In this document: one piece after another, positions 1 through 64,000 of the stretch
How the letters are laid out: the number at the start of each line of letters is the position of its first letter
Position numbering within the stretch: position 1 is the first letter of the stretch
Origin: an uncultured Alphaproteobacteria bacterium
GTDB lineage: Bacteria > Pseudomonadota > Alphaproteobacteria > Rs-D84 > CACZYB01
DNA length: 64,000 nucleotides
Assembly (NCBI GenBank): GCA_944392955.1
Contig: CALXYK010000004.1
Location: 3,419-67,418, forward strand
Direction of reading: 5' to 3'
Translations under genes and position numbers: made by a program
The notes under the pieces: generated by a model
The model's database searches: none
Told to the model about the DNA's origin: nothing
What the model saw: the letters and a program-made list of their open reading frames with translations, nothing else

Positions 1-5
1 AAAAA

Positions 6-947
6 ATGCAACAACATAGAGAAATAGTAATAATAGGTTCAGGTCCAGCGGGATATTCCGCAGGCATTTATGCTGCACGAAACGGAAATCACCCTTTAAT
101 AATCACAGGAACCGAATTCGGCGGACAAATAACAAAATCATTTGACCTTGAAAACTATCCTGGATTTACTGAAAAAATTGACGGACTTTATTTAACTGAA
201 CAAATGAGGAAACAAGCCGAAATTTTTGGTGCAGAAATACTGGCCGATACAGTAACAGAAGTTGATTTTAAACACAGACCATTTACTATCAAATGTGAAA
301 ATGACAATATAATAACCGCAGATTCAATAATAATTGCAACAGGTGCATCATATAAACATCTTGGACTTCCAAACGAAAATAAATTAACAGGACATGGTGT
401 ATCATATTGTGCAACATGTGATGGATTTTTCTTCCGTGATAAAGAAGTGTTTGTTGTAGGTGGAGGAAATACCGCTGTATACGAGGCACTTCACCTTTCA
501 ACCGTGTGTAAGAAAGTTACAATCATACATCGCAGGGATCATTTCACTGCTGAACATATAAATCAAAAACATCTTTTTGAAACACCTAATATTTCTGTAA
601 TTTGGAATTCCGTATTAGAAGAAATAATAGAAGACAAAGATGGTAAAAAGGTAAAAGGAATCAAAGTTAAAAATATAGATAATAACGAAATAACCGAATA
701 TGAAATCGAAGGTGTGTTCATAGCAATTGGAAACAAACCTAATACTGAAATATTCAAATCTGATATAGAATTGGACGATTCCGGTTATATAAAAACAAAA
801 CCTGATTTATGTGCAACAAACATTGATGGCGTTTTCGCGGCAGGTGATGTTAAAAATCCTAAATTTAAACAGGTTGTAATAGCAGCAGCATCTGGTGCCC
901 AAAGTGCTATGGAGGCAACACAATACCTTATTTCCATAGAAAAATAA
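6..947 (+). CDS. trxB: thioredoxin-disulfide reductase
   Basis: N-terminal FAD-binding motif GSGPAGYSAG. Redox-active CATCDG motif. Second NAD(P)H Rossmann motif VVGGGNTA. 313 aa. Confidence 0.9.
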   Translation: MQQHREIVIIGSGPAGYSAGIYAARNGNHPLIITGTEFGGQITKSFDLENYPGFTEKIDGLYLTEQMRKQAEIFGAEILADTVTEVDFKHRPFTIKCENDNIITADSIIIATGASYKHLGLPNENKLTGHGVSYCATCDGFFFRDKEVFVVGGGNTAVYEALHLSTVCKKVTIIHRRDHFTAEHINQKHLFETPNISVIWNSVLEEIIEDKDGKKVKGIKVKNIDNNEITEYEIEGVFIAIGNKPNTEIFKSDIELDDSGYIKTKPDLCATNIDGVFAAGDVKNPKFKQVVIAAASGAQSAMEATQYLISIEK

Positions 948-1018
948 TATTTATTTTATAAAGGAAATAAATAGTAAAATTACTAAGCTTATTTTATTTA
1001 AAATAGGAACATCTACTT

Positions 1019-1945
1019 GTGGAAAAAAAAAGATTTTTATGGCACACTATACTTATGTTAAAGAAGAAGCCATTACATACTATATACGAAACATTAAACG
1101 AAGGTAAAACGATTTTAAAGGATGCCAAAATCGAAAGTTTTGATATAGATTCACGTATATTACTATCTTATGTATTGGGTGTTGAACATCACGATTTAAT
1201 AGCCAATCCCAAAACTGAAATTTCAAACAAATTTTATAAACAATATCTAAACCTTATAAAAAGAAGAAGTAAGCATGAACCCATCGCACAAATCACAGGG
1301 GAAAAGGAATTTTGGTCATTACCATTTAAAATTTGTAAAGATACTTTAATTCCTCGCCCCGATAGTGAAACAATAATCCAAGCAGTAAAAACCGAATTCA
1401 AAGATACCGATGGAAACTATAAAATCCTTGATATGGGAACTGGTTCCGGTTGTCTTTTACTATCTTTACTAACAGAATATAAAAATGCATTCGGTATAGG
1501 AATAGATATCAAAAGAAATGCAATAAAAACTGCAAAAGAAAATGCAAAAAAACTATCTCTTCATACCAGAAGTAAAATTTTAAACCTAAATTGGCATAAT
1601 AAAAAAAGGACTCAAAGACTTGGTAATATAAAATTTCATATAATAGTTTCTAATCCTCCATACATTACCGCACATGAAATGGAGGAATTAGAAGAAGATG
1701 TTAAAAAATATGAACCAAGGCTAGCCCTATATGGTGGCAGAGATGGTCTTGATGAATACAGATACATCTCAAAAGTCATATATTATTGGGATATTTTGGA
1801 AAAAAATGGAAAAATCTTCCTTGAATTAGGCAAAGGGCAACATAACGATGTCCAAAAGATATTTGAAGCCTTCGGTTTTAAATATATCAAAAATTTCAAG
1901 GACTTAAACGGGATTATTCGAGTTATAGAATTTTCTAAAAAATAA
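1019..1945 (+). CDS. prmC: release factor glutamine N5-methyltransferase (HemK/PrmC); real start may be the internal Met near 1061
   Basis: NPPY catalytic motif (VSNPPYI). SAM-binding glycine motif LDMGTGSGC. 308-aa ORF. Confidence 0.8.
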   Translation: MEKKRFLWHTILMLKKKPLHTIYETLNEGKTILKDAKIESFDIDSRILLSYVLGVEHHDLIANPKTEISNKFYKQYLNLIKRRSKHEPIAQITGEKEFWSLPFKICKDTLIPRPDSETIIQAVKTEFKDTDGNYKILDMGTGSGCLLLSLLTEYKNAFGIGIDIKRNAIKTAKENAKKLSLHTRSKILNLNWHNKKRTQRLGNIKFHIIVSNPPYITAHEMEELEEDVKKYEPRLALYGGRDGLDEYRYISKVIYYWDILEKNGKIFLELGKGQHNDVQKIFEAFGFKYIKNFKDLNGIIRVIEFSKK

Positions 1946-2062
1946 CCCTCAAAACAAATAAAAACTCTTGCATTTTAAAAGGAATATGTTATAATCCGCC
2001 TAATCAGTGTGCACCCTTGGAGGCACCTGATACCTAATAAACATATAAAAAAGGATAAAAAA

Positions 2063-2728
2063 ATGTCAAACAAAGTTACATTCAAAGTACAAAAAAGAGA
2101 CAACAGTGGTAAGGGGGCCGCACGTGCTACAAGAAGGGCTGGACTCATTCCTGCTGTTATCTATGGAAATAAACAAGAACCAGAATTGATTGCAGTTGAT
2201 CCAAAGGATTTGCAAAAACAAATGCAAATAAAAGGGTTCAGAACTCGCCAATTTGAACTTGAAATAGAAGGAACTGGTAAAAAAGAACTTGCTCTTTGCC
2301 AGGCAATCCAATACCACAAAGTAAAGGATAATCCTATTCACATAGATTTTTTAAGAATTGACCTTAACAAAGAAATCTCCGTTGAAATTCCTTTCAACTT
2401 TATAAATGAGGAAACTTGTGTAGGTGTTAAAAAAGGTGGCGTTCTTAACATAGTAACCCGTGTTGCCGAAGTTATCTGTAAGGCATCCGATATGGTAGAT
2501 AGTATAGAAGTTGATGTTGGCAACTTAGATGTTGCTGAATCTATTCACTCTGGTTCAATTAACTTACCAAAGGGTTTAAGATTCGCATCTCATGAACCAT
2601 TTACAGTTGTAACTATTGCAGCCGCAGTGGAAGAAGTGGTAGAAACAGCTGCACCAGAAAGTGTTGATGTTCCTTCTGAAACTGAACAAAAGACAGCTGC
2701 AAAAGAAGCAGAAGCAAAAAATGAATAA
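2063..2728 (+). CDS. rplY: 50S ribosomal protein L25 / general stress protein Ctc
   Basis: Internal ATG with an upstream AAAAGGA ribosome-binding site. The N-terminus (KVQKRDNSGKGAARATRRAGLIPAVIYG) is typical of L25/Ctc. Acidic C-terminal tail. Confidence 0.85.
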   Translation: MSNKVTFKVQKRDNSGKGAARATRRAGLIPAVIYGNKQEPELIAVDPKDLQKQMQIKGFRTRQFELEIEGTGKKELALCQAIQYHKVKDNPIHIDFLRIDLNKEISVEIPFNFINEETCVGVKKGGVLNIVTRVAEVICKASDMVDSIEVDVGNLDVAESIHSGSINLPKGLRFASHEPFTVVTIAAAVEEVVETAAPESVDVPSETEQKTAAKEAEAKNE

Positions 2729-3818
2729 ACTATCTAATGATACTATTCATAAATTTAATAATACAAAGGAGGTTTTTGAAAAAAAACTTCCTTTTCTTTT
2801 GCAACGTAATAAAATAATAAAGGCAATAAAAACCTTTTTTGAAACAGAAAAATTTACAGAAGTTGACACACCTATATTACAATATTCCCCAGGTATGGAA
2901 GTTCACCTTTTTGGATTTGAAACAAAATTTAATGATATAACAGGAAACAATCCACAAAAGTTATATCTTCATACATCACCCGAATTTTCAATGAAAAAAT
3001 TACTTTCATTTGGGCTTCAAAATATATTTCAATTTACCCATACTTTCAGAAACGAAGTTGTATCCCCTACTCACTATCCCGAATTTACAATGCTTGAATG
3101 GTATAGGACAGGATACAATTATAAAAAACTAATGACAGATTGCGAAGAAATTTTAAGACAAACTCTTGCATCAATAAATGCCACCTATTTTGAATATACA
3201 ACACCTCAAAATATAAAAAAGACTTGCTACACCAACAACGGAATTGAAAAATTAACTATAAAAGAGGCTTTTGAAAAATATTGCCATTTTGATATATTAT
3301 CAACTATTGATAATCCAGAAAATCCATCAAAAATTTTATTATCAAACAAAGTAAAAGAATTAAATTTAAACATAAATATAACAGACATAGATACATGGGA
3401 TGATATTTTTGAAAAACTTATGTTTGAATATATAGAAGAAAACCTTGGAATAAACAAGCCAACTATATTATACGAATACCCTATACATCAGGCCGCATTA
3501 TCAAAACAAAGTCCAACAAATAAAAATATTGCAGAAAGGTTTGAATTATATGTATGTGGTATAGAATTGGCAAATGCATTCACTGAATTAACAGATCGTT
3601 CTATCCAGGAAAAACGATTTTTAAAAGATCAAAAAACAAAAAAAGATTTATATGGGAGCACCTTTCCAATAGATGAGGAATTTTTATTTTCTTTGGATAA
3701 TTTACAAAGTTGCACAGGTATCGCAATGGGTATAGATAGACTGATTATGCTTGCAACACATGCAAAAGATATAAAAGATACTCTTTGGATAGAAATTCCA
3801 TTTTTACAAGATATGTAA
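2721..3818 (+). CDS. epmA: EF-P-lysine ligase-like class II aaRS paralogue (EpmA/PoxA/GenX family)
   Basis: LysRS-like catalytic-core motifs (FRNE, EFTMLEWY, GIAMGIDRL) without an anticodon-binding domain. The ATG at 2721 overlaps the rplY stop. efp is present at 46213. Confidence 0.7.
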   Translation: MNKLSNDTIHKFNNTKEVFEKKLPFLLQRNKIIKAIKTFFETEKFTEVDTPILQYSPGMEVHLFGFETKFNDITGNNPQKLYLHTSPEFSMKKLLSFGLQNIFQFTHTFRNEVVSPTHYPEFTMLEWYRTGYNYKKLMTDCEEILRQTLASINATYFEYTTPQNIKKTCYTNNGIEKLTIKEAFEKYCHFDILSTIDNPENPSKILLSNKVKELNLNINITDIDTWDDIFEKLMFEYIEENLGINKPTILYEYPIHQAALSKQSPTNKNIAERFELYVCGIELANAFTELTDRSIQEKRFLKDQKTKKDLYGSTFPIDEEFLFSLDNLQSCTGIAMGIDRLIMLATHAKDIKDTLWIEIPFLQDM

Positions 3819-4460
3819 AGTTTTAATCGTATCTTTAATGTTTTTCTGAGAAAATAAAAAACTACCAACTACTAATACATTTGCACCTACATCAATAACC
3901 TTTTTCGCGGTATCAAAATTTATTCCACCATCAACTTCTAATAGAATTTTTTTATTTTGCTCTGAAATAAGCGATGAAATTTTTTCTATTTTTGTTATCT
4001 GATTATCCATAAATTTCTGCCCGCCAAAACCTGGTTCAACTGTCATAACCATAACAACATCAACAAAAGGTAAATACTTTTTTATTTTTTTAAAGGAAGT
4101 CTTAGGATTTAAAACTATCCCACTTTTTACATTTAACTTTTTAATCAATTTTAACGATTTCAAAACATTATCAGATTCACAATGAATAGTAATTATATCA
4201 GCACCAACATCAACAAAATTTTTAATATAAGGCAATGGATTTTTAATCATTAAATGCACATCAAATATTTTAGAAGAATGTTTACGAACACACTCAACAA
4301 AATGAGGTCCATAAGAAATATTCGGGACAAAAACACCATCCATTATATCAAAATGAATAAAGTCCAAATCTGATTCATTTATCTTTTTTATAGTATTTTT
4401 AATATCCATAAAATCTGTTGATAAGATACTAGCCCCGATTAAAACTTTTCTTCTTTTCAT
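3804..4460 (-). CDS. rpe: ribulose-phosphate 3-epimerase
   Basis: Motifs HFDIMDG, HLMI and MTVEPGFGGQKF. I trimmed the start to the internal Met (MKRRKVLIGAS), which removes the overlap with the next ORF. Confidence 0.85.
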   Translation of the reverse strand: MKRRKVLIGASILSTDFMDIKNTIKKINESDLDFIHFDIMDGVFVPNISYGPHFVECVRKHSSKIFDVHLMIKNPLPYIKNFVDVGADIITIHCESDNVLKSLKLIKKLNVKSGIVLNPKTSFKKIKKYLPFVDVVMVMTVEPGFGGQKFMDNQITKIEKISSLISEQNKKILLEVDGGINFDTAKKVIDVGANVLVVGSFLFSQKNIKDTIKTLHIL

Positions 4461-4461
4461 T

Positions 4462-6300
4462 TTACTTTTTCCTAAAAATTCTTTTGAACAAGGCACGTGT
4501 TTCCGAAGGATCCGTATCATCAGGATTATCTCCATAAATCTTATTTTCCAAATCCTTAGATGCATCATTAAATGCCTCAATGGTCAAGGTATTTATTTTT
4601 TCATCCTCTATATTCAAAACTATACGCTTAGAAAGTTCTTTTTCCTGTGTTGAAACAATAATAATTTTTTCTTTTGAAATATCCTGTAATAATTTTATAA
4701 GATTTTCTTTATACTTTTTTCTTAATCCCAAAAATGGCTGATCTAATAATATCACTCTTGGATTTCCAACAAAAACTCTAACAATACTCAAAAGTTTTAA
4801 TTCCTCTGGTGAAAGCAAATCCGTCTTATTATCAATCAAGGTATTATAGGCATTAGGTAGTTTTTCAATAACTTCATCAAATCCTAATAACTTAGACACT
4901 TCTTTATAACTCATGAAACCTGCAAACTTATCATCAACAGAATTTTTTGAAACTAAACAATTCAAGTTTTCTTTAACAGTTCCTTCTATCACAAAAGAAG
5001 TTTCCGAAGCATAACGAATATAATCTTTCAAACTTTCCGTTTTCAAATTTGCAACATTATATCTATCAAACAGAACTTCACCTTCTTCGTTTTCATAACC
5101 TCCAAACAAAGATTTTAAGAACAAAGAACCTTCAAAGGTATTTTTTGCCCTTAACACATAAAGCAAACCTTCCTTAAAAGTAAAATTCACATCTTTAAGA
5201 ATAACATTTTTTCTACTATCTTCTAATGTAAAATGTTTAAGTTCCAAATTTCCCAAGGTAACATCTTCTATTACCTCTGTCTTAATAGCATCTACCTGTT
5301 CCGACATAACCTGAGACAATCTTTCTGTAGAATTTATAAACTTAAAATACTCTGGCAAATATTTTATAAAACTATTAAACAAAAAGAAGGTCTGTGAAAA
5401 CAATAACAAAATAGCAACCACCTCACCCAAAGAAATCAAGTTCAAAGAAAATGAATGATATCCAGTCAAAGATAAGATTACTAAACCAACAAAATAAACA
5501 ACGAAAGTAAGCACTAAGAAAATATCCAAAGTAGAATTTCTTTTATAAGTGTTGTCTATAATACTTCTTTGATAATCCTTCCACATATACATAATTTTGT
5601 TGGATAATGACAAAGTTTTTAACGAAGACAAATTTCTAATGGTATTAGAAACAAGTTCATCACGTTCCTTTATTGCTAATTTTTCTTTATCATCAACAAT
5701 ACTTAACATATATATTGCAAAACCAACTATTACAAAATATACAAGGAAAATAAACAACATAATAAAGAAATATTTCCCTAATAAAATACCTATCATCCCC
5801 ATAAAGAAAAGGACAAAAGGAACATCAAAAAGGTTTATAACATACGAGGCAGATAAGCCATTTCTTATGACATCAATATCAGCAAAAACGGAATGCCAAA
5901 ATGCATCATTTTTCTTTTCCATTTTTTTTGCTGGAATTTTAAAAACTTTCTCCAATATTCCATTACAAATATTTGTATCAAGAGAACATAATATAAAGTT
6001 AACAACCGAACTTCTCATGTACCTAAACAAAAAATTAAAACACAAAACAGAAACTAAAAAAACTATATTAAAAAGTCCGTTTCCCTTAAATGATAAATCA
6101 ACCTTTCCATCTATTAAAAACATAATGATTAAAGGCACCATTACGGTCAGCATATTTATAAAAAACGACATAATAAAGACTCTCCATAACTCCTTTTTAA
6201 ATGGAGAAATTATCATAGATACATCGTATTTTGACTTGTCCAAATATACATCCATCACACTATTATTTACATGTTTATTTTCCATAATAAGTCCTATCAA
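4462..6300 (-). CDS. ABC type-I exporter-like protein (6-TM domain plus C-terminal nucleotide-binding domain) with degenerate ATPase motifs
   Basis: N-terminal half with 6 predicted TM helices. The C-terminal domain aligns to ABC motifs, but Walker A is RAKNTFEGS, the signature is LSPEE (not LSGGQ), Walker B is ILLDQ (catalytic Glu replaced by Gln) and the H-loop His is replaced by Gln. The 612-aa ORF is intact. Confidence 0.6.
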   Translation of the reverse strand: MIGLIMENKHVNNSVMDVYLDKSKYDVSMIISPFKKELWRVFIMSFFINMLTVMVPLIIMFLIDGKVDLSFKGNGLFNIVFLVSVLCFNFLFRYMRSSVVNFILCSLDTNICNGILEKVFKIPAKKMEKKNDAFWHSVFADIDVIRNGLSASYVINLFDVPFVLFFMGMIGILLGKYFFIMLFIFLVYFVIVGFAIYMLSIVDDKEKLAIKERDELVSNTIRNLSSLKTLSLSNKIMYMWKDYQRSIIDNTYKRNSTLDIFLVLTFVVYFVGLVILSLTGYHSFSLNLISLGEVVAILLLFSQTFFLFNSFIKYLPEYFKFINSTERLSQVMSEQVDAIKTEVIEDVTLGNLELKHFTLEDSRKNVILKDVNFTFKEGLLYVLRAKNTFEGSLFLKSLFGGYENEEGEVLFDRYNVANLKTESLKDYIRYASETSFVIEGTVKENLNCLVSKNSVDDKFAGFMSYKEVSKLLGFDEVIEKLPNAYNTLIDNKTDLLSPEELKLLSIVRVFVGNPRVILLDQPFLGLRKKYKENLIKLLQDISKEKIIIVSTQEKELSKRIVLNIEDEKINTLTIEAFNDASKDLENKIYGDNPDDTDPSETRALFKRIFRKK

Positions 6301-6305
6301 TTATA

Positions 6306-7559
6306 TTAACCAAAGTTTTCATCTAAAAACTTTTTAAACTTTTCCCAAAGGTTTTTGTGTTCCTTCTCATCTAAATTAGTATTATAATATAATATACCAG
6401 AAGATTTATAATAATAAAACAAAAAAAGTCCAACCAAAGTAGAATAAGTCGGATCGTCAAAATCATCTCCTAACTCTAAAAACTTTATTGGTTTAGCAAT
6501 TCTAGTAGGCAACCTGAACACTTCCTCTACTATTTCTTTAAATCCACGAAGTTTCGCACCACCACCTGTTAAAACTACCCTATGAAAGTATGGGGATATA
6601 TTTTTATCATCTAAACACTTTTTTAAGAATAAAACTATTTCTTTTGAAAGTTCATTAAGCACAGATAATAAATCAGACTTTAAAATATCCTTTGATTCAT
6701 TTTCTCCATTTTCCCCTATCATAAACACACTTATATATTCAGAAAAATCCAAAGGCAAAGGGAATTTTGCACCATATTTTTTCTTTAACCGCTCTGCCTC
6801 ATCAAATCTGACATTCATACGCTTTGACAATGAATTTGTAATAACATCCCCACCCAAATTCAATGACATATTATAAAGCAAGTTATTTTCTAAAAATACA
6901 GCAACAGACATTGTTGATTTACCAATATCAATAACTAAACTTCCTACTTTCTTATCATCATCAACCAATGTTGCCAAAGCCGAAGCATAAGAGTTGACAA
7001 CAACCCTTTTGACATTAAGATTTATTGAATTCAAAGAAGATATTAAATCCGAATACATTTTGGCATCTACGGTAATAATATGATAAAATATTTCTAACTT
7101 TTTTCCAAAAACTTTTTCTGGATTTTCAACTACATTTCCATCTACAACAAACCTTATAGGAACAACATGCACCAACTTTTCCTTATCCACATCTATATGT
7201 TTTAATATAGGAAGTAATCCCGAGCAATCCTGAATATCTTTTACAGAAATATTACGTTCAAAAGGCAATACTTTTGACGAAGAAAAAAAATAAGATTTAT
7301 AATTAAAATCGGATAAAGAAATCACTACATCAGAAACCTTTAAATGTTTCTTCTCCTCCGCCATATCCAAAGCAGCATTTACAGATTTTGTAAACTCAGA
7401 TACATTAACAACCCTACCATTTTTAAAACCAACAGATATGGCTTCTCCTTTACCTAACACAATTGGCTTATTATCCTTATCCAAAGAACAAACCATAACA
7501 CTAATTTTTCCAGAAGCAATATCAATAAAAGCAACCAAATTTTTTTTATCAAACGCCAT
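6306..7559 (-). CDS. ftsA: cell division protein FtsA
   Basis: Actin-fold motifs (DIGKSTMSVAVF, VLTGGGAKLRG). 417 aa. Immediately downstream of ftsQ. Confidence 0.9.
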   Translation of the reverse strand: MAFDKKNLVAFIDIASGKISVMVCSLDKDNKPIVLGKGEAISVGFKNGRVVNVSEFTKSVNAALDMAEEKKHLKVSDVVISLSDFNYKSYFFSSSKVLPFERNISVKDIQDCSGLLPILKHIDVDKEKLVHVVPIRFVVDGNVVENPEKVFGKKLEIFYHIITVDAKMYSDLISSLNSINLNVKRVVVNSYASALATLVDDDKKVGSLVIDIGKSTMSVAVFLENNLLYNMSLNLGGDVITNSLSKRMNVRFDEAERLKKKYGAKFPLPLDFSEYISVFMIGENGENESKDILKSDLLSVLNELSKEIVLFLKKCLDDKNISPYFHRVVLTGGGAKLRGFKEIVEEVFRLPTRIAKPIKFLELGDDFDDPTYSTLVGLFLFYYYKSSGILYYNTNLDEKEHKNLWEKFKKFLDENFG

Positions 7560-7560
7560 T

Positions 7561-8301
7561 TTAGTTTTTCCTTTGTTTAATAAGAATTTTAGTCAAATCT
7601 CGTAAATCTATATCTGAAATATCTCTACTTAAAATCCCCTGTAAAACATCAAGTTCGGCTAATTTTGCCACACCTTTTTCAAAATTATTATCTAATTTTG
7701 CTGTCAATCCATCAGCAACATCATAAAATATCAAATTCCAACGTAAGCCATTAACATATTGAATTGCCACCAACCTATTCTTAAGATTCGGATATTTAGA
7801 TAAAAACTTTAATAAATTAAGAACTTCTGTTTCCGCACCATCACCAAACACCAAAAGCCCATCGGCATATTCAACAGGCATATTTAAAACTTCACCTGAC
7901 GAGGTAATAGGATAATACTTATCATTTAAAACCTTATAAGCAATAAATTGTTTAGAAGATATAACAATCTTAATTACATCTGGAAAATCACGAATAACTG
8001 AAACATTTTCTACCCAAGGAAGTTCCGAAATAGTTTTGGTTAAACCTTTGACATCAACATCAACTATTTTTTTTACTTCGGAATACGGAGTTATTAAATC
8101 TCTAATTGAAATCAAAGCAATATTTTTATCAATTGGTAAATTATTCAAAAATACTACTTCGGGATAAGTCATCTTGAAAACCTTATCTGATACCAAAGCC
8201 TGTCTAAACAGGAAAACAATCGTCATCAAAGATATTACTGACAACGATACCAAACAAAAAAACTTAAATTTCAAAAAAAATTTTTGCATATTAAAATTCA
8301 C
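7561..8301 (-). CDS. ftsQ: cell division protein FtsQ
   Basis: N-terminal TM segment and POTRA-like region. Two-nucleotide spacing to ftsA. Confidence 0.8.
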   Translation of the reverse strand: MNFNMQKFFLKFKFFCLVSLSVISLMTIVFLFRQALVSDKVFKMTYPEVVFLNNLPIDKNIALISIRDLITPYSEVKKIVDVDVKGLTKTISELPWVENVSVIRDFPDVIKIVISSKQFIAYKVLNDKYYPITSSGEVLNMPVEYADGLLVFGDGAETEVLNLLKFLSKYPNLKNRLVAIQYVNGLRWNLIFYDVADGLTAKLDNNFEKGVAKLAELDVLQGILSRDISDIDLRDLTKILIKQRKN

Positions 8302-8395
8302 ACTCTAAAACTACCTATTTATTATAACAAATTTTTTCCTTTTTTTAAATTAAAATTATTATATAATAACAAAAAAATAACAAAAGGAATAAAAT

Positions 8396-11187
<2,792 letters not shown>

Positions 11188-11259
11188 TTATAATGTTGAA
11201 ATTTTGATTGTTTTTCAAATATATATACTTTATAATAAAAGAAAATAAAGGATTATATT

Positions 11260-12015
11260 ATGTTAAAACTATTTTTAATAGGTGTTTTGTTTTTTTCTTC
11301 AACTGCCTTTGCGGAAAATATTGAGCTTTTCGCAGATGACGGATTGGAATGGAATCAAAAGGAACAAAAAATAACTATGCATAAAAATGCAACTGCAAAA
11401 ACTCCATCTTATGAATTAAAAGCTGATACAATAGAAGCCTTATACAAAGGAGAAGATAAGCAAATATATAAAATCTTTGCAAATAATAATGTTAACATAA
11501 AATCAGCAACGGAAACTATCACAACTGATAAAATGATTTATGACATAGATAAGGAACGAATTGACTTATTTTCAGAAACTACTCCAACAACTTTATCCAG
11601 TGCAGATAGTAAAGTAATAGCAAAAGATGAAATAACATATTTTAAAAATAAAAATTATGCCACTGCAAAAAATGCCGAAATACAACATTCAGACAGAGTT
11701 TTATTTTCAGATGATATAAAAATTACATTTGAAAAAATAGATGGGAAAAATCAGGTGAAACTGATAAATGCAAAGGGTAATATAAAACTTATAGATGGTG
11801 AAGAAGAATTATTCGGTGATACCGCAGAATACAATCCTAAAAATGGTTATGCAACGATAGAAGGAAACGTCTACTTTAAAAAAGGAAGTGATGCAAACCT
11901 ATCCGGCGGAAAAATCGTATATAATATGAATACAGGTATTGCAAAAATACTTCCAAAAGATACAAATAGTAAAGTAAGCGGTATCTTTTCAACAAAAACA
12001 ACAGCTAAGGAATAA
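11260..12015 (+). CDS. lptA: LptA/OstA-like periplasmic LPS transport protein
   Basis: Signal peptide. Beta-jellyroll OstA-like repeats. Immediately upstream of lptB. Confidence 0.65.
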   Translation: MLKLFLIGVLFFSSTAFAENIELFADDGLEWNQKEQKITMHKNATAKTPSYELKADTIEALYKGEDKQIYKIFANNNVNIKSATETITTDKMIYDIDKERIDLFSETTPTTLSSADSKVIAKDEITYFKNKNYATAKNAEIQHSDRVLFSDDIKITFEKIDGKNQVKLINAKGNIKLIDGEEELFGDTAEYNPKNGYATIEGNVYFKKGSDANLSGGKIVYNMNTGIAKILPKDTNSKVSGIFSTKTTAKE

Positions 12016-12025
12016 AGAAATATAA

Positions 12026-12729
12026 ATGGAAAATACTAAGGAAATAATAGTAAAAAACATAGCAAAGAATTATTCAAAACGCCCAGTTTTAAAGAATGTT
12101 TCAATAAACATAAAACAAGGTGAAGCCGTAGGTTTGCTTGGTCCCAATGGTGCTGGAAAAACAACTTGTTTCTATTGCATAACGGGATTGATAACACCTG
12201 ATTTCGGAACAATAAACCTTTCTGGTGAAAATATAACAAAACTTCCATTTTATCGCAGGGCACAAAAGGGTATAGGCTATCTTCCACAGGAATCATCAAT
12301 ATTCCGCTCTCTAACAGTAGAAGAAAATATAATGGCAGTTTTAGAAGTTGTTGAAAAATACAAAGACACCCGCAAACAAAAGTTAGAAGAATTACTCGCA
12401 GAATTTTCAATAACTCATCTAAGAGAAAGCCCTGCAATCGCACTTTCTGGTGGTGAAAGACGTCGTTTAGAAATTGCCCGCGCCCTAGCCGCAAATCCTG
12501 ATTTTATCCTACTTGACGAACCTTTTGCAGGTGTGGATCCTATTGCTGTAAACGACATACGAACCCTTGTATCTCATTTAAAAGATAAAGGCTATGGTGT
12601 GCTTATCACTGATCATAATGTAAGGGAAACCCTTGAAATAACAGACAGGGCATATGTACTTCATAATGGAACCGTCCTATGCGAAGGAACACCAGCGGAA
12701 ATTGTTGCAAATCCAGATGCAAGAAAAGT

Positions 12730-12757
<28 letters not shown>
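12026..12757 (+). CDS. lptB: LPS export ABC transporter ATP-binding protein
   Basis: Walker A GPNGAGKTT, signature LSGGERRR, Walker B ILLDEPF. 243 aa. Confidence 0.9.
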
Positions 12758-14639
<1,882 letters not shown>

Positions 14640-14721
14640 CTACCTCTTTGTTTTTTTTAAATGATACAATCAAGACATATAAAAAACAAGAAATTTTAAA
14701 AACAATATTTTTATTCCTAAA

Positions 14722-14756
14722 AATAAAAAAAGACCTTCTAAACAGAAGGCCTTTTC
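14722..14756. terminator. bidirectional rho-independent terminator downstream of hupB
   Basis: Hairpin CCTTCT-AAAC-AGAAGG, with an A-run on one side and a T-run on the other. Confidence 0.55.
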
Positions 14757-14772
14757 AAAAAATTCTGTTTAA

Positions 14773-15048
14773 TTATTTGTTAACAGCATCTTTCAAAGTT
14801 TTACCTGCTTTGAATTTTGGTTGTAAAGAAGCAGGAATTTTAATTTCTTCACCAGTTCTTGGATTATGACCTTTTGTAGCTTTTCTTTTTGAAACAGCAA
14901 AAGTACCAAAACCAATAAGTTTAACTTCTTCTTTTTTCTTTAAAGCTTTTGTTACAATGTTGATGAATGCATCAAGAACTTCTGCAGTTTTTGCTTTTGA
15001 AAGATCTGTTGCTTCAGCAAGAGCATTAATGATATCATTTTTATTCAT
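14773..15048 (-). CDS. hupB: DNA-binding protein HU
   Basis: 91 aa. HU/IHF family signature, including the arm motif RNPRTGEEIKIPA. Confidence 0.9.
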   Translation of the reverse strand: MNKNDIINALAEATDLSKAKTAEVLDAFINIVTKALKKKEEVKLIGFGTFAVSKRKATKGHNPRTGEEIKIPASLQPKFKAGKTLKDAVNK

Positions 15049-15272
15049 AATTATATCTCCTTTTTAGTTTTTTACCTTTTCTTATGTATTGATATCCAAC
15101 ACATAACTAGATTCTAACTATTAAAAACTGAATAAGTCAATAAAAAATCAAGGTTTTTCTTAAAAAAACCCAATTTTGATAAAAAAAAACGAATTTTTAA
15201 CCTAAAAAAATTCGTTTGTCCCAAAATTTAAAAAATATTCCTACAATAGATTCTCTCAAAATCACAGAGATT

Positions 15273-15893
15273 CTAAAACAATCCTTTATAAACAGTATTC
15301 TCTTTTATCTCTCCTGACACCTGTAAGAAGTATCTTGAATCATACAAAGAAGCCCCCTGATCATCAACTGAGCATTTAAAGAAAGCATCATTTGTTCTTT
15401 TGTTTCTGCAATCCACATAAACACCATCACTTATAACATCCTCTAATGTAATCCTATTAGTAGCAAGTCCTATTAAAACTTCTGCACCTGCCAAAATAAC
15501 AACACCTATAATTAACATAGAAAGATGCATCCACTTCATATCTCCTTCATATGCAGCCTTAACAAAAATCCATAACAACATAAACACAGCCGCAACATAT
15601 ATCACCTTTCTAAATTGTTGGAAAAGTTTTTCAAATGCATGCACCATCTTACGCCATGGACCTAAATCTGCCTCACCTATTTTAATATCTTTAACAGAAC
15701 AAAAAGCCTCTAACTTCTCATTCTTAGTATTTGCAGATTTTAATACCGAAGGACAATCTTTATTTATTTTATTAACCATATCTTCTGTAAAACGAAATGT
15801 ATTATTACGACTATTATAATTTCTTGTCTGAGCAAAAAGTGATGATGAAAACAAAGTAAATATCAAAACAAATAGTAACATAAACTTTTTCAT
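15273..15893 (-). CDS. hypothetical secreted/membrane protein
   Basis: Signal peptide (MKKFMLLFVLIFTLFSSSLFA) followed by two adjacent hydrophobic helices. No recognisable catalytic motif. Confidence 0.45.
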   Translation of the reverse strand: MKKFMLLFVLIFTLFSSSLFAQTRNYNSRNNTFRFTEDMVNKINKDCPSVLKSANTKNEKLEAFCSVKDIKIGEADLGPWRKMVHAFEKLFQQFRKVIYVAAVFMLLWIFVKAAYEGDMKWMHLSMLIIGVVILAGAEVLIGLATNRITLEDVISDGVYVDCRNKRTNDAFFKCSVDDQGASLYDSRYFLQVSGEIKENTVYKGLF

Positions 15894-15946
15894 ATTAAAT
15901 CTCCTATAACAAATCAATGATAACACAAAAAAGGCAATAGTGCAAT

Positions 15947-17170
15947 TTATTTATTATCATCAACCAACAATGAAATATCATTTGATTCTAAATCTATTTT
16001 TTTGTTAGTTTTTGCACCTAACTCCCTCATGCTTTCAGCCAAAGAAATAGCATTTCCCCTACCTGTTGATAATTGTTTAAATGCCTCATCATAAGATTTC
16101 TTAGCATTAGAAAGTCCCTTATCTATACCTTCCATATTTGAAATAAAGCCCACCAACTTATCATATAAAAGACCTGCTTTTTCTGCAATTTTTCCTGCGT
16201 TTTGATTTTGCTTTTCAATATTCCATAAATTTTTAACCGTCCTTAAAATAGGCAAAATAGAAGATGGTGTAGTAATTGCAATATTATTTTTATAGGCAAC
16301 ATCGTAAATAGAATTATCTGCCTTCAATGCTTCTATATATGCATGTTCATTAGGTATAAACATAAAAACAAAATCCAAACTATTATCTTTTAAAAATTTT
16401 TGATATTCTTTATTTGATAACTCTAAAATATGTTTTTTTATAGAAGACAAATGTTGTTCCAAAAACTTTTTTTGCATATCTGGATTATCTGTTTTAATAA
16501 AATCCACATAGTTAGAAATAGACACCTTTGAATCTATTATAAGTTTTTTCCCATCAGGCAAAGAAATTATACAATCAGGTCTAAGATTTTCACCATTTTC
16601 CCCCTTTAAATTAAATTGCATTTGATAATCAATTCCTTGCTCAAATCCAGCCATATCCAAAATATTTTTAAGTTGTCGTTCCCCCCAATCGCCCTGTATT
16701 TTTGAATTTCCTTTTAGGGCATTAACCAAATCATCAGCATTTTTGGAAAGGTTTTCGTTCATATTTTTCAAATCATCAAGATGTTTTTTCAAAAATCCCT
16801 TATCCTCACGATTAACTTCATTAGTCTTTTCTATCAAAGATTTAAAGTTCAATATCTCTGTTTTAAAAGGATTTAAAATAGTATTTAAATTTTCCTGTTG
16901 CACCTTGGAAAAATCGTCTTTTTGAACTTTTAAAACCTTATTTGAAATATTTTCAAATTTTTCTTCTAATGTTTGTTGCATCAATGCTAATTTAGAAGAA
17001 GCATTTTCCCTTTCAACAGATAACAAAGCCGAAAGTCGTTCCTTCTCAATTCTTAAATTTTGAAAATCTGTATCAAGTTTTGCCTTTTGGGAAAGTATTT
17101 TTTTTCTATCCAACAACAAAAAAACACAACAAACAGATAAAATAAAAAGCATCATTAAAACTATTGTCAT
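15947..17170 (-). CDS. rmuC: DNA recombination protein RmuC
   Basis: N-terminal TM segment, long coiled coil and C-terminal RmuC nuclease-like domain. Confidence 0.8.
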   Translation of the reverse strand: MTIVLMMLFILSVCCVFLLLDRKKILSQKAKLDTDFQNLRIEKERLSALLSVERENASSKLALMQQTLEEKFENISNKVLKVQKDDFSKVQQENLNTILNPFKTEILNFKSLIEKTNEVNREDKGFLKKHLDDLKNMNENLSKNADDLVNALKGNSKIQGDWGERQLKNILDMAGFEQGIDYQMQFNLKGENGENLRPDCIISLPDGKKLIIDSKVSISNYVDFIKTDNPDMQKKFLEQHLSSIKKHILELSNKEYQKFLKDNSLDFVFMFIPNEHAYIEALKADNSIYDVAYKNNIAITTPSSILPILRTVKNLWNIEKQNQNAGKIAEKAGLLYDKLVGFISNMEGIDKGLSNAKKSYDEAFKQLSTGRGNAISLAESMRELGAKTNKKIDLESNDISLLVDDNK

Positions 17171-17242
17171 TTTTAAAATAATCTCCTATACTATATAGAA
17201 ACAAGATTATAATAAGAAAAAAAGAAAAAAGAAAGAATAAAA

Positions 17243-17782
17243 GTGAGTATTAAGAAAAATTTATCATTAGTAATAGAGCCAGATCCGATTTTGCACCAAA
17301 TCGCAAAACCAGTAGAAGAAATTACCCCTGAACTAAACGAAATTTTTAATCAAATGGCAGAAATAATGTCCAAATTTGATGGTATAGGTTTGGCCGCACC
17401 ACAGGTTGGATTATCAAAGGAAATAATAATAATAGATGCCGAAACTATTGCCAGAGAGGAAAAATTAACCATTCCATCTGAACGATATATAAAAATAATA
17501 AATCCAGAAATAATAGAAGTATCAAAGGAAACCTGCATAAAAGAAGAAGGTTGTCTCTCACTACCTACTATATATTATTCTGTTGAACGCCCTGCCTCTA
17601 TCCGTGTTAAATTTTTTAACGAAGAAGGTGAAGAAATAATACTAGAAGCTGATGGATTATTAGCCCGTTGCATAGAACACGAAATAGATCATTTAAAGGG
17701 TAAAGTTTTTATTGATTATGTAAGTCCTTTAAAGAAAAAGATTGCATTATCAAAATTAAAAAAAATGAAACCTAAACCATAA
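17243..17782 (+). CDS. def: peptide deformylase
   Basis: GTG start. Motifs GIGLAAPQVG, EGCLS and HEIDHL. Confidence 0.9.
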   Translation: MSIKKNLSLVIEPDPILHQIAKPVEEITPELNEIFNQMAEIMSKFDGIGLAAPQVGLSKEIIIIDAETIAREEKLTIPSERYIKIINPEIIEVSKETCIKEEGCLSLPTIYYSVERPASIRVKFFNEEGEEIILEADGLLARCIEHEIDHLKGKVFIDYVSPLKKKIALSKLKKMKPKP

Positions 17783-17789
17783 AATTACA

Positions 17790-18716
17790 ATGAATAAAAA
17801 ACTAAATATAGTATTCATGGGGACACCCGAATTTGCCGAAACTGCATTAAAAGCATTATTACCAATTCATAATGTTATAGCAGTGTACACAAAGGAACCA
17901 AAGCCGGTAGGCAGAAAAATGATTTTAACAAAATCCCCTGTCCACGAATGTGCTATACAAAACAATATACCTGTATATACACCTAAAACATTTAAAGACG
18001 AAGCCATAGTAAATCAATTAAAGGGATTAAATCCCGATATGATTATAGTTGCTGCCTATGGGAAAATTTTACCTCAAAATGTATTAGATATTGCAAAATT
18101 CGGATGTATAAATATACATGCTTCAATTCTTCCTAAACTAAGAGGAGCAAATCCTATACAACGTTCCATAATAAACGGCGATACAATAACCGGTATTACT
18201 ATAATGAAAATGGATGCCGGTATGGATACTGGGGATATATTATTACAAGAAGAAACAGAAATTTCAAACACAATCACCTATAAGGAATTAGAGAATAAAC
18301 TAAGTGAAATTGGTGCAAAACTTATACTAAAATATATAGATAATATGGGCTCCATAAAACCTATAAAACAAGATGATACACGGGCAACTTTGGCACCAAA
18401 ACTTCAAAAGGAAGAAGCCATCATAAATTGGAATAATACCGCCAATCAAATTCATAATTTAATAAGGGGATTATCACCACACCCTTATGCTACTTGTTAT
18501 CATAACAATAATCCTTTAAAAATAATAAAAAGCGAAGTTGTAAATGATACTCATAACTTTGAACCAGGAACTATTTTAAATAAAAATATGGACATAGCAT
18601 GTGGAAACAACACCATTTTAAGAATATTAGAAATTCAAAAAATAGGTGGGAAAAAACTTCCTATAAAAGATTTTTTAAATGGATATAAAATAGAAATAAA
18701 TGAAAAATTACAATAA
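17790..18716 (+). CDS. fmt: methionyl-tRNA formyltransferase
   Basis: Formyl-transferase motifs (NIHASILPKLRG). Follows def. Confidence 0.9.
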   Translation: MNKKLNIVFMGTPEFAETALKALLPIHNVIAVYTKEPKPVGRKMILTKSPVHECAIQNNIPVYTPKTFKDEAIVNQLKGLNPDMIIVAAYGKILPQNVLDIAKFGCINIHASILPKLRGANPIQRSIINGDTITGITIMKMDAGMDTGDILLQEETEISNTITYKELENKLSEIGAKLILKYIDNMGSIKPIKQDDTRATLAPKLQKEEAIINWNNTANQIHNLIRGLSPHPYATCYHNNNPLKIIKSEVVNDTHNFEPGTILNKNMDIACGNNTILRILEIQKIGGKKLPIKDFLNGYKIEINEKLQ

Positions 18717-19459
18717 TGACAAGATATAAAATTGAAACAGAATATGTAGGTACAAATTATTCAGGTTGGCAGATTCAGGAAAAATCACCTTCTATACAAT
18801 CTGCAATACAAGAGGCAATTTTCAACTTTTGTCATGAACAAACATTCGTATATTCATGCGGACGAACCGATGCAGGTGTCCATGCCATAAATATGCCTGC
18901 ACATTTTGATTTAAGCAAAGATTACGACGAATATAAAATTTTAATGGCAACAAATTTTCACCTTAAAAATAACAATCATCAAATATCTATTAAAAAAGTA
19001 GAAAAGGTATCCGATGATTTTCACGCAAGGTTTTCTTGTAAAAAACGCCATTATATCTACAAAATAATAAATTCACCAACCCGCCCAGTTATAATGGAAA
19101 ATCGTGCATGGTGGATATATAAAAAACTAGATGTTCCATATATGGAAAAGGTTGCACAAAATTTAATAGGCAAACACGATTTTTCAACTTTCCGTTCATC
19201 ACAATGTCAGGCAAAATCACCAATTAAAACTATTGATGAAATAAAAATTCATCAAAACAACGAAGACATAGATATTTATATTTCTGCAAAATCCTTTCTT
19301 CATCATCAAGTAAGAAATATAGTTGGAACATTATCCCTTGTCGCTGAACATAAATGGACAGAGCAAGATTTTATAAATGCCTTAAATGCCTGTGATAGGA
19401 CAAAGGGAGGACCTACCGCACCTGCATGTGGCCTATATTTTAACTATGCCGAATTTTAA
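18716..19459 (+). CDS. truA: tRNA pseudouridine(38-40) synthase
   Basis: Catalytic Asp in the GRTDAGVHA motif. 247 aa. Confidence 0.9.
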   Translation: MTRYKIETEYVGTNYSGWQIQEKSPSIQSAIQEAIFNFCHEQTFVYSCGRTDAGVHAINMPAHFDLSKDYDEYKILMATNFHLKNNNHQISIKKVEKVSDDFHARFSCKKRHYIYKIINSPTRPVIMENRAWWIYKKLDVPYMEKVAQNLIGKHDFSTFRSSQCQAKSPIKTIDEIKIHQNNEDIDIYISAKSFLHHQVRNIVGTLSLVAEHKWTEQDFINALNACDRTKGGPTAPACGLYFNYAEF

Positions 19460-19474
19460 ACAAAAGGAAAAGAT

Positions 19475-20020
19475 ATGAAATTTATAATACATCTTATCGC
19501 ATACCCTGGGGCTGGTAAATACACAATAGCAAAGGAACTTTGCAAAGATAAGCAGTTTAAGTTGTTTGACAACCATATTGTAAATAATGTACTATTCAGT
19601 TTAACTGATTTATCAAAATCCCTACCAACATTTAAGGATAAATATATAAATAAATTATACAAAACTGCATTTGAATATTTTGAAAAAATTGATATAAAGG
19701 AAAATATAGTATTTACTAACTTCTTGGAAAATTCTAAAAATGATAAAAAATACCTTAAAATGATAAAAAAATTTGCTAAAAAAGCAAACTTTTTATACAT
19801 GCCTGTATTGTTAACTCCGAATACACAAACTCTTTTATCTCGTGTTCAAAACGAAGAGAGAAAATCAAAACTAAAATTAACAAACCCACAAATCGCACAA
19901 CAGGTATATAATTCTGTATTAATAGGAATAAAAGATAAAAACAAAATGATAATAGATAATTCCAATCTATCCCCTGAACAAGTTGTAAAAATAATCAAAA
20001 ATAATTTAAAAAAAATATGA
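19475..20020 (+). CDS. P-loop NTPase / small kinase-like protein
   Basis: Walker A YPGAGKYT at the N-terminus. 181 aa. No further assignment. Confidence 0.5.
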   Translation: MKFIIHLIAYPGAGKYTIAKELCKDKQFKLFDNHIVNNVLFSLTDLSKSLPTFKDKYINKLYKTAFEYFEKIDIKENIVFTNFLENSKNDKKYLKMIKKFAKKANFLYMPVLLTPNTQTLLSRVQNEERKSKLKLTNPQIAQQVYNSVLIGIKDKNKMIIDNSNLSPEQVVKIIKNNLKKI

Positions 20021-20310
20021 ATAAACATATACTAAAAATACATCTATGTCCTAATGCAAAAAAAAATAATATTTGCGGAATTTATAATAACGAATATTTA
20101 AAAATATCTATATCTTCTCCTCCTGTTGATGGAAAGGCAAACGAAGAACTGATAAAATTTCTAGCCCGTAAATTGGATATACCTAAATCAGATATAAAGA
20201 TAACAAAGGGACAAACAACCAGAAACAAAATAATAGAAATAAATACAGACAATAATATAGAAAAAAACTTAAACAAAATTTGGTGCACCCAAGAGGATTC
20301 AAACCCCTGA
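20017..20310 (+). CDS. YggU-family protein (DUF167)
   Basis: DUF167 core ([25 protein letters not shown]). The ORF 3' end runs about 30 nt into the opposite-strand tRNA, so its true stop is uncertain. Confidence 0.55.
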
Positions 20311-20357
20311 CCTTTGGCTCCGGATGCCAACGCTCTATTCAACTGAGCTATGGGTGC
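20281..20357 (-). tRNA. tRNA-Arg (anticodon CCG)
   Basis: Manual cloverleaf. Acceptor stem GCACCCA/TGGGTGC. D-stem GCTC/GAGC. Anticodon stem TTGGC/GCCAA with loop ATCCGGA. T-loop TTTGAAT (U instead of C at position 56). 3' CCA encoded. Confidence 0.8.
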
Positions 20358-20473
20358 CAACAATAAAAACGATTGTATAAAAACTTTCCATAAAAGTAAA
20401 TTTTTTTTTGAAAACATCTTTATTTTAAAAAAAAATAATGATATAATGACAAAAGTAAAATAAAAGAACAAAA

Positions 20474-21286
20474 ATGACAAATAATGCAAAAGTAATAGTT
20501 GTTGGTAATGAAAAAGGTGGTAGTGGAAAATCTACACTTTCCATACATTTGGCAATTGCATACCTTTATTCCGGATATAAGGTCGCAACAATAGATTTAG
20601 ATGGAAGACAAGGCACACTCACCCATTACATAGAAAACAGGGTAAGATATGCAAATGAAAAGAACCTTGATTTGCCTATGCCTGAACATCTTGTTGTTAC
20701 ACCTTCACAATTTTCCAATAGACGAAGTTCTAATGAAGATGAGGAACAACTTGATGCCGAAATCAAGGATTTAAAAACAGAATACGATATAATAATAATT
20801 GATACACCCGGAACATATAGTCATCTTTCCAATGCGGGACATAAAAATGCGGATATTTTAATTACTCCGGTAAATGATAGTTTAGTTGACATTGATGTCA
20901 TTGCAAACATTGACCCTAATACAAAGGAAATAATATCAGAATCTCAGTATACTAATAACATAAGAAATATTCAAAAAATAAGAAAAGATATAGGAAAGGA
21001 TGATCTATTTTGGATTGTATTAAGAAACCGAATTTCACACATAGACGCAAAAAATAAACGAGAAGTTGACAACATTTTAAAAAAATTACAAACACAACTT
21101 GGTTTTACATATATTTCAGGAATAGGTGAAAGAGTTGTATACCGCGAAATGTTTTTAAAGGGACTAACTATACTTGATCTTTTAAAAACAGGAACAGACG
21201 AAATTACAATATCACACATCGCAGCTAAAAATGAACTTTTAACAGTTCTAAATACAATAAATATCCCTTTAAAACAAGATATATAA
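20474..21286 (+). CDS. mipZ: ParA-family ATPase MipZ (division-site positioning, FtsZ-polymerisation inhibitor)
   Basis: Motifs VIVVGNEKGGSGKST, LDLDGRQGT, IDTPG, TPVNDSLVDID, VLRNR and VVYREMF. These match the Caulobacter MipZ pattern as I recall it. Confidence 0.75.
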   Translation: MTNNAKVIVVGNEKGGSGKSTLSIHLAIAYLYSGYKVATIDLDGRQGTLTHYIENRVRYANEKNLDLPMPEHLVVTPSQFSNRRSSNEDEEQLDAEIKDLKTEYDIIIIDTPGTYSHLSNAGHKNADILITPVNDSLVDIDVIANIDPNTKEIISESQYTNNIRNIQKIRKDIGKDDLFWIVLRNRISHIDAKNKREVDNILKKLQTQLGFTYISGIGERVVYREMFLKGLTILDLLKTGTDEITISHIAAKNELLTVLNTINIPLKQDI

Positions 21287-21294
21287 AGTAAGGT

Positions 21295-21567
21295 TTATTT
21301 CCAACCTTTTAACAAATCGTTTATTATTTTTAACGGATCTACACCTATTGCCTTTGCAATATCAGCAAATTCAATAACATCTAATCTTCTTTCTCCGTTT
21401 TCATACTTTGAAACATAAGATTGATTTTTATGCAATTTATCTGCAACTTCTTTTTGTGTAAGTCCAGATTCCTTTCTTGCCAATAAAAGCAACTTTAAAA
21501 ATAAATTATAATTTTCTGTAAAAACTGATTTAGTCATCTTCTCCTCCATATATTTCATTTTAAGCAA
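21295..21567 (-). CDS. XRE/Cro-like helix-turn-helix transcriptional regulator
   Basis: Helix-turn-helix motif LTQKEVADKLHKNQSYVSKYENGER. 90-aa ORF; the real start may be an internal Met. Confidence 0.6.
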   Translation of the reverse strand: MLKMKYMEEKMTKSVFTENYNLFLKLLLLARKESGLTQKEVADKLHKNQSYVSKYENGERRLDVIEFADIAKAIGVDPLKIINDLLKGWK

Positions 21568-21685
21568 AGAATAACCCTTATTTGCATATATCCCAAAATC
21601 AAATAATAAATTTATTCTTTAATATAACTTAAATGAAAAATATATAAATATAAAGAAGTTGAAATTCTTTTTAATTAACAAAAAT

Positions 21686-21964
21686 TTAAAAAGCCCTGTC
21701 CACTCCCTTTTTTACCATATTTTGTATAAAAGAAACTAAATACCGCTGTCCCTCTAAAAACCTTAATTCTTCATTAGAAGCAGTCGCTGGCAAATACCTA
21801 TCCAAAGTAATAGAAATAAGATAGGCCAAAACCTTTTTCCCCTCATCTGAATTAAAAGTTTTTGCGAAATAAATAGGAATAATATCAGATTCCTTTTTTA
21901 AACTTTTACCCAAATTAAATAAATTAATAGTATCAAAAAATTTTTTATCCATAAAAACCTCCAT
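21686..21964 (-). CDS. hypothetical protein
   Basis: Start trimmed to an internal Met because the first 13 codons of the ORF coincide with the upstream terminator hairpin. Confidence 0.3.
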   Translation of the reverse strand: MEVFMDKKFFDTINLFNLGKSLKKESDIIPIYFAKTFNSDEGKKVLAYLISITLDRYLPATASNEELRFLEGQRYLVSFIQNMVKKGVDRAF

Positions 21965-21992
21965 AAAAAAAAAGGGCTTTAAAAGCCCTTTT
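21962..21992 (-). terminator. rho-independent terminator after the 22011-22679 gene
   Basis: On the minus strand: AAGGGC-loop-GCCCTT hairpin followed by a run of 9 T. Confidence 0.5.
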
Positions 21993-22010
21993 GATAACCA
22001 CAAATAAAAG

Positions 22011-22679
22011 TTAAATAAATATCTGTCCTGTTAATTTAACACTTTTAGGAAAAGCCCTAACACTGCTTTTACCACTTAAATAGATATGACCATCAACAAG
22101 GTTGTCCCCCATAAATGTCACACCATCAGCATTCACAAGATAAATATTACCAAGAACCTTAAAATTCTTAGGTATTTTTAAAAAATCTATATCTTTAATA
22201 TAAACATCGCCCAGGATACAAGTATTAGATTTAAGATAATCCAAATGCCCCTTTGAAAAAACAATATCACCTTTAACTAACAAAGTCTTAGGAGAGATAT
22301 TTTTATTTTTCAAAACAAAAGATTCTTGTGAAGTTAAAACCTGTCTTGAACAATTCTTGCCGGCACAAACTATACGATAATCATCTAAATATTTATCCCC
22401 TACATACTTTTTTAATCCCATAGTCATAGGAATATCTCTTTTAAACTCCTTACCTTCGTCATAAATATAATTCAATTTAGTAGGACGATTAAAAGGCACA
22501 AAAATATTTTCAGGTTTTTCCACCTTATTTGCAACAATATAGGCCTTTACCTTAAATTTTTCAGAATCAATAGCCGACCTGTTCAATGATTTAAGGAACA
22601 AAATACCCCCCACAATCATTAAAAACAATCCAGTAAAAACAAGCACATATCTTTTTTGTTCTGTATTCATAAGAGTCAC
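22011..22679 (-). CDS. hypothetical membrane-anchored protein with beta-rich repeat C-terminal region
   Basis: N-terminal TM helix (VLVFTGLFLMIVGGILFL). The C-terminal half contains short G-D/N-I/V-hydrophobic repeats (GDIVFSKG, GDVYIKD, GNIYLVN, GHIYLSG). Confidence 0.45.
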   Translation of the reverse strand: MTLMNTEQKRYVLVFTGLFLMIVGGILFLKSLNRSAIDSEKFKVKAYIVANKVEKPENIFVPFNRPTKLNYIYDEGKEFKRDIPMTMGLKKYVGDKYLDDYRIVCAGKNCSRQVLTSQESFVLKNKNISPKTLLVKGDIVFSKGHLDYLKSNTCILGDVYIKDIDFLKIPKNFKVLGNIYLVNADGVTFMGDNLVDGHIYLSGKSSVRAFPKSVKLTGQIFI

Positions 22680-22750
22680 CTTTTATTCAAACTATACAGA
22701 TAATATATCCTTATTTTTTTATTTGTCAAGTATTTTGTTTATAATTTTTG

Positions 22751-23632
22751 TCATATTTTAAAATCAGTCTTAACACGAAAACTTCCCAATGGGTAATTCC
22801 TGATTGGAAATATATTTTTCTTAGACGTCAATGGCATTTTTATATGCTCGCTTAGTATGGCACCCGCCACACTATCCAAACCATCATCATAACCGTTCAC
22901 ATTATCAAAATTCCATTCCGAAAACTCAGAAATAAACGGAGTTTGCCTTACCTTTTCATTAACAAATAAATATCCTGCCGAGGTAATAACATCAAAAGCA
23001 TCTAAAATCCTTAGATTTTTTGAAACTTTTGAATGTTTAGGAATAATTGTTGTAAAAATATTCATCTTTAATAATTCAGACTTCAAAAATTCTGGTAAAA
23101 ATTTACCAATTCCATTACTTTCCACATAAACAACAGGAATATGATTCCTTTGTAAAAAAGCCCCAACCTTACAACATTGTTCATGAGCAGATTGAACCTC
23201 TTGCCCATCAGAATGATAAAGGTATTCTATATCATGCAGGTAAAATTTCCCTTCTGTATCAATAAAGACGACAGAAATTACACTTCTATCACCATCTTTT
23301 GAACCATACGCAGGATCCCACCAGCAAGATACTTTTTCTATTTTTTTGCCTGCTATTGAAAAATTCAACAAATGATTCCTTTCTTCCATTAACAAATCAT
23401 CTGAATAAAAGGAAAGTTTTGACACATCAAACCTTCCCTCTTTCATATCAACAGGAATAAGCATCATTTGCGAAGAAAACTTTTTCAACCCAACCGTTTT
23501 TTTTAATTTTTCTATTTTTTCAATAGGAAATTTTTCATTCCAAACTGGTTTTCCATTTTCCATAACAGGAATTTTCAAAACATCATATCCAAAAAGAAAT
23601 GCTTCCTGATTTTCATCATCATTCATCTGCAT
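22751..23632 (-). CDS. phage large terminase, C-terminal nuclease-domain fragment (T7 gp19-like)
   Basis: RNase-H-like nuclease motifs: CWWDPAYGSKDGDRSVISVV, VVYVESNGIGK, NGYDDGLDSVAGA. These match the T7 gp19 C-terminal half as I recall it. No ATPase domain. An in-frame TAA lies immediately before the ATG. Confidence 0.8.
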   Translation of the reverse strand: MQMNDDENQEAFLFGYDVLKIPVMENGKPVWNEKFPIEKIEKLKKTVGLKKFSSQMMLIPVDMKEGRFDVSKLSFYSDDLLMEERNHLLNFSIAGKKIEKVSCWWDPAYGSKDGDRSVISVVFIDTEGKFYLHDIEYLYHSDGQEVQSAHEQCCKVGAFLQRNHIPVVYVESNGIGKFLPEFLKSELLKMNIFTTIIPKHSKVSKNLRILDAFDVITSAGYLFVNEKVRQTPFISEFSEWNFDNVNGYDDGLDSVAGAILSEHIKMPLTSKKNIFPIRNYPLGSFRVKTDFKI

Positions 23633-25136
23633 TTACAATCAACCTTTCTGGAACAGCAAATGTTTTAGCCAACCACAAGGCAACTGCCTTTTTATCAACT
23701 ATTGCCAATGCTTCTTCTCCCAACTCTGATAAAGATTTTATCCAACCTAAAATATTTTCAGCATCTCTAACCGCCTGATTTCTAGCAAGAGGTGATTGAT
23801 ATTTCAAATCTACTTCATGGCCATTAACCATGATATCGGAAATTTCACCCCTACGTCTTAATATAGAAATTGCTCTTAAAATAACTGGTGTTAAAAATTC
23901 GGATTGTAATCTTCCATAGGTTGCTCCTAAAATTCTGCTCATTTGATTTGTTCTTTCTAAAACTTCTGTCGCAGTCATTTTAGTAGTAGAAAACGAAGAT
24001 AACTGATCTACCAATAAACTATGATTTATTTTTGCCCGTAAATCTGATAAAACTAATTGAGATACATCAAAATCCGCACCAGTCCTAAGTGGTGTAAGTC
24101 CACTAGATCCAACTGCCTTTGGAATTATAGTTCCCGGAGCAAGAGTAATATTAGAAATATTTAAAACCCCATCATCATCTGCTTGCCATACACCACTAAC
24201 TGCAATACTAGCATTTTTTAAAATCAACTCCACAACTTTATTCGCAGTTTTAATATCGGGCAATGCTTTCATCACTGGCGATCTTCCATATACTTCTGAT
24301 GGAATTTTCAACCACCTGAAACAAATAAACGGAGAATATGCAAAAACACCAGTTTTCAAAACAAACATTTCATTATTTGTTAAAAGTTTATCTGCATCAT
24401 TAACAAAAGCGACATAATTATAACCTTGTTGACCACTAGGTGTAATTCTTGGCAATACTGCTTCTATAACACAAATTTTTTCATCAGGTTTTTTAGAAAT
24501 AATATTCAGCTGTTTATCATCAAATTTAAAATTAGGAAATCTAAGTTTTAAATTTTCCAAAGTCAAAATTGATTTTCTAAAAACAGTATCTAATTTACCA
24601 TTAACATTTTCTTCTAATGCAATTTCATTCATAGGAATTGCTGTAAAATTAAATGCGGTTGTTTCACCAACGCTATTTTCCTCAAATAACATTACCGCTG
24701 TTCCAACAGTAATTAAATCTAAATAACATTGATGAGCCTCAACATAAAAATTAGACCTATCAAAATGAGATTGCAAAACTTTTTGAATATCATCTAATGC
24801 CTTAAATTTTTCTTGTTTATCCCCATTATCTTTATCACAAGCATCAACACCGAAACCCAAACCAAACCATTTTGACCAAGGCGGAGTAAGTTGAGCCAAT
24901 AAACTACCTGCTAATTGTTCCACACCAGATTCAGCAGTAGAATCAAAAATATCAACATTTTTCTTTTTACCATTGGAAATAGAAGTAAATAAACCACTTT
25001 TTTGAGGCAGTGCATAATCATAACATTCACTCCAATGATTTTCCCATTCGGCCCTTTTTTCCATGGCTTTCTGATATCTAGCATAGATTTTAAAAAGTTC
25101 TGTTTCATCAACAATATATTTATTATTTTCAATCAT
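23619..25136 (-). CDS. phage portal / head-to-tail connector protein (T7 gp8-like)
   Basis: 505 aa. The N-terminal pattern (YARYQKAMEKRAEWENHWSECYDYALPQ ... LAGSLLAQLTPPWSKWF) parallels T7 gp8 (YERLKNDRAPYETRAQNCAQYTIP ... LASKLMLALFPMQTWM) as I recall it. Confidence 0.75.
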   Translation of the reverse strand: MIENNKYIVDETELFKIYARYQKAMEKRAEWENHWSECYDYALPQKSGLFTSISNGKKKNVDIFDSTAESGVEQLAGSLLAQLTPPWSKWFGLGFGVDACDKDNGDKQEKFKALDDIQKVLQSHFDRSNFYVEAHQCYLDLITVGTAVMLFEENSVGETTAFNFTAIPMNEIALEENVNGKLDTVFRKSILTLENLKLRFPNFKFDDKQLNIISKKPDEKICVIEAVLPRITPSGQQGYNYVAFVNDADKLLTNNEMFVLKTGVFAYSPFICFRWLKIPSEVYGRSPVMKALPDIKTANKVVELILKNASIAVSGVWQADDDGVLNISNITLAPGTIIPKAVGSSGLTPLRTGADFDVSQLVLSDLRAKINHSLLVDQLSSFSTTKMTATEVLERTNQMSRILGATYGRLQSEFLTPVILRAISILRRRGEISDIMVNGHEVDLKYQSPLARNQAVRDAENILGWIKSLSELGEEALAIVDKKAVALWLAKTFAVPERLIVNADE

Positions 25137-25157
25137 ATTAAACCTCTTTTTTTATTG

Positions 25158-25190
25158 ATTAAAAAAACTCCTAAGATTAACTTAGGAGTC
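25158..25190 (-). terminator. rho-independent terminator downstream of ftsZ
   Basis: On the minus strand: GACTCCTAAG-TTAAT-CTTAGGAGT followed by TTTTTTT. Confidence 0.55.
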
Positions 25191-25212
25191 ATTTGAAAAT
25201 ATTTATTATTTA

Positions 25213-26928
25213 TTAGTTATTATTCTTTTTAAATATTGCTGGAATTTCCAAAGTTTCTTCCATTTTTTTTATCATTTCCATCAAATCAGTCTGTTGACTT
25301 TCTCTTTTCTGTTCATCCAAACTTCCAGCCAAAAATACCACATTATCATCTTCTTTTTTTTCTTCTTTCTTAGAAATTGTGAAATCCAATTCTTTATCCA
25401 AAGATAACTTTACATCTTTATCACTACCAAAATTTTCTACATCATCAAAGAAATTATCTTCCTTTGATTCACCTAATAAATCAAAGAATGATGACAAAGA
25501 ACTTTTCTTTTTACCATTTCCACCACCATTGTCCGGAGGAGTTGGTTCATCATCATCATTATCTTCTTTTTTTGCAACCAAATCCATAGGTTCAGATTCG
25601 GAAATTTTTTGTGCTTCTCTATTTATAAAATCATCAATACTAGAAGGTGTATTTTGTTTTATAAAACTATCAAAGGAGTTTTCCTTTTCAAAATTTTCCA
25701 CTTCCTCCGTATTTTCAGAAAACAAAGCATCTGCTCCAAAATCACCTAAAACATTTTTTACATCTTTATCAAAAGTATCATCTTTAATAGGTAATGGTTT
25801 TTCCTCATCTTGACTATTTATATCATTATCAAACGAAGAAAAAGATGAGGTTGTTTTTTCAATACTATTATATGTATTAACATTTTCCTTCATACTGGGA
25901 AAAGTATTTAACTCATCTCTATGAATATTTTTTATTCCTACATTTTCAGATAATCCAGTTGCAATTATCGCGACCTTTAATGAATCGTCCATAGATACAT
26001 CAAAACAAGTTCCAAGATAGAAATTTGTATCATCACTATCAATAGAAGCCCTAATAGTATTCATAACTTCGGCAGGTTCGTCCAAGGATAAATTTTCAGG
26101 ATTAGCCGTTATGTTCACAAGGACTGATTTTGCCCCCCTTATATCATTTCCTTGAAGCAAAGGATTTAACAAAACACCTTCTACTGCCTTTAATGCCCTA
26201 TTTTCGCCACGTTGAACCGAAGTTCCTATTAAAGTTCTACCACTTTTTTCCATTACCGCACGAATATCAGCAAAATCCAAATTTATTGTTCCAGGAATTC
26301 TTATCAAATCGGTAATATTTCTAACTCCGTCATAAAGGACATTATCAGAAATTTTAAACGCATTCAAAAAAGTCATCTGTTTATCAACAACATTATAAAG
26401 ATTCTGATTAGGCAAAACTATATAAGAGTCGACATTAGGAATTAAATTATCAATCGCATCTTTTGCAATTTTTTCCTTCTTTTTCCCCTCAAAATCAAAC
26501 GGCGTTGTTACAATAGCAACGGTTAAAATACCCTTTTCCTTTGCAATAGAGGCAATCACAGGCAATGCACCACTTCCTGTTCCCCCACCCATACCAGCAG
26601 TTAAAAATAAAATATTTGAATTTTTGATTAAATCAGCAATTTCACCACTTGATTCTTCTGCTGCCTTTTGACCTATTTCAGGTCTAGAACCGGCACCAAA
26701 ACCTTTCGTAGTTTGCTTTCCCAGTTGGATTTTTTTCGGCGACTTTGATTGTAATAATGATTGAGCATCAGTATTGGCAACAACAAACTCTACACCATCA
26801 ATTCCCTGCTCTATCATATTATTAACAGCATTACAACCAGCACCACCAACCCCCATTACCATAATTTTTGGAATAAAATTTTGAATCTCATCATCAAGAG
26901 ATTTATAACCAAAATTTCCATCAAGCAT
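25213..26928 (-). CDS. ftsZ: cell division GTPase FtsZ
   Basis: Tubulin signature GGGTGSGA, GVGGAGCNAVN, T7 loop NLDFADI. Long disordered acidic linker. Conserved C-terminal FtsA-binding peptide (LEIPAIFKK). Start set at the Met preceded by AAGGGGGA. Confidence 0.95.
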   Translation of the reverse strand: MLDGNFGYKSLDDEIQNFIPKIMVMGVGGAGCNAVNNMIEQGIDGVEFVVANTDAQSLLQSKSPKKIQLGKQTTKGFGAGSRPEIGQKAAEESSGEIADLIKNSNILFLTAGMGGGTGSGALPVIASIAKEKGILTVAIVTTPFDFEGKKKEKIAKDAIDNLIPNVDSYIVLPNQNLYNVVDKQMTFLNAFKISDNVLYDGVRNITDLIRIPGTINLDFADIRAVMEKSGRTLIGTSVQRGENRALKAVEGVLLNPLLQGNDIRGAKSVLVNITANPENLSLDEPAEVMNTIRASIDSDDTNFYLGTCFDVSMDDSLKVAIIATGLSENVGIKNIHRDELNTFPSMKENVNTYNSIEKTTSSFSSFDNDINSQDEEKPLPIKDDTFDKDVKNVLGDFGADALFSENTEEVENFEKENSFDSFIKQNTPSSIDDFINREAQKISESEPMDLVAKKEDNDDDEPTPPDNGGGNGKKKSSLSSFFDLLGESKEDNFFDDVENFGSDKDVKLSLDKELDFTISKKEEKKEDDNVVFLAGSLDEQKRESQQTDLMEMIKKMEETLEIPAIFKKNNN

Positions 26929-27033
26929 TTTTTCCCCCTTTTGACTTCTTTCCTTAATTATATCATAAAAAAAGGTAAAAGTTAAGAGATAAAAACATAA
27001 AAACAAATAATTTTATTTTTTTAAGCAAAAAAA

Positions 27034-27486
27034 CTAAGAACCAACAAAATTGTCCAATGCCTTTTTGCATGCCTCCGAAGCATCTATCAACTTATTTATA
27101 TTAGAAAGAGCACCAGCAGACACACCAAGAGACAATACATTCGCACCTGTTGCAATACCAGAAGAAACCAAAGAAATAGTTCTATTTTTTTCTAGATTTT
27201 TCATATCATCAATGTCTATTTCTCCAGAACTTTTTGCTACATTATTAGCAGATAATGCAGTTGAAGTAGCAGATCCAGCCGTCGCAACAGCCGAAGTAAC
27301 ACCAGTTGTAATAGATTGAGCCTTCAAACTATTCAAAACAGATCCATCAAATTTACATGCAGAAATCACATCTGAAATATATGGTTCTTTCTTTCTTACA
27401 CTATCCGAAGATAATTTTGCCTCTGCACCAAAGGATAAAAAAGAAGCCGACACAACAAAAACTAAACTATAAGATAAAAACTTCAT
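27034..27486 (-). CDS. secreted Ala/Ser/Thr/Gly-rich protein
   Basis: Start at the Met with a GGAGG ribosome-binding site. Signal peptide MKFLSYSLVFVVSASFLSFGAEA. Low-complexity A/S/T/G segments. The C-terminal motif is similar to the C-terminus of the upstream 612-aa protein. Confidence 0.5.
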   Translation of the reverse strand: MKFLSYSLVFVVSASFLSFGAEAKLSSDSVRKKEPYISDVISACKFDGSVLNSLKAQSITTGVTSAVATAGSATSTALSANNVAKSSGEIDIDDMKNLEKNRTISLVSSGIATGANVLSLGVSAGALSNINKLIDASEACKKALDNFVGS

Positions 27487-27487
27487 T

Positions 27488-29326
27488 TTAATCCTCCATT
27501 CCACTAACTTCTGCATTATATGATGAATAAGCATTATTTAAGGTTCTAATACTATCTTCACATTGTTTTAAATTTGTTATTGCATCTTCTATCGTAGCAA
27601 GGGATACAAAACTTACAACAGATGCAGTTCCACTAGCAAGAGACGAAGCCGCACTTAACCCAACCTGCCATTTATCAAAATCTTTTGCTGAAGCCAAAGC
27701 TTTACCACTAGCATCTCTTAACTCATGTATTTTTGTTTTATTACTCTCTACTATTGCTTGTTTACTTGAGATAGATTCTAATTCTGCATTTTTTTGAGCT
27801 AAAAGTTCATTTTTATTTATTTTTTCGCTCTCTTTTTCTTGTTTAACCTCATTTTCAATTTGTCCTGGTTCAGATTTTTCAAGTTGGTCATTAACATCTT
27901 TTAATTTAATATTTAAATCCTCAATAACCTTGTCTATATTATCCATTTGGGACTTATAGTCATTACATTTATCAACATTTTCCTTTGCATCGTTTATTTT
28001 ATTATTTAACTCTTTTATTGTTTTTTCCTTCTCTTCCTTCTGGGATTTTAATTTGGAAATGGCACTCATTTTAGCTTCCTCTAATGCAGAATCTGTTTCA
28101 TTATTATCAGCATCCAATTCTCCCAAATCTTTCATAAGGACATCTATTGAATCATTAAGCCCCAATACCGCCTTTTTTGCATTTGCCAAACTTTCTTCAT
28201 TTGTTTTGTTGTCTGAAAGTTTATTTTCACAGGCTAAATTATTATAACTATTCTTAATAGTCGTTTGTTCTTTTTTTTGTTTTGCAATAACTTGCTCTAA
28301 AGCATCTTTTTCTGCTGTTAATTTAGTTTTTCTATCTTCTATTGTTCCATATTTAATAGTAGAAACTCCATTCAAATCTGTATTTTTTGATAAAATAATT
28401 TGTCCCTCTTCCAAATTTGATATATCACTATCAATAGACTCTATTTCTGTATTTAACTTAGCTACTTCTCTTTCTAACTTTTCTTTCTCCCCATCCAAAC
28501 CTTGACCTATACTTGTATTTTTAGTTCCAAGGCTCTTCTCTGCATCGTGATAATAAATTGCATCTTTTGTATTTTTAAGTGATAATGCACCAACAACTGT
28601 GCTACCTGTACTTAACACACTACCAACACCAGATGTCAAGGAAACCCCATAAGTTATTTGGGATTTAAGTTTTTCCATATCATTCACAAATGCACCACAT
28701 TTTTCTCGTGCAGTTTGAACTGCTGAATTTATTTTTTTCTCATATTCTGAAACATCAACAAAAATCTCGCTTTCCAAATACATAGAGGCGATTAAATTTC
28801 CCGCCCTTGTTACATAAAGTTTTCTTCTATCCGAAGATAATCCAGAGTTATCAACAACCGAACTAATCTGTGAATTTGTTCCATTTAACAAAGAAACCGA
28901 ATAACTATATTTAGGAAGCAAATCTACACATTTTATCTCCCCTTCCGCAGATACAACATCCATCGCCCCCGAAGAATCCATTCCAACCAATTTCATATAA
29001 GGACCGAAACAAAACTTTTCATCCAATTTAGCCGTTCCATTAGTATAATAATAATTATATACTGATGGTAATAACATAGTACTTAAACTATACGATTCAT
29101 CATAATATAATTTATCCAAATGCACCGAGTTTAAAAACCTTAACACAGATCCAGAAATATCCGAAGAATTAGAAGAGGAACTTGACGAAGTCGTACGTCC
29201 CGAAGATCTGCTATTTGGACTTCTACTGCCACCTGAATTAACTACACGAGCAGCGAACAATCCTCCATCTGAAAACAAATAAGATAAAAAGACCAATCCA
29301 CAAAGTAAATTAAACTTCTTTTTCAT
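27488..29326 (-). CDS. large secreted coiled-coil protein
   Basis: Signal peptide. Ser-rich low-complexity stretch. About 300 aa of Lys/Glu-rich heptad-like coiled coil. C-terminal A/S/T-rich domain. Confidence 0.55.
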   Translation of the reverse strand: MKKKFNLLCGLVFLSYLFSDGGLFAARVVNSGGSRSPNSRSSGRTTSSSSSSNSSDISGSVLRFLNSVHLDKLYYDESYSLSTMLLPSVYNYYYTNGTAKLDEKFCFGPYMKLVGMDSSGAMDVVSAEGEIKCVDLLPKYSYSVSLLNGTNSQISSVVDNSGLSSDRRKLYVTRAGNLIASMYLESEIFVDVSEYEKKINSAVQTAREKCGAFVNDMEKLKSQITYGVSLTSGVGSVLSTGSTVVGALSLKNTKDAIYYHDAEKSLGTKNTSIGQGLDGEKEKLEREVAKLNTEIESIDSDISNLEEGQIILSKNTDLNGVSTIKYGTIEDRKTKLTAEKDALEQVIAKQKKEQTTIKNSYNNLACENKLSDNKTNEESLANAKKAVLGLNDSIDVLMKDLGELDADNNETDSALEEAKMSAISKLKSQKEEKEKTIKELNNKINDAKENVDKCNDYKSQMDNIDKVIEDLNIKLKDVNDQLEKSEPGQIENEVKQEKESEKINKNELLAQKNAELESISSKQAIVESNKTKIHELRDASGKALASAKDFDKWQVGLSAASSLASGTASVVSFVSLATIEDAITNLKQCEDSIRTLNNAYSSYNAEVSGMED

Positions 29327-29454
29327 AACTAATTCTCCTACCTCTATGCTCTGTATGATAGCATATTTTTAGGCTTATATCAACAGATTATTACAATTAT
29401 TTACTTTTTTTGTTGCGTTTTGCTAAAATATCAGTTATAAATTACCTGTCCTTG

Positions 29455-29531
29455 TGGCAAGGTAGCTCAGTCGGTAGAGCAAAGGACTGAAAATCCTTGT
29501 GTCGGCGGTTCGATTCCGCCCCTCGCCACCA
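29455..29531 (+). tRNA. tRNA-Phe (anticodon GAA); the 3' acceptor strand looks irregular
   Basis: Manual cloverleaf. D-arm GCTCAGTCGGTAGAGC. Anticodon stem AAGGA/TCCTT with loop CTGAAAA. T-arm GGCGG-TTCGATT-CCGCC. By my count the acceptor has an A4-C69 mismatch and one extra C between the T-stem and the 3' acceptor strand. Confidence 0.8.
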
Positions 29532-29538
29532 AAAAATC

Positions 29539-29570
29539 AACTCCTTACTTCAAATGTAAGGAGTTTTTTC
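29539..29570 (+). terminator. rho-independent terminator after tRNA-Phe
   Basis: Hairpin CTCCTTAC-TTCAAAT-GTAAGGAG followed by TTTTTT. Confidence 0.5.
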
Positions 29571-29584
29571 ATAAATACATTTTA

Positions 29585-29765
29585 AACATCTGGTTCGTAT
29601 ACTCGTATAACACGCTAAGCCAAAAAAAATCCCCTGTTGCGAGGAGAGAACACGAACGAAGTTGTTCTTAATGACGAGCGGTGTTAGCGAGGAATTTTAG
29701 AACATCTGGTTCGTATACTCGTATCACCCGCTAAGCCAAAAAAATCCCCTGTTGCGAGGAGAGAA
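29585..29765. repeat. two ~66-bp direct repeats (29585-29650 and 29701-29765), the second ending in a stem-loop
   Basis: The units read AACATCTGGTTCGTATACTCGTAT(A/C)AC(A/C)CGCTAAGCCAAAAAAA(A)TCCCCTGTTGCGAGGAGAGAA and differ at 3 positions. In the second unit CCCCTGTTGCG pairs with CGCAACAGGG at 29788-29797 around a GA-rich loop. Confidence 0.6.
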
Positions 29766-30134
29766 GGAGGAAAGGAGAGAAAAGGAACGCAACAGGGAAT
29801 AACTTTGAAAATAAATTTAAAAATATACTTAAATTCACTTCACATTCTCGATTCTTAATATACTCGACAAAAAAAGTCAAGCGATTCTTTTTTTGGCTAT
29901 TTTTTAAAGTGATTTAAAAAGCAAAAAAAACACTAAAATCAAATAGTTAAAAAAATGATTTTTTTTAATAAGAATCAATATTGTCTATAAAAATCTACTA
30001 TCTAAAAGAAGCAAAAACACGATTCTTTTAACACAAAAAAAGAATCGACTCCGAATCTTTTAAAACACAGTAAAGTTTTAGCAATTTAATTACCAAATAG
30101 CAAATAAAAAAACACATTTTTACAAAAAAAATAT

Positions 30135-30232
30135 CCCTTAAGTCGAGGAGAGAGAGAAAATAAGGAGGGAATGACTTAAGGGATCTTCGGTTTTCACCGA
30201 ATTTGCCGAAATGAGGGGTCGTCTCGGCAAAC
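30135..30232. other. cluster of three consecutive hairpins in non-coding DNA (candidate structured RNA or recombination site)
   Basis: CCCTTAAGTC-(28-nt GA-rich loop AGGAGAGAGAGAAAATAAGGAGGGAAT)-GACTTAAGGG; TTCGG-TTTTCA-CCGAA; TTTGCCGA-AATGAGGGGTCG-TCTCGGCAAA. Confidence 0.4.
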
Positions 30233-30351
30233 TTTATATTCGTATTAACGAATTGCCTTCATTATACAAATCATTTATACTTTGTCAAGATATTTTTGCA
30301 AAAATATTTTTTCTGTATAAAACAATATAAAAATTCCCATAAAAACAACAA

Positions 30352-30951
30352 CTAAACTTTATATATTGTATCAATAGTATGTGGCGTCCCTATAAAAATT
30401 TGCATACCATCTGGAACTAAAATAAAATTGTATTCCAGTAATCTCTCCCTTAAATCAAGCCTTTTTTGATATGTATCACAATTTTTGGGAACCTCTACAT
30501 CATCAAAAATTATAACATCCGCCCTACTTCCCGTCGCATTAGACAATAAGCCAACTGCTAACATAGAGGGATCCCTTAACTCCTTACTTCTCACAACGGT
30601 AAAACTACCAGACGCCCAATCTGATTTTTTCTTTGGCCTAATATCTTCCATTAAAGGATTAACCTCTATAATACGTTTTACATTTTTAACCATTTTTCTC
30701 GCTAACATAGTATCAGCAGCCACCACCAAAATTCTTGTATTAGGATTTTTATACAAAAGCCAAGCACAAAATATTCCAACAATAGTTGACTTCCCACTAC
30801 TTCGAAAAGCCATCAACAAGCCCCTTTTTTTATCTGATAAATAGATACTTTCAAGCCATTTTGCAATTTTAATATGATGTTCTGGCGTATCTATTTCTTG
30901 TAATTTATTCCAAGCCAACAAAAACTTTTCAAAATTTAACTTTCTTTTCAT
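30352..30951 (-). CDS. phage large terminase, N-terminal ATPase-domain fragment (T7 gp19-like)
   Basis: Walker A LMAFRSSGKST. Walker B ADVIIFDDVE. Coupling motif IFIGTPHT. Nearly colinear with the T7 gp19 N-terminal region as I recall it (LQAFRGIGKSF...RADIIIADDVEIP...YLGTPQTE). The ORF stops right after the ATPase domain. Confidence 0.85.
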   Translation of the reverse strand: MKRKLNFEKFLLAWNKLQEIDTPEHHIKIAKWLESIYLSDKKRGLLMAFRSSGKSTIVGIFCAWLLYKNPNTRILVVAADTMLARKMVKNVKRIIEVNPLMEDIRPKKKSDWASGSFTVVRSKELRDPSMLAVGLLSNATGSRADVIIFDDVEVPKNCDTYQKRLDLRERLLEYNFILVPDGMQIFIGTPHTIDTIYKV

Positions 30952-30952
30952 T

Positions 30953-31393
30953 TTATAAAATATTCAAACTATAAAAAGCAGAATCCAACAATTTCAAAGC
31001 ATCTTTGTCTTTTGAAAGTAAATTTTTGTTTTTTTTGTAATTATAATTCAATTCATTTGTTTTTAAATCTAAATCTGAAAAATAATCATTATTTTTAATA
31101 TCTTCATCTACTTCTTTTTCTATATTACCAAGCAAAACAGCCGAAGAACCATCTGTAAAATCTAAACCATTTGCAGCCATAGTAGCCTTTTTCGTAGCAA
31201 GTTTAGATTTTAATAAATCTGTTTTTTCCTGCTCATATACTTGTTGTTTCTTTTTAATTTCAGCATCTGCTAATGCTTTCTCCTGTTTGGCCATTTCTGT
31301 CGCTGCCTTTTTAGCATCATTAGATTCTTTTATATCCATAACAGTTTTTGCAACATTTGCAACACCAGCGACAACACCTGTACTTACACCCAT
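30953..31393 (-). CDS. hypothetical coiled-coil protein (possible small terminase or internal virion protein)
   Basis: 146 aa. Lys/Glu/Ala coiled-coil segment. Its stop codon is 1 nt from the terminase ATG. Function not assignable. Confidence 0.35.
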   Translation of the reverse strand: MGVSTGVVAGVANVAKTVMDIKESNDAKKAATEMAKQEKALADAEIKKKQQVYEQEKTDLLKSKLATKKATMAANGLDFTDGSSAVLLGNIEKEVDEDIKNNDYFSDLDLKTNELNYNYKKNKNLLSKDKDALKLLDSAFYSLNIL

Positions 31394-31403
31394 AATTAAC
31401 CTC

Positions 31404-33311
31404 CTACTTTATTATATCTATTAACATTGAAAAACTTAGAATTTTTAATTTATAAGGTTTTGAACTTTGTATTTTAAACAAAGGAATTTCATAATTTTTT
31501 ACAAATCCTTTACCTCGTATTCTTAAATCCCCCGTATAATAAGGCAAACTTTCATCAAAACAATTTCCACTATCAAAATTCAAAAAGACAATAGTCCTAA
31601 GCCCAGAACCTGTATCAATTTGAACTAATGGAGTATCCATAACCCTTAATGTCAATTCCAACAATCTAACAGACTTTGGAATATAACTCCAACTTATAAA
31701 TGTAGGTAATGGACAATATATATGAGTAAAAGGCAAACCAATTATAATATTTTTAGAAGTCTTAGGTAATATTATTTTATTATCTACCACTTCTAAATCA
31801 TATATATAATCATCTGCATTAACTACAACCTTTTTACCATTTAAAAATGAAAGATTTTCTACCATATCAATACCTGTTTCTGATGTAATTTTTTTAGAAC
31901 AATCACAAGAAACATCTTCATCAAAAACTTCTAAGAAATAATTACTTCCTCGTTGAACTACAACATAAACTTTATCAACCAAAACAGACAAGGAAAGTAT
32001 TTTACCATCTGTTTCATATCTTACCCAAGCATTTATATTATATGTTTTATTTGTTAACAATACAGCCAAAGTTCCATCTTCTTGAACAACATATAACATT
32101 CTTTTTTTGACATTATAATCCTGCTCAATCGGACTATTTAATAAGTGATTAGATAACAAAATTAAATCTTGCGAAGAATAATTTTCACTTAAATCACCAT
32201 AAAAAAACTCTCTTATCTCTTTTTTGTTTCTAGCCACAAAAATAGTAGAACCTTCTACTAATTTAGGGGCTATATATCTATCAGAAATAGACCCTATCTT
32301 AGTTTGTTGAGAAACTATTATATTAGACGGAGTAAGAGGACTTCCCGTAATCATCCATTCAGAGTCCGAAGTAAACACCTGTAAATGCCTACCTGAAAAT
32401 ACTGATAATATTTCATTAACCTTATCAGAAAATATATCAAACTCTATTGATTCATCATCAAGTCCGGTTCCCAAATCAAAATTCATAAAATCACCAGTCT
32501 TAGAAAACCACAACCTATTGCTTAAACTTTTTGAACCACCAATTACCAATCTATTTTGGTGAAACGCAATACTTTTAGGATAACCACGGCGTTGTGAAAA
32601 ACTCTGTTCTTGCCAATTTGCATCAGCATTAACATCGGATAAATTTGATTTTACCTCTGCATTTGCAATAGTTTCAGATTCAATAGAAGTAATAAGAACT
32701 TCTCCACCATCTAATGTAATCCTAATATTAACCCAATTATCAGAGAACAAATTTTTACTTGCTGTAATTTGAATATTACCTGTTTTTGCAGACGGAGTAA
32801 GAGTTATACCTTCTGTATCATCAAATCTATTAAATGGTTGACAAGAATAACCATAAGTTGCATTTGTAGCATATATCCAAGACGAAATTGACCAAGTTTC
32901 ATTTAACAAATCGTATTTTAATATTTGAGGTTCAATATCTGGATGAGCCAGATATAACTCACTACCTTTCTGCGACCATCTTAAATTTTTTAAATCAGCA
33001 ATCGCATACGGCGAAGTCAAAGAAGACACTTTTTCTTCATTTTCATCATAAATATCAATCGTATTATTTCCAAAAAACAAAATAAAAAGTTTTTCACTGG
33101 AATATTCAAAAGAAATTATTTTACCTTCTGTTGACAAAGTATCAACATATCTCAGACCTTCCCTTCTTTCTATTCCACCCGTAGCAATCACATTCATATT
33201 TGTAATTGTCATAGCCCCACTTTTGTAAGCGGTTGAATTTCCCCTACCAAATAAATTTCTTGATAATTCTCCAAACGAAAAGTTAGACATAGTAATAGTT
33301 TGCTTTACCAT
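31404..33311 (-). CDS. tail tubular protein B-like (T7 gp12-like)
   Basis: 635 aa. Positioned after a gp11-like gene. The mid-region pattern (ILSVFSGRHLQVFTSDSEWMITGSPLT...IFVARNK) parallels T7 gp12 (LFSEELLIWSDEAQFVLTASGTLT...VYFASPR) as I recall it. Confidence 0.6.
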   Translation of the reverse strand: MVKQTITMSNFSFGELSRNLFGRGNSTAYKSGAMTITNMNVIATGGIERREGLRYVDTLSTEGKIISFEYSSEKLFILFFGNNTIDIYDENEEKVSSLTSPYAIADLKNLRWSQKGSELYLAHPDIEPQILKYDLLNETWSISSWIYATNATYGYSCQPFNRFDDTEGITLTPSAKTGNIQITASKNLFSDNWVNIRITLDGGEVLITSIESETIANAEVKSNLSDVNADANWQEQSFSQRRGYPKSIAFHQNRLVIGGSKSLSNRLWFSKTGDFMNFDLGTGLDDESIEFDIFSDKVNEILSVFSGRHLQVFTSDSEWMITGSPLTPSNIIVSQQTKIGSISDRYIAPKLVEGSTIFVARNKKEIREFFYGDLSENYSSQDLILLSNHLLNSPIEQDYNVKKRMLYVVQEDGTLAVLLTNKTYNINAWVRYETDGKILSLSVLVDKVYVVVQRGSNYFLEVFDEDVSCDCSKKITSETGIDMVENLSFLNGKKVVVNADDYIYDLEVVDNKIILPKTSKNIIIGLPFTHIYCPLPTFISWSYIPKSVRLLELTLRVMDTPLVQIDTGSGLRTIVFLNFDSGNCFDESLPYYTGDLRIRGKGFVKNYEIPLFKIQSSKPYKLKILSFSMLIDIIK

Positions 33312-33318
33312 ATTTCAC

Positions 33319-33873
33319 CTACTTTCTTATATCCACAAGTGGGAAATTTACAAAAGATTTATTAGTTTCTTGCATACTATCAATAGATTTTGCCTCTCTT
33401 ATTTCCGAATTAAATAATTTATAAAATAAAGAATATTTACTAGTATCATTTAACAAAGAAATAGAAAGTTCAGCCGCCATCAGATAAACAAATGCAGAAA
33501 TAAACACAGGTGTAAAATATTCTTCGTTCACATTTGCAATATAATCCAAATACACCTCTTCATCATTACAATAAAGATAATTTCCTAAAATTTTATAAGG
33601 CGAATTAGAAGAAATTTTTAATGCTCGCAAAAAATCACCTGGCAAAGCATAAGAATAGCCATACTCACTTTTACTATCTTCAACAACTCTATTTAATTTC
33701 TGAGAAGCAGTCGCAAAACTCCACGAAAATATAGAAAGCAATTTATATTTTAGCGTAGAATATAAACTTCCACATATTTCAGCTTCCGGAGTTCCCTCAT
33801 CAAAAGACACAATTGCATTAGCCCCAATTTTGTTAAGGGCTTTGGAACATAAATCAATACTTGAAAAACTCAT
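33319..33873 (-). CDS. tail tubular protein A-like (T7 gp11-like)
   Basis: 184 aa. The N-terminal pattern ALNKIGANAIVSFDEGTPEAEICGSLY parallels T7 gp11 [30 protein letters not shown] as I recall it. Located between the capsid gene and gp12-like, as in T7. Confidence 0.55.
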   Translation of the reverse strand: MSFSSIDLCSKALNKIGANAIVSFDEGTPEAEICGSLYSTLKYKLLSIFSWSFATASQKLNRVVEDSKSEYGYSYALPGDFLRALKISSNSPYKILGNYLYCNDEEVYLDYIANVNEEYFTPVFISAFVYLMAAELSISLLNDTSKYSLFYKLFNSEIREAKSIDSMQETNKSFVNFPLVDIRK

Positions 33874-33931
33874 ATTATCACCTTTTTATTCAAAAGCCCC
33901 TTTATACAAAGGGGCTACAATTAACTTAAAA

Positions 33932-34189
33932 TTAAGATGCTGGTGAAATAATATCAGAAACCACTACTACACCAGAAGTAATAGAACTTACAACAAATAT
34001 ACTTGTTGTCAAAGTTCCATCTATATCCATAGAACTAACAATCAAATCGCCAACATTAAAAATATTAGCAACAGAATTAAAATAATTTTGACCAGTAACA
34101 ACAGTTTTCTCATCATCTGTTTTATAATGCCACAAAGTAAAACCATTTGAATAAGCTAACACAGATAAATTTTTAGAATTCATACTCAT
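33932..34189 (-). CDS. hypothetical small protein
   Basis: 85-aa ORF between the capsid and gp11-like genes. No motifs. Confidence 0.3.
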   Translation of the reverse strand: MSMNSKNLSVLAYSNGFTLWHYKTDDEKTVVTGQNYFNSVANIFNVGDLIVSSMDIDGTLTTSIFVVSSITSGVVVVSDIISPAS

Positions 34190-34217
34190 TTTTATATTTC
34201 CTCCTATTTAGTTTTAA

Positions 34218-35048
34218 TTAAGCAATAGTTGCATCATCATCACAAAGTATTTTAACAATACCAGTATCGTCTATAAGTTTCGCTCCTTGGCTCATACAAT
34301 TAGAAATAAAATGAGCTGCCCTTTCACCATGCCAGGTAATATCAGTTTTCACATCACAACCAGACGCATGTCCAACAGCATTTTTATGATAAATAAAACA
34401 ACTTCTTACACCTTCATTGCAAGGAAGAGCATTATGCAAAATCCAATTTATACCCATCCATTTTCTAGATTCTGTTCCTTTAAGTAATGGATAATTATCA
34501 CCAACATAATCGGCATTTGAAAATTCCTCTAAACTTAAAAGTTCATTCCATTGATGAACACCAACAACACCAAATCTTTGACCATCATCAGGCACATCAT
34601 TATTGTTAAGTATTTCCAAAGCTTGAAATATCTTTGATTTAGTAAAACCTACACCAGAAGTATCAACAGAATTAGTTGCATTGTTAAGTTCATTAATAAT
34701 AAGTTCATCACTCTTTCTACCTAAGGCATAAGCGCCAGCAGAAGCAACAACTCTTCTTTCATCTACATTTGTTTTTAATTCATCAAGTTCATCAACCCAA
34801 TCTCCTGCATAGAAATCAGACAACACACATTCAACAGGAGTATGATCTAAATTCATAACAGGAACAAGTCCGTGTCTAGCTTTTGTACTTGCAAGACCTT
34901 TACCTATTTTTTGAAAGGTAGTTGAGGTTCCTCTTACATCACTTTTTGTTCTAACAGTAGAACGTAATTTTGTTCCCATCTGTTGAAATGCAAGATGAAC
35001 TTCTGCCTCAAATTGTTTTATAAATACTTTATCAATAGAAACTGACAT
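34218..35048 (-). CDS. phage major capsid protein (T7 gp10-like, short form)
   Basis: 276 aa. The N-terminal segment (VFIKQFEAEVHLAFQQMGTKLRSTVRTKS...TFQKIG) and C-terminal segment (HKNAVGHASG) parallel T7 gp10A as I recall it. Follows the scaffold gene as in T7. Confidence 0.7.
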   Translation of the reverse strand: MSVSIDKVFIKQFEAEVHLAFQQMGTKLRSTVRTKSDVRGTSTTFQKIGKGLASTKARHGLVPVMNLDHTPVECVLSDFYAGDWVDELDELKTNVDERRVVASAGAYALGRKSDELIINELNNATNSVDTSGVGFTKSKIFQALEILNNNDVPDDGQRFGVVGVHQWNELLSLEEFSNADYVGDNYPLLKGTESRKWMGINWILHNALPCNEGVRSCFIYHKNAVGHASGCDVKTDITWHGERAAHFISNCMSQGAKLIDDTGIVKILCDDDATIA

Positions 35049-35155
35049 AATTTATATCTCCTTATTTTTTATTAAACTAACGATAGGTTAAAACCTACCA
35101 ATTAAAAAAATCCGCCATATAAATGACGGATTAAAAGTATAATTAAACCCAAATT

Positions 35156-35722
35156 TTATTTATTATCTTTCTTCACAAGAACCGGTTCTATACTACTTAA
35201 TAAGCCATGCATAGAAGTCAATGTAAATAATACAGACACAAAAGATAATATAAATATCTCAATAGAAGATCTTATCAATTGCGGTGAATATCTAGTCAAC
35301 AATAAAACATCGACATAAAATATAACCGAAAAGATAAACGATAATAAAAAAGCAATTAAAGATTGCACCTTAAAAGTGTTCTTAAATATATATTCCACTT
35401 TTAATTTTCTAGATTTAATCATAATAAATTTTAAAATCAAACACACAAATACGAACGGAACATAAAATTTTATAATAGAGAAAATAGCATCAACAACAGC
35501 AATAAAGAAAATCTCTATTGGATTCATTGAAAATCTCAATGTTTCATAAACATCCAATTCTTTCATAAAAGAAAAGGCAAAAAACACAATAACAGAAAAA
35601 ACTAATGTAAATTTTAATATTCCTTTTGTATGATTATAAAAAAATCCCAACAAAGAACCTAAAAAAGAAGATTTTTTACTTTCAACTTTCTTAGTCTTAT
35701 CGTTGGGATTTGATACCAACAA
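35156..35722 (-). CDS. hypothetical 4-TM membrane protein
   Basis: Four hydrophobic helices. No motifs. Inserted between the scaffold and capsid genes. Confidence 0.4.
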   Translation of the reverse strand: MLVSNPNDKTKKVESKKSSFLGSLLGFFYNHTKGILKFTLVFSVIVFFAFSFMKELDVYETLRFSMNPIEIFFIAVVDAIFSIIKFYVPFVFVCLILKFIMIKSRKLKVEYIFKNTFKVQSLIAFLLSFIFSVIFYVDVLLLTRYSPQLIRSSIEIFILSFVSVLFTLTSMHGLLSSIEPVLVKKDNK

Positions 35723-35730
35723 AGAAACTT

Positions 35731-35997
35731 CTATTTCTTCGCTACTTTTTTTTTTGCTACTGGTTTAACTGGCTTTTTAACAGAAGCAACTTTAACAGCA
35801 GCTTTTTTTACAACAATTTTTTTCTTAGGAGCTGCTTTAACAACTACTTTTTTTGCAGGTGCTTTTTTAGCAACTACTTTTTTTGCAGGAGCCTTTGTAG
35901 CAACTACTTTTTTAGCTGGAGTTTTTTTTGCAACTGGTTTAGAAGCTACTTTTTTAGCAGCAGGTTTTGCAGTTTTTTTAATTATACTTTTAAACAT
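35731..35997 (-). CDS. histone H1-like Lys/Ala-rich DNA-binding protein
   Basis: Start set at Met15 with an AAGGAGAG ribosome-binding site. 88 aa of PAKK/VAKK repeats (KPAAKKVASKPVAKKTPAKKVVATKAPAKKVVAKKAPAKK...). Confidence 0.6.
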   Translation of the reverse strand: MFKSIIKKTAKPAAKKVASKPVAKKTPAKKVVATKAPAKKVVAKKAPAKKVVVKAAPKKKIVVKKAAVKVASVKKPVKPVAKKKVAKK

Positions 35998-36097
35998 ATT
36001 CCTCTCCTTATTAAACAAAAGACAACTACAATATACCATATAAAAAAAAAGACTGCAACATCAAAAATAAAAAAAAGTAAAAAAAATTTAAAAATTT

Positions 36098-36685
36098 TTA
36101 TTCATCACCATATAAAAATTTAAATCCATCATCAACTTTTTTAATGAAATCTTTATCTCCATCTCTCCAATACTTTGGATCCTTCATCATTTCTTTTAAT
36201 TTTTTCTCTGTAATACCACATTGAGATTCACCAGATTTTGCCATAACTTTCGGCTCATTGGATGTCATCATATTATACAAAGCAAGCACACCATAAAACG
36301 AAGAATTCAAAGAATTATAAATTTCCTGAGGAACATTTTTTTCTGCCCACAAAGAAATTTGACGAGAAATTTCATCAAATCTTTCTTCTCCACCAAAATA
36401 ATTTTCAAGTTTTGAAAGTTCTCTGTAAGCACGAAATTCCTCTATTACTTCTTGAATCTTTGGAATCATAATTTCAGCAGCAAGGTCATAAACCAATTGG
36501 ACCTGAGCATTTGTGAAACCTGCTTCTTTTAAACGTTTATTGACATTTTGATCAACTTGTAAAAATTTATTATGAAGCACTATTTGATAGTCTTTATCAG
36601 CACCATCAGTTTTCAAAGCCAAATCTAAAACATCTGTGTTTTCACGATCAGTATTTTTATTTTGATCAACTTTTTGATTATACAT
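36098..36685 (-). CDS. phage scaffolding protein (T7 gp9-like)
   Basis: The C-terminus (ERFDEISRQISLW...KLKEMMKDPKYWRDGDKDFIKKVDDGF) parallels the T7 gp9 C-terminus (ERFDALYNHLETH...EMIKAMSDPRYRTDANYRRQVEQKVIDSNF) as I recall it. Located upstream of the capsid gene. Confidence 0.6.
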   Translation of the reverse strand: MYNQKVDQNKNTDRENTDVLDLALKTDGADKDYQIVLHNKFLQVDQNVNKRLKEAGFTNAQVQLVYDLAAEIMIPKIQEVIEEFRAYRELSKLENYFGGEERFDEISRQISLWAEKNVPQEIYNSLNSSFYGVLALYNMMTSNEPKVMAKSGESQCGITEKKLKEMMKDPKYWRDGDKDFIKKVDDGFKFLYGDE

Positions 36686-36806
36686 TTCATACTCCTTTAT
36701 TTTAAAAATTTATTTTTCAAATATTTTAAAAGGTCAAAAATAATAAAATATTTCATAGGAACCTTTTTAAATATTATTTTCATAAAACTAAAACTTTTAA
36801 ACATTT

Positions 36807-37025
36807 TTACTTTTTTTTAGAATTTAAACTATCAATTTTCTCTGTTAAAGTTGTAGAAAGTTCTTGTCCCAAAAATATTACACCAAACAAAGGAATAACA
36901 ACTTGTAGCAAATCTACCAACCCTACATCGCCAACTAAATAAGCGGCAACACAAGAAATCACACTAACAATCGCAGTAATCAAAGTTTTTTTAGTTTGTA
37001 AAAAACCACCTGTAATTATACTCAA
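36807..37025 (-). CDS. small two-TM membrane protein (holin-like topology)
   Basis: 72 aa. Two hydrophobic helices and a charged C-terminus (KKK). Confidence 0.3.
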   Translation of the reverse strand: MSIITGGFLQTKKTLITAIVSVISCVAAYLVGDVGLVDLLQVVIPLFGVIFLGQELSTTLTEKIDSLNSKKK

Positions 37026-37049
37026 TTTAATCTCCTTATTTTATTTAAG

Positions 37050-37496
37050 TTACATACAAATATCATAGAAATAAAAATCATCTATAATATATTTCGGAGA
37101 AACATTTTTAGCCCAAAAAGGACATTTCTCCTTTTTATGAAACTCAATTGCATCAAATTTTTTACTTTCTACATTATTTAAAGACAAAACATCTCCTGCA
37201 ACCTTTAAACAAGTTTTAAAGTAATCAGAATTTGTATCAATTGAATCCATATTTTTTAAATTCTTCCATGCAGGGAAAATATTAACAGATGTCAAAAGTT
37301 TTACTATATCAGGAAATGTTTCTGATATTTCCACTTCATAAAAAAATCTATTAACAATAGTCATCGCAACAGATTTTAACAAAAGATTCGAAGCATCTTT
37401 TTCCAGAGAATATAAACTTTTTGCTAAAATAAATTTGTTAATATTGGAATTTATTTTCAATTTTTTCAAAAGCTTTTCTCTATTTTCAATAAACAT
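37050..37496 (-). CDS. hypothetical protein
   Basis: 148-aa ORF. No motifs. Confidence 0.3.
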   Translation of the reverse strand: MFIENREKLLKKLKINSNINKFILAKSLYSLEKDASNLLLKSVAMTIVNRFFYEVEISETFPDIVKLLTSVNIFPAWKNLKNMDSIDTNSDYFKTCLKVAGDVLSLNNVESKKFDAIEFHKKEKCPFWAKNVSPKYIIDDFYFYDICM

Positions 37497-37792
37497 TATG
37501 ATTTTCCCCCTGAAATTTTTTCTTCAATCCTAAGCAAATGAGCAGTCAAACGATTTTCCACATCTTTCAAACATGAAATAGATGCATAATTCATAGCCAC
37601 ATCAACACGAAACGATGCAATATTTTCAATTAAATTAATTACATCTTTTTTAGATTTGGCCTCTACATCTTTTAAATTATTTTCCAAAGTGGAAATATTA
37701 TTTTTCAAAAGCCAAAATGCGCCTATAAACAATGGAAGTTCAACCACACTTATCCACCAGGATAAATTGATATTTTCCATTTTTTTCTCCAT
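37496..37792 (-). CDS. hypothetical N-terminally anchored coiled-coil protein
   Basis: TM helix (WWISVVELPLFIGAFWLL) followed by a coiled coil. ATG and stop overlap with the next gene. Confidence 0.3.
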   Translation of the reverse strand: MEKKMENINLSWWISVVELPLFIGAFWLLKNNISTLENNLKDVEAKSKKDVINLIENIASFRVDVAMNYASISCLKDVENRLTAHLLRIEEKISGGKS

Positions 37793-37949
37793 AACTATTT
37801 AAAAATGAAAAAACCCTCTCTGAATAAAAAGGGCATAAAAAAACTAATGCAGATACAATTATCCCATTAGTTGAAAAACACTATACCACATTTTTACAAA
37901 AATGTCAAGAACATTTTAAGAACAAAATTAACTTTTATTTAGAAATCAG

Positions 37950-38456
37950 CTAGAAATCCAGTTTATACATAGAGTTCACAGATACAATATTTTTATTTTT
38001 TCCCACAACAACTTCTAATTTTTTTTTCAAATTATATATATGCGTTGATAAACTTTTCAGATTCGATTCTGTATTTTTTTTAAAAATAACTTCAACAAGA
38101 GAAAGCGCCGAAACTCCTTTATCCTTTGCTTTTAGCAATTGAAGTAAAATCGCATTTTCAATATTAGTCAAAGTTATTTTATCATCTCCATTTATAATAC
38201 ATTTTCTGTTTGAGAAAAATTTAGCATTACCAATATAATAAAATGAAGAAGACTTAATCACATCAATCAAAGAAAAGAAATTTAAAGGCTTATAAAAATA
38301 ATGAATATTATTCAAAACAAACTTATCACTATCATCACTTAAAATAAAATCCGCAACGGATGCATCATTAACAACAGACACAGAAAAATCCCTAAATAAC
38401 TTTTTTAAGGTATCTTTCACACAATCATCCGACAATTTCAAAAAAATCGTAATCAT
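37950..38456 (-). CDS. OmpR/PhoB-type winged-helix DNA-binding protein with truncated receiver-like N-terminus
   Basis: The C-terminal ~95 aa match the trans_reg_C winged helix (...LKSLSTHIYNLKKKLE...SMYKLDF). Only ~75 aa precede it, so a full receiver domain cannot be present. Confidence 0.5.
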   Translation of the reverse strand: MITIFLKLSDDCVKDTLKKLFRDFSVSVVNDASVADFILSDDSDKFVLNNIHYFYKPLNFFSLIDVIKSSSFYYIGNAKFFSNRKCIINGDDKITLTNIENAILLQLLKAKDKGVSALSLVEVIFKKNTESNLKSLSTHIYNLKKKLEVVVGKNKNIVSVNSMYKLDF

Positions 38457-38537
38457 ATATCAATTATAAAATATAATATTGAAATTACAAACATAAAAAT
38501 ATATTATAAAAATATATAAAAACAACAGGAGATAAAA

Positions 38538-39164
38538 ATGAATAAATTCATAAAAATATTATCCATTACAGCCATACTTTGTTCATGCAGTGGAATTTAT
38601 ACACGTATGGCAAATAGTGATTTGGAAATCAAAACTAATATGACTAAAACAATATGGTTAACTCCAACAGATCCTGCTCAAACAAAAATATATGTTCAAG
38701 CAAGAAATACATCTGATAACAAAGAATTCAATGATTTGAGAACATATATAAAATCCTCATTAGAAAGCAAAGGTTATACAATAACAAATAATCCAAACGA
38801 AGCAACATTTATACTACAAACTAATGTATTAAAGGCAATTTTGAATAATAATTCAGTAAGCAAATCTAATACCCAAAACGATGCTCTTACAACGGCGGTA
38901 GGTGTAGGATATGCAGTAGGAAGTAAAAATGATGACCTAACCGCAGTAGGTGCCGGCCTTGCAGCAGGACTTGCATCTATGTATTTTGATGCAAAAACAA
39001 AAGATGCAACATACTATGTTCAAACGGATATAAAAATAACCGAAGGAAATAAATCTTATACAACATCTTTAAATGTAGATGCAAAAAAGGTAAATTTAAC
39101 AGTAGAAGAAGCATCCATTAAAATGAAGGAAGCAATTGCGAACTCTCTTTCTGGACTATTCTAA
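38538..39164 (+). CDS. traT: TraT-like surface-exclusion / complement-resistance outer-membrane lipoprotein
   Basis: Lipobox LCSC. Colinear with F-plasmid TraT as I recall it: LEIKTNMTKTIWLTP vs LEVKTQMSETIWLEP; NVLKA; GAGLAAGL; KVNL...EEA. Confidence 0.75.
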   Translation: MNKFIKILSITAILCSCSGIYTRMANSDLEIKTNMTKTIWLTPTDPAQTKIYVQARNTSDNKEFNDLRTYIKSSLESKGYTITNNPNEATFILQTNVLKAILNNNSVSKSNTQNDALTTAVGVGYAVGSKNDDLTAVGAGLAAGLASMYFDAKTKDATYYVQTDIKITEGNKSYTTSLNVDAKKVNLTVEEASIKMKEAIANSLSGLF

Positions 39165-39184
39165 AATAAATTAACTTAAAAAAA

Positions 39185-39218
39185 CAAAAGCCTTTTGTTA
39201 TAAAAGGCTTTTTTTGAT
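39185..39218 (+). terminator. rho-independent terminator after traT
   Basis: Hairpin AAAGCCTTTT-GTTAT-AAAAGGCTTT followed by TTTTT. Confidence 0.55.
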
Positions 39219-39280
39219 TTTGTTCTTATAGTTTAATTCTTGAATTTATGATATACTCCTAATATAAAAAGGAGAGGAAA

Positions 39281-39883
39281 ATGGCAAATATACTACTTAT
39301 CTACGGACATCCGAAAACACCCAATAGTTTTAATTTTGAATTAAAGGAAAAATTAGTTCAGGTTTTAAAATCAAAAGGACATAATGTTTTAGTAAGAGAT
39401 TTATATGAAATAAGTTTTAACCCATTATTATCATCAAATGATTTAGAAAAAATTCATAACAAAGAAATCCCAGATGATGTAAAACAGGAACAAGAATTTA
39501 TAAAACATGCCGATATAATAATATTTATTTATCCAATATGGTGGGCTGGACAACCTGCAATTATAAAAGGATATATAGACCGAGTATTTTCATATGGCTT
39601 TGCCTATGTATACAAAGGGAACAAAGTAGTAGGATTACTATCAGATAAACGAGCTATTATTATAAATTCCACCGGCTCTAATTACCAAGATTACGAAAGC
39701 CAAGGTTTTTACAATTCTATGAAATTACTTGTAGATAAAGGAATATTTGAATTTTGTGGTTTCAAAAAGATAAAACATCTATTTTATGGTGGAGTTCCCA
39801 CTGCATCACCAAAAGACCGAGAAATTTTTCAAAATAATGCAATAGAAGAAACAATAATAGAAGTAGAAGCAAAAGATATATAA
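39281..39883 (+). CDS. flavodoxin-like NAD(P)H dehydrogenase (quinone) family protein
   Basis: Flavodoxin_2 pattern (ILLIYGHPKTPNSFN ... IIIFIYPIWWAGQPAIIKGYIDRVF). 200 aa. Confidence 0.7.
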   Translation: MANILLIYGHPKTPNSFNFELKEKLVQVLKSKGHNVLVRDLYEISFNPLLSSNDLEKIHNKEIPDDVKQEQEFIKHADIIIFIYPIWWAGQPAIIKGYIDRVFSYGFAYVYKGNKVVGLLSDKRAIIINSTGSNYQDYESQGFYNSMKLLVDKGIFEFCGFKKIKHLFYGGVPTASPKDREIFQNNAIEETIIEVEAKDI

Positions 39884-39886
39884 AAA

Positions 39887-41143
39887 TTATTGATACCTTA
39901 ATGCTTCAATAGGATCTAACTTTGTTGCCTTAATCGCAGGAAATATTCCAGATGCAATTCCAACAACTATTGCAACTGAAAATGAAATCATAACCGTTAA
40001 TAACGAAATAGGCACATTCTGCTCAAATAAAACACCTGCAATCTGAGATAATGCAATTCCTAAAATCATACCTATCATACTTCCGATAAACGAAATCAAA
40101 ATAGCCTCTAATAAAAATTGAGATAATATATAAATGTTTTTAGCCCCTATTGCCTTACGAATACCTATTTCCCTAGTCCTTTCAGTAACAGAAACCAACA
40201 TCATATTCATAATACCAATACTACCAACTATCAATGAAATAGAAGCAATAGATGCTAATAAAATAGAAAGATAAGTTCCAACAGATCGCATAGTCTCCTG
40301 CACCTCTGTCATATCATCAACACGGAAATCATTATCAGCCCCAGGTTTTAGTCGTCTAGATTCACGAAGAGCATTAACAATATAATTTTTAGCTTTTTCT
40401 ATGTGTTTTTCATCATCTACCTGTGCCATAATATAATTAACACGATTAGGAATATAACTACCCCTTATCCTTCTTCTATAAGTAGTAATAGGCATAATAA
40501 TAGTTTCATCTCTATCTATTCCGCCCATGCCCTGACCTTTTGCTTTTAAAATTCCCTTTACAACAAATGGAATATTTCTAACACGAATTGTTTTTCCTAA
40601 TGCTGATTCGCCACTATGGAACAATTCCTGTTCAATAGTTTTACCTATTAATACATAAGAAGTCGCCGCCTTAACATCTCTTTCAGTCAATGGCTCTCCT
40701 CTTTCTATTTCCCAATTTCCTGTCTGTAAGTAATCAGGTGTAGAAGCCACTACCGAAGCAGTATAATTTTCATTACCATACACTACCTGATCTGCTCCAT
40801 TCACCATAGGGGAAACAGCCTTAATATATTTTAATTTTCTAATTACATCAGCATCATCAGTTTTAACAACCGTTTGTCCTCCACTTTTCACACCAGAGGT
40901 GGTAACAAACTCAGGTCGTATCATCAACAAATTACTACCCATTCCAGCTAAACTATCGTTAATCATATTCTGAACTGTTTGTCCTGCTGCAACCATAATA
41001 ACAACAGCACAAACTCCAATTATTATACCCAAAGTAGTTAAAAAAGAACGCATCTTATTAGATTTAATGGAAATCCAAGACTCTCTTAAAACAGCCTTTG
41101 ACATATGGATTTTTTGTTCGTTATCATGATTTTTTATCAACAT
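39887..41143 (-). CDS. ABC transporter permease, FtsX/MacB family
   Basis: N-terminal TM helix, large periplasmic domain and C-terminal FtsX-like 3-TM bundle. Follows an ABC ATPase gene. Confidence 0.85.
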   Translation of the reverse strand: MLIKNHDNEQKIHMSKAVLRESWISIKSNKMRSFLTTLGIIIGVCAVVIMVAAGQTVQNMINDSLAGMGSNLLMIRPEFVTTSGVKSGGQTVVKTDDADVIRKLKYIKAVSPMVNGADQVVYGNENYTASVVASTPDYLQTGNWEIERGEPLTERDVKAATSYVLIGKTIEQELFHSGESALGKTIRVRNIPFVVKGILKAKGQGMGGIDRDETIIMPITTYRRRIRGSYIPNRVNYIMAQVDDEKHIEKAKNYIVNALRESRRLKPGADNDFRVDDMTEVQETMRSVGTYLSILLASIASISLIVGSIGIMNMMLVSVTERTREIGIRKAIGAKNIYILSQFLLEAILISFIGSMIGMILGIALSQIAGVLFEQNVPISLLTVMISFSVAIVVGIASGIFPAIKATKLDPIEALRYQ

Positions 41144-41145
41144 AA

Positions 41146-41853
41146 TTATTTTTTCCCCTTAAATTCAGAAACAGGTCCATCATAATGCACAACCCCATCA
41201 ATTATATAAATCAAACGTTTTGCATACTCCGCAATATCAGGTTCATGAGTAACTAATACAATAGTTTTTCCCTCTGCATTTAATTCTTGAAACAATTTCA
41301 TAATTTCAATAGAAGTCTTCGTATCCAGATTTCCAGTTGGCTCGTCTGCTAAAATAATTTTAGGATGATTAACCAAAGCCCTTGCAATAGCAACTCTTTG
41401 TTGCATACCACCTGAAATTTGATTTGGAAAACGTTCAATAAAATTACCTAACCCAACATGTTCCAACATAACTTTCGCTCTTTCATGTTGGGCCTCCAAT
41501 CCATACCCAGCATAAATCAGTGGTATAGAAACATTATCCAATAATGATCTTTTCATCAAAAGGTTAAAGCCCTGGAAAACGAACCCTATTTTTGAACTTC
41601 TTATATTTGCTAACTCATCATCATTCATACCGGAAACAACTTCTCCACCAATTTTATAAACACCCGAAGTTGGAGTATCCAAACAACCCAATGTATTCAT
41701 TAAGGTAGATTTTCCACTACCACTTGGTCCCATAATCGCAACAAACTCACCTTCGTTAATAGAAAAATTTATATCTTTTAAAACAGAGTATGGCTCCCCT
41801 ACAACCATAGGATAACTTTTATATAAGTGCTCTACTTCTATTACTTTTGCCAT
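41146..41853 (-). CDS. ABC transporter ATP-binding protein (MacB/LolD-type nucleotide-binding domain)
   Basis: Walker A GPSGSGKST, signature ISGGMQQRVAIARAL, Walker B ILADEPTGNLD. Confidence 0.9.
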   Translation of the reverse strand: MAKVIEVEHLYKSYPMVVGEPYSVLKDINFSINEGEFVAIMGPSGSGKSTLMNTLGCLDTPTSGVYKIGGEVVSGMNDDELANIRSSKIGFVFQGFNLLMKRSLLDNVSIPLIYAGYGLEAQHERAKVMLEHVGLGNFIERFPNQISGGMQQRVAIARALVNHPKIILADEPTGNLDTKTSIEIMKLFQELNAEGKTIVLVTHEPDIAEYAKRLIYIIDGVVHYDGPVSEFKGKK

Positions 41854-41864
41854 AAGATTACCAC

Positions 41865-43079
41865 CTACATCATAGGTCCCGGACCACGACGGCCACCTCT
41901 GTTATTTCCACCCAAAGAAGTATTAGTCTTAGGCTCTACATTTCCCTCATACATAAAATCGGAAATTATAGTATCTCCTTCTTTTAATTCATCCGAGGAT
42001 ATTTCTGTAAACACACCATTAGTTATACCCTTTTTAATTTTAAAAGCCTTTATGGTTTTAGTATCTGGATCAAACACATAAATAAATGTTTCATCAACAG
42101 CCAATTTTTTATTTTCAGGATAAATTATATAACTTTGTAATGCACTATCAGGTTTAAATTGTAGGACATAGTTTTCCAAAGACATAACATCATCCTTTTT
42201 CAAAGTATCTATTTCAACAAAGGCAGTCATTCCAGGAAGAAGTTTTCCATCTTTGTTATCAATATCAATAATAACATTGTAAATAACAACATTTTGATCA
42301 GTAGTAGGATTAAGTCTTACTTGATTAACTTTTCCATGAAATGTTTCCAAAGGGAAAGCATCAACTGTAAAACTTACGTCTTGCCCTTTTCTAATATTAC
42401 CAATATCTGCTTCGGAAATACTTGCCTCTATCTGCATTTTAGTTAAATCTTCTGCAATAGTAAACAATGTAGGAGCCGAAAACGAAGATGCAATAGTTTG
42501 ACCTTCTTCAACATCTTTTGAAATAACCACACCTGAAACCGGAGATTTAATTTCCGCATACTCTATATTTCGTTTACTTCTTTCGTTATTTGCCTTCGCA
42601 GCAATATAATCTGCCTCAGCCGAAGCCAAATCTGTAACAGCCTGATCTAATTCATATTTAGCAATATATCCGGCATTAAATAATTCTTCTGTTCTATTTT
42701 TTTCCAAAGTTGCCAAATCAAACTTTGCCTTTGCCTGCATCATTTTTGCTTCGGTAGAATTTATATCTTCAATAAGTAATGCCTTGTCTATTTCCGCCAA
42801 CAATTGTCCTACTTTTACATTATCATTATAATCAACATAGATTTTATCAACAATTCCCGACACTTGCGCACCAACAGATACAACATTAACAGGATTCACT
42901 GTTCCGGTTGCACTAACCGAAGAACGAATATCTTGTCTAGATATTTTTGAAAATTCAAAGAAATCAGGACGAAGGGAAAGTGAACCATCACCACCAAAAA
43001 ACAATTTAAAAATTAAATAAACAACCAAAAGTATTATAACAAGTATAAAAAATTTTTTCTTAGTAAATAACTTCCCCAT
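41865..43079 (-). CDS. periplasmic adaptor / membrane-fusion protein (HlyD/MacA family)
   Basis: N-terminal TM anchor, coiled-coil hairpin and lipoyl/beta-barrel domains. Lies between a TolC-like gene and the ABC ATPase gene. Confidence 0.8.
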   Translation of the reverse strand: MGKLFTKKKFFILVIILLVVYLIFKLFFGGDGSLSLRPDFFEFSKISRQDIRSSVSATGTVNPVNVVSVGAQVSGIVDKIYVDYNDNVKVGQLLAEIDKALLIEDINSTEAKMMQAKAKFDLATLEKNRTEELFNAGYIAKYELDQAVTDLASAEADYIAAKANNERSKRNIEYAEIKSPVSGVVISKDVEEGQTIASSFSAPTLFTIAEDLTKMQIEASISEADIGNIRKGQDVSFTVDAFPLETFHGKVNQVRLNPTTDQNVVIYNVIIDIDNKDGKLLPGMTAFVEIDTLKKDDVMSLENYVLQFKPDSALQSYIIYPENKKLAVDETFIYVFDPDTKTIKAFKIKKGITNGVFTEISSDELKEGDTIISDFMYEGNVEPKTNTSLGGNNRGGRRGPGPMM

Positions 43080-43102
43080 TTATCCCCCTCTGTAAATTTA
43101 AA

Positions 43103-44491
43103 CTATTCTAATTCGCCAAGATTTTTTAAACTAAGTTCACCAGCAGCTTTTAACAAAGCAATCTTAGATGTATATAAACCATATTGTGCAGAAATAAGTT
43201 CCTTTCTCGCAGAAAGTAATTTAGATTGTGCTTCCATCAAACTAATAATATCACCTTTTCCTGCCTGATAAGAGCCAAGAGCCACTTTCTCATTTTCTAC
43301 TGCACTTGCGAAAAGTGTTTTTGCAATAGAAAGACTTTTCACACTGGTATTATAATCATTATATGCATTCACAACAGACAATTCTATATCTTGCTCTAAT
43401 TGTTGCAAAGCCTCTTTATCAGCAGCATACTGATACTTTGCATTTCTAAGAGAATAAGTATTCTCAAAACCTGTAAATATAGGCATACTAATTTTTACAC
43501 CAATGGAATAATTATCTTTATCCCTTTGTAAACTACTTGCCTCTGGCTCATTATCAATCCATGATTGAGAACCATAAGCGGAAATAGTAGGGAAATAATT
43601 TGCACTTGCAGAACGAACCGAAGCATAACTAGCCTTCACATCTGCAATTTTTGATTGTAAATCTGGACGTTTTGCCATAGCAATTTTTACAATATCATCA
43701 ATACTTTTTCCTATCAATTCATCAGTAGTATTTGCAAACGAAGGAACTAACTTAATTTCAATTGATGGAGGAAGACCAAGCAATTTTGCCAAATTTGCAT
43801 TAGTTGTTCTTACAACTTGCTCTTGCTTAGTTGTTTCTAATTGCCTTTGGGCATAGGTAGTCTCTGTCTGCAAGGTATCTGCCTTAGATGACATACCAAG
43901 TTCAAATTTTTTACGAGCCAATTCAAATGATTTTAAACTAGCCTCTTCATTTGCCTTAACCGCAGCCAATTCCTCAACCGCAGACAATGCATCGTAATAT
44001 GCCACTATTGCATCATATGCCACCTGTTGCAAAGTAGAATTATATTGAAATTTCAAGGAATTCATAGACTGGAATGTCTGTTCCACACTTGCTTCTCTTT
44101 TACCAAAATCATACAATAACCAACTAAGCGATAATCCTGCATCTGCTGTCTTACCATCTGTAACCAGACCTTCTGGATTTACCGTATAATCACTTGATTG
44201 TGATTTTTGATAACTAGCACTAGCAGAAATCTGAGGCAAATAAGATCCCAAAGATTTTTTATACGATGTTTCCCCTACCTTAGTATATAACCATGCCTGT
44301 CTGGTAGATGGATTATTACACATAGCCAATTCAATAACATCAGCCAAATTTAAAGGTTCTTTTGAAATATCCTTTGTAAAATTACATGAATTACTTAATT
44401 CAAAAGGATTTTCCACCAAAATATTATCATCAGCCATAACAACATTCGAAAAGACCAATGATAAAACAACAAACAACGAAATTTTTTTCAT
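43103..44491 (-). CDS. TolC-family outer-membrane efflux protein
   Basis: Signal peptide. Two tandem OEP repeats with coiled-coil heptads. 462 aa. Confidence 0.8.
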   Translation of the reverse strand: MKKISLFVVLSLVFSNVVMADDNILVENPFELSNSCNFTKDISKEPLNLADVIELAMCNNPSTRQAWLYTKVGETSYKKSLGSYLPQISASASYQKSQSSDYTVNPEGLVTDGKTADAGLSLSWLLYDFGKREASVEQTFQSMNSLKFQYNSTLQQVAYDAIVAYYDALSAVEELAAVKANEEASLKSFELARKKFELGMSSKADTLQTETTYAQRQLETTKQEQVVRTTNANLAKLLGLPPSIEIKLVPSFANTTDELIGKSIDDIVKIAMAKRPDLQSKIADVKASYASVRSASANYFPTISAYGSQSWIDNEPEASSLQRDKDNYSIGVKISMPIFTGFENTYSLRNAKYQYAADKEALQQLEQDIELSVVNAYNDYNTSVKSLSIAKTLFASAVENEKVALGSYQAGKGDIISLMEAQSKLLSARKELISAQYGLYTSKIALLKAAGELSLKNLGELE

Positions 44492-44607
44492 AACTATACT
44501 CCTTAATATAAGAAAATAGTATAACTTTAAATAAAAATAGTGTCAAATAAATTTGCAAATTAAGAAATCAATAACATTTTTTGTCTTTTATTTATCGTAA
44601 TAGACAA

Positions 44608-44642
44608 ATAAAAAACCCACCTGACCTTCCAGATGGGTTTTC
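44608..44642 (-). terminator. rho-independent terminator after the LysM gene
   Basis: On the minus strand: CCCATCTG-GAAGGT-CAGGTGGG followed by TTTTTT. Confidence 0.5.
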
Positions 44643-44658
44643 AAAGAACCAACTTTAA

Positions 44659-45888
44659 CTATTTATTATTTTTAACTTTTTCTTTCATTTCATCAAAGGC
44701 ATCACTACCTTTTTTGATAACTGAGAAAACCTGACCTACATAAATTTTATTAGGATCTTTAATTTGTGATTTATTAGCTTCAAAAATTATAACATAATCA
44801 ATACCACGACCATATTCTTTCAAAGCAATATTCCACAAACAATCACCTTTTTTAATAACCATCATCTGATTTTCATTATCAAAAAGCACAGGTGTAAATT
44901 TATATTCAACACGTTTTGCAACCTTACCACTATCAGATAACATATCAGCACGAATAACTTGTTCATCATCAGAAAGTTCAAAGGTTGTATCCACAGTCCA
45001 AAAACCATTATTATCAGCAACAGTTTTAAGAACAAGTTTATTATTCATATAAAGGTTAACTGTTGAATTTTTCTTTGCCAAACCTTCAACTTTGAAATCA
45101 CCATCATCATTATAATCTATTTTAGCAATTCTAAGTACACCTATATTTTGTCCTTTCGGAGCCTTTAAAACTTTTGCCTTTTTATTACCACCCATGATAA
45201 CAGCAACTTCGTCATTTGCTTTTTTAGAAACATGTAAAACAGCAGATTGTTTACTTTTGATTTTGTTTCCGTTTTCATCTACAACAAACAAAGAAAGTTT
45301 TCTATTACCAACAGGCAAAGCTTTCTTTGGAATAAAGACCCATTGTCCGTTTTCATCTGCTTTTTCTTTACCAATTTCTTTACCATTATCAAGTATATGA
45401 ACAACAGCACCTTTTCCAGCCTGTCCTGCAATCACCGCTTCACCTTTTTCCATTCTAACAATATCAAAGGAAGGAGCAATTACTTCTTGTTTTTCATCTT
45501 TTTTTGAAAACCACTTTGACCAGAAAGATTCTTTTTCCTCTGTTTTCACAGGAACTTTTTTCTCAACAACTTTTTTAGGTTGTTCTAAGGTTGCAACATT
45601 AGATGCATCTTTGTTAAACAAAGAAATTACCCAAACAGTTAACAACACAACGAATAAACAAACAAATCCTGCAATTGTGAATCTTTTTTGTTTTTCAGAT
45701 AATTCGATAGATTTTATTTTATTTGTTAAATTTTTGATTTTGTCATTAGCCTTTTTCAACTTTAATTTCATTGAACTTTTCTTAGGCTCTTTTTTAACAA
45801 CTTCTTGTTCATTTGAAACAGTTTTTTTATCATCTACATCAGGAACAGAAGTATTAACAGATGTTAAAATAGGTTCTTTTTTTTCCAT
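44659..45888 (-). CDS. membrane-anchored LysM-domain protein
   Basis: N-terminal TM helix. C-terminal LysM domain (DCLWNIALKEYGRGIDYVIIFEANKSQIKDPNKIYVGQVF). Confidence 0.6.
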   Translation of the reverse strand: MEKKEPILTSVNTSVPDVDDKKTVSNEQEVVKKEPKKSSMKLKLKKANDKIKNLTNKIKSIELSEKQKRFTIAGFVCLFVVLLTVWVISLFNKDASNVATLEQPKKVVEKKVPVKTEEKESFWSKWFSKKDEKQEVIAPSFDIVRMEKGEAVIAGQAGKGAVVHILDNGKEIGKEKADENGQWVFIPKKALPVGNRKLSLFVVDENGNKIKSKQSAVLHVSKKANDEVAVIMGGNKKAKVLKAPKGQNIGVLRIAKIDYNDDGDFKVEGLAKKNSTVNLYMNNKLVLKTVADNNGFWTVDTTFELSDDEQVIRADMLSDSGKVAKRVEYKFTPVLFDNENQMMVIKKGDCLWNIALKEYGRGIDYVIIFEANKSQIKDPNKIYVGQVFSVIKKGSDAFDEMKEKVKNNK

Positions 45889-46212
45889 TTTACAACTCCT
45901 ATAAATTATATTAAATTAACACAATCAAAATAGAACTTTTTTCCAAAAATGTCAAGAATATTATCTATTTTGTCAAAACCATAATATTTAATAGAAAAAA
46001 CAAGTATTTATGTCATATATTTTTGATACATTTCAAATAAAATATTAGCAAGACACCCTTAAACCAAACCACTTATTAAGAAAATGAATAAAAAACAAAA
46101 AACATATAAATATAACAATATATAAAATGACTTATTAAATTTAACTTGAAAAAAACTAATATTCTAATTATACTTTAAAAACTTTAATAAAAATTTTACA
46201 GGAGAATTTATT

Positions 46213-46779
46213 ATGAAACAACAAGCAAATCAAATAAGACCAGGTTGGGTTATTCTTGATAACGGCAAACAATATACTGTTATCGGAATACAAATCCTTC
46301 AACCAGGAAAAGGTGGTGCATTTATTCAAGTAGAAATGCGTGATGTTGAAACAGGTCTTAAAACTCAACAAAGATGGAGAACCGTTGACACTGTTGAAAA
46401 ATTAACAGCCGAAGACAAGGACTATCAATACCTTTATGCCGAAGGTAATGATTTCGTTTTCATGGATCAGGAAACCTATGAACAAATAAACATTTCAAAG
46501 GATATCCTTGGCGAAAGAGCTCCTCTTCTTCAAGATGGTATGAAAGTTATTATAAGTTTTATAGAAGGAAAGGCTATCTCCGTTCAACTTCCAAAAAATG
46601 CTATCTGTAAGATAGAAGAAACCGAACCTGTTGTAAAGGGACAAACCGCAACTGGTTCTTTCAAACCAGCTATTTTGGATAATGGTATCAGAGTTATGGT
46701 CCCACAATTCATAGATGCAGGTGATGAAATTGTTATTTCAACAGATGATTTAACTTATATTGAACGTGCAAAAAAATAA
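46213..46779 (+). CDS. efp: translation elongation factor P
   Basis: 188 aa. KOW-like N-terminal domain with the conserved QPGKGGAF loop lysine. Two OB-fold domains. Confidence 0.9.
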   Translation: MKQQANQIRPGWVILDNGKQYTVIGIQILQPGKGGAFIQVEMRDVETGLKTQQRWRTVDTVEKLTAEDKDYQYLYAEGNDFVFMDQETYEQINISKDILGERAPLLQDGMKVIISFIEGKAISVQLPKNAICKIEETEPVVKGQTATGSFKPAILDNGIRVMVPQFIDAGDEIVISTDDLTYIERAKK

Positions 46780-46805
46780 ACAATATTATATTGCAAATTA
46801 TATTA

Positions 46806-46838
46806 AAAAAACTCCTTAGCAAAAGGAGTTTTTTATTT
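46806..46838. terminator. bidirectional terminator between the convergent efp and 46840-47934 genes
   Basis: Hairpin ACTCCTT-AGCA-AAGGAGT flanked by an A-run and a T-run. Confidence 0.5.
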
Positions 46839-46839
46839 T

Positions 46840-47934
46840 TTATTCCGGAATACTAAAAGAAAGTTTTTTATCAGGATCAAGTGCATTTGCACCGAAACTT
46901 CCTATTATTTTATCATAACTATTTTCTTGTTGATTCAACTTAAAATCATAGATACCAACAACCTTGTCATACTCACTAAACACTTCATCTACACCTGAAA
47001 CATTTCCGGTATGTTCTCCTGTCTTTACTCGATATAAATCCACTTTACCACTACTTCCTGTATAATTACCATCTACCTTTACTTGCCAAGTTTTTCCAAA
47101 AATATAGCCTGGCATTTCTATTTCTATATCTTCCAAATCATCAAACAATAACTTCAAATTCCCATCTAAACTATAATCATTAACACCTTTACCTCCATTC
47201 ACTGACAAGCTCAAGGAAACATCTCCTACCAAATCCTTTGACACCTTTGCGCTTCCATTTTCATAAGAGGTTTTAACGGCCAAAGTCTTTCCTTTAAATT
47301 CAAAATTTTTGCCCATATTAGTATCAATATCATAATTTGTATTTAAAATTCCTTCATTTTTATCTGCCGAAGAATATATCATAGCATTTGCAGAACCAGG
47401 TTCTATTTGAAGTTTTCCATCCACTGATACTAACTTTGTCATCATTCCAAAATCAGCATAATCAAAATCCAAATTATCTTTAAAATCCATATTTTCTACA
47501 CCCAAAGTCAACTGATACAAATCTTCATTATCGGGAGAAGTGAACAACATTTTTATCATATCATTTGAATCTTTCTTAAACTCCGAAGAAGAAAATTTTA
47601 TCACACTATCATTTGCTTCCTTAAAAAAAGTCACAACATTTTTGTTGTTATCAAACATAAAATCTGGAATTTCAAAATTACCATCAACTTTATGACGTTT
47701 AGAAGTAGAAGAATAAACTTTTGTGTTAAGAAGTGATGATAAATCGGTAACAACATCCACATTATCAGAAGGCTTATCAGCACCATCATCATCAGTAGTA
47801 TTATTACCTGTATTATTTTTATCATTAGATTCAACTCTGAAATTCAAAGAATCCCCTGCACCCAAACTGACACAAGCATTTAACAAAGGCATAAAAGCAA
47901 TTAGAAAACAATTAAATATATTACGCATACGCAT
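46840..47934 (-). CDS. hypothetical lipoprotein/secreted protein
   Basis: Signal peptide with a possible lipobox LLNAC. Asp/Asn-rich. No motifs. Confidence 0.45.
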   Translation of the reverse strand: MRMRNIFNCFLIAFMPLLNACVSLGAGDSLNFRVESNDKNNTGNNTTDDDGADKPSDNVDVVTDLSSLLNTKVYSSTSKRHKVDGNFEIPDFMFDNNKNVVTFFKEANDSVIKFSSSEFKKDSNDMIKMLFTSPDNEDLYQLTLGVENMDFKDNLDFDYADFGMMTKLVSVDGKLQIEPGSANAMIYSSADKNEGILNTNYDIDTNMGKNFEFKGKTLAVKTSYENGSAKVSKDLVGDVSLSLSVNGGKGVNDYSLDGNLKLLFDDLEDIEIEMPGYIFGKTWQVKVDGNYTGSSGKVDLYRVKTGEHTGNVSGVDEVFSEYDKVVGIYDFKLNQQENSYDKIIGSFGANALDPDKKLSFSIPE

Positions 47935-48112
47935 TATGACCCCACCCCTCTCTTTCTATTATTTTATACTAAATATAGGAATAAAATCTTAAATGTAAAT
48001 AAAAAAATTATAAATATGTTTTAAATCATATATAAACGATATAAAACTGCTAAAAATTACAATAGAGAAAATAATATACCAAAACGGAATAGAAAAATAA
48101 AAAAATAAAAAA

Positions 48113-48189
48113 TGGTGACCCCGGGCAGATTCGAACCGCCGACCTACAGCTTAGGAGGCTGTCGCTCTATCCAGCTGAGCTACGAGGTC
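48113..48189 (-). tRNA. tRNA-Arg (anticodon CCU)
   Basis: Manual cloverleaf. Acceptor stem GACCTCG/CGGGGTC. D-arm GCTCAGCTGGATAGAGC. Anticodon stem ACAGC/GCTGT with loop CTCCTAA. T-arm GGCGG-TTCGAAT-CTGCC. 3' CCA encoded. Confidence 0.85.
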
Positions 48190-48239
48190 CTTCCTAAGTA
48201 TATATTCTATTAAACTTTAAGATTTTGCAATAAAAATTT

Positions 48240-49610
48240 TTAAGAATATATATTCTGCCTTGAATTCAAAAGCAACATAGTAATTAAATCTATATGAACT
48301 CCACTATATGGAATATCAAAAATATTTTTCAATACATCATAACAAGATTGATTCCCATAAAATTCATTTAATTTACCATTAGAAGCCCCTGCATCCTTAA
48401 TAAATGCAGTATGATTTTGTAAATTTTTAATTTTTAAAGCAGAAATATTTGCCCCTGTGATATTAGTTCCCAAATCAGGAACTACCGCATTTTCGAAACT
48501 AACTTCCTCTGCATTTAAATATTTCATAGAGGAAGGAAGCACACCTAAAAATTCCAATTTTCCAGATGAATTAACAAAATCAAACGAAGTCAATGATAAA
48601 TCAACATCTGTTAGAAAAGATACATCTTTCAAAGTTGCAAAATCAAATTTCATATCTGGACTAAGTGTTGTATCATCTCCGACAACATTTACAGAATACA
48701 AATTAGGTTTTGCACCTCTAAGCACCATATCTTGAATCAACTTCAAAGAAACATTATCTTTCTCATTTTCAAAAGAAGCATAATACGCCTCACTATCAAA
48801 AGATATATTTCCAGCCTCAGCCTCCTTTTCAAACAATGGGAAAATAGGTTTTAAATTACCACTAAGTTTTACAATATCTATTTCAGAGTTAACAAACAAA
48901 GGAGAAGATAAAACCTTCAACAATTTATCAGCATCAGAAACGACTTTTCCTCTTAAAAAAGGATCTTCCACACCAATAAGATTAACCGAAGTAGTAGATT
49001 GTGTAATTATTGCATCATCAGGAACAGACAATCTATTTTCAACAATCCTTGAATAAAATTTTTCTAAATCAAAAATTTCTCCAACACTTGCATCACCACA
49101 TGAAAATTTAACAGGTGTTTTTTCTCCATAAGGGTTAACATCAGAAATATTTACCACATTAAAATTTTTATAAATTTGATTAAGTACTGACGGAGTTATT
49201 TCCTGTCCTGCACCATCTTGCGCAACATAATTAAAATAAATTGATAAATTTTTGGTATCATATTGTTTTGTATTATACAAAGAAGATTCCAACAACATCT
49301 TTACATCAGAATATTCAGCATATCCGGAAAATCCTTTTATTTCTGACCTATTTGTAATTTCTTTTGAAAAAGAATATTTTTCCTCAGAAGTTGTAGGATC
49401 AACAACTTTTTCAATTGCTTTATTTTTAAAATCATACCAATCAGCAATACCATCATTTAACACAACATCATTTGTATTAACAGAAGTTTGTGTATTATCA
49501 GTAGCCTGATTACACCCTAACAACACAACAGACATAGGAACGAAAAGTCCCGCACAACCAATAAATACAGACAATAATTTTGATAAATTTTTTCTTTTAT
49601 TTGTATTCAT
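48240..49610 (-). CDS. hypothetical lipoprotein
   Basis: Signal peptide with lipobox LLGCNQ. 456 aa. No catalytic motifs. Confidence 0.45.
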   Translation of the reverse strand: MNTNKRKNLSKLLSVFIGCAGLFVPMSVVLLGCNQATDNTQTSVNTNDVVLNDGIADWYDFKNKAIEKVVDPTTSEEKYSFSKEITNRSEIKGFSGYAEYSDVKMLLESSLYNTKQYDTKNLSIYFNYVAQDGAGQEITPSVLNQIYKNFNVVNISDVNPYGEKTPVKFSCGDASVGEIFDLEKFYSRIVENRLSVPDDAIITQSTTSVNLIGVEDPFLRGKVVSDADKLLKVLSSPLFVNSEIDIVKLSGNLKPIFPLFEKEAEAGNISFDSEAYYASFENEKDNVSLKLIQDMVLRGAKPNLYSVNVVGDDTTLSPDMKFDFATLKDVSFLTDVDLSLTSFDFVNSSGKLEFLGVLPSSMKYLNAEEVSFENAVVPDLGTNITGANISALKIKNLQNHTAFIKDAGASNGKLNEFYGNQSCYDVLKNIFDIPYSGVHIDLITMLLLNSRQNIYS

Positions 49611-49618
49611 GATATCAC

Positions 49619-51505
49619 CTATCTAGTTTTTTCAAATAAATTTGTAAATACTTCTTTTTCATGACTCTTTTTAATTTTTTCCATTTCTGATTTTCTTTGC
49701 ATTTCTATTAAATGCTCTTCTAAACCTTCATCTTCTTTAAAGCCAATATAATTTGTAGAATTATAGAAGTTATTCATATATTCATCATTTTCTACAACTA
49801 TATCTTCAATTTCTTCTACAATAGGATTTGTATTTTCTTCTATAACTGGCTCAATAACTTCTTCGGCTGGCACTTCTTCTACAACTGCTTCTTCTTTAAC
49901 AGCAGGTGCAGTTTCCTCAACAACATCTTCCACAACTGGCTCAGAAACTTCTTCGGATGGCACTTCTTCTACAACTGCTTCCTCTTTAACAGCAGGTGCA
50001 GTTTCCTCAACAACGTCTTCCGCAACTGGTTCTGTAATTTCTTCTGTTAGCACTTCTTCTTCAACAGCAGGTGCAGTTTCTTCAACAACCTCTTCTGCAA
50101 CTGGCTCAGAAACTTCTTCGGCTGGCACTTCTTCTACAACAGTTTCTTCTTCAACAGCAGGTGCAGTTTCCTCAACAATCTCTTCTGCAACTGCTTCAGA
50201 AACTTCTTCGGCTGGTGCTTCTTCTACAACTGCTTCTTCAACAGCAGGTTCAGTTTCTTCAACAACGTCTTCTGCAACTGGTTCAGAAACTTCTTCGGCT
50301 GGTGCTTCTTCAACAACTGCTTCTTCTTCAACAGCAGATTCAGTTTCTTCAACTAATTCTTGCTCTTCTGAAATATTATTCATGGACTCAGATAATAAAA
50401 ATCCCTTCATGAATTCACTTTCTAATTTAAACATATCATCAATATTTTCAGTGTTCAAAGTAGGAATATAATTATCACCATCATCAAAATACTCTTTTAA
50501 CAAATCAAAATTCAAAGTTTCTTCAACAACAGGTGCAGTTTCTTCAACAACCTCTTCTGCAACTGGTTCAGAAATTTCTTCTACTAATGCTTCTTCAACA
50601 ACCGCTTCTTCTTCAACAGCAGGTGCAGTTTCTTCAACAACCTCTTCTGCAACTGGTTCAGAAACTTCTTCGGCTGGTGCTTCTTCAACAACTGCTTCTT
50701 CTTCAACAACAGGTGCAGTTTCTTCAACAACCTCTTCTGCAACTGGTTCAGAAATTTCTTTGGCTGGTGTAAATTCTTCAAACATATTATTTACAACCAA
50801 TTCTGGTTCATCAGAAACACGAGATTTCACACTTTCAACTTGATTTTCTTCTGCAACAGAAACAACATCTTCAGCCACTTCTTCTTCAATAAAAGGATTC
50901 GCTCTAAAAATTATTCCTTTTTCAACAGGAGCCTCTTCAACCTTATCCATAACCCAACTATCAACATAAAAATCCAAATCGCCATTCATACGAAGTTGTT
51001 CTATTTGCTCCTGAGTTGGAATAATCAAAGATTGCCCTGCCCAAATTCTATTTACATTAGAAATATTATTCAAATAAGCAACTGCCTTTATTGCATTCAA
51101 AGAATATCTTCCATACTTATCAAATACTATTTCTGACAAAGTATCCCCTGTTTTTACAACATAATTAGAAGATTTTGCATCTTTTAGACCACTATCAGCA
51201 ACATAAGTATCATTATAAGTATCATTCAAAGAAATTGAAATATCAAAATTTTCCGCTTTTTGTTTCAAATCTGAAATTTTTTCATCTTGTTCTGTATCTT
51301 TTAAATTTTGTTCTACAACAAATGTATTAAAATTTTGCTTAGATTCGTTAATATCATCTTCTATATTAGAAACTTGCTTGTTAATAAAAATACCTGTTCC
51401 AACAGCAACCGTAATAATAGAGCCTAAAAGCAAAGACATTAAAATTCTATCTAATCTTTTTGCACTTTTAGATCTTATATCTATATTTTCGTCATTTTTT
51501 CTCAT
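49619..51505 (-). CDS. membrane-anchored LysM protein with long polyacidic tandem repeats
   Basis: N-terminal TM helix and LysM domain (TGDTLSEIVFDKYGRYSLNAI...WAGQSLIIP). These are followed by about 13 copies of a ~29-30-aa Glu/Val/Ala/Pro repeat (EEVSEPVAEEVVEETAPAVEEEAVVEEAPA) in two blocks. Confidence 0.6.
   Translation of the reverse strand: MRKNDENIDIRSKSAKRLDRILMSLLLGSIITVAVGTGIFINKQVSNIEDDINESKQNFNTFVVEQNLKDTEQDEKISDLKQKAENFDISISLNDTYNDTYVADSGLKDAKSSNYVVKTGDTLSEIVFDKYGRYSLNAIKAVAYLNNISNVNRIWAGQSLIIPTQEQIEQLRMNGDLDFYVDSWVMDKVEEAPVEKGIIFRANPFIEEEVAEDVVSVAEENQVESVKSRVSDEPELVVNNMFEEFTPAKEISEPVAEEVVEETAPVVEEEAVVEEAPAEEVSEPVAEEVVEETAPAVEEEAVVEEALVEEISEPVAEEVVEETAPVVEETLNFDLLKEYFDDGDNYIPTLNTENIDDMFKLESEFMKGFLLSESMNNISEEQELVEETESAVEEEAVVEEAPAEEVSEPVAEDVVEETEPAVEEAVVEEAPAEEVSEAVAEEIVEETAPAVEEETVVEEVPAEEVSEPVAEEVVEETAPAVEEEVLTEEITEPVAEDVVEETAPAVKEEAVVEEVPSEEVSEPVVEDVVEETAPAVKEEAVVEEVPAEEVIEPVIEENTNPIVEEIEDIVVENDEYMNNFYNSTNYIGFKEDEGLEEHLIEMQRKSEMEKIKKSHEKEVFTNLFEKTR
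49830..50790. repeat. coding tandem repeats (~87-90-bp unit) inside the acidic LysM protein gene
   Basis: Near-identical DNA units (…ttcttcaacagcaggtgcagtttcttcaacaacctcttctgcaactggttcagaaacttcttcggctgg…) recur through this interval. They generate spurious antisense ORFs. Confidence 0.7.
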
Positions 51506-51643
51506 AATTTTACCTCATAGCTTTGTCATTTTAGACAAACTATAATTAAAATATAATAATTTGTCAAGTAATATTTATAAAAAAATACTAGAAAATTTAT
51601 ATTTTTAATTATAAACTGAAAAATCATAAAAAAGGAGAAAACA

Positions 51644-52054
51644 ATGTATTCAAAAAAATTTAAAATAATATTTATATGTACTGTTATAATAGTTGCAATG
51701 TTCACCCTAATAAACAACGATGCAAAAAGTATGGATAAAAAGGCAGAAGTTATAATTTTTTATAGTCCCGTTTGTCCACATTGTCATGATGCCTTGGAAT
51801 TTTTAGATAAAATAAGCCCAAATTACAAAGACTTAAAAATAACAAAATATAACACATTTACAAAAACAGGAATCAATTATTACCAACATTATACAAAGAA
51901 ATTAAACATTGATAGTAATGGTGTTCCTATTGCTATATTTAATGACAAATATGAACTTGGATTCGGAAACGAAGAAACAACTGGTAAAAAATACATAGAA
52001 TATATAGAAGAAATGTTATCCGAAGATTCCGAAACAAATGAAAATAAAAAATAA
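51644..52054 (+). CDS. thioredoxin-fold CxxC protein (periplasmic thiol-disulfide oxidoreductase-like)
   Basis: N-terminal TM/signal segment. CPHC active-site motif in a thioredoxin-like context (VIIFYSPVCPHCHDALEFL). Confidence 0.55.
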   Translation: MYSKKFKIIFICTVIIVAMFTLINNDAKSMDKKAEVIIFYSPVCPHCHDALEFLDKISPNYKDLKITKYNTFTKTGINYYQHYTKKLNIDSNGVPIAIFNDKYELGFGNEETTGKKYIEYIEEMLSEDSETNENKK

Positions 52055-52082
52055 AAAAAGAGGTGATTTTCACCTCTTTAAT
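52052..52082. terminator. bidirectional terminator between the CxxC gene and kdtA
   Basis: Hairpin AAGAGGTG-ATTTT-CACCTCTT flanked by an A-run and a T-run. Confidence 0.5.
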
Positions 52083-52098
52083 TACATATAAAACGATA

Positions 52099-53376
52099 TT
52101 ATTTTAAACATCCAAGAACATCTTTTAATTTTTCCATAGTCCTAGAAAGCACATCTGCTTCCCTTTCTGCTACATAAAATGCCCTTGACATATAATCCTT
52201 TGCAATATCAGGATTTTCAAAGAACCCTTTTATTTTTGAAGCCAAATCTTCACCACTTTTAACTATAACAACAGCCTTTTCTTTTTCCAATAAATCATAA
52301 GTTTCTTTGAAATTATGGACATACTCTCCACTTAAAACAACATTATGAAGTCTTGCAGGCTCCATAGGATTATGCCCTCCCCATTTTATCAAGGAACCAC
52401 CCACAAATGAAATATCTGATAAAGTATAAAACAAACCTAACTCCCCCATAGTATTTGCTATATATACATCAACAGAAGAATCTAGTTTTTCCTTTTTAGA
52501 ACGAAGTGCAGATTTTAAACCATTTACTGTAAACAAATCCTTCAATTCTTCCCCTCTATCAGGATGTCTAGGAGCAAGTATCATCAAAACATCAGGAAAC
52601 CTTTTTTTGATAATAGTAAACGCTGTTAAACACATTTCCTCTTCCCCAGGATGAGTACTTGAAACAACGAAAACATGTCTTTTCCCAATTTTTGATTTTA
52701 AATCAGCTAACTCCTCTTTATCATAAGACAAAGGAGGAACTGCATACTTCAAATTACCAACACAATAAACATTGGAAAGTCCCATAACTTCAAGTCGTGC
52801 CTTATCTTCTTCTGACTTTCCAAAACCTAATACAAAAGCAGACATCAAAGCTTTTGCAACAGAAAGATTCTTTTTCCATTTTGGGAAAGATCTATCCGAG
52901 ATTCTACCATTTAAAAGCACAAGAGGAATACCATGTGCCTTTGCACTTAAAATTAAATTGGGCCAAAAATCACTATCTACAAAAAAGCCTAACTCTGGCT
53001 TCCAAAAATCAAAAAATCTATCTACATAAGCCTTTCTATCCACAGGTAAAAACTGATGAATAACCTTTTTCCCTGCCATCTTCTTCGCAATATTTTCGGA
53101 TGATGTCAAAGAAGATGTTGTTACAACGACATAAACATCAGGATATTTTTTCAAAATAAAGTCTATAACAGGTATAATAGAATTACTTTCCCCAACACTT
53201 GCAGCATTAAACCAAACAACCTTTCCCTCTGGTCTTTTTACAGAAGCAATACCAAAACGTTCCTTCTGACGTTTAGGATCTTTCGTTTCTAAGCCCTTTC
53301 TTCTTCTAATTGATAAAAGCGGACGAACAAAAGGCTTTAATAAAAAGGTAAGCATTCTATAAATAAATAACTTCAT
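52099..53376 (-). CDS. waaA: 3-deoxy-D-manno-octulosonic acid (Kdo) transferase
   Basis: 425 aa. KdtA N-terminal pattern (GKVVWFNAASVGESNSIIPVI) and C-terminal GT-B region. Confidence 0.8.
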   Translation of the reverse strand: MKLFIYRMLTFLLKPFVRPLLSIRRRKGLETKDPKRQKERFGIASVKRPEGKVVWFNAASVGESNSIIPVIDFILKKYPDVYVVVTTSSLTSSENIAKKMAGKKVIHQFLPVDRKAYVDRFFDFWKPELGFFVDSDFWPNLILSAKAHGIPLVLLNGRISDRSFPKWKKNLSVAKALMSAFVLGFGKSEEDKARLEVMGLSNVYCVGNLKYAVPPLSYDKEELADLKSKIGKRHVFVVSSTHPGEEEMCLTAFTIIKKRFPDVLMILAPRHPDRGEELKDLFTVNGLKSALRSKKEKLDSSVDVYIANTMGELGLFYTLSDISFVGGSLIKWGGHNPMEPARLHNVVLSGEYVHNFKETYDLLEKEKAVVIVKSGEDLASKIKGFFENPDIAKDYMSRAFYVAEREADVLSRTMEKLKDVLGCLK

Positions 53377-53460
53377 TTTTTAATCCTCCACAAATATTAA
53401 AAATAAAGGAAATTCTAACATACTAAAAAAAAAAAGCAATACTTTCCTATCATACCATTA

Positions 53461-54192
53461 CTACGTTTCATCAATATCCGCAGGCATAATCAACGGCATT
53501 CCTAATTCCCTATCTAATTTTATGGTTTTATCAACCATTTTATTTTCAAAATCAATTTTCACTTTTTGAAAATCTTTATCTGAAATATTCCTGTCAACAA
53601 AAAGAAAATCTCCTACCTCTATTATTGCCTTATGAAAAGGTTTAGTAATCATAAACCTATCCCAACTATTAAGTAATTTAGGATTCTTAGAAGATATGTA
53701 TACAGGAACAACCGGAACACCTGAAGCTTTTGCGAACAAAAAAGCACTTTCGCTAACAAACCTCATCCTAGGGCCTATTGGTCCATCTGGTGTAAATCCT
53801 ATAGAAACTCCACTTTTTAAAAGTTTAATAGATTTTATTACAACAGATCTAGCCTGCATAGTAGATTTAGAAGATGTAAGAATGTTCTTTACACCAAAAA
53901 ATCCAAACATTTTTCCTATTAAACGCCCATCTCTATGAGTAGAAAAAATACCATATATAGGATGTTTTTTCATTCCCAATTTATCATTCCAAAATTTTGT
54001 AATCAAAAAGCATCTAGAATGCCAAAAAACCAAAATAATAGGTTTCCCATCTTTCATGTAATCTTTTAGTTTATCAACATTTCTATATTCTACAAAGGTT
54101 GAGAAATAAATAAATTTAATAAACCAAAAAGCAATTACAGATAGTATATCAATGATTTTATTATTTGATAAAATTTTTTTTAATTTAGACAT
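53461..54192 (-). CDS. DUF374-family lysophospholipid-acyltransferase-like protein
   Basis: Motifs ILVFWHSRCF and GFTPDGPIGPR. Adjacent to kdtA, as is common for this family. Confidence 0.6.
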   Translation of the reverse strand: MSKLKKILSNNKIIDILSVIAFWFIKFIYFSTFVEYRNVDKLKDYMKDGKPIILVFWHSRCFLITKFWNDKLGMKKHPIYGIFSTHRDGRLIGKMFGFFGVKNILTSSKSTMQARSVVIKSIKLLKSGVSIGFTPDGPIGPRMRFVSESAFLFAKASGVPVVPVYISSKNPKLLNSWDRFMITKPFHKAIIEVGDFLFVDRNISDKDFQKVKIDFENKMVDKTIKLDRELGMPLIMPADIDET

Positions 54193-55421
54193 TAAATATC
54201 ACCCTCTCTTAAATCCAAAGAAAACACATCTTGATCCTTTTTATTACCTTTTTTCACTTTGTTTTTTAAATTATTTGATAAATTATTTAATTTCATATCT
54301 TTATCAAGTTTTTCAACATAAACAGAAGATGAAGGATAAGCTAAGGAAACACCTGCTTCTTCAACTACTTGTTTTATCTTTAAAATTAACTCTTCTTTAA
54401 TTTTCAACCACTCTGTCCAAACATTAGTACTAACAAAGCAGTAAATCAACAATTCTATTGAATAATTTCCAATTCTATCAAGCCTAACCTGTAAAGCAGA
54501 TTCCGGAGGTTTCACGAAACTATCACTTTCTATCAAATAACGTTCAATTTCCTGACGAACATATTTTAATTGATCCGAAGTTGCCCGTAAATCTATATTG
54601 ATAATCCATTCTATCCTTCTATACATTCTAGATGAAAAATTTATAACAGCAGCATCTGCCAAGGTACTATTAGGCACAAACAAAGGTGCCCTATCAAACT
54701 TTCTTATCATAGTAGAACGAAAGCCTATATTTTCAACAACACCCTCAATAGGTCTATCTACATCTTCAATTTTTACAATATCACCTACACTAAACCTGTG
54801 TTCAGAAATGATTGCAATTCCAGAAATAATATTCCTAAACATATCCTGAGCACCCAAAGCAACAGCCATACCAACAAGCCCTAAAGAAGCAATCAAAGTA
54901 CTAACTTTAACCCCCCATTTTTCCAGTAATGCTGATAACCCTATAACAATAATCAAAAATTTTGTAATTCTTACTATCCAAGTAATTATAACTGTTTTCG
55001 TATTATCCAAATGCGATTTTTTAAACACAAAAGCCAGCGGATTAACAAAAGAATAAATAATCCAGGTAAAAGTAAATATATATAATGAGCTTAAAAAATT
55101 TCTGGTATAATAAAGTAAATAAGGAGGAACTTTTAATACATCAATCGCAAAATAGAAACCAAATACAACTGGAATAAATTCAATAGGCTTACTAATTTCC
55201 CTTATAAATCTTTCTTGACTATATGTAATTTTTTTCAAAATAAGAAAATTTAAAATTTTAATAGCAAAAAAAGAAAATAAACTTCTTATCATCAAAGCAA
55301 ATAAAAAAATCAAAATCGCAGAAACAAGTCGTCCAATTTCCGTCATTTTAAGCCAAAAATAAAACTCATGCAAATACCTTGCGACAAAGGATAAATCAAA
55401 TAGTTCACTAAGCATACACAA
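54192..55421 (-). CDS. small-conductance mechanosensitive channel (MscS family)
   Basis: Pore helix plus beta-domain signature (GLVGMAVALGAQDMFRNIISGI...FSVGDIVKI...GVVENIGFRSTMIR). Confidence 0.85.
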   Translation of the reverse strand: MCMLSELFDLSFVARYLHEFYFWLKMTEIGRLVSAILIFLFALMIRSLFSFFAIKILNFLILKKITYSQERFIREISKPIEFIPVVFGFYFAIDVLKVPPYLLYYTRNFLSSLYIFTFTWIIYSFVNPLAFVFKKSHLDNTKTVIITWIVRITKFLIIVIGLSALLEKWGVKVSTLIASLGLVGMAVALGAQDMFRNIISGIAIISEHRFSVGDIVKIEDVDRPIEGVVENIGFRSTMIRKFDRAPLFVPNSTLADAAVINFSSRMYRRIEWIINIDLRATSDQLKYVRQEIERYLIESDSFVKPPESALQVRLDRIGNYSIELLIYCFVSTNVWTEWLKIKEELILKIKQVVEEAGVSLAYPSSSVYVEKLDKDMKLNNLSNNLKNKVKKGNKKDQDVFSLDLREGDI

Positions 55422-55478
55422 CCCTTTCTTTTTATACTAAGTAAGATTATAACAAAATTTTCAAGCAAAATCTACATA

Positions 55479-55859
55479 TTATTTTTGTAGAAAGCAATAT
55501 AATCTGAATGGGGTTAATATAAAAAAATTTGAAATTCCCAAAACCCGTTTTACTACTTCCACACAAGTAAATATACCAGTTTTTACCTTCATTTTTGGTT
55601 TATAATTTTTACAAACCTTTATAACAGATATTTGTTTTTGCTCAAACATTTTTTTTGTTTTTTCAACACCAAATGGCAAAAGCGATAATTCTATTTTATT
55701 AGAAACCGGATCCAAAACAAACGTCTGAAATTCATCACCAAAAAATAAAAAACAATGACGAAATCCTCTCTTTAAAAATTTCAAAAAGAATAAATCTGTA
55801 TCCGAAGAAAATCCGACATAAAAATCAGAAACAGAATTTAATAATCCAATTGTTTGCAT
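55479..55859 (-). CDS. hypothetical protein
   Basis: 126-aa ORF. No motifs. Overlaps the next ORF by 22 nt. Confidence 0.3.
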   Translation of the reverse strand: MQTIGLLNSVSDFYVGFSSDTDLFFLKFLKRGFRHCFLFFGDEFQTFVLDPVSNKIELSLLPFGVEKTKKMFEQKQISVIKVCKNYKPKMKVKTGIFTCVEVVKRVLGISNFFILTPFRLYCFLQK

Positions 55860-56218
55860 CTTACAATCCCCTTTTTCATAAGAATCGTTTCTAATTTATC
55901 CATAGCATCATCCCACCACAAAGCTTCTTCTTGCTCTTCTAAGATTCTATGATCCGGCACAACCTGCATTTTCCCATATTTAATAAGTGTTTTAAGATGT
56001 CTTTCACTAATTTTTCTAGCTAAATATAATTTTGAAACTACAATATATATATCGTCCAAATAACAAGGTCTTATTATTTTATTAGAAGAATTAGATTTAG
56101 AAAAAGATTTTTCCTCATATTTACAATACCAAAACCAAGCTTCCTCCGCCGAATCAAATAATACCTGATTCGGATTCTCTTCTGTAAGATAAAATTTCTC
56201 ATCCTTAACATTAAGCAT
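55838..56218 (-). CDS. hypothetical protein
   Basis: 126-aa ORF. Trp/acidic-rich. No motifs. Confidence 0.3.
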   Translation of the reverse strand: MLNVKDEKFYLTEENPNQVLFDSAEEAWFWYCKYEEKSFSKSNSSNKIIRPCYLDDIYIVVSKLYLARKISERHLKTLIKYGKMQVVPDHRILEEQEEALWWDDAMDKLETILMKKGIVRCKQLDY

Positions 56219-56384
56219 AATTCCCTCCTTTATTTTTGTCTTATTGTAGGAACAAAATCAGAACATTTTCAGAAATTAACACCCACAAAATAAAAAGTCA
56301 ACACTTTTCTACTTGCATTTTATATATTTTTCTAGTATAAGTTGTATATGTGAGGCTTGATATATTACAAAAGGGAGAAAAAAA

Positions 56385-56624
56385 ATGGATACAGAACACT
56401 CAAAAATTTGGCAAACAATAGATAAAATTGCCTATATAAACGGAATATCAGTATCAGCACTTGCAAAAAAAGCTGGTCTTGATGCAACCGCTTTTAATAA
56501 AAGTAAAAGATTTTATCCAAGTGGTAAGTTTAGATGGCCTTCAACCGAAAGTATTTGTAAGGTAATCAAGGCAACAAATATGACTTGGGAACAATTTACA
56601 AAATACCTTGAACAATCTATCTAG
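56385..56624 (+). CDS. small helix-turn-helix DNA-binding protein
   Basis: 79 aa. Helix-turn-helix motif ISVSALAKKAGLDATAFNKSKR. Preceded by GGGAGAAAAAAAATG. Confidence 0.4.
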   Translation: MDTEHSKIWQTIDKIAYINGISVSALAKKAGLDATAFNKSKRFYPSGKFRWPSTESICKVIKATNMTWEQFTKYLEQSI

Positions 56625-56724
56625 AAAAATTTTAAACTATAATTCATTATTTTAGTAGAAATCACAATATTTTTGTGGTATTATAGATTATAGTTTAAAA
56701 TAAAAACCTATATAAGGGGGAAAA

Positions 56725-57549
56725 ATGATGGATATGAATAATAACGATTTCTTCGGCGATATTAAAAAAGATGAATTTGAAGATGAAAACATTTCTGGTT
56801 CTGGCATAAACTACGGGGAAACGCCAAACAAATCATCTATAAAAACGATTCTTATTGCAATAGGTGCCGGTGCAATAGTTGCGGGTATATTTGTTTTGTT
56901 ATTAGGGCCAAATAACAATACAAAACCTAACAATTATGCGGAAATTCCTACCATTTCTTCCCCTTCTGAACCTATAAAAATAATTCCAGAAGATGAAAAA
57001 TTAAACGAGGTATTTCAAAATGCCAGCGTCTACAACCCAACAGATTTTGATGCCGAAGCCCAAAAACTCATGACAGATGCACAACAACCAGCTGAAAAAC
57101 CTGCTTCTGTTCAAAAAGTAGAACCTGTAAAATTACCTACACCTCCGGTAAAGGAAGTAAAAAAAGTTGAAACTAAAAAACCTTTACCTCCAAAATCAAT
57201 AAAGAAAACAACTTCTCAACCAAAACAAAAATTGATTGAAAAGGAAACCGAAGTAAAAGGAGAAGTAGAAGTATCTAAGGTATCTACCCCTACAAAAAAA
57301 ATTGGTGGAATTTGGAATGTTCAAATTACGTCAACAAGTTCTGAATCCGCTGCAAAAAAAGAATGGACAAACCTTGTTGCAAAATACCCATCCATACTAA
57401 AAGGTTTAGATCATACCGTCAGCAAGACTGAGGTAAATGGTAAAATTTATTACAGATTAAGAGTTTCTAATCTTGAATCAAGTGCAACTGCAACGGATAT
57501 TTGTAATAAATTAAAAAGCAATAATATCCCTTGTTTTGTAACAAAATAG
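56725..57549 (+). CDS. SPOR-domain cell-division protein
   Basis: N-terminal TM helix, Pro/Lys-rich linker and C-terminal SPOR domain (WNVQITSTSSESAAKKEW...KIYYRLRVSNLES). Confidence 0.7.
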   Translation: MMDMNNNDFFGDIKKDEFEDENISGSGINYGETPNKSSIKTILIAIGAGAIVAGIFVLLLGPNNNTKPNNYAEIPTISSPSEPIKIIPEDEKLNEVFQNASVYNPTDFDAEAQKLMTDAQQPAEKPASVQKVEPVKLPTPPVKEVKKVETKKPLPPKSIKKTTSQPKQKLIEKETEVKGEVEVSKVSTPTKKIGGIWNVQITSTSSESAAKKEWTNLVAKYPSILKGLDHTVSKTEVNGKIYYRLRVSNLESSATATDICNKLKSNNIPCFVTK

Positions 57550-57563
57550 TAGGAGTTTTACAA

Positions 57564-57752
57564 ATGGTACATTTCAGTGAAATTTTAGTAATTTTAGTAG
57601 TTGTATTATTACTATTCGGAACTGGGAAATTTCCAAAAATAATGGAAAATTTTGCAGAGGGGATTAAGGCTTTTAAAAACTCTATGAAGGAAAATGAAAA
57701 GCCTACAAAAAAAACTCAAAAAAAGAAAACACCTTCTAATAAAAAGAAATAG
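57564..57752 (+). CDS. tatA: twin-arginine translocase subunit TatA/E
   Basis: Start at the internal Met. TM helix followed by a hinge FGTGKFPKIM and an amphipathic helix. 62 aa. Confidence 0.8.
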   Translation: MVHFSEILVILVVVLLLFGTGKFPKIMENFAEGIKAFKNSMKENEKPTKKTQKKKTPSNKKK

Positions 57753-57828
57753 ATTTACTTTGAATATATGATATCATATAATTTACTAATAAGTAATAAG
57801 TGAATTTTATATCGTATAGAGTCTAAAT

Positions 57829-60114
57829 ATGAGAGAGAAAGAAAAATTTTTACCAACTAGTCTAAAAAATTATCTAACAAATTTAGAATTAAAATTTTTT
57901 GGAATTTTGCTTGTATTACTAAGTTTTTGGCTTTTCTTATCATTATTATCATATAACTCAGTTGATCCTTCTATAAATACAGGAAGCACATTTCATCTAA
58001 AAAATATAGGTGGCATTTATGGGGCAAACATATCAAATATATTACTATATTTTTTAGGATTAGGTAGTTTCTTTATTATATATGATATATTTTTAATAGG
58101 TAAATATTTCATATCAAAAACATCATTAAATAATCCTATAAAAAAGATTTTAATTTATCTTACATTATCAATTATTCCGACAACTTTGTCTTTGTCTTAC
58201 ATTTCAAATATTTGCCTAAAAACATTTCCTACTAAAACAGGTTTAGGAGGACTATTAGGATTAACTATTAAAACAGATATAAACACAATGCTAACATCAA
58301 TGGGGATAAGTGGGTATATGCACATAATAATATTTATAATATCCACCTTATTAAGTCTTATTACTCTTTATTTTGCATTAGATTTCACAATAAAATCACT
58401 GATACGATTTGAAAATTTTATAAGGTATTGCATCGCAACACTTAAAAATACATATCTATTTTTAACAACAAAAAAGACAAATAAAATCGTTATCAAACCT
58501 CAAAAAAGTAAATTAGTAAGTATTGCAAAAAAAATAACCTCTACTCCGCCTAAAAAAGAAGTTGAAAAAACACCGCAAAAAACCTCTACTATCCAACCAA
58601 AAATTGAAGAAAAAAAATATATATTCCCAAGTATAGAATTATTAAACAAATCTTCTGGAAATAAAACTAATACCAACACTGAATCTAATATAAAAAAAGC
58701 AAGGATGTTAGAAAATATTTTAAGGGAATATCATTTGGATGGAAAAATTACAGATATAAAAACAGGACCTGTCATAACACTTTTTGAAATGGAGCCAGGC
58801 CCCGGAATAAAAACTTCACAAATCAAAAACCTAAGCGAAGATATCGCAAGAAAATTAGAGGCTATCTCTGCCCGTATTGCAGTTATTCCTGGCACAAATA
58901 AAATAGGAATTGAACTTCCAAACCTTCACAGAATGAATGTAAATTTAAGAGAACAATTTGAAAGTGATACATTCAAACATACTGAACATAAACTTCCAAT
59001 TTCTCTCGGTGTTGATATAGGAGGAAGCCCTGTATTCATAGACCTTGCAACCACCCCACATTTACTAGTTGCAGGTTCCACCGGAAGTGGAAAATCCGTC
59101 GGTGTCAACTCAATGATTTTATCTTTATTATATAAATTAAGACCTGATGAATGCAAATTCATAATGATAGATCCAAAGGTTGTTGAATTTTCTGCATATA
59201 AAGACATTCCTCACCTTCTTATCCCTGTTGTAACAGAAGTAGCCAAAGCCGTAGCCGCATTAAAATGGGCCGTTTGTGAAATGGAGGAAAGATATAAAAA
59301 TATGGCTGCGATGGGATCAAAAAATATAGAAAGTTTTAATCAAAAGGCAAAATTAAAACAAGGACAATTTTTAACCAGACAAGTTCAAACAGGTTTTGAT
59401 CCAGAAACTGGCGAGCCAATTACCGAAGAACGAAAAATAGAAATAAAACCTATGCCATACATAGTTATAGTAGTAGATGAAATGGCAGACTTAATGCAAC
59501 AACGGAAAGAAAGACAAGAAGTTGAATCTGCGGTTGCAAGACTGGCTGCTATGGCTCGCGCAACTGGAATTCACCTTATTTTAACAACACAACGTCCATC
59601 TGTTGATGTCATAACAGGAACAATAAAATCCAACTTCCCTACACGAATAAGTTATAGGGTTCCATCAGGTCAAGATAGTAGAACAATACTAAATGAAAAT
59701 GGTGCAGAACTTATGCTTGGTAAGGGAGATATGTTATACATGGGAACAGGCGGTCATACTATTCGTATTCATGGTGCATTTGTAAGCGAATCTGAAATTG
59801 AAAATGTGGTATCATTTATAAAAACTCAGGCAGAACCAAATTACATCAAAACTATAACAATAGAAAAGCCAACCTCTGAAAACGCAATGTCATCAATAGA
59901 TAAGGCATCTTTAAAGGAATCAAAGGATAATGACTTATATTCACAGGCTGTTGAAATAGTTTTAACTTCTCAAAAAACCTCAATTTCTTATCTACAACGA
60001 CGCCTAGGTATAGGCTACAACAAATCCGCAAATTTAATAGAAAAAATGGAAGAACAAGGTATTTTATCAGAACCAGATTCTACCGGCAAACGAAGCCTAC
60101 TTGTAAAAAAATAA
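57829..60114 (+). CDS. ftsK: DNA translocase FtsK
   Basis: N-terminal 4-5 TM helices. Motor-domain Walker A GSTGSGKS and Walker B IVVDEMADLM. C-terminal gamma winged-helix domain. Confidence 0.95.
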   Translation: MREKEKFLPTSLKNYLTNLELKFFGILLVLLSFWLFLSLLSYNSVDPSINTGSTFHLKNIGGIYGANISNILLYFLGLGSFFIIYDIFLIGKYFISKTSLNNPIKKILIYLTLSIIPTTLSLSYISNICLKTFPTKTGLGGLLGLTIKTDINTMLTSMGISGYMHIIIFIISTLLSLITLYFALDFTIKSLIRFENFIRYCIATLKNTYLFLTTKKTNKIVIKPQKSKLVSIAKKITSTPPKKEVEKTPQKTSTIQPKIEEKKYIFPSIELLNKSSGNKTNTNTESNIKKARMLENILREYHLDGKITDIKTGPVITLFEMEPGPGIKTSQIKNLSEDIARKLEAISARIAVIPGTNKIGIELPNLHRMNVNLREQFESDTFKHTEHKLPISLGVDIGGSPVFIDLATTPHLLVAGSTGSGKSVGVNSMILSLLYKLRPDECKFIMIDPKVVEFSAYKDIPHLLIPVVTEVAKAVAALKWAVCEMEERYKNMAAMGSKNIESFNQKAKLKQGQFLTRQVQTGFDPETGEPITEERKIEIKPMPYIVIVVDEMADLMQQRKERQEVESAVARLAAMARATGIHLILTTQRPSVDVITGTIKSNFPTRISYRVPSGQDSRTILNENGAELMLGKGDMLYMGTGGHTIRIHGAFVSESEIENVVSFIKTQAEPNYIKTITIEKPTSENAMSSIDKASLKESKDNDLYSQAVEIVLTSQKTSISYLQRRLGIGYNKSANLIEKMEEQGILSEPDSTGKRSLLVKK

Positions 60115-60196
60115 TGCTGTATTAATACCTATTGCAATTCAAAAAAATTTCATGTATAATATAGACATATTAAACTTAAATGTATAGGACACTAAT

Positions 60197-60436
60197 ATGC
60201 CAACAAAAACCACTACTGAAATAAACGAACTTGATGAACTAAATGACTTCGCAAACAAGTTAAGTTCTATTCCTGAACCACGAATAAAACGATATACCCA
60301 ACGTCCCATTAAAAAATCTCCAAAATCTGAGGATATAAAGGATGGAACAAAAAAAATAGAACAAAAAATCAAAGAAATAAATCATCATTCTAATATAATG
60401 GAATTGGCAAAAAATAAAACATCTGGAAAATTTTAA
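60197..60436 (+). CDS. hypothetical small basic protein
   Basis: 79-aa ORF. No motifs. Weak call. Confidence 0.25.
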   Translation: MPTKTTTEINELDELNDFANKLSSIPEPRIKRYTQRPIKKSPKSEDIKDGTKKIEQKIKEINHHSNIMELAKNKTSGKF

Positions 60437-60507
60437 AAAGATATAAAAAATAACTTGATAAACCAAAGAAAATAAAATAACATTTACTCCATCTTAACGG
60501 AGGAATT

Positions 60508-61146
60508 GTGAAAAAAGTATTCTTATTATTTTTAGTATTGTTTACAGCAAATATAAATTTTGCAAGTGTTTCTTATGCTCAAAATAACTTTGATAACAAA
60601 TTATTAAAAGATATTGAAACATATGTAAATTCTCTACAAAAAATTAGTGGAACTTTTGAACAATATTCATCAAATGGCGCCGAAGATTCTGGAAAATTTT
60701 ACATAAACAAACCTGGTAAAATGAGATTGGAATACAAAAGCCCTATACTATTGGTTGCAGATGGAAATTCAATAGTCTACGAAGATAAAAAATTAAATCA
60801 AATCTCATATATATCAATGGATTCCAACCCTGCATCAATAATACTAAATGGCAATATAACATTAACTGGAAATAACCCTTCTGTAAAAATAAAAAACATA
60901 GAATATAAGGACTCTATCATAGAATTAACCCTTACCACACCAAACGAAAAACAATCTGGTATAATCACATTGATATTTGAAAATTCACCTCTTTCACTTA
61001 TAGGATGGAGGGTAAAGGATGCTCAGGGCATAACTACAAATATCACACTTTCTAACATTAAACCCGAAAGCAGTTTTGATAATAACCTTTTTAAAATAAC
61101 ACGAAAAGGTGTCGGTTCAAAAAAATCCAAAAGCAAATACTACTAA
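60508..61146 (+). CDS. lolA: outer-membrane lipoprotein carrier protein LolA
   Basis: GTG start with a GGAGG ribosome-binding site. Signal peptide. LolA pattern ISGTFEQ...GKFYINKPGKMRLEY. Confidence 0.75.
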   Translation: MKKVFLLFLVLFTANINFASVSYAQNNFDNKLLKDIETYVNSLQKISGTFEQYSSNGAEDSGKFYINKPGKMRLEYKSPILLVADGNSIVYEDKKLNQISYISMDSNPASIILNGNITLTGNNPSVKIKNIEYKDSIIELTLTTPNEKQSGIITLIFENSPLSLIGWRVKDAQGITTNITLSNIKPESSFDNNLFKITRKGVGSKKSKSKYY

Positions 61147-61147
61147 T

Positions 61148-61561
61148 ATGAAAAAAGACATAACAAACAAAAAAGACACAATAAAATTTGCAAAAGATTT
61201 CATAAAAAATATAAAAGTGGGAAAACCCATATTGCTTTATGGAACACTTGGAACTGGAAAAACATTTTTTGCATCAGAAATAATAAAAACATTAACAAAT
61301 ACAACCGCCCCTATCCAAAGCCCTACATTTTCAATTTTACAAACATATCCTTCACCTTACGGGGAAATATATCATTACGATTTATATAGGATAAAAGATT
61401 CAGACGAATTATTTGAACTTGATATTGATAATGCACTAACTAATAAAATCACAATAATAGAATGGCCTGAGATAATAGAAGATTATATAAAAACTAATTA
61501 TGAATATATTGCATTACATTTCTCATTAAATAATAATTCTAGATTTATAGAAACAAAGTAA
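61148..61561 (+). CDS. tsaE: tRNA threonylcarbamoyladenosine biosynthesis protein TsaE
   Basis: P-loop ILLYGTLGTGKTFF. HYDLYR motif. Start trimmed to the internal Met. Confidence 0.8.
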   Translation: MKKDITNKKDTIKFAKDFIKNIKVGKPILLYGTLGTGKTFFASEIIKTLTNTTAPIQSPTFSILQTYPSPYGEIYHYDLYRIKDSDELFELDIDNALTNKITIIEWPEIIEDYIKTNYEYIALHFSLNNNSRFIETK

Positions 61562-61700
61562 AATTTCCTATAATTATACTAAATAAATTATCAATTTATA
61601 CTTATAAAAATTTCTTGTTTTAATAATCATTTAATATATACTAATAATATAGATTAAAAATATTTTCAACTATTACTAGAATTGTTTTAAAGGGGGGAAA

Positions 61701-62759
61701 ATGGAAAACCAGGGAAATAACAATACTCATTTATTAAAAGAAATTCCTCTAACATTAACTATTTCAAAACAACTTAAAACAACACCTAATACAAAATTTT
61801 TCATATACATTCCAAATTATACAGAAATAGAACTTTCCCAAGGAAAAAATTTTGAAAATGGATTCTGGTCTTTAACTCAAAAATTATTCAAAACCACAAG
61901 TTTTATAATAAAAAATAATTTAACATTTTTTCAATTCCTATTTATCCATAAAAACAATTCCGAAGAAGAAATAGTAAGTAACGTATACTATAAAAACAAA
62001 GAGTTTATAACAGGTCCTTTTATAACCGCGGATTATACAATAATAAATAAAACAACAATCAATTTACGCATAAAAAGTATAACAAATACACAAGATGTAA
62101 AATTTGAAATAGAGGGTATCCCAACCAATTCAACCTTATCAAAAGGCGAAGAAATAGACAACAACCTTTGGGAAATAGAAAACAAAGACAGCAAAAACAT
62201 AATGTTATCCCTTCCTGACAATTTACAAACGGAAAAATTAAATTTATCAATAACTGGTATCAATAAGACTCAACCATATTATAACACTACATTTAATCTA
62301 ATAATAAATCTAAAAGACAACATAAAACCTCATAAAACAAAGTATAAGGAAATAACAATCCCCACATTAAAAATACTAAAAAATTCAAAATTAAAATTTG
62401 ATAAGTATTTACTAACAATAAAAAATGTTCCAGAAAATTGCTGTATCCACGATGGTGTAAAAATAGAAAATAAATGGATAGTAAAAGATAACCACGAAAA
62501 AATAAAAATCAGAAATTTTGATACAAACATAAATGAAGTAAATATAACATTAGAATACATACTATTAAACAAAGACATTCCAACAATAGATAACCAATAT
62601 AGCAAAAAGATAAAATGCGATTTTACAGATGCAGAAATAAAAACAAAAAATTACACAAAATGTTTAATTTGCAAAAATTATAAAAAATGTAATTTGTTCA
62701 AAGATTTTATGAATTATATAGGAGATTCTACTATTTTAAGACACATAATTCACAAATAA
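61701..62759 (+). CDS. hypothetical Asn/Lys-rich protein
   Basis: 352-aa ORF with a GGGGGAAAATG ribosome-binding site. Cys-rich C-terminus (CLICKNYKKCNLF). No assignable domain. Confidence 0.4.
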   Translation: MENQGNNNTHLLKEIPLTLTISKQLKTTPNTKFFIYIPNYTEIELSQGKNFENGFWSLTQKLFKTTSFIIKNNLTFFQFLFIHKNNSEEEIVSNVYYKNKEFITGPFITADYTIINKTTINLRIKSITNTQDVKFEIEGIPTNSTLSKGEEIDNNLWEIENKDSKNIMLSLPDNLQTEKLNLSITGINKTQPYYNTTFNLIINLKDNIKPHKTKYKEITIPTLKILKNSKLKFDKYLLTIKNVPENCCIHDGVKIENKWIVKDNHEKIKIRNFDTNINEVNITLEYILLNKDIPTIDNQYSKKIKCDFTDAEIKTKNYTKCLICKNYKKCNLFKDFMNYIGDSTILRHIIHK

Positions 62760-62881
62760 AAAACCAATATAAAAATTTTTTTAAACTTTTCTTTTTTACA
62801 TCTATTATAACCATTTGTATTTACTATAAAATATCACATACAAACAAATAAAAAAAATATTTAAAAATAAGCCTTTTTTCC

Positions 62882-62910
62882 TTGCATTTAAAAGTTAATT
62901 TTGCTAGTAT
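62882..62910 (+). promoter_or_regulatory. candidate sigma70-type promoter for gyrA
   Basis: TTGCAT -35 box, 17-nt spacer and TAGTAT -10 box. Lies about 40 nt upstream of the gyrA ribosome-binding site. Confidence 0.35.
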
Positions 62911-62948
62911 CTTTCTATAAAATTTCAATATAAAAAAGGAGAAAAAAA

Positions 62949-64000
62949 TTGGATAATTATAACGAAAATCAAATACAAAAAACCGACAATGATAAAAGTA
63001 TAAAACTCGCTCCTATCGTTCATGAAATGCAAACATCATATCTTGATTATGCGATGAGTGTTATTATATCTCGTGCCCTTCCTGATGTAAGGGATGGTCT
63101 TAAACCAGTTCACCGAAGAATTATATATTCTATGAAGGAAAATGGTTTTGAATACGGTAAACCATTCAGAAAATCTGCTCGTGTAGTAGGTGATGTTATG
63201 GGTAAATATCACCCACACGGAGATGCTGCTATATACGATGCTATGGTAAGAATGAGTCAAGATTTCTCAATGGGTTTAACAATGGTTGACGGACAGGGAA
63301 ACTTCGGTTCCATGGATGGAGATAGTGCCGCAGCTATGCGTTATACAGAGGCTCGTATGTCAAAAGCCGCCGCTTATATGGTAGAAGACTTGGATAAAGA
63401 CACTGTAAATTGGCGACCAAACTATGATGAATCTACAAAGGAACCAGAAGTATTACCAGCAAGATTCCCAAACTTTTTAGTCAATGGAGGAAGTGGTATT
63501 GCCGTAGGTATGGCAACAAATGTTCCTACTCATAACTTAGGAGAAGTAATAGATGCATGTTGTGCAACAATTGATAATCCTAATATCAGTGTAGAAGATT
63601 TAATAAAATATGTCCCTGCACCTGATTTTCCAACCGGTGGTTTGATACTTGGACTTGCCGGTTCATACAGTGCATATACAACAGGTAGAGGTTCTATAAT
63701 CATAAGGGCAAAAACCCACTACGAAGAAATAAGAACAAAAACAGCAATAATAGTTGATGAAATACCATATCAGGTAAATAAAAAGGTAATGATTGAAAAA
63801 ATTGCTGAACTTGTAAAGGAAAAAAGAATAGAAGGTATTTCTGATATCCGCGATGAATCTTCTCGTCAAGGTGTTCGTGTAGTAATAGAATTGAAAAAAG
63901 ATGCAATCCCTGATGTTATCTTAAATCAACTATTCAAATATTCTCAACTTCAAATTTCTTTCGGTATCAACATGCTTGCGATAAATAAGGGGCGTCCAGG
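62949..64000 (+). CDS. gyrA: DNA gyrase subunit A, 5' partial (continues past the window end)
   Basis: TTG start 8 nt after AAGGAGA. Absent from the ORF track. The translation matches the GyrA N-terminus almost motif-for-motif: [57 protein letters not shown]. Confidence 0.9.

Follow-up and report, generated by a model that had tools for sequence, protein, structure and literature searches.

An ABC exporter homologue lacking canonical ATP-site motifs is conserved next to ftsA in uncultured Alphaproteobacteria

ATP-driven cycling is the defining trait of ABC exporters, and the known exceptions retain, to our knowledge, at least one working or ATP-binding site. In heterodimers described so far, one chain supplies the Walker A, Walker B and H-loop of the degenerate site and the other chain supplies its signature; the second site is intact. 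An exporter-like transmembrane domain (TMD) can also work with no ATPase at all, as it does in proteins of the SbmA/BacA type. A different member of the superfamily, the type VII ABC system FtsEX, is described in one account as a signalling and scaffolding device of the divisome and not a transporter, and as interacting with FtsA and FtsZ (PMC11627006). Here, we describe an exporter homologue, referred to as ABCx, that is encoded beside ftsA in a 64,000-nucleotide stretch of DNA (the window) from an uncultured alphaproteobacterium. Its domain order and length are those of type I secretion (T1SS) ABC half-transporters that have no N-terminal peptidase domain (PrtD/AprD; HlyB and LssB; the peptide exporter PCAT1).

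ABCx occupies an open reading frame at 4462..6300, which an earlier note on this DNA had reported with no strand and which runs on the minus strand, as do all parts of ABCx and the fts and rpe genes given below. From a TTG at 6300 this frame spans 612 aa. Translation likely begins at position 6285, with an ATG that has a Shine-Dalgarno sequence (AGGA) 8 nt before it and yields a coding sequence (4462..6285) for a dead type IV ABC exporter homologue of 607 aa, and the 607-aa database protein P0001 matches the ATG-started version exactly. The same note had called the gene translationally adjacent to ftsA; the two do adjoin, with 20 nt from the ftsA stop codon (6308..6306) to the ABCx ATG. At the other end, the stop codon (4464..4462) had been thought to overlap the start of rpe, but the rpe ATG lies at 4460, leaving a gap of 1 nt, and the apparent overlap is an artefact of a longer, TTG-started rpe frame. 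The rpe Shine-Dalgarno sequence falls inside the final ABCx codons. Current database labels for ABCx proteins read 'ATP-binding cassette domain-containing protein' or 'bacteriocin exporter'.

Domain searches and structure prediction both indicate a full-length type IV ABC exporter fold, with TMD and nucleotide-binding domain (NBD) in place, as the six-helix architecture of a type I exporter recognized in the earlier note had implied. Pfam places ABC_membrane (PF00664) at aa 41-306 (3.8e-11, 43.6 bits, cut-off 28) and ABC_tran (PF00005) at aa 368-523 (8.5e-11, 43 bits, cut-off 25). The AF2 model (pLDDT 78.5, about 80-88 in the NBD) contains six long transmembrane helices and was matched by Foldseek to PCAT1, HlyB and PrtD at TM-scores of 0.75-0.86, with TM287/288 and TmrAB also among the structural matches. 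HMM profile comparison against the PDB returned the same three proteins (PCAT1 2e-42, HlyB 1e-36, PrtD 3e-29). Based on the model and Pfam, the TMD (5299..6222, aa 22-329) comprises the six long helices and two cytoplasmic coupling helices; its conserved, family-specific motifs include VDDKEKLAIKERDELVS (aa 197-213) and WxDYQ (aa 235-239).

The pseudo-NBD (4585..5253, aa 345-567, bounded by Pfam ABC_tran and the PDB profile alignment) departs from the canonical sequence at every element that contacts nucleotide. Motif slots, numbered on the 607-aa protein, were assigned from three alignments to canonical exporters (MAFFT with T1SS ABC proteins, HMM profiles of PCAT1, HlyB and PrtD from the PDB, and the Foldseek match of the AF2 model), which agree with one another and leave no sign of the mis-registration that the earlier note had wanted checked. 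The Walker A slot reads RAKNTFEGS against a canonical GKIGSGKST (5125..5151, aa 379-387), with no GxxGxGK[ST] and with glutamate at the P-loop lysine position. LSPEE stands in the signature slot in place of LSGGQ (4801..4815, aa 491-495; family pattern [LM]-S-x-E-E), and Walker B, ILLDQP compared with LLDEP (4735..4752, aa 512-517), keeps its aspartate and exchanges the catalytic glutamate for glutamine, which falls opposite the glutamine of the engineered PCAT1 mutant E648Q (4s0f). These three changes had been noticed before; the A-, Q- and D-loops prove to be non-canonical as well. The A-loop slot is FTLED for F-S-Y (5218..5232, aa 352-356), with the adenine-stacking tyrosine turned into aspartate, the Q-loop slot is YASETS for YVSQES (4996..5013, aa 425-430), with its glutamine replaced and the slot variable within the family, and the D-loop slot is LGLRK for SALD/SSMD (4717..4731, LGLR being aa 519-522). 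In the H-loop slot, VSTQE for VTHK (4642..4656, VSTQ being aa 544-547), the switch histidine is lost.

Orthologues carry the same changes: all 49 family sequences have altered motifs and none is canonical, in members of only 25-43% identity and from genomes of 26-63% GC. An A-loop aromatic residue, a canonical Walker A and a canonical LSGGQ are each found in 0 of 49 members, and the catalytic-glutamate position of Walker B holds glutamine in 40 of the 49 and glutamate in one. Histidine is likewise absent from the H-loop throughout (0/49), which upholds the loss noted earlier, although the glutamine seen in this copy is not a family trait, its place being taken by Q, L, T, E and others. Within the main clade, the Walker A slot follows the pattern R-A-K-N-T-F-[ED]-x-S; the deep lineages do not conserve it (KGRLSSSES, RDEKN-QLD, KNSFDNSSE). 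Invariant positions of the NBD include the Walker B Asp515 and several residues of its core (G402, N440, R503). From this motif content, we infer that ABCx does not use ATP.

ABCx is under strong purifying selection. Its dN/dS was 0.060 for the pair L003/L004 (dS 0.41) and 0.062 for L001/L002, below the values of the five other genes compared at the locus (ligA, rsmE, ftsQ, ftsA and rpe, 0.07-0.36); most orthologue pairs have a dS above 0.9, and only L003/L004, with a dS of about 0.4, gives a reliable ratio, the other values being indicative. In that least saturated pair, the NBD stood at 0.025 compared with 0.075 for the TMD, and over all pairs NBD values of 0.025-0.07 were below those of the TMD in most cases. 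Protein identity tells the same story: in all 11 loci that hold these genes, ABCx is closer to the window protein than FtsA and FtsQ are (for example, 77% against 56/57%, and 43% against 28/26%), and it also exceeds Rpe in all but two, L003 and L012, in which Rpe matches or slightly surpasses it. Over more than 40 sequences from genomes of 26-63% GC, the reading frame stays intact, at about 590-610 aa. Decay into a pseudogene, or an annotation artefact, has only the loss of catalytic motifs in its favour. The intact frame speaks against it, the dN/dS of about 0.06 and the conservation of both the altered motifs and the C-terminal tail described below already refute it, and we give it practically no weight. 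The earlier preference for an intact, repurposed non-catalytic ABC protein over a fresh pseudogene is borne out by these data, and the signs of decay it had named, canonical orthologues and elevated substitution, are both missing, with no canonical orthologue in the family and the lowest dN/dS at the locus in ABCx. It is very probable, judging from these patterns, that ABCx is functional and not an ATPase. Since all ATP motifs have been lost and conservation is nevertheless the strongest at the locus, the protein has very probably taken on a new, ATP-free job, possibly in cell division.

The family is small: clustered at 50% identity, it amounts to about nine groups in a set of 1.84 billion representative proteins. 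It is confined to uncultured Alphaproteobacteria, whose named source samples are mostly animal guts. The organisms that bear it are uncultured MAGs. NCBIfam models for related exporters score far below their cut-offs (LssB, TIGR03375, 172 against 693 bits; PrtD, TIGR01842, 141 against 510; HlyB, TIGR01846, 87 against 726). Its nearest canonical sequences are alphaproteobacterial AprD-like proteins encoded beside an AprE membrane-fusion gene; the nearest of all, P0093, belongs to an OEP...ABC-AprE locus beside gcrA, with AprE after it. Sequence affinity thus places the origin of ABCx among alphaproteobacterial AprD/PrtD-type T1SS ABC half-transporters, a descent that the earlier note had not recognized. 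We regard the protein as a lineage-specific pseudo-ABC protein. Full-text literature searches on ABC exporters that are dead or degenerate, on ABC genes neighbouring ftsA and on alphaproteobacterial variants of the dcw cluster yielded no description of the family.

ABCx is the third gene of an apparent ftsQ-ftsA-ABCx-rpe operon. ftsQ (7561..8301; Pfam POTRA_1 and FtsQ_DivIB_C) comes first, with the best promoter-like site at 8349..8321, followed by ftsA (6306..7559; Pfam FtsA and SHS2_FTSA), which lies directly upstream of ABCx, and by ABCx and then rpe, for ribulose-phosphate 3-epimerase (3804..4460; Pfam 2.8e-65), which begins 1 nt after the ABCx stop. In a scan for promoters and terminators, no terminator-like site turned up on the minus strand in the interval from ftsA to rpe. 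The gene order in an outgroup alphaproteobacterium is mraY-ftsW-murG-murB-ftsQ-ftsA-ftsZ, and the statement that ABCx sits in the slot of ftsZ is therefore right by position. However, ftsZ is not missing. The same window contains an intact copy, overlooked in the first reading (25213..26928; Pfam FtsZ_C, and Tubulin at 1.8e-48), which is separated from ftsQA: it lies 19 kb from ABCx, inside a conserved cluster of T7-like phage structural genes.

The order ftsQ-ftsA-ABCx-rpe was present in all 11 complete GTDB loci, and ftsA and rpe are the neighbours of ABCx in every main-clade locus, while the genes outside the block differ between loci. ftsQ-ftsA-ABCx also recurs with P0086, P0089 (a 14-nt overlap) and P0091 (30% identity, no rpe). 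By lineage, the adjacency persists with tight or overlapping junctions in four of seven, down to 30% identity, with rpe next in four; the ftsA link is absent from two of the seven (the deep lineages of P0092 and P0097), and P0088 falls outside both counts. Upstream of P0097 (locus L021) lies a 632-aa gene, which gave no Pfam match and no match to the window and was therefore uninformative. Gene order thus reveals a deeply conserved ftsQ-ftsA-ABCx context, predicted to be an operon, which goes beyond the single locus seen earlier. As rpe, which has a housekeeping role and none known in division, accompanies ABCx about as often as ftsA does, this adjacency may in part be inherited gene order.

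Past the NBD, the protein continues into a flexible acidic linker (4501..4584, aa 568-595, net charge about -7) whose length and sequence vary by lineage, with AF2 pLDDT below 50 from aa 570, and ends in a basic-hydrophobic peptide, RALFKRIFRKK (4465..4497, net charge +6), which had escaped the first reading of the sequence. The peptide, also written RALF(K/R)RIFRKK, is a hallmark of the family, with the core [RN]-[AS]-x-F-[RK]-[RK]-[IVL]. A basic tail ends every complete member, including those at 25-30% identity, and a comparison of C-termini found none in the nearest canonical relatives. Its hydrophobic moment (0.55-0.63) is at least that of known membrane-targeting helices, but 26-34% of same-residue shuffles reach it; with a moment no better than that of shuffles, we dropped the amphipathic-helix description and call the tail only basic-hydrophobic. 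The window FtsZ ends in LEIPAIFKK, and FtsZ tails of the clade read ...TDLMEMIKKMEETLEIPAIFKK. As a copy of the FtsZ C-terminal peptide, the ABCx tail was rejected and kept as a lead, only A-[IL]-F-K-[KR] being common to the two, with the invariant proline missing and the upstream E-T spacing different. Comparison of orthologue C-termini showed that FtsA keeps its own amphipathic membrane-targeting helix, and ABCx is therefore not needed as an FtsA anchor. The tail may serve as a tether or as a partner-binding peptide.

We weighed several functions for a protein of this kind. It is rather unlikely that ABCx is a transporter, channel or lipid scramblase that works passively or on proton-motive force, its place beside ftsQA being incidental or a matter of growth-coupled expression only. 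CFTR gating and SbmA are precedents for ATP-independent use of exporter-like folds, the TMD is complete and well conserved, family-specific charged motifs line the cytoplasmic extensions of TM4 and TM5, and two deep lineages hold ABCx with no adjacent ftsA. An NBD constrained at least as much as the TMD, and more in most pairs (0.025 vs 0.075 in L003/L004), is nonetheless unexpected if the membrane part alone mattered, and the conserved cytoplasmic tail has no obvious transport role. Nor was a membrane-fusion (MFP), outer-membrane factor or substrate gene adjacent to ABCx at any locus examined; the sole MFP/OEP genes in the window form a complete MacAB-TolC-type operon (39887..44491).

The option of a partner for another half-transporter, raised in the earlier note, would make ABCx the non-catalytic subunit of a canonical protein encoded elsewhere, for example an AprD-type T1SS ABC protein, in an asymmetric heterodimer or as its regulator. 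Heterodimeric exporters in which one site is degenerate are widespread, and two of them, TM287/288 and TmrAB, are among the structural matches; the closest canonical relatives of ABCx are alphaproteobacterial T1SS ABC proteins. Against this, the Walker A half and the signature half of ABCx are both degenerate, and such a heterodimer would therefore have no intact ATP site. No second exporter gene adjoined ABCx in about 20 loci, and a profile search of all ORFs in the 64-kb window found no other type IV exporter TMD, its only hits being to the NBDs of LptB and of a MacB-type ATPase. We do not favour this option and consider it improbable. Less probable still is a ligand-gated switch, like SUR or site 1 of CFTR, that binds and perhaps slowly hydrolyses nucleotide, or binds another phosphorylated ligand, through non-canonical residues. 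RAKNTFEGS keeps Ser/Thr as well as an arginine and a lysine, basic residues that the main clade conserves, and Asp515, G402, N440 and R503 are invariant; yet all seven nucleotide-contacting elements have changed together, the glycine-rich P-loop backbone and the aromatic residue of the A-loop among them, the deep lineages do not preserve the P-loop slot, and two glutamates in the signature slot would be expected to repel a gamma-phosphate.

The best reading, to which we give somewhat less than an even chance, is that ABCx works without ATP, as a scaffold or regulator with a link to the divisome; that it acts with the divisome is a slightly more tentative proposal, drawn from gene order. Descended from an AprD/PrtD-type half-transporter, ABCx has kept the whole exporter fold and lost the residues for ATP binding and hydrolysis, and strong purifying selection retains it, on this reading in the role of a non-enzymatic membrane protein. 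It would most probably form the usual homodimer, be made together with FtsQ and FtsA from a single operon and work at or with the divisome. Its conserved dead NBD may act as a platform for protein interactions, and the basic tail on its acidic linker may tether it to the anionic inner membrane, as the helices of MinD and FtsA do, or to a cytoplasmic partner such as FtsA. Several observations weigh against this reading: two deep lineages lack an adjacent ftsA, rpe is linked about as often, FtsA retains a membrane-targeting helix of its own, the hydrophobic moment of the tail does not surpass that of shuffles, and the likeness to the FtsZ peptide spans only five residues without the proline. A bolder joint reading, which we hold to be unlikely, sees ABCx as a core divisome protein hitherto unrecognised in a clade of Alphaproteobacteria that are uncultured and mostly associated with guts, an ATP-free membrane hub in the form of a permanent dimer. 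Pairing between basic residues of the former P-loop and the two signature-slot glutamates would then stand in for ATP, the tail would bind FtsA, as a competitor of or complement to the FtsZ C-terminal peptide, or else bind the septal membrane, and ABCx would have arisen as ftsZ left ftsQ-ftsA-ftsZ for a domesticated T7-like particle locus.

If this account of the family is true, it offers a natural case of a whole exporter fold, NBD included, held under very strong selection without an ATP site, and hence a clean test of what the exporter scaffold does without its motor and of NBDs as pure interaction modules. Its conserved placement by ftsQ and ftsA, where ftsZ has moved away, provides a testable hypothesis on lineage-specific divisome components in poorly known gut Alphaproteobacteria. 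The present annotation labels, meanwhile, mislead metabolic and secretion-system inference.

Among known systems, T1SS ABC proteins are the best NCBIfam, PDB-sequence and Foldseek matches and the evolutionary source. Unlike them, ABCx has no ATP-site motifs, scores far below family cut-offs, sits in an ftsQ-ftsA operon with no MFP or outer-membrane gene, and bears the extra acidic linker and basic C-terminal peptide. Heterodimeric exporters (TM287/288, TmrAB, TAP1/2, BmrCD) and the eukaryotic ABCC proteins CFTR and SUR provide precedents for non-catalytic ATP sites, and the latter two for an exporter fold used as a channel or regulator. In all of these, one consensus site remains and the degenerate site still binds ATP, whereas an ABCx dimer would have two dead sites and no partner gene. 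FtsEX resembles the scaffold or regulator proposed here as an ABC-superfamily membrane complex in cell division, but it combines an FtsX/MacB-type permease fold with a separate FtsE ATPase and requires ATP hydrolysis; ABCx has no ATP site, and Pfam finds no FtsX domain (PF02687) in it, the FtsX-domain protein of the window being a MacB-type permease with a periplasmic core domain.

The tail has its own counterparts in the amphipathic helices of MinD and FtsA and in the FtsZ C-terminal peptide, each, like it, a short conserved end on a variable, disordered linker. The tail of MinD is KKGFLKRLFGG, with which that of ABCx shares a basic-hydrophobic pattern (small-hydrophobic-hydrophobic-basic-basic-hydrophobic-Phe), and with the same organism's FtsZ tail, EIPAIFKK, it shares A-[IL]-F-K-[KR] (ALFKR vs AIFKK, five residues). 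It differs in belonging to an integral membrane protein, which needs no targeting, and in having no counterpart to the invariant proline of FtsZ peptides, the likeness extending over 5-7 residues. Finally, SbmA works with no NBD of any kind, whereas ABCx retains a complete and highly constrained NBD fold.

ORF analysis bore out the reading frame that an earlier note had placed at 4462..6300; it lies on the minus strand. Translation most probably begins at the ATG at 6285, which has an AGGA 8 nt and the ftsA stop codon 20 nt before it and yields a 607-aa protein (ABCx) identical to the database entry P0001. The minus-strand gene order is ftsQ (8301..7561), ftsA (7559..6306), ABCx (6285..4462) and rpe (4460..3804), the neighbors being assigned by Pfam; a single nucleotide separates the ABCx stop codon (4464..4462) from the rpe ATG. 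A promoter/terminator scan placed a promoter-like site ahead of ftsQ and detected nothing resembling a terminator on the minus strand from ftsA to rpe, and GC content at ABCx (~28-30%) is similar to that of its flanks. Convergent with rpe lies a truncated class II lysyl-tRNA-synthetase-like gene (2661..3818, plus strand; Pfam tRNA-synt_2 only), which we read as EpmA/PoxA type. The first ~68 nt of its longest ORF overlap the 3′ end of the preceding gene (2009..2728, plus strand), read from its sequence as ribosomal protein L25, and translation probably starts at a codon further downstream.

ABCx contains Pfam ABC_membrane (aa 41-306) and ABC_tran (aa 368-523) domains, and its AF2 model (pLDDT 78.5, pTM 0.61) has six long transmembrane helices and a nucleotide-binding domain (NBD). 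Foldseek matched this model to PCAT1, HlyB and PrtD at TM 0.75-0.86, and a family profile found the same proteins among PDB sequences (PCAT1 2e-42, HlyB 1e-36, PrtD 3e-29). Three independent alignments (MAFFT with canonical type I secretion (T1SS) ABC proteins, the family profile against PDB, and the AF2/Foldseek match) gave one common motif register, which places a non-canonical sequence at each of the seven ATP-site elements; the earlier note had described this for Walker A, the signature, Walker B and the H-loop. ABCx reads FTLED at the A-loop (canonically with Tyr), RAKNTFEGS at Walker A (GKIGSGKST), YASETS at the Q-loop (with Gln), LSPEE at the signature (LSGGQ), LGLR at the D-loop (SSMD) and VSTQ at the H-loop (with His); in Walker B, ILLDQP, the Asp is kept and the catalytic Glu is Gln. 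This naturally occurring DQP lines up with E648Q, an engineered PCAT1 mutant (4s0f) that cannot hydrolyze ATP.

These alterations characterize a family. Among 5.8 billion proteins, a word-indexed search recovered a tight group (P0001-P0041; 43-100% identity, ~590-610 aa), below which identity drops abruptly to 23% and to canonical exporters. Exhaustive HMMER searching of 1.84 billion representative proteins recovered deeper members at 25-43% identity (P0086, P0088, P0089, P0091, P0092, P0097), the family forming only about nine 50%-identity clusters. Among 49 family sequences, the A-loop Tyr, Walker A, LSGGQ and the H-loop His were each kept in none and the catalytic Glu in one, while the replacement patterns were themselves conserved (RAKNTF[ED]xS, [LM]SxEE, DQP, LGL). 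Host genomes span 26% to 63% GC, and the conservation is therefore at the protein level. A genome-collection scan gave 12 orthologous loci, all in MAGs labeled Alphaproteobacteria or Rickettsiales bacterium or in mislabeled bins, with rumen, deer rectum and Hadza human gut as named sources.

By the Nei-Gojobori method, ABCx dN/dS was 0.060 in the least saturated pair of loci (L003/L004, dS 0.41), with 0.025 for the NBD and 0.075 for the transmembrane domain (TMD). Across two orthologue pairs, ABCx (0.060-0.062) had the lowest value of six locus genes in both, the others being ligA (0.07-0.08), rsmE (0.08-0.10), rpe (0.11-0.15), ftsQ (0.12-0.27) and ftsA (0.09-0.36). ABCx is also more similar to its window counterpart than FtsA and FtsQ are in every locus holding them, and than Rpe is except in L003 and L012, in which Rpe matches or slightly exceeds it. 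A pseudogene, which the earlier note had already doubted, is refuted by the low dN/dS together with altered motifs shared across the family. Between loci L001 and L002, from two close relatives, FtsA (8729..9979) and FtsQ (7999..8730) share 68-70% identity at dN/dS 0.27-0.36, with ABCx, LigA and RsmE 88-92% identical at 0.06-0.08, which suggests relaxed or diversifying selection on these early divisome proteins in that lineage.

Gene context was compared across lineages. All 11 complete loci of the main clade carry rsmE and a divergent ftsQ-ftsA-ABCx-rpe block, with genes further out varying. The same block, with 1-nt and 4-nt junctions, surrounds P0086 (43% identity), and P0089 (33%) follows ligA, ftsQ and ftsA with a 14-nt overlap. 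At the P0091 locus (30%), ftsQ and a divergent FtsA (E = 7e-15 to window FtsA) precede ABCx, then prmC on the opposite strand, without rpe. P0088 is followed by rpe on a contig whose shortness limits the upstream view, P0092 is separated from rpe by a 200-aa gene and lacks ftsA, and P0097 has neither neighbor. The links to ftsA and to rpe thus each occur in four of the seven deep lineages. Co-translation is suggested by junctions that are tight or overlap, and FtsA orthologues retain their own C-terminal amphipathic helix. The 200-aa protein of the P0092 lineage (L023 2966..3568, plus strand), at a locus without ftsQ or ftsA, starts with a TM helix, ends in a basic tail rich in Arg, Asn and Tyr, and has no Pfam match.

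The earlier note's placement of ABCx in the ftsZ slot stands by the order in an outgroup alphaproteobacterium (mraY-ftsW-murG-murB-ftsQ-ftsA-ftsZ), but ftsZ itself is present, intact, at 25213..26928 (minus strand). The gene falls within a ~15-kb conserved cluster of T7-like (podovirus) structural genes (22751..37496), between the terminase N-terminal ATPase ORF and the portal gene. The cluster, all on the minus strand, runs in the order scaffold (PF05396, 36098..36685), major capsid (PF19821, 34218..35048), nozzle/tail tubular protein (31404..33311), internal virion protein (30953..31393), terminase large-subunit N-terminal ATPase (30352..30951), ftsZ, portal (PF12236, 23619..25136) and terminase C-terminal nuclease (22751..23632). 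Comparison with L032 1..14200, L033 2300..13800 and L010 13900..21749 showed the same order, including the split terminase flanking ftsZ and portal, in two diverged relatives (GC 31% and 55%), one of which has the arrangement on a contig with an ABCx orthologue. Their capsid proteins (82% and 77% identical) are more conserved than their FtsZ (57% and 48%).

No integrase, replication or lysogeny genes were found among annotated or searched cluster genes, several ORFs matching nothing, and cluster GC tracks host GC. We read the cluster as a domesticated phage-particle locus passed on vertically, possibly akin to a gene transfer agent, rather than as a prophage. Two ORFs of 166 and 612 aa (27034..29326, minus strand; no Pfam or PHROG match) and tRNA-Phe (29456..29531, plus strand) separate the terminase N-terminal ORF from ftsZ, and all are absent at the equivalent position in L032 and L033; a homologue of the 612-aa ORF, 26% identical to it, occupies the corresponding site in L010, which lacks ftsZ there. 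Given this variable content, the gap between terminase N-half and portal seems to be a variable cargo site. Because Faecalibacterium FpGTA was called the first podovirus-like GTA-like element in a 2026 paper (PMC12946183), the ftsZ-bearing cluster may be undescribed.

No curated Pfam or NCBIfam family captures ABCx; its best NCBIfam models are the T1SS ABC families LssB, PrtD and HlyB, all far below cut-offs. Intact GxNGSGK[ST], LSGGQ, DEP and TH motifs are present in the canonical sequences closest to ABCx (P0093, P0095, P0099 and others), and P0093 sits in an OEP...ABC-AprE locus adjoining gcrA, which marks it as alphaproteobacterial. Because these models and sequences are T1SS ABC proteins, ABCx is a derived branch that arose from secretion ABC proteins of the AprD/PrtD type. 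Within the window, a membrane-fusion/outer-membrane pair occurs only once, as part of a complete MacAB-TolC-type efflux operon with its own ATPase (39887..44491, minus strand): outer-membrane factor (43103..44491), HlyD-type adaptor (41865..43079), canonical ABC ATPase with GPSGSGKST (41146..41853) and MacB/FtsX-type permease (39887..41143).

Beyond the NBD, a variable, acidic segment (net charge −7 in the window protein), predicted to be disordered (pLDDT below 50), leads to a basic-hydrophobic end, RALF(K/R)RIFRKK (charge +6). Its core, [RN]-[AS]-x-F-[RK]-[RK]-[IVL], occurs in every complete member, the deepest included, and is missing from canonical relatives. FtsZ of this clade (window 25213..25290; P0235-P0296) is unusual in the length of its conserved C-terminal region, TDLMEMIKKMEETLEIPAIFKK, in which a helix-like acidic stretch precedes the usual FtsA-binding peptide. 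Within the clade FtsZ can be aligned from end to end, the 'linker' too, at 56-72% identity; FtsZ of other Alphaproteobacteria ends in ...DELDIPAFLRRQAN or ...NLEIPSFLRRK.

What we regard as established is an exporter fold stripped of all ATP-site motifs and under purifying selection strongest on the NBD, together with descent from secretion ABC proteins, a conserved tail and a conserved operon with ftsQ-ftsA. ABCx is very probably a functional non-ATPase. It would neither bind nor hydrolyze ATP and would dimerize as its relatives do, with the NBD providing a surface for interactions; in place of ATP, the basic residues at the P-loop slot may pair with the two Glu at the signature slot. The tail could tether the protein to the membrane surface or to FtsA, and ABCx may work with the divisome, a division role that we put forward tentatively.

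An ATP-independent transporter, channel or scramblase is unlikely, as selection constrains the NBD more than the TMD and no secretion partners are encoded beside ABCx. That ABCx pairs with a canonical half-transporter and regulates it appears quite improbable given that neither half-site is intact and the neighborhood holds no partner gene, and we give still less credence to non-canonical nucleotide binding.

Literature searches aimed at this family found no description of it. The family would surprise ABC specialists, and it yields a testable divisome hypothesis in uncultured hosts. With its conserved terminal peptide on a flexible linker, ABCx is like division proteins bearing terminal peptides in design, and the MinD membrane-targeting tail has a similar pattern. 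A short resemblance, A-[IL]-F-K-[KR], is common to the ABCx tail and the same organism's FtsZ tail, EIPAIFKK; the hydrophobic moment of the ABCx tail was no better than that of shuffles of its residues, and we treat these likenesses as a lead only. ABC exporters with one degenerate site are known, as are ABC proteins acting as channels or regulators; what is new is a half-transporter family in which both ATP-site halves are lost, with a highly constrained NBD and its gene embedded in ftsQA.

Follow-up and report, generated by a model that had tools for sequence, protein, structure and literature searches.

Two minus-strand ORFs in the window (the whole 64,000-nucleotide stretch of alphaproteobacterial DNA analyzed here) are likely the two chains of a large terminase (TerL) that was split once, in an ancient event, within a fixed and vertically inherited T7-like gene set; this set resembles a GTA-like element that has been domesticated, and not a prophage. 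TerL-N (30352-30951, 199 aa) comprises a T7-type large terminase ATPase core and ends 8 aa past the GTPHT sequence. TerL-C (22751-23632, 293 aa) comprises approximately 70 aa of ATPase lid/linker followed by an RNase H-like nuclease domain, and is translationally coupled to the portal gene. Both ORFs were found where the original prediction had placed them, and they are, as it proposed, complementary parts of a terminase, with the ATPase motifs in one and the acidic nuclease residues in the other.

Architecture of the two halves

TerL-N features the Walker A (AFRSSGKST), Walker B (ADVIIFDDVEVP) and C-motif (coupling motif, IGTPHT) of an ASCE ATPase, and aligns with the T7/T3-type gp19 structures 4bij and 8dgc (residues ~20-211, E = 1e-24 to 2e-25). 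TerL-C possesses the acidic triad of a C-terminal RNase H-like nuclease (D106, E171 and D249/D250/D253); its match to the Pfam family Terminase-T7_RNaseH-like scores 19.4 bits, below the 27-bit cutoff, and its nuclease fold is confirmed in a structural model of the fused halves. TerL-N matches positions 270-458 of the PHROG 38 (TerL) profile (E = 1.6e-45) and TerL-C positions 468-713 (E = 3.3e-38), and the two are therefore complementary without overlap. The union of ATPase and nuclease on a single polypeptide, otherwise characteristic of TerL, is absent: the ORFs each have their own start and stop and lie 6.7 kb apart, as is likewise the case in 11 genomes. Together they amount to 492 aa (199 + 293), compared with 470-510 aa in unsplit relatives, and span everything when aligned to full-length TerLs of their own lineage. 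The 30-40 or so linker residues originally described as absent are thus not missing; T7 gp19 is longer than this TerL lineage.

The break was also first placed at the ATPase/nuclease junction. It instead falls within the ATPase domain, ~8 aa past the C-motif and ~95 aa ahead of the first nuclease Asp, and since it directly follows the C-motif, the ~70-aa lid/linker goes with the nuclease ORF. Among PDB alignments, ATPase-only domains span ~250-280 columns and nuclease-only domains ~190-225 columns. The break maps to a loop in the AF2 models both of the fused window halves (pLDDT 88.6) and of an unsplit relative (pLDDT 90); in the fused model the loop corresponds to residues 188-215, where confidence drops at 201-210. 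As modeled, the break site is an unstructured surface loop leading from the C-motif strand into the one that follows, a position that makes TerL-N the nucleotide-binding core, and TerL-C the lid/linker plus nuclease. Direct repeats, suggested earlier as possible recombination scars, were not found at the break ends (alignment score 7 vs 8.1 +/- 1.5 in shuffles).

Conservation of the split among relatives

Both separate halves were identified in 11 distinct genomes, broken at the same residue, and five more loci feature a stand-alone C half only. Stand-alone C halves (~290 aa) constitute a family down to 43% identity; remoter relatives are full length. The split TerLs are monophyletic (NJ bootstrap 97/100), the same gene order recurs in independent metagenome-assembled genomes (MAGs), and an identical protein occurs in the same context in four separate metagenome assemblies. 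Walker A, Walker B and the C-motif are invariant in the 11 split genomes, as are the nuclease D/E/D residues amongst TerL-C relatives. Estimates of dN/dS are ~0.13 for TerL-N, ~0.19 for TerL-C, 0.16 for the portal and 0.15 for the capsid, and are rough because dS is near saturation (0.8-1.9). The pairwise identities of TerL-N, TerL-C and portal track those of FtsZ (r = 0.94-0.96, Mantel p = 0.001), where the linked ftsZ gene alone stands for the host phylogeny, and the halves co-diverge with one another (r = 0.96).

Judged from these comparisons, the split is ancient, of single origin, and under purifying selection. Since both pieces are intact under selection across this whole clade of gut alphaproteobacteria, TerL resembles a naturally split motor enzyme more than it does a broken gene. 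Two readings had been offered at the outset, a functionally split terminase and a rearranged resident phage. The former is favored by the age, single origin, conservation and purifying selection of the split; the resident-phage framing of the latter is contradicted by the lack of integrase and replication genes in the window, the housekeeping flanks, and the co-divergence with FtsZ.

A further possibility is that both halves are kept but do not constitute one enzyme, having acquired separate host uses after domestication, or with only one of them in use. This would accord with the separate start, stop and genomic neighborhood of each half, with the reversed order at one locus (L051), where TerL-C lies upstream of TerL-N, and with a gene set in which fibers, ejection proteins and a recognizable small terminase are wanting. 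However, the break cuts the ATPase domain between core and lid, such that neither fragment comprises a complete enzyme domain set. The tight mutual co-divergence of the halves, their retention, at a comparable level of constraint, alongside the portal, scaffold, capsid and tubular proteins, and the loss of a half in none of the split genomes where both regions are visible all argue against separate uses, which we consider unlikely. Against the two-chain terminase that we favor, work on T4 gp17 reportedly suggests that its domains, once separated, fail to package DNA in trans.

A podovirus-type gene set in three loci

The accompanying genes are of the compact podovirus type (portal, Bbp19, scaffold, capsid, tubular A/B and TerL), and in the window's lineage they occupy three loci across ~35 kb, with genes for efflux, LPS and channels lying in between. 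On the minus strand, a block at 30953-33873 encodes an internal virion protein (30953-31393), tail tubular B/nozzle (31404-33311) and tail tubular A (33319-33873), with matches among PHROG 418, 376 and 394. The region 33932-36685 encodes p85 (33932-34189), the major capsid protein (34218-35048), p188, a Lys-rich p102, and a T7-type scaffold (36098-36685), all on the same strand; a terminator accompanies the capsid gene at 35109-35132. Also on the minus strand, 37050-38456 encodes p148, p98 and a 168-aa winged-helix (Trans_reg_C) protein, with a promoter-like site at 37908-37880; p148 and p98 are placed after TerL in unsplit clusters. The distal end of the portal/TerL-C block (21295-22679, minus strand) comprises p222, a Bbp19-like protein (21686-22003) and an XRE-type HTH protein (21295-21567), and adjoins mipZ (20474-21286, plus strand). 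The third piece is detached (55479-56624), comprising two 126-aa ORFs on the minus strand and a divergent 79-aa HTH ORF on the plus strand; a family search returned no match for these, and they are homologous to a repressor/117-aa/129-aa module found directly upstream of the portal in unsplit clusters. Tail fibers, gp15/gp16-like large ejection proteins, a small terminase, endolysin and holin were not recognizable in the window's set, so particles may be incomplete or these genes may sit elsewhere.

TerL relatives were found at 352 loci in GTDB species genomes, including Rhodospirillales, Magnetospirillum, Micavibrio, Defluviicoccus, and gut or termite lineages. Their unsplit clusters are compact and lie among housekeeping genes (flanks of this kind were seen in 13 sampled clusters), and some include Hydrolase_2 and GTA_holin_3TM (endolysin/holin). 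The window's set has two of the features expected of a GTA: structural and packaging genes occur without replication, integration or self-propagation genes in the 64-kb window, and the signs of vertical inheritance and purifying selection (dN/dS 0.13-0.19; r ~0.95 with FtsZ, the linked ftsZ representing the host) are joined by syntenic flanks. It does not resemble a functional prophage, as it is set in three loci split by host genes, and none of the integrase, attachment sites, replication and lysis modules that would form one block in such a phage was found in the window from 20 to 57 kb.

A temperate phage or phage satellite that is still active, and that has ftsZ and a split terL in its genome by chance, is nonetheless conceivable from the repressor-like and XRE-type genes that go with the set, and from unsplit relatives that appear in IMG/VR as viral contigs of 10-25 kb. 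We regard it as improbable: the flanks shared between genomes are conserved housekeeping genes (def-fmt-truA and mipZ), host genes are interleaved between the three loci, the element co-diverges with FtsZ, and no integrase recurs in the flanks of the 13 unsplit relatives. A decaying prophage, in which a recent illegitimate rearrangement broke terL and left the pieces to drift as pseudogenes, might account for the scattered genes and the absence of integrase and replication genes, but is already contradicted by ORFs that remain unbroken in 11-16 genomes, at identities as low as 43%, by invariant catalytic motifs, by dN/dS of 0.1-0.2, and by the ancient, single origin of the split; it is very improbable. 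Even less credible is the rejoining of the halves into one polypeptide or mRNA via a split intein or the trans-splicing of a fragmented intron. In other phages, introns or inteins frequently interrupt terL at conserved motifs (PMC11878797). Here, however, the N and C halves together are already full length without extra intein-sized sequence, the TerL-C ATG overlaps the portal stop and so leaves no room for a 3' intron part, and neither downstream of TerL-N nor in the gap at L006 (the locus with terL interrupted in situ, described below) did any sequence match a group I or group II intron; no intein or intron fragments were found at the break. Mis-assembly of unrelated contigs at both break points, a concern since the window is probably from a MAG, is contradicted by the same junctions in >10 MAGs of different studies and in four independent same-species assemblies, and can be practically dismissed.

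Comparison with known systems

Known GTAs of Alphaproteobacteria are siphovirus-like, and a conserved T7-like set in Rhodospirillales-type and gut alphaproteobacteria would broaden the range of domesticated phage particles. Like RcGTA-type elements, the window's set combines structural and packaging genes with a lack of those for replication or integration, is spread over several loci, and shows vertical inheritance with purifying selection; its unsplit relatives also feature a GTA_holin_3TM holin and a cell-wall hydrolase. Unlike the HK97-like siphovirus RcGTA, its parts are podovirus (T7-like) and its TerL is split; protein homology was seen for the holin family alone, and the likeness is one of gene content and inheritance. 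FpGTA of Faecalibacterium prausnitzii is similarly GTA-like, from a gut bacterium, in more than one locus, and of presumed podovirus-like morphology (PMC12946183), but its host belongs to another phylum, and it is likened here by description; packaging data exist for FpGTA, while the window's element is known through its genes. FpGTA was named the first podovirus-like GTA-like element (PMC12946183), and the alphaproteobacterial set therefore appears undescribed.

The window's TerL shares with T7/T3 gp19 (PDB 4BIJ, 8DGC; Autographiviridae) the ATPase core motifs and RNase H-like nuclease, with ~38% identity over the N half, and is accompanied by a T7-type portal, scaffold and tubular proteins A/B. 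It differs in being divided between two distant ORFs, in the shorter length of its lineage (~495 aa vs 586 aa), and in a chromosomal setting without T7-like replication or transcription genes nearby. In phage terL genes interrupted by introns, inteins or homing endonucleases (e.g., Bastillevirinae, PMC11878797; Twort-like phages, PMC5618024), the interruption is likewise near a conserved motif, but those genes are spliced back to one polypeptide, whereas the window's halves feature no intron or intein signals, have their own starts and stops, and are parted by essential host genes. Descriptions of viral packaging motors always have the ATPase and nuclease on a single polypeptide, joined by a flexible lid/linker (reviewed in PMC7617512). 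If the two-chain reading is true, a cut kept by selection between ATPase core and lid would serve as a natural experiment on the role of the lid in coupling ATP hydrolysis to the movement and cleavage of DNA.

The region between the halves and its history

The interval between the halves contains, as originally predicted, the portal gene, ftsZ, two genes for secreted proteins, tRNA-Phe, and about 820 bp of non-coding DNA. The portal is T7-type (head-to-tail connector; 23619-25136, minus strand; Pfam PF12236 Head-tail_con, E = 1e-124; PHROG 332). The 14-nt overlap previously noted between its stop and the TerL-C ATG is correct on the sequence, and the conserved TerL-C start is probably the second ATG, at 23626; relatives use this second ATG, giving an 8-nt ATGA-type overlap, or else have a 9-15 nt gap with a Shine-Dalgarno sequence, such that portal and TerL-C are linked by overlap or short Shine-Dalgarno gap in most split genomes. 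Host cell-division gene ftsZ (25213-27006, minus strand) was identified by the NCBIfam equivalog TIGR00065 (356 bits vs a cutoff of 295) and encodes the C-terminal peptide LEIPAIF; its translation probably begins at the ATG at 26928, for a product of 571 aa, which matches conspecific contigs. Its intrinsic terminator (25166-25190, minus strand) lies ~30 nt upstream of the portal ATG, and all split genomes with ftsZ ahead of the portal gene have an equivalent hairpin and U-run just upstream of the portal. Portal and TerL-C may be made from ftsZ transcripts that read through this terminator. We propose that the two chains would reassemble non-covalently into a working packaging ATPase/nuclease, and that the gene set would form small podovirus-like particles. 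The host genome is covered here by the 64-kb window only, and a second, intact terL or a second ftsZ may lie elsewhere in it.

Two ORFs of 612 aa and 166 aa (27034-29326, minus strand) with signal-peptide-like N-termini are confined to the window-type subclade and lie outside the ancestral phage set; tRNA-Phe (GAA) is at 29456-29531 on the plus strand. A conserved sRNA gene of ~135 nt (30118-30288, minus strand) lies directly downstream of TerL-N, with a perfect TTGACA-16-TATAAT promoter and three hairpins, of which the terminator hairpin has an invariant CU-rich loop with CCUCCUUA.

At L006, terL is interrupted in situ by a short non-coding insert, and this locus may retain the first state of the split, in which a ~550 bp segment with the sRNA gene interrupted terL. 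The adjacent blocks [TerL-C..p222] and [ftsZ-portal] would then have traded places, leaving ftsZ and portal between the halves, as in termite-gut MAGs, and the window's subclade would later have gained tRNA-Phe and the two signal-peptide proteins. The enclosure of ftsZ by terminase halves, which had drawn attention to this locus, is real and conserved in position, yet its 'capture' is nothing special, as a single swap of adjacent blocks relative to the L006 arrangement would produce it. For annotation, essential host genes (ftsZ, tRNA-Phe) inside a 'phage gene' need not mean recent damage. Taken jointly, these data raise the more tentative possibility, which we hold at somewhat less than even, that undescribed, widespread podovirus-derived GTA-like sets exist in Alphaproteobacteria, and that one clade has a long-working two-chain motor (ATPase core plus lid-nuclease), in which the portal and nuclease genes are tied to ftsZ transcription and the original break is marked by an anti-Shine-Dalgarno-like sRNA gene. 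Two more hairpins, at 29623-29800 on the minus strand, have CU-rich loops and each lead into a U-run; they comprise paralogous sRNA-like units.

A terminase encoded in two complementary halves

The T7-type large terminase (TerL) of the window is carried by two minus-strand ORFs, TerL-N (30352-30951, 199 aa) and TerL-C (22751-23632, 293 aa), each with its own start and its own stop. TerL-N contains Walker A, Walker B and the C-motif and aligns to residues ~20-211 of T7/T3-type gp19 structures; on the PHROG 38 TerL profile it covers positions 270-458 and TerL-C positions 468-713, so the two are complementary without overlap. The ftsZ gene between them (25213-27006, minus strand) scores above the NCBIfam equivalog cutoff. 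The ATPase motifs, the complementary profile matches and this cutoff therefore confirm the original prediction of two TerL halves enclosing ftsZ, and the 14-nt overlap of portal and TerL-C that it described is also present. Searched alone against PDB sequences with phmmer, TerL-C gave no match, and the comparison had to be made with a profile built from full-length relatives. The predicted absence of 30-40 linker residues did not hold: the two pieces (199 and 293 aa) jointly span the entire protein when set against full-length TerLs of this lineage, which are 470-510 aa long. T7 gp19 is itself ~90 aa longer than these TerLs. TerL-N ends in ...GTPHTIDTIYKV, and TerL-C starts within the short variable segment that comes next.

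Nor does the break fall at the ATPase/nuclease domain boundary, as had been proposed. AlphaFold models of an unsplit (single-ORF) relative (pLDDT 90) and of the fused window halves (pLDDT 88.6) both place it in an unstructured loop between the C-motif strand and a β-hairpin, which is followed by two predicted helices, with the nuclease sheet beginning ~70 residues on. In alignments of PDB domains to the model, ATPase-only structures cover ~250-280 columns and nuclease-only structures ~190-225. Judged by this loop position and these alignments, TerL-N is thus the nucleotide-binding core, and TerL-C the lid/linker plus nuclease. Walker B of the window TerL-N reads IIFDDVE, with a Phe at residue 149 that is shared by one other split genome (L051); in the nine remaining split genomes of the alignment, and in >90% of the unsplit relatives aligned, this residue is Cys (II/VICDDVE).

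Age and maintenance of the split

A search with TerL-C recovers a stand-alone family of ~290 aa down to 43% identity, beyond which the remoter relatives are full length. Comparison of related genomes bore out the split: the same residue is broken in independent MAGs from rumen, human, other animal guts and termite gut, and the unsplit relatives have a contiguous TerL. Mis-assembly is ruled out, as four separate assemblies carry an identical protein in the same context. In a neighbor-joining tree of 72 TerLs, the 11 split proteins form one clade (97/100 bootstrap), and all their ATPase motifs are invariant, as are the nuclease D/E/D residues. Pairwise dN/dS is ~0.13 for TerL-N and 0.19 for TerL-C, similar to portal (0.16) and capsid (0.15) and within the range of ftsZ, although these values are rough because dS is near saturation. 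Across genome pairs, TerL-N, TerL-C and portal diverge in step with FtsZ (pairwise identities, r = 0.94-0.96; Mantel p = 0.001). Between conspecific contigs, portal has 6-8 synonymous versus 1-3 non-synonymous substitutions; only these strain-level counts are unbiased, those for TerL-C being uninformative because the contigs were picked by exact protein identity. Together, these sequence comparisons indicate that the split is old, arose once and is maintained. The terL of one unsplit relative (L065, ~10730) has an in-frame stop in its nuclease part, through pseudogenisation of this copy or a sequencing error.

Gene order and proposed rearrangement around ftsZ

The T7-like genes of the window run along the minus strand from a winged-helix regulator (37950-38456) at the 5' end through the small ORFs p98 and p148, a T7-type scaffold (36098-36685), p102, p188, the major capsid protein (34218-35048, with a strong terminator downstream), p85, tail tubular A (33319-33873), tail tubular B (31404-33311), an internal virion protein (30953-31393) and TerL-N. 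Beyond ~820 bp of non-coding DNA, with tRNA-Phe on the opposite strand, come two ORFs with signal-peptide-like N-termini, ftsZ, a T7-type portal (23619-25136), TerL-C, p222, a Bbp19-like protein and an XRE-type HTH protein, all on the minus strand, and finally mipZ, convergent on the opposite strand. As called, the ftsZ ORF is probably too long; its likeliest start is ATG 26928, for a protein of 571 aa, the length found in conspecific contigs. The likeliest start of the 166-aa ORF (27034-27534) is an internal MKFLSYS..., which removes an apparent 47-nt overlap with the 612-aa ORF.

Clusters with an unsplit TerL, found in Rhodospirillales, Magnetospirillum, Micavibrio, Defluviicoccus and some gut MAGs, are compact: (repressor, two small ORFs), portal, Bbp19, scaffold, capsid, p85, tubular A, tubular B, internal virion proteins, TerL and p98, in some cases followed by an endolysin and a GTA-type holin. 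In the earliest-branching split genome (L006), TerL-N and TerL-C are adjacent, with ~550 bp of non-coding DNA between them, and a block of ftsZ-portal-Bbp19-mipZ lies further downstream. Swapping the neighboring blocks [TerL-C..p222] and [ftsZ-portal] in this order yields exactly that of the window. Termite-gut MAGs have a minimal version, TerL-N-ftsZ-portal-TerL-C, and L051 differs again (portal-TerL-C ... TerL-N). The direct-repeat scars suggested for the two junction regions were not found (local alignment score 7 vs 8.1 +/- 1.5 in shuffles), as expected given an old event.

MipZ is a spatial regulator of FtsZ, and the two genes face each other with element genes alone intervening: portal and Bbp19 in L006 (16336-20903), and portal, TerL-C, p222, Bbp19 and the HTH protein in the window (20474-27006). 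Neither ftsA nor ftsQ adjoins ftsZ in the window or these relatives.

A small RNA gene beside the break

A conserved sRNA gene of ~135 nt (30118-30288, minus strand), with no family match in Rfam, lies directly downstream of TerL-N. It has a perfect sigma-70 promoter (TTGACA-16-TATAAT) and three hairpins with covarying stems; the CU-rich loop of the terminator hairpin, ~28 nt long and invariant, includes CCUCCUUA, which is the anti-Shine-Dalgarno sequence of 16S rRNA. The same sRNA occurs in relatives L001 (~3130-3280), L003 (~1363-1512), L006 (9480-9635) and L051 (12120-12312, minus strand), and it always adjoins the terL break, termite-gut MAGs excepted. In L006, the conserved terminator hairpin falls inside the 550-bp gap separating the halves, and in L051, too, the sRNA is located between them; the sRNA may therefore have been carried by the segment that originally broke up terL.

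Between this gene and tRNA-Phe, two near-identical units (29623-29800, minus strand; 54-nt direct repeats, 89% identity), each consisting of a hairpin with a CU-rich loop and a U-run after it, look like paralogous sRNA-like genes. In three relatives (L003, L009, L010), the distal part of the non-coding block is inverted.

Proposed expression and a candidate two-chain terminase

Splicing of the halves at the RNA or protein level is unlikely. A permissive E-value Rfam search of the 1.1-kb non-coding block and the L006 gap for introns or ribozymes returned tRNA-Phe and noise only, and the two pieces contain no extra residues; at gathering scores, Rfam finds three tRNAs only in the whole window.

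In most split genomes, the portal stop and TerL-C either overlap by 8-14 nt or are 9-15 nt apart, with a Shine-Dalgarno sequence in the gap. An intrinsic terminator separates ftsZ from portal (25166-25190, minus strand), and wherever ftsZ precedes portal in a split genome (spacers of L001-L020), one lies 20-30 nt ahead of the portal ATG. Its stem sequence varies from genome to genome, and the stretch behind it is too short to hold a promoter. This arrangement points to portal and TerL-C relying on read-through from ftsZ for their expression. We propose that ftsZ transcripts extending past the terminator would supply portal and TerL-C at a low level, that TerL-N would be made with the tail genes, and that the halves would associate via the ATPase core/lid interface as a two-chain terminase. 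In T3/T7, the C-terminal part of the terminase contacts the portal, and by analogy the C-terminal chain would do so here. Separate domains of T4 gp17 reportedly did not reconstitute packaging in vitro.

A probably domesticated T7-like particle gene set

Housekeeping genes flank the set on both sides: ligA, obg, rmuC, def, fmt, truA and mipZ on one, of which def-fmt-truA and mipZ recur as neighbors in relatives, and genes for a flavodoxin-fold protein and a MacAB-TolC-type efflux system, with kdtA, on the other. A third piece lies ~17 kb beyond the main block, amid channel and LPS genes (55479-56624): two minus-strand 126-aa ORFs and a divergent 79-aa HTH ORF on the plus strand, homologous to the S24-repressor/117-aa/129-aa module that unsplit clusters carry immediately 5' of portal (L089, L007). 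The window repressor lacks the S24 peptidase part. This detached module has no family match, and its 126-aa ORFs, p222, p148, p188 and the two signal-peptide proteins have none in Pfam, PHROG or NCBIfam. No small terminase, fibre, large ejection proteins or lysis genes (endolysin, holin) were recognised within the 64-kb window.

Around the clusters of 13 unsplit genomes, 121 flanking ORFs comprise diverse housekeeping genes, with GTA_holin_3TM and Hydrolase_2 the only recurring phage-type families and no recurring integrase. IMG/VR contains no split relatives; its unsplit ones share <=44% identity and are on short viral contigs of 10-25 kb. Between the two origins offered in the original prediction, rearrangement of a resident phage and a functionally split terminase, the intact halves, selection and housekeeping flanks support the latter over a broken prophage.

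In its compactness, lack of replication and integration genes, distribution over several loci, purifying selection and co-divergence with its host, the set bears the genomic signature of gene transfer agents rather than of a prophage, though its parts are T7-like. An element of Faecalibacterium has been called the first podovirus-like GTA-like system (PMC12946183, 2026), and the work on Sulfitobacter phage GT1 deals with P22- and LUZ24-like modules, distinct from the present set (PMC10386132). The literature searched held nothing specific on a conserved T7-like cluster or split TerL in Alphaproteobacteria, and this alphaproteobacterial, probably domesticated T7-like particle gene set appears undescribed. 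This larger context is arguably a more important result than the split terminase. Near the element are a TrbC/VirB2-type pilin ORF (15273-15926, minus strand) and a TraT-like lipoprotein gene (38538-39164, plus strand), a hint of conjugation-related genes nearby.

Follow-up and report, generated by a model that had tools for sequence, protein, structure and literature searches.

ftsZ and its transcription unit

The window analysed here, a 64,000-nucleotide stretch of DNA from an uncultured alphaproteobacterium, contains a solitary ftsZ gene between two blocks of podovirus-type genes (Table 1). Its product is a canonical cellular FtsZ, with the GGGTGSGA signature, matches to PF00091 (1.6e-48) and PF12327 (2.8e-20), and a long acidic linker leading to the C-terminal end ...EETLEIPAIFKKNNN. 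The C-terminal peptide ...EETLEIPAIFKK (EIPAIFKK) is kept throughout the clade and is similar to the D/EIPxFLR of outgroups. Judged from its sequence, the protein combines a probably disordered linker with a conserved C-terminal peptide, the putative binding site of an FtsA-type anchor. No second ftsZ copy was found within the 64-kb window, or adjoining ftsA in four related contigs. FtsZ itself is ordinary, and the result for ftsZ biology alone is modest.

The gene stands as a unit of its own, in which a promoter and a strong ribosome-binding site precede the coding sequence and an intrinsic terminator follows it. All B-clade loci have an extended -10 element, TGnTATAAT, ahead of ftsZ, as do the related lineage L054 and the phage-free lineage L092. 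The terminator, called as terminator-like, consists of a 10-bp GC-containing hairpin and a T-run, with a fold of -13.9 kcal/mol. A hairpin and T-run follow ftsZ in 13 of 13 lineages examined, with differing stem sequences, and also in L092. CtrA, DnaA and GANTC motifs upstream of ftsZ showed no consistent pattern.

In the canonical dcw cluster ftsZ lies directly downstream of ftsA, whereas 19 kb separates the two genes here. The window encodes canonical FtsQ, FtsA and FtsZ, but ftsA is followed by a gene for an ABC permease/ATPase fusion and ftsZ is monocistronic, beside tRNA-Phe. The ftsQ-ftsA-ABC order is also found in four related contigs. The original prediction, made from this DNA alone, had described a canonical ftsZ with its own ribosome-binding site and terminator far from ftsQ-ftsA, an ABC-like gene in the slot after ftsA, a T7-like portal and a terminase nuclease half on one side of ftsZ, two secreted-protein genes and tRNA-Phe on the other, and mipZ nearby; all of these features were recovered.

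Table 1. Features of the ftsZ region and of the phage-derived cluster in the window
Feature	Position	Strand	Basis or remark
ABC permease/ATPase fusion, in place of ftsZ after ftsA	4462-6300	minus	Pfam
ftsA	6306-7559	minus	Pfam
ftsQ	7561-8301	minus	Pfam
tRNA-Arg(CCG)	20281-20357		follows mipZ
mipZ, host gene, conserved right neighbour of cluster	20474-21286	plus	PF09140 3.6e-91, residues 6-265
XRE-type HTH regulator, right edge of cluster	21295-21567	minus	PHROG transcriptional regulators; Pfam HTH_3 on orthologues
Bbp19-family small phage protein	21686-22003	minus	PF25181 on orthologues; PHROG_5977; real start probably near 21964
p222, membrane-anchored beta-solenoid protein, clade-specific	22011-22679	minus	predicted; own promoter 22729-22702, terminator 21992-21970
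Large terminase C-terminal piece (ATPase lid subdomain and RNase H-like nuclease)	22751-23632	minus	PHROG_38 positions 468-713, 3.3e-38
Portal, T7-type head-tail connector, first gene of right arm	23619-25136	minus	PF12236 1.1e-124
ftsZ intrinsic terminator	25158-25190	minus	24 nt before portal start codon
ftsZ	25213-26928	minus	571 aa, canonical cellular FtsZ; Pfam Tubulin/FtsZ GTPase and FtsZ_C
Shine-Dalgarno of ftsZ, AAGGGGGA	26934-26941	minus	read directly; 5 nt ahead of ATG
ftsZ promoter	26957-26985	minus	promoter scan: -35 TTAACT, 17 nt, extended -10 TATGATATAAT
Two secreted-protein genes, variable cargo between tRNA-Phe and ftsZ	27034-29326 (ORFs 27034-27534, 27488-29326)	minus	signal-peptide-like N-termini by eye only
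tRNA-Phe(GAA)	29456-29531	plus	ancestral divergent partner of ftsZ
Conserved non-coding stretch	29540-30300	minus	consensus promoter and three sRNA-like hairpin units, CU-rich loops
Large terminase N-terminal piece (ATPase core), last gene of left arm	30352-30951	minus	PHROG_38 positions 270-458, 1.6e-45
Internal virion protein	30953-31393	minus	PHROG_418 1.4e-10
Nozzle / tail tubular protein B	31404-33311	minus	PHROG_376 2.5e-115; Pfam Phage_nozzle on L005 orthologue
Adaptor / tail tubular protein A	33319-33873	minus	PHROG_394 2.3e-41
Small head-associated protein	33932-34189	minus	PHROG_18004; after capsid gene in all elements and pelagiphage Hodr
Major capsid protein	34218-35048	minus	PHROG_3437 3.7e-74; Pfam Phage_capsid_2 on orthologues
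Scaffold, T7 capsid assembly protein family	36098-36685	minus	PF05396 2.3e-8
p148 (cell-wall hydrolase-like) and p98, first genes of left arm	37050-37792	minus	promoter TTGACA-17-TATAGT at 37908-37880
Detached head of element: c2 and c10 (minus), c3' (plus)	55479-56624	minus; plus	in unsplit elements immediately before portal or TerL

Parts of the phage-derived cluster

The element lies in three places. The left arm holds lysis-like genes, scaffold, capsid, adaptor, nozzle, an internal protein and the terminase ATPase piece; the right arm holds the portal, the terminase lid/nuclease piece, p222, Bbp19 and an HTH regulator; a third piece, 30 kb away, holds c2, c10 and c3', a 79-aa HTH-only remnant of the S24 repressor. 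The PF12236 portal, T7-type scaffold, HK97-fold capsid, gp11-like adaptor and gp12-like nozzle together make up a head-tail set of the T7 supergroup of podoviruses. The portal is 72-84% identical in relatives. In related elements with an intact terminase gene (unsplit elements) Bbp19 directly follows the portal. For p222, matches to MinC and bactofilin were insignificant, and its confident C-terminal beta-solenoid model gave no significant PDB match. The MipZ family match beyond the right arm is full-length and identifies a true family member, and mipZ synteny is kept in most B-clade loci that extend that far.

Between tRNA-Phe and ftsZ, the two secreted-protein ORFs matched no Pfam or PHROG family; they evolve fast (dN/dS 0.43-0.64) and are missing in the deep lineages L087 and L027. 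An Rfam scan of the whole window at gathering thresholds returned three tRNAs only, and a permissive scan of 29500-30360, which takes in the conserved non-coding stretch, gave nothing credible.

Several parts of a complete podovirus were sought. L005, L007, L015 and L087 have a tail-fibre gene that encodes a gp17-type N-terminal domain; the window and its closest relatives lack it. No large internal core proteins were found in the window, and a search for fibre or core genes among the unannotated ORFs of 46840-51505 and the two secreted proteins gave LysM-type matches only. The absence of a fibre might mean that particles of the window's sub-lineage are non-adsorbing or non-functional. A small terminase was not recognised; the candidate in the most suitable position, c2, is modelled as a papain-like hydrolase.

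A terminase in two genes on either side of ftsZ

The large terminase (TerL) is encoded not as a single polypeptide but as two genes 6.7 kb apart, one on either side of ftsZ, which bears out the predicted split. The break falls after motif III and ahead of the lid subdomain, a clean cut between ATPase core and lid. TerL-N retains Walker A (GKST), Walker B (DDVE) and motif III (GTPH), and TerL-C retains WWDP and HDDGLD; all five were kept in an alignment of six split and seven unsplit sequences. In a search of 1.8 billion proteins for stand-alone N-halves, most full-coverage relatives were 450-600 aa long, and the few of ~190-220 aa were indistinguishable from fragments.

The missing parts bear on whether the cluster has been co-opted for a role that does not involve DNA transfer, for example as a protein shell, as a device for secretion or lysis, or to ward off related phages. 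In that case not all of its genes would matter, and the terminase split would mark the loss of genome packaging. Loss of the fibre gene in the window's sub-lineage, the lack of an identified small terminase, the absence of large ejection proteins and the reduction of the repressor to its HTH all point in this direction. However, every lineage has an intact portal, scaffold, capsid, adaptor and nozzle and both terminase pieces, all of them under constraint, and if DNA were not packaged it would be difficult to see why the terminase has kept its catalytic residues for both ATP hydrolysis and DNA cleavage. We regard such a co-option as distinctly unlikely.

Conservation, inheritance and selection

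At least 13 species-level gut MAGs, assembled independently from samples of rumen, deer, human and termite, share the order TerL-N, ftsZ, portal, TerL-C, p222, Bbp19; their FtsZ proteins are only 42-72% identical, and all sequences come from MAGs or metagenomes. In the deepest lineages TerL-N is followed after ~50 nt by ftsZ, and ftsZ after 94-198 nt by the portal gene. In several lineages, unrelated cargo of 1.3-5 kb occupies the spacer upstream of ftsZ. ftsZ was enclosed by the two podovirus-type arms before the gut-associated alphaproteobacterial clade radiated, and its phage neighbourhood is neither recent nor lineage-specific.

Pairwise portal distances correlated with those of the FtsZ core (r = 0.91; 0 of 5000 Mantel permutations were as high), and the portal tree mirrors the FtsZ tree, including the position of L054 as sister. 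Within a given genome pair, the phage genes had the same dS as ftsZ and mipZ. In unsaturated pairs, dN/dS was 0.034-0.069 for the portal, 0.10-0.12 for both TerL-C and p222, and 0.10-0.11 for Bbp19, compared to 0.06-0.10 for FtsZ and 0.05-0.07 for MipZ. GC and GC3 were 0.297 and 0.203 in the element and 0.307 and 0.206 in the host. Across at least 13 lineages the phage-gene ORFs were free of stop codons and frameshifts (dN/dS 0.03-0.16 over dS of 0.3-1.9).

These values bear on the possibility, already disfavoured, of a functionless cryptic prophage in decay that persists solely through its position on both sides of an essential gene. Decay would fit the loss or truncation of the fibre, the S24 domain of c3 and c13, as well as the interruption of TerL in Arboricoccus pini, but neutral decay across such divergence would have destroyed the ORFs, and we consider this explanation very improbable.

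An active temperate podovirus that integrates repeatedly at tRNA-Phe beside ftsZ was likewise disfavoured. tRNA genes are classic and common integration sites, tRNA-Phe flanks the left arm, and in L093 a partial tRNA-Phe copy and an island are found there. Against this, no integrase, excisionase or replication gene was detected by Pfam or PHROGs among the 52 window ORFs scanned, no att repeats were recognised, and the window has no partial tRNA-Phe copy as an att remnant. The phage genes present all belong to head, tail, packaging, lysis or regulation, and the cluster occurs in all relatives sampled. Phage genes stand on both sides of ftsZ with a third piece 30 kb off, the terminase is split, dS is identical to that of host genes, and the trees are congruent. 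An active phage at this site thus seems highly unlikely. As in a GTA, what is seen is a structural cluster without replication or integration genes that is fixed in the host, inherited vertically and held under purifying selection.

ftsZ left ftsQ-ftsA before the phage genes arrived

The canonical ftsQ-ftsA-ftsZ order is present in the more distant relatives L089 and L090. In the sister lineage L092, ftsZ and tRNA-Phe form a divergent pair with no ftsA ahead, the extended -10 promoter is as in the window, and an intrinsic terminator follows; no phage genes lie within 10 kb of this ftsZ. Because phage-free L092 already has the solitary tRNA-Phe/ftsZ pair, ftsZ left ftsQ-ftsA before the phage genes arrived, and the ftsZ unit with tRNA-Phe stood apart from ftsQ-ftsA in an ancestor free of phage genes. 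tRNA-Phe lies upstream of ftsZ in 13 loci, including those of L054 and L092. In L054 the tRNA-Phe/ftsZ pair is followed by a hydrolase gene, a 145-aa gene, the portal and Bbp19. A possible exception is the lineage L091, which falls inside the clade on the FtsZ tree; it has the order lexA-recA-ftsZ, on a contig that ends in a poly-G artefact 300 nt past ftsZ. Rickettsia also has a solitary ftsZ.

The proposal that the rearrangement that split the terminase also relocated ftsZ is contradicted by L092, with its solitary ftsZ and the same promoter and terminator. Its alternative, that phage DNA integrated beside ftsZ, fits better in that phage DNA did come to adjoin the gene, plausibly via tRNA-Phe; the neighbour is, however, a domesticated, host-inherited cluster rather than a prophage. 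Synteny across related genomes, the check suggested in the original prediction, places the solitary position of ftsZ before its phage neighbourhood, with the canonical order in more distant relatives; this agrees in part with the refuting case named there, phage-free relatives with the same arrangement.

The same comparison bears on functional coupling, in which ftsZ would have been kept in place because its transcription is wired to the cluster and links division to particle production, with the nearness of mipZ following the same logic. Coupling could take the form of regulated read-through of the ftsZ terminator into the portal operon, or of late left-arm transcription through ftsZ. It draws support from the very short TerL-N/ftsZ and ftsZ/portal spacers of the deep lineages, from a terminator that in every lineage is separated from the portal ribosome-binding site by just 10-25 nt, too little for a separate promoter, from the promoter scan, which listed no sigma-70-like site between the ftsZ terminator and the portal, and from the conserved order of ftsZ, four phage-derived genes and mipZ. 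On the other side, the promoter and terminator are already present on the free-standing ftsZ of L092, and therefore need no phage-related explanation. Acceptance of unrelated cargo upstream of ftsZ argues against obligatory co-transcription with the left arm, and mipZ is absent from the ftsZ vicinity in both L092 and L054. We consider functional coupling unlikely.

A probable domesticated cluster with ftsZ as passenger

The explanation that we favour, with a probability of about 0.65, is a domesticated, GTA-like podovirus cluster in which ftsZ is an insulated passenger and which would still produce particles. The cluster would continue to build DNA-packaging particles by means of a two-piece terminase. 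As a passenger, ftsZ would be expressed constitutively from its own promoter, and its terminator would shield the portal operon from ftsZ transcription, so that this operon may be reached solely by read-through or anti-termination from upstream. The adjacency itself is probably a frozen rearrangement, whose persistence was possibly helped by the fact that a regional deletion would remove an essential gene. At least two rearrangement steps are needed to derive the window order from the unsplit order.

Unsplit elements of ~11.5 kb occur across Alphaproteobacteria, where they are flanked directly by housekeeping genes at clade-specific conserved positions, and this form is also carried by the cultured species Benzoatithermus flavus (SYSU G07066) and Arboricoccus pini (B29T1). 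A wider proposal, which we put forward tentatively as possible rather than probable, is that these elements make up an undescribed, ancient family of podovirus-type GTAs, inherited vertically across many Alphaproteobacteria (Geminicoccaceae, Micavibrio-like, Rhodospirillales and gut lineages). Within a single gut clade, this family would work with a two-piece TerL and ftsZ would be wired into the middle of the cluster, with division-gene transcription and particle-gene expression physically coupled through the conserved terminator.

If the favoured explanation holds, gut, soil and marine groups of Alphaproteobacteria would contain a second family of domesticated phage particles, of podovirus type and with an evolutionary origin separate from that of RcGTA, and the two cultured species would allow direct testing of the unsplit form. 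The split TerL would be a natural experiment on the viral packaging motor, in which the ATPase core and the lid-nuclease piece have long been separate under selection, and would bear on the coupling between ATPase and nuclease activities. An essential division gene would be stably enclosed by phage-derived operons and insulated from them by its own promoter and terminator, and would illustrate that, in host-associated bacteria, rearrangements of the genome can fix unusual gene neighbourhoods in place. It would also caution that phage-flanked core genes are not necessarily recent prophage insertions or viral contigs.

Relation to known systems

Our literature search returned no description of the ftsZ arrangement or of a podovirus-type GTA in Alphaproteobacteria. 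In IMG/VR, portals ~50% identical were found only on contigs of 4-19 kb, and full phage genomes reached at most 36%. Among the nearest cultured phages is Hodr (Pelagibacter podophage EXVC031P), with 45% identity in the capsid, 35% in the portal and 39% in Bbp19; it also matches the p85-like protein, adaptor and nozzle, and its gene order is as in the unsplit elements. Portals of HTVC010P-type pelagiphages are 31-33% identical. Unlike the element, the pelagiphages are true phages: their genomes of 34 kb include replication genes and encode large internal virion proteins (783 and 1247 aa in Hodr), and the Hodr terminase has no detectable similarity to that of the element. The alphaproteobacterial elements group tightly together, and a long branch separates them from Hodr. 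A link to Bordetella phage BPP-1, suggested by the Pfam name Bbp19, was unsupported by BLAST; the pelagiphages are nearer.

A close parallel in organisation is with RcGTA-type agents of Rhodobacter capsulatus and Caulobacter (Rhodogtaviriformidae; PMC9662315, PMC10883770). In both, the phage-derived genes for head, tail and packaging form a cluster of ~12-15 kb that lacks genes for replication and integration. Both are vertically inherited and under purifying selection, have their genes at more than one locus, and lie among housekeeping genes. RcGTA, however, is siphovirus-like with an HK97-type portal and capsid, whereas the window cluster is of podovirus type (PF12236 portal, T7-type scaffold, adaptor and nozzle). 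The two have no sequence relationship, and the window cluster is distinguished by its split terminase and the essential division gene inside it, and is known from its genes alone.

Two further systems were compared by description. The prophage found throughout the order Sphingomonadales keeps a fixed chromosomal position across the order and evolves at host-like rates (PMC5381585); it is described as stabilised with cargo genes, and no split terminase or embedded essential gene is reported for it. FpGTA of Faecalibacterium prausnitzii is, like the window cluster, gut-bacterial, GTA-like and probably podovirus-like, and occupies two loci (PMC12946183); it belongs to Firmicutes, and its packaging of host DNA has been shown experimentally.

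Phage-derived genes on both sides of ftsZ

The window consists of alphaproteobacterial DNA of low GC content (~30%). Its FtsZ carries the GGGTGSGA motif, a long acidic linker and the C-terminal peptide EIPAIFKK. As the original prediction had stated, ftsZ has its own ribosome-binding site and terminator, and is flanked by a portal and the terminase nuclease half on one side and by secreted-protein ORFs and tRNA-Phe on the other; Pfam, PHROG and tRNA annotation confirmed this setting, together with the predicted positions of ftsQ, ftsA, an ABC transporter gene and mipZ (see table). The order ftsQ-ftsA-ABC without ftsZ was kept in four related contigs. FtsA and FtsQ (6306-8301) shared just 56-59% identity with the orthologues on the related contigs L140-L143, far below neighboring genes (ABC transporter, 73-78%; LigA, 75-77%; Obg, 88-90%), and these early divisome proteins are therefore unusually fast-evolving in the window lineage.

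Features of the ftsZ region and the phage-derived cluster (window coordinates unless another locus is named)
Feature	Position	Strand	Remarks
ABC transporter gene	4462-6300		
ftsA	6306-7559		
ftsQ	7561-8301		
mipZ	20474-21286		
p222	22011-22679	minus	right arm
TerL-C gene (lid and nuclease piece of large terminase)	22751-23632	minus	same strand as ftsZ, downstream; PHROG_38 positions 468-713
Portal, T7-type	23619-25136	minus	same strand as ftsZ, downstream; PF12236 1.1e-124
ftsZ terminator	25190-25158		hairpin and T-run
ftsZ	25213-26928	minus	571 aa; Pfam Tubulin/FtsZ 1.6e-48, FtsZ_C 2.8e-20
ftsZ ribosome-binding site			AAGGGGGA, 5 nt ahead of ATG
Promoter	30288-30261		perfect TTGACA-16-TATAAT; start of non-coding stretch
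TerL-N gene (ATPase piece)	30352-30951	minus	199 aa; upstream of ftsZ; PHROG_38 positions 270-458
Winged-helix protein gene	37950-38456	minus	168 aa
TraT-like lipoprotein gene	38538-39164	plus	
Third piece of cluster	55479-56624		30 kb away
c2	55479-55859	minus	
c10	55838-56218	minus	
S24-peptidase repressor remnant	56385-56624	plus	79 aa, HTH only
Tail-fibre N-domain gene	L005 7357-8079		equivalents in L007, L015, L087

Upstream of ftsZ come two signal-peptide-like ORFs, tRNA-Phe and then TerL-N, the last gene of a left arm (37792 to 30352, minus) that begins with p98 and p148 (a lysis-like pair), a T7-type scaffold and two small ORFs and continues with the major capsid protein, a small head protein, adaptor, nozzle and internal virion protein. 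The right arm (25136 to 21295, minus) holds portal, TerL-C, p222, a Bbp19-family protein and an XRE-type regulator. These genes are a complete but rearranged podovirus head-tail-packaging set. The third piece is the detached regulatory head of the element: in related elements c10, c2 and the repressor directly precede portal or terminase, and the repressor of unsplit elements retains its peptidase domain (206-240 aa). The truncated locus recurs in a rumen MAG, beside SPOR-tatA-ftsK and mscS. By structure modeling, c2 would adopt a papain-like hydrolase fold with invariant His35, Cys36 and Cys99. Neither integrase nor replication genes were present among the window ORFs scanned, the window holds no partial tRNA-Phe copy, and no small terminase was identified. 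No large ejection proteins were found in the cluster; RcGTA likewise depends on recipient competence genes.

The p222 gene was confined to the window clade (26 protein clusters) and L054, where it adjoins ruvB. It encodes an N-terminal membrane helix and a confidently modeled C-terminal beta-solenoid without a significant match in fold comparison, has its own strong promoter and terminator (dN/dS ~0.1), and could be a gene of host type that was inserted between TerL-C and Bbp19. Several lineages carry a 240-aa tail-fibre gene with a T7 gp17-type N-terminal domain between the internal virion protein and TerL-N; it is missing in L001, L009 and the window (site 30951-30953), having been lost in the window's sub-lineage. 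Beyond the left end of the cluster lie genes for a protein with an OmpR/PhoB-type winged-helix DNA-binding domain and a TraT-like lipoprotein, neither kept at this position (37950-39164) in L005 or L007. Elsewhere, three large ORFs (364, 456 and 628 aa; 46840-51505) flank tRNA-Arg(CCT) at 48113-48189; they matched no Pfam family, and their only PHROG matches were LysM-type.

The arrangement is old and evolves with the host

FtsZ homologues 42-72% identical to that of the window were found in assemblies from rumen, deer rectum, human gut and termite gut. Portal, TerL-C, p222 and Bbp19 follow ftsZ wherever the contig reaches far enough, and the capsid-to-TerL-N arm precedes it in most of these loci. 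A portal-profile scan of one genome per GTDB species returned this order (type B) in 13 species-level representatives. In the deepest branches, L087 and L027, the TerL-N/ftsZ spacer is ~50 nt and the ftsZ/portal spacer 94-198 nt; other type B lineages hold 1.3-5 kb of variable cargo between TerL-N and ftsZ, such as the secreted proteins of the window or, in L093, a Schlafen/AlbA_2-domain gene that is possibly defense-related. Type B is thus an old and fixed arrangement and not a recent insertion.

Pairwise distances of portal and FtsZ core were correlated at r = 0.91, a value reached in none of 5000 Mantel permutations, and the portal tree reproduced the FtsZ tree. For pairs with unsaturated synonymous sites, the phage genes had dS values (0.32-0.46 and 0.76-1.29) matching those of ftsZ and mipZ (0.35-0.43 and 0.55-0.68). 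Their dN/dS (portal, 0.034-0.069; TerL-C and p222, 0.10-0.12 each; Bbp19, 0.10-0.11) was as low as that of FtsZ (0.06-0.10) and MipZ (0.05-0.07) in the same pairs, and GC/GC3 of the element genes (0.297/0.203) equaled the rest of the window (0.307/0.206). Canonical in sequence and conserved in its promoter, ribosome-binding site and terminator, ftsZ sits between phage-derived genes that are inherited vertically and under constraint.

When the terminase pieces were aligned to unsplit orthologues of 490-530 aa, TerL-N ended directly past motif III (GTPHT.DTIYKV) and TerL-C started with the next subdomain, the lid. Walker A (GKST), Walker B (DDVE) and the nuclease acidic motifs (WWDP, HDDGLD) were retained in all six split lineages examined; on paper, the split terminase appears catalytically intact. 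Close full-coverage relatives of TerL-N among 1.8 billion representative proteins were mostly 450-600 aa long, so free-standing N-halves are at best rare.

ftsZ was solitary before the phage genes arrived

Two explanations had been offered originally: that the rearrangement which split the terminase also relocated ftsZ, or that phage DNA integrated beside it. The synteny comparison of the ftsQ-ftsA-ftsZ run gave a divided answer. The more distant relatives L089 and L090 still have canonical murB-ftsQ-ftsA-ftsZ, and L092, the next branch outside type B and L054 on the FtsZ tree, has tRNA-Phe (minus), ~150 nt and then ftsZ, with no ftsA ahead of it and no phage-derived genes within 10 kb. ftsZ was therefore separated from ftsA before the phage genes arrived, which speaks against relocation by the terminase split. 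The same extended -10 element (ATGTTATAAT) also serves as promoter of the L092 gene, which is followed by an intrinsic terminator. This indicates that the ftsZ ribosome-binding site and terminator, to which the original prediction had drawn attention, were inherited from a free-standing unit and are not adaptations to phage context. The promoter TTAAC-17-TaTGnTATAAT is kept in most type B lineages; only its extended -10 (TGnTATAAT) is recognizable in L054 and in L019, L087 and L027, the deepest. A hairpin terminator follows ftsZ in every lineage compared, with lineage-specific stem sequences.

L054 (3479-11798; hydrothermal MAG SZUA-605), placed as sister of type B by the FtsZ tree and the portal tree alike, reads ruvB, p222, two small ORFs, a TPR gene (-), tRNA-Phe (-), ftsZ, a VgrG3-C-like peptidoglycan hydrolase gene, a 145-aa ORF, portal, Bbp19 and relA (-), the remaining cluster genes not being on this contig. 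It is a possible intermediate arrangement. Of the two explanations, integration of phage DNA beside ftsZ fits better, insofar as the cluster enclosed the solitary tRNA-Phe/ftsZ unit; a recent prophage does not fit genes this ancient, constrained and vertically inherited. In the window, tRNA-Phe is oriented with its 3' end towards the left arm, and this tRNA gene is a plausible original integration point. In L093 (7480-7800), a partial copy of the tRNA-Phe 5' half lies ~170 nt from the complete gene, and upstream of it an inserted island with the Schlafen/AlbA_2-domain gene and two large ORFs replaces the left arm. Within the window clade, tRNA-Phe is apparently a hotspot for insertions.

The non-coding stretch between TerL-N and tRNA-Phe (29540-30300, minus) was 71-90% identical over 170-600 nt among lineages whose FtsZ is only 57-72% identical. 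It contains three hairpin and T-run units with large CU-rich, anti-Shine-Dalgarno-like loops. The first unit (30118-30254) folds at -42.7 kcal/mol (z = -6.5); its loop AUUCCCUCCUUAUUU..UCUCUCUCCUC was invariant in six lineages, with compensatory changes at four pairs. No Rfam family matched the stretch, which, judging by sequence, probably encodes a family of regulatory sRNAs.

Unsplit relatives and a GTA-like family

Many other Alphaproteobacteria carry portals with 47-55% identity, among them Geminicoccaceae, Micavibrio-like MAGs, Rhodospirillales, Magnetovibrio and other gut lineages, and the cultured Benzoatithermus flavus (TerL intact, 533 aa) and Arboricoccus pini (TerL interrupted into 170 + 410 aa). 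These unsplit elements (type A) span ~11.5 kb (L020-L088; L022 5042-16590; L046 8602-20328) and run S24 repressor (opposite strand), c10, c2, (c13), portal, Bbp19, scaffold, capsid, small head protein, adaptor, nozzle, internal protein, (fibre), TerL and hydrolase; a circular permutation with TerL first is also present. Housekeeping genes directly abut them (prfB and yhdP at one end with esterase, solute-binding and mlaC genes at the opposite end; elsewhere cobalamin genes or purC-purS-alkA-nadK-pyrE), and each host clade has its own constant set of flanking genes, giving clade-specific positions. Type A elements hold no integrase or replication genes. In IMG/VR such portals were found on 4-19 kb contigs only, phage genomes of 33-43 kb reaching ≤36% identity. 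The portal tree groups the elements in one tight clade with host-coherent subclades, separated from pelagiphage Hodr by a long branch. Size, fixed housekeeping flanks, missing phage functions and the tree are what one would expect of a GTA-like element that has been domesticated, and the unsplit cluster looks like an undescribed GTA-like family.

Going by its genes, the cluster probably still assembles capsids and packages DNA in a GTA-like manner, and the two terminase pieces would reassemble non-covalently. ftsZ would be carried along as a passenger, its terminator keeping constitutive transcription out of portal and TerL-C. Transcription would get to the right arm via read-through or anti-termination, because the spacer from terminator to portal ribosome-binding site (10-25 nt) is too short for a promoter and the promoter scan listed none there. 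We believe that the reading of a recent rearrangement or prophage should give way to that of an ancient domesticated podovirus-type cluster which closed around a tRNA-Phe/ftsZ unit that was solitary by then. The result adds modestly to ftsZ biology and offers a good lead on phage domestication and on how terminases work.

Our literature search found no description of such a podovirus-type cluster; a 2026 paper termed a Faecalibacterium element the first podovirus-like GTA-like element (PMC12946183). Hodr, the nearest cultured phage, shares capsid (45%), portal (35%), Bbp19, small head protein, adaptor and nozzle with the elements, in the same order; unlike them, it carries replication genes and internal proteins of 783 and 1247 aa.

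Follow-up and report, generated by a model that had tools for sequence, protein, structure and literature searches.

The 820-bp stretch between a tRNA-Phe gene and the gene for the ATPase half of a large terminase (terminase-N) raises the question of whether its repeats and stem-loops are the trace of a mobile element, a site acting at the DNA level or a set of genes. A first-pass annotation of the window (i.e., the whole 64-kb stretch of DNA that was analysed) had offered four options: an att-site remnant, a dispersed palindromic repeat family, a pac/ori-type region or small RNAs. Only the last of these survives, with the strand reversed: RNA genes are supported, on the minus strand and thus opposite to the one examined at that time. 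Judging from sequence comparison, two segments, sRNA-1 and sRNA-2, are very probably real minus-strand RNA genes, with predicted ends, and the stretch as a whole is probably a compact non-coding RNA gene locus, co-directional with terminase-N.

The sequence features listed at first pass are all in place. Apart from the tRNA-Phe gene and a real terminase-N gene (199 aa, ATPase domain only), these comprise the stem-loops CCCCTGTTGCG/CGCAACAGGG (29746-29797) and CCCTTAAGTC/GACTTAAGGG (30135-30182), two additional hairpins at 30185-30232 and the AT-rich palindromes CGATTCTTT/AAAGAATCG at 30020-30047 and 29882/30034. The direct repeats at 29585-29650 (66 nt) and 29701-29765 (65 nt) differ by two mismatches and one indel, and a repeat search widens these limits to 29580-29650 and 29696-29765 (period 115-116). 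The claim that no open reading frame exceeds about 30 codons has to be corrected, as there is a 49-codon TTG frame (29731-29880, minus strand) and a 39-codon frame (30211-30330, plus strand); neither is conserved, since the lengths of the homologous RNAs differ by non-multiples of three. A dispersed palindromic repeat family is not supported, with a single locus per genome. The motif ATCCCYTNNNNCGAGGAGAGA occurs three times against 0.10 expected in shuffles, with all three copies inside the region, and covariance model searches of the 64 kb return sRNA-1 and sRNA-2 only. The features are collected in Table 1.

Table 1. Features in and beside the predicted RNA locus, with positions in the window.
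Feature	Position	Strand	Basis
tRNA-Phe(GAA); neighbour, outside the RNA locus	29456-29531	+	ARAGORN; Rfam tRNA match, 70.4 bits
10-bp hairpin with T-runs on both strands	29539-29565	.	Terminator scan, found on both strands
Truncated second copy of module X 5' flank (…GGCUUAGCGUGUUAUACGAGUAUACGAACCAGAUGUU…)	29580-29621	-	Direct-repeat family D2, alignment, downstream comparison
Module X, type A	29622-29737	-	nhmmer match 29734-29622, E = 5.7e-30
sRNA-2, ~107 nt (predicted)	29738-29844	-	Fold, homologue comparison, covariation
Cluster of 7 GANTC (CcrM-type) sites	29850-30057	.	Site density, extended consensus AAGAATCG (CGATTCTT on the other strand)
Predicted sRNA-2 promoter, TTGACT-N17/18-(T)AAGAAT	29851-29880	-	Promoter scan, conservation
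Palindrome/hairpin CGAUUCUUUUUUUGUGUUAAAAGAAUCG, then U-run	30020-30047	-	Terminator scan
Promoter-like box TTGCTA-N17-(TGC)TAAAA, towards the GANTC hairpin	30076-30103	-	Regex, 10 distinct low-GC loci
sRNA-1, ~130 nt (predicted)	30126-30254	-	Fold, covariance model R1, covariation
Predicted sRNA-1 promoter, TTGACA-16-TATAAT after an A/T-rich stretch	30261-30288	-	Promoter scan, 12/12 consensus

Promoters and U-runs surround the stem-loops on the minus strand only, where both genes have their own sigma-70 promoter. sRNA-1 comprises SL1 (AUUCG/CGAAU), SL2 (UUUGCCGA…UCGGCAAA, invariant loop GACGACCCCUCAU), SL3 (UUCGG/CCGAA) and, at its 3' end, a terminator hairpin (30182-30135) whose loop of 28 nt reads AUUCCCUCCUUAUUUUCUCUCUCUCCUC and which leads into U8. 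sRNA-2 is laid out as a 5' hairpin, the linker CAAAGUUAUU and a terminator hairpin (29797-29746) with the 31-nt loop UUCCUUUUCUCUCCUUUCCUCCUUCUCUCCU followed by U7. The U-runs after both stems (CGCAACAGGGGAUUUUUUU and GACUUAAGGGAUAUUUUUUUU on the minus strand) are as found in Rho-independent terminators. Folding, which had been proposed as a check at first pass, yields minus-strand structures more stable than dinucleotide shuffles, with an MFE of -43.2 kcal/mol and z = -6.8 for sRNA-1 and z = -5.5 for sRNA-2. The -35 and -10 elements of sRNA-1 are TTGACA with TATAAT, TATATT or TATAGA in all homologues for which upstream sequence is available, and from this promoter the gene looks constitutively and strongly expressed. 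The hairpin next to the tRNA (29539-29565) is the predicted tRNA-Phe terminator and could stop transcription from both directions.

Comparison with relatives points to selection on these structures. Both RNAs are found once per genome in around 25 related loci with a GC content of 29-59%, including a single locus in each of 12 metagenome-assembled genomes; three of 15 matches in the genome scan (L021, L028, L033) are chance CU-rich matches, as are two of 15 in the metagenome scan (L037, L039), where four others share only the SL2 hairpin. No copy of sRNA-1 was found in L019, L022, L024 and L026. The covariance model R1 scores 150.9 bits at sRNA-1 and 85-158 bits in 17 other loci. In the alignment of 15 distinct sRNA-1 sequences, 99.3% of cells are paired (at most 51% in slid controls), and compensatory changes are seen at 10 of 29 pairs. 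Not one of 500 shuffles attained the observed paired fraction, number of pairs with changes in both partners or covariation score. The terminator stem of sRNA-2 is 95% paired, with compensatory changes at five of 12 pairs. Its 5' hairpin differs in sequence yet recurs in all 22 distinct variants; this hairpin and module X (described below) were compared by per-sequence folds, as MAFFT could not align them structurally. Both terminator loops are G-free and CU-rich (28 nt, …CCCUCCUUA…; 31 nt, …UCCUCCUU…) and nearly invariant across 15 distinct sequences each while their stems covary, even though terminase-N identity drops to 57-60% and GC content spans the range given above. The Shine-Dalgarno-like purine loops of the first-pass annotation are correct as sequence, but represent the antisense image of these pyrimidine-rich, anti-Shine-Dalgarno-like loops.

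At the gathering threshold, Rfam 15 reports only three tRNAs in the window. At E <= 10 the tRNA alone is significant in the region, and the other 12 matches listed (uup, ylbH, PyrR and others) lie below threshold, were put down to chance and include no alphaproteobacterial sRNA family. Three divergent homologous loci gave no Rfam match at E <= 1, and permissive scans of six related loci returned only tRNAs as significant. A blastn search of the 820 bp against a phage database gave no match, and neither these RNAs nor a T7-like split-terminase cluster beside ftsZ turned up in searches of the literature.

The most likely function of sRNA-1 and sRNA-2, as their loops suggest, is trans-acting, anti-Shine-Dalgarno-like repression of translation, and we hold it to be plausible, at slightly less than even confidence, that both act by such pairing. 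The single-stranded loops would pair with the purine-rich ribosome-binding sites of target mRNAs and thereby block initiation, with sRNA-1 acting constitutively and sRNA-2 possibly gated by methylation state or cell cycle. The loops contain the anti-Shine-Dalgarno core CCUCC, and loop 1 contains CCUCCUUA, identical to the 3' end of E. coli 16S rRNA. SL2 of sRNA-1 offers a second invariant C-rich loop, ACGACCCCUCAU. Blocking of ribosome-binding sites is how the AbcR sRNAs of other alphaproteobacteria and the C-rich loops of RsaE and RNAIII act, and it is proposed for the cuckoo/CcsR/NfeR1 sRNAs, likewise of other alphaproteobacteria. Perfect loop complements of 9-11 nt occur at ribosome-binding sites in the window, e.g., AAAAUAAGGAG at 35068 for the capsid gene, and AAGGAGGGAAU is found at the ribosome-binding site of the gene starting near 56218. 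The leader GUCUUUUGUUUAA..AGGAGAGAGA..AUG of the gene after the scaffold gene is conserved, even in a high-GC relative. Duplex energies and exact complements return ribosome-binding sites that are strong but generic for an AT-rich genome, so that they do not define a regulon.

Shine-Dalgarno pairing requires about 6-12 nt. The invariance over 28-31 nt exceeds this need, which suggests an additional constraint, for instance a protein partner or several overlapping seeds. One possibility, which we consider unlikely, is that the RNAs are real but that their loops are docking platforms for a protein (a sponge or scaffold) rather than pairing seeds; candidate partners would be Rho, ribosomal protein S1, Hfq, a cold-shock or KH-domain protein, or some other factor with affinity for pyrimidine-rich single strands. 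The constancy of such long G-free loops over large evolutionary distances would fit this, as would the variation of loop 1 solely in its number of CU repeats, the perfect-consensus sRNA-1 promoter, which suggests stoichiometrically high levels, and the extra copies of module X, which present the same CU-rich tail again. Nonetheless, the loci compared have no neighbouring gene in common that would encode such a partner, we know of no bacterial sponge RNA that uses CU tracts, and the CCUCC core suits the well-established anti-Shine-Dalgarno mode.

For the gating of sRNA-2 in the pairing model, the relevant region is the spacer between the two genes. The AT-rich palindromes belong to a GANTC cluster in the sRNA-2 promoter region, which includes GAATCGACTCCGAATC at 30042-30057 and has the highest GANTC density in the window. 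Across 23 distinct loci (29-59% GC), GANTC occurs here at 19.8 per kb against a background of 1.83 per kb, an 11-fold enrichment. Moreover, 64% of the cluster sites fit YGAKTCK compared to 20% of background sites, and this is the GANTC context preferred by GcrA (PMC4647560). One site (TAAGAATCG) overlaps the predicted -10 of sRNA-2, which is weak (TAAGAA/AAGAAT); another (AAGAATCGCTTGACT) lies just 5' of the -35, at about -42 from the predicted start, and a palindrome TTGAC-N7-GTCGA overlaps the -35 itself. The arrangement of this promoter is kept in 22 distinct homologues, including those of high GC content. Since the promoter lies within a conserved cluster of GcrA-type context, control by methylation or the cell cycle suggests itself as probable; as a claim about sRNA-2 itself, regulation by methylation or GcrA is advanced tentatively, below even confidence. 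The hairpin at 30020-30047 is kept in 10 low-GC loci, without covariation, and not retained in the high-GC relatives L017 and L019, which keep the GANTC sites. It would either terminate a third short transcript, itself a mere possibility, or serve as an operator at the DNA level that contains GANTC sites, and the box at 30076-30103 is a possible, weak candidate for a third promoter.

The same spacer has to be weighed as a site in its own right, and the gene neighbourhood bears on this. The locus lies at the exact place where the large terminase gene is split into separate ATPase and nuclease halves. A tblastn search with a full-length relative as the query places the C-terminal half at 22865-23599, 6.7 kb away, and the idea that the stretch is a decayed C-terminal half was rejected on this basis. 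The split gene is part of a conserved chromosomal T7-like structural (head-tail) cluster adjoining ftsZ and mipZ; Pfam and PHROGs scans of the flanking open reading frames identify FtsZ, portal, terminase halves, tail, capsid and HTH proteins, and an exact-protein look-up of a 612-aa neighbour returned no record. It is conceivable, if quite improbable, that the GANTC-rich spacer (29850-30057) is a pac-like or regulator site acting at the DNA level, with the hairpins as mere terminators of the flanking operons. The locus always follows the terminase ATPase gene directly, with no separate terminator between the terminase-N stop codon and sRNA-1, and the AAGAATCG motif and the palindrome GAATCGATTC recur, which is the form that sites of terminase small subunits and regulators typically take. 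However, the GANTC cluster moves with the sRNA-2 promoter and away from terminase-N where the sRNA-2 segment is inverted relative to sRNA-1 (L012, L023, L040, L043, L048) or adjoins mipZ (L022, L026). These arrangements also show sRNA-2 to be independent of the genes around it. Simple terminators would need neither their own conserved promoters nor nearly invariant loops of 28-31 nt, and no small terminase gene was identified among the neighbouring genes. For the hairpins, a pac/ori-type region is not supported; GC skew does not switch at the spacer.

On alignment, the 66-bp direct repeats are the junctions of a tandemly duplicated hairpin module, X. The left-hand repeat consists of the X 5' flank copy (29580-29621) and the X terminator. 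X folds into a long imperfect hairpin with P0 (GAG/CUC), P1 (AUACGAAC/GUUCGUGU) and P2 (GUUCU/AGAAC) and an apical loop that reads UAACACC here and UAAC(A/C)CC in general; behind it come the CU-rich tail UUCUCUCCUCG and then the 3' half of the sRNA-2 terminator in copy, together with a U-run. Eleven copies from seven loci share this architecture with different stem sequences. Loci carry zero to three copies, always directly 3' of a terminator, behind either sRNA depending on the genome and flanked by a duplicated junction of 27-48 nt. Each copy carries the CU-rich 3' part of the preceding terminator, and weak R1 matches indicate that X and the sRNAs share modules, which fits tandem duplication. 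Read on the sRNA strand, the stems of X covary and include G-U pairs, indicating selection at the RNA level. A derivation of X from a tRNA, considered for the resemblance of its loop to the tRNA-Phe 3' end, was dropped, as the relative orientation is inconsistent among genomes.

With a tRNA gene and a phage-like module adjoining the locus, the repeats and hairpins could also be read as integration scars beside tRNA-Phe (att) or as a miniature mobile element that targets terminators, and the occurrence of X behind terminators in zero to three copies with a duplicated junction superficially resembles an insertion with target duplication. We judge this highly improbable. Within the window, the 23 nt at the 3' end of tRNA-Phe have no second copy (allowing up to three mismatches), and neither Pfam nor PHROGs scans detect an integrase or transposase in the flanking open reading frames. 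X has no terminal inverted repeats and was never found away from the locus; its stem covariation indicates selection on the RNA, and the modules that it shares with the sRNAs fit tandem duplication. The comparison of the sequence 3' of tRNA-Phe in relatives, suggested at first pass for defining an attachment core, speaks against one too: the position and orientation of the tRNA relative to the sRNAs differ (L009-L012 versus L014/L015), whereas the RNA genes stay in place.

Finally, although the plus-strand loops read AGGAGAGAAGGAGGAAAGGAGAGAAAAGGAA, with five GGA in 31 nt, and GGA in hairpin loops is a hallmark of CsrB/RsmZ-type RNAs, a functional plus strand acting as a CsrA/RsmA-type sponge or Shine-Dalgarno decoy is barely credible, as that strand, on a scan of the stretch, has neither a promoter ahead of the hairpins nor a T-run behind them, its fold is the weaker one in 27 of 28 homologues (the sense strand being more stable in eight of nine sRNA-1 and 19 of 19 sRNA-2 sequences), and the frequent G-U pairs, e.g., one SL2 pair of sRNA-1 in 14 of 15 sequences and two among the many U-G pairs of the sRNA-2 stem in five to six of 15, would become A-C mismatches.

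The minus-strand locus thus comprises two, possibly three, RNA families absent from Rfam and backed by covariation, in an uncultured alphaproteobacterial lineage of gut, rumen and termite for which, to our knowledge, no RNA regulators are known. Its design is unusual: a long invariant pyrimidine seed within a terminator hairpin, add-on modules with a CU tail and a promoter saturated with CcrM sites. Should the T7-like cluster or cell division prove to be under the control of these RNAs, phage domestication, epigenetic control of the cell cycle and regulation by RNA would be connected through them. At its most speculative, and we rate this as rather improbable, the RNAs and X would form the core of an undescribed regulatory unit, specific to a clade of gut alphaproteobacteria, that ties translation of a domesticated T7-like particle cluster to the ftsZ and mipZ genes within it, with loops that mimic the 16S 3' end or bind a protein, one RNA being constitutive and the other gated by CcrM/GcrA methylation. 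On this reading the cluster, whose terminase comes in two pieces and which lacks replication genes, may be a new kind of gene transfer agent.

Among known systems, ordinary Rho-independent terminators share the G+C-containing stem and the U-run that follows it where a transcription unit ends. Their loops are usually 3-8 nt long and not conserved in sequence, whereas those described here measure 28-31 nt and are nearly invariant, with a dedicated promoter around 80-130 nt upstream of each hairpin. AbcR1/2 (alpha-r15), RsaE/RoxS and RNAIII likewise expose unpaired C/U-rich loops, whose motifs CUCCCA, CCCC and UCCC pair with Shine-Dalgarno regions, and the SL2 loop of sRNA-1 is of similar design; yet there is no sequence or covariance-model similarity, the host lineage is another and the invariant loops are much longer here. 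The GANTC cluster recalls the CcrM/GcrA-dependent promoters of Caulobacter, such as those of ftsZ and mipZ, in which GANTC is likewise clustered in the promoter region in a YGAKTCK context, and the present locus is physically linked to ftsZ and mipZ. GcrA-dependent promoters of Caulobacter, however, carry their sites around -20 or between +2 and +30, and hardly ever at the -10 (PMC4647560); here one site overlaps the predicted -10, and 300 bp can hold as many as 7-10 sites. The cuckoo/CcsR/alpha-r14 sRNAs (RSs0680a-d, SmrC14, NfeR1) of Rhodobacterales and Rhizobiales have the loop motif CCUCCUCCC and a family model of two to four hairpins side by side, each 24-50 nt long and with a loop of 9-27 nt (PMC4615179). 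They share with the RNAs described here an alphaproteobacterial host, modular hairpins with freely varying stems in which a CU-rich anti-Shine-Dalgarno loop motif alone is conserved in sequence, a tandem arrangement of modules and a proposed occlusion of ribosome-binding sites (PMC4615179). In contrast, both CU loops and SL2 lack CCUCCUCCC, no upstream DUF1127 gene is seen and there is no Rfam match; the CU loops, at 28 and 31 nt, sit in hairpins that are 48-52 nt long, each RNA carries one long-CU hairpin, and the seed loop lies within the terminator hairpin, in a different genomic context.

Two small RNA genes, sRNA-1 and sRNA-2, are predicted on the minus strand of the stretch 29532-30351, which is bounded by the tRNA-Phe(GAA) gene and the stop codon of the 199-aa terminase-N ORF. 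The first-pass annotation had offered small RNAs as one option; this option is retained, but on the opposite strand. It had also reported the absence of ORFs longer than about 30 codons; two short ORFs (49 and 39 codons) do exist, neither of which is conserved. The two large stem-loops (29746-29797 and 30135-30182) are confirmed and their purine-rich loops are real, but on the minus strand, where the genes are predicted, these loops are G-free and CU-rich: the terminator-hairpin loop of sRNA-1 (loop 1, AUUCCCUCCUUAUUUUCUCUCUCUCCUC) counts 28 nt and that of sRNA-2 (loop 2, UUCCUUUUCUCUCCUUUCCUCCUUCUCUCCU) 31 nt. In this orientation, a U-run directly follows each large hairpin. The two hairpins noticed at 30185-30232 correspond to SL2 and SL3, two of the three hairpins preceding the sRNA-1 terminator, and SL2 exposes ACCCCUC. 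The suggested folding check favours both predicted RNAs over shuffles (the sRNA-2 region with z = -5.5). The palindrome overlapping the -35 element of sRNA-2 may be an operator for a dimeric regulator.

Predicted RNA features and neighbouring genes, with their positions in the window
Feature	Position	Strand	Description
sRNA-1 promoter	30288-30261	-	perfect sigma-70, TTGACA-16-TATAAT, ~130 nt upstream of right-hand hairpin
sRNA-1 (predicted)	30126-30254	-	MFE -43.2 kcal/mol, z = -6.8 vs shuffles
sRNA-2 promoter	29880-29851	-	TTGACT-18-AAGAAT, ~105 nt upstream of left-hand hairpin
Palindrome TTGAC-N7-GTC(G/A)A	29863-29880	-	overlaps sRNA-2 -35; kept in nearly all relatives
Module X	29737-29622	-	116 nt, directly after sRNA-2 U-run
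tRNA-Phe(GAA)	29456-29531	+	
Terminase-N	30352-30951	-	199 aa, ATPase half of large terminase
Terminase nuclease half	22751-23632	-	separate ORF, 293 aa
612-aa protein	27488-29326	-	signal-peptide-like N-terminus
166-aa protein	27034-27534	-	

An exact-protein look-up with the capsid yielded the near-identical strain L001. With the 199-aa protein as query, a homology search gave 279 relatives, mostly of 193-204 aa; their contigs reach 365 kb and come from metagenomes of human gut, rumen and termites, and some carry the label of a metagenome-assembled genome of Alphaproteobacteria or Rickettsiales. Around 25 distinct homologous loci (29-59% GC) were gathered from six fetched relatives and two scans, one of a genome collection using the sRNA-2 loop and one of metagenomes using the SL2 core of sRNA-1. 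The same elements and their promoters recur throughout these loci. RNAalifold on nine sRNA-1 sequences gives 29 pairs, 10 of which show compensatory changes, and the covariance model of sRNA-1 (R1) finds 18 full copies, which score 85-158 bits. Across 15 distinct sRNA-1 sequences, pairing holds in 99.3% of cells and both sides change at 10 pairs, including 7 of the 11 terminator-stem pairs; in none of 500 shuffles were these values attained, and with slid registers the paired share of cells does not rise above 51%. The sRNA-2 terminator stem is 95% paired with compensatory changes at 5 of 12 pairs, and the 5' hairpin of sRNA-2 is present in all 22 distinct variants, each with a different sequence. 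All 15 loop 2 sequences are identical save for the 3' end in one relative (L019), and loop 1 varies solely in the number of CU repeats. A single-stranded loop that stays frozen while its stems vary marks a functional RNA, and the loop is presumably its working part. G-U pairs are frequent and the sense strand folds more stably in 27 of 28 cases, which, together with the promoters and U-runs, fixes the strand as the minus one.

Five loci (L012, L023, L040, L043 and L048) carry the sRNA-2 segment in inverted orientation with respect to sRNA-1, so that the two sRNAs converge; in two others (L022, L026) this segment adjoins mipZ. The side and orientation of tRNA-Phe shift among relatives as well, and the genome-collection scan found one locus per genome. 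Because of these arrangements, the predicted sRNA-1 and sRNA-2 are independent genes, neither leaders nor repeats. The shifting tRNA-Phe speaks against the att site considered earlier, and the single locus per genome, with two R1 copies and no more in the 64-kb window, against a palindromic repeat family; a pac/ori-type region is no longer among the retained interpretations, which are small RNAs only. Comparison with ordinary terminators, att sites, REP-like repeats and CsrB-like sponges placed the locus in none of these classes, and Rfam holds no family matching it in the window or in three divergent homologous loci. Four environmental contigs of 48-57% GC and unrelated context (L041:8750, L045:1842, L049:1794, L050:2066) carry the SL2 hairpin, GCCGGAACGACCCCUCAUUCCGGC, with an identical 13-nt loop core and without the rest of sRNA-1; R1 scores these at 32-40 bits and Rfam is empty for them.

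The 66-bp direct repeats of the first-pass annotation (29585-29650 and 29701-29765) differ by two mismatches and one indel and are duplicated junctions, composed of a terminator 3' half, a U-run and the 5' flank of a third hairpin module, X. The motif ATCCCYTNNNNCGAGGAGAGA occurs three times in the window (0.10 expected), always within 29532-30351. X folds into a long hairpin in which P0 (GAG/CUC) is formed by conserved flanks and P1-P3 covary between genomes; its apical loop is UAACACC, or UAACCCC in a second type. The last part of every X comprises a CU-rich tail plus a copied terminator 3' half, which matches that of whichever sRNA lies in front, and R1 matches X weakly. The window holds one full X followed by a truncated copy of its first ~40 nt, i.e., a second 5' flank, whereas L001 (13300-13536) has at least two units and part of a third before its contig ends within the repeats. 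X is missing from the L009 group of relatives and from high-GC loci; other relatives carry one to three copies after sRNA-1, sRNA-2 or both. The locus is thus structurally plastic, in the X units of L001 as in the sRNA-2 inversions. X is most simply read as arising by tandem duplication of sRNA modules, which would have diverged while keeping a CU-rich seed. Elsewhere in the window, tandem repeats of 90, 75 and 165 bp form a large array (49836-50769) within the most GC-rich part; this array is probably a repetitive minus-strand coding region.

The AT-rich CGATTCTTT/AAAGAATCG palindromes are present as well. All seven GANTC (CcrM methylation) sites of the stretch lie in 29850-30057, the densest cluster of the window. 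Across 23 distinct loci, GANTC occurs at 19.8 per kb in the 305 bp that precede the sRNA-2 start, compared to 1.83 per kb elsewhere, independently of GC content. The cluster sites share an extended consensus, AAGAATCG, and 64% of them fit YGAKTCK versus 20% of background sites. YGAKTCK is the context that GcrA, a sigma-70 cofactor of Caulobacter, prefers on CcrM-methylated DNA (PMC4647560). In the sRNA-2 promoter, one GANTC lies over the -10 element and another abuts the -35. In low-GC relatives, a third short transcript could be defined by a hairpin (30047-30020) that is followed by a U-run, together with a TTGCTA-N17-TAAAA box upstream of it. Since high-GC relatives do not keep this hairpin but do keep the GANTC sites, we favour a putative DNA-level role of the palindromes, in methylation or regulator binding.

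The RNA locus always lies at a split of the large terminase. The nuclease ORF lies 6.7 kb from the ATPase half, directly after a T7-type portal gene that overlaps its start by 14 bp; the RNA locus, tRNA-Phe, two unknown genes, ftsZ and the portal gene lie in between. The split is kept in relatives down to 57% identity (L009-L019, L034), whereas the viral contig L008 has a fused terminase. The surrounding minus-strand cluster (~21300-38500) encodes scaffold, capsid (PF19821), tail tubular A and B, portal, Bbp19-like, HTH and internal-virion or fibre-N proteins; no replication genes were seen in it. Both ftsZ and mipZ lie within or adjoin the cluster, and this synteny recurs in many gut alphaproteobacterial metagenome-assembled genomes. 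This chromosomal T7/BPP-1-like cluster resembles a domesticated, GTA-like particle locus; the literature searched holds no description of such a cluster. The genes of the 612-aa and 166-aa proteins lie between tRNA-Phe and ftsZ; neither protein matches Pfam or PHROGs, yet both co-occur with sRNA-2, mipZ and a 222-aa cluster protein in distant relatives. A 30-bp tandem repeat (35796-35935; 4.7 copies, 79% matches) lies in or close to small ORFs immediately downstream of scaffold.

What is directly apparent, at the level of sequence prediction, is that promoters and terminators are conserved, that stems covary and that the unpaired CU loops are invariant. Loops 1 and 2 both contain the anti-Shine-Dalgarno core CCUCC, and loop 1 contains CCUCCUUA, which is the 3' end of the 16S rRNA of E. 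coli. The CU loops would pair with ribosome-binding sites of mRNAs and block initiation; such anti-SD action is a serious possibility, which we rate slightly short of probable. Perfect 9-11-nt complements occur in the window at ribosome-binding sites of the capsid gene and others, which are no more than candidate targets, as these matches amount to strong ribosome-binding sites of a generic kind. The small gene that follows scaffold (~35990-36025, minus strand) has the leader GUCUUUUGUUUAA..AGGAGAGAGA..AUG, kept in five relatives (L009:3756, L012:3842, L015:3001, L016:2381, L017:3637), including one at 59% GC, and is likewise a candidate target. Alternatively, the invariant loops, which are long enough to leave space for it, might serve a protein partner, which we consider unlikely.

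For the cuckoo/CcsR family and for the C-rich loops of RNAIII and RsaE, pairing with ribosome-binding sites and blocked initiation have been proposed (PMC4615179). The RNAs described here would resemble the cuckoo/alpha-r14 and AbcR-type anti-SD sRNAs in mode of action, as far as their sequences indicate it. Nonetheless, they lack the cuckoo/alpha-r14 motif CCUCCUCCC, their loops (28 and 31 nt) fall outside the family range of 9-27 nt, and cuckoo/alpha-r14 or AbcR-type covariance models do not match them. The duplicated X modules find a parallel in the tandem modules of CcsR and cuckoo. The predicted sRNA locus is new and unusual in architecture, and its functional kind is a known one.
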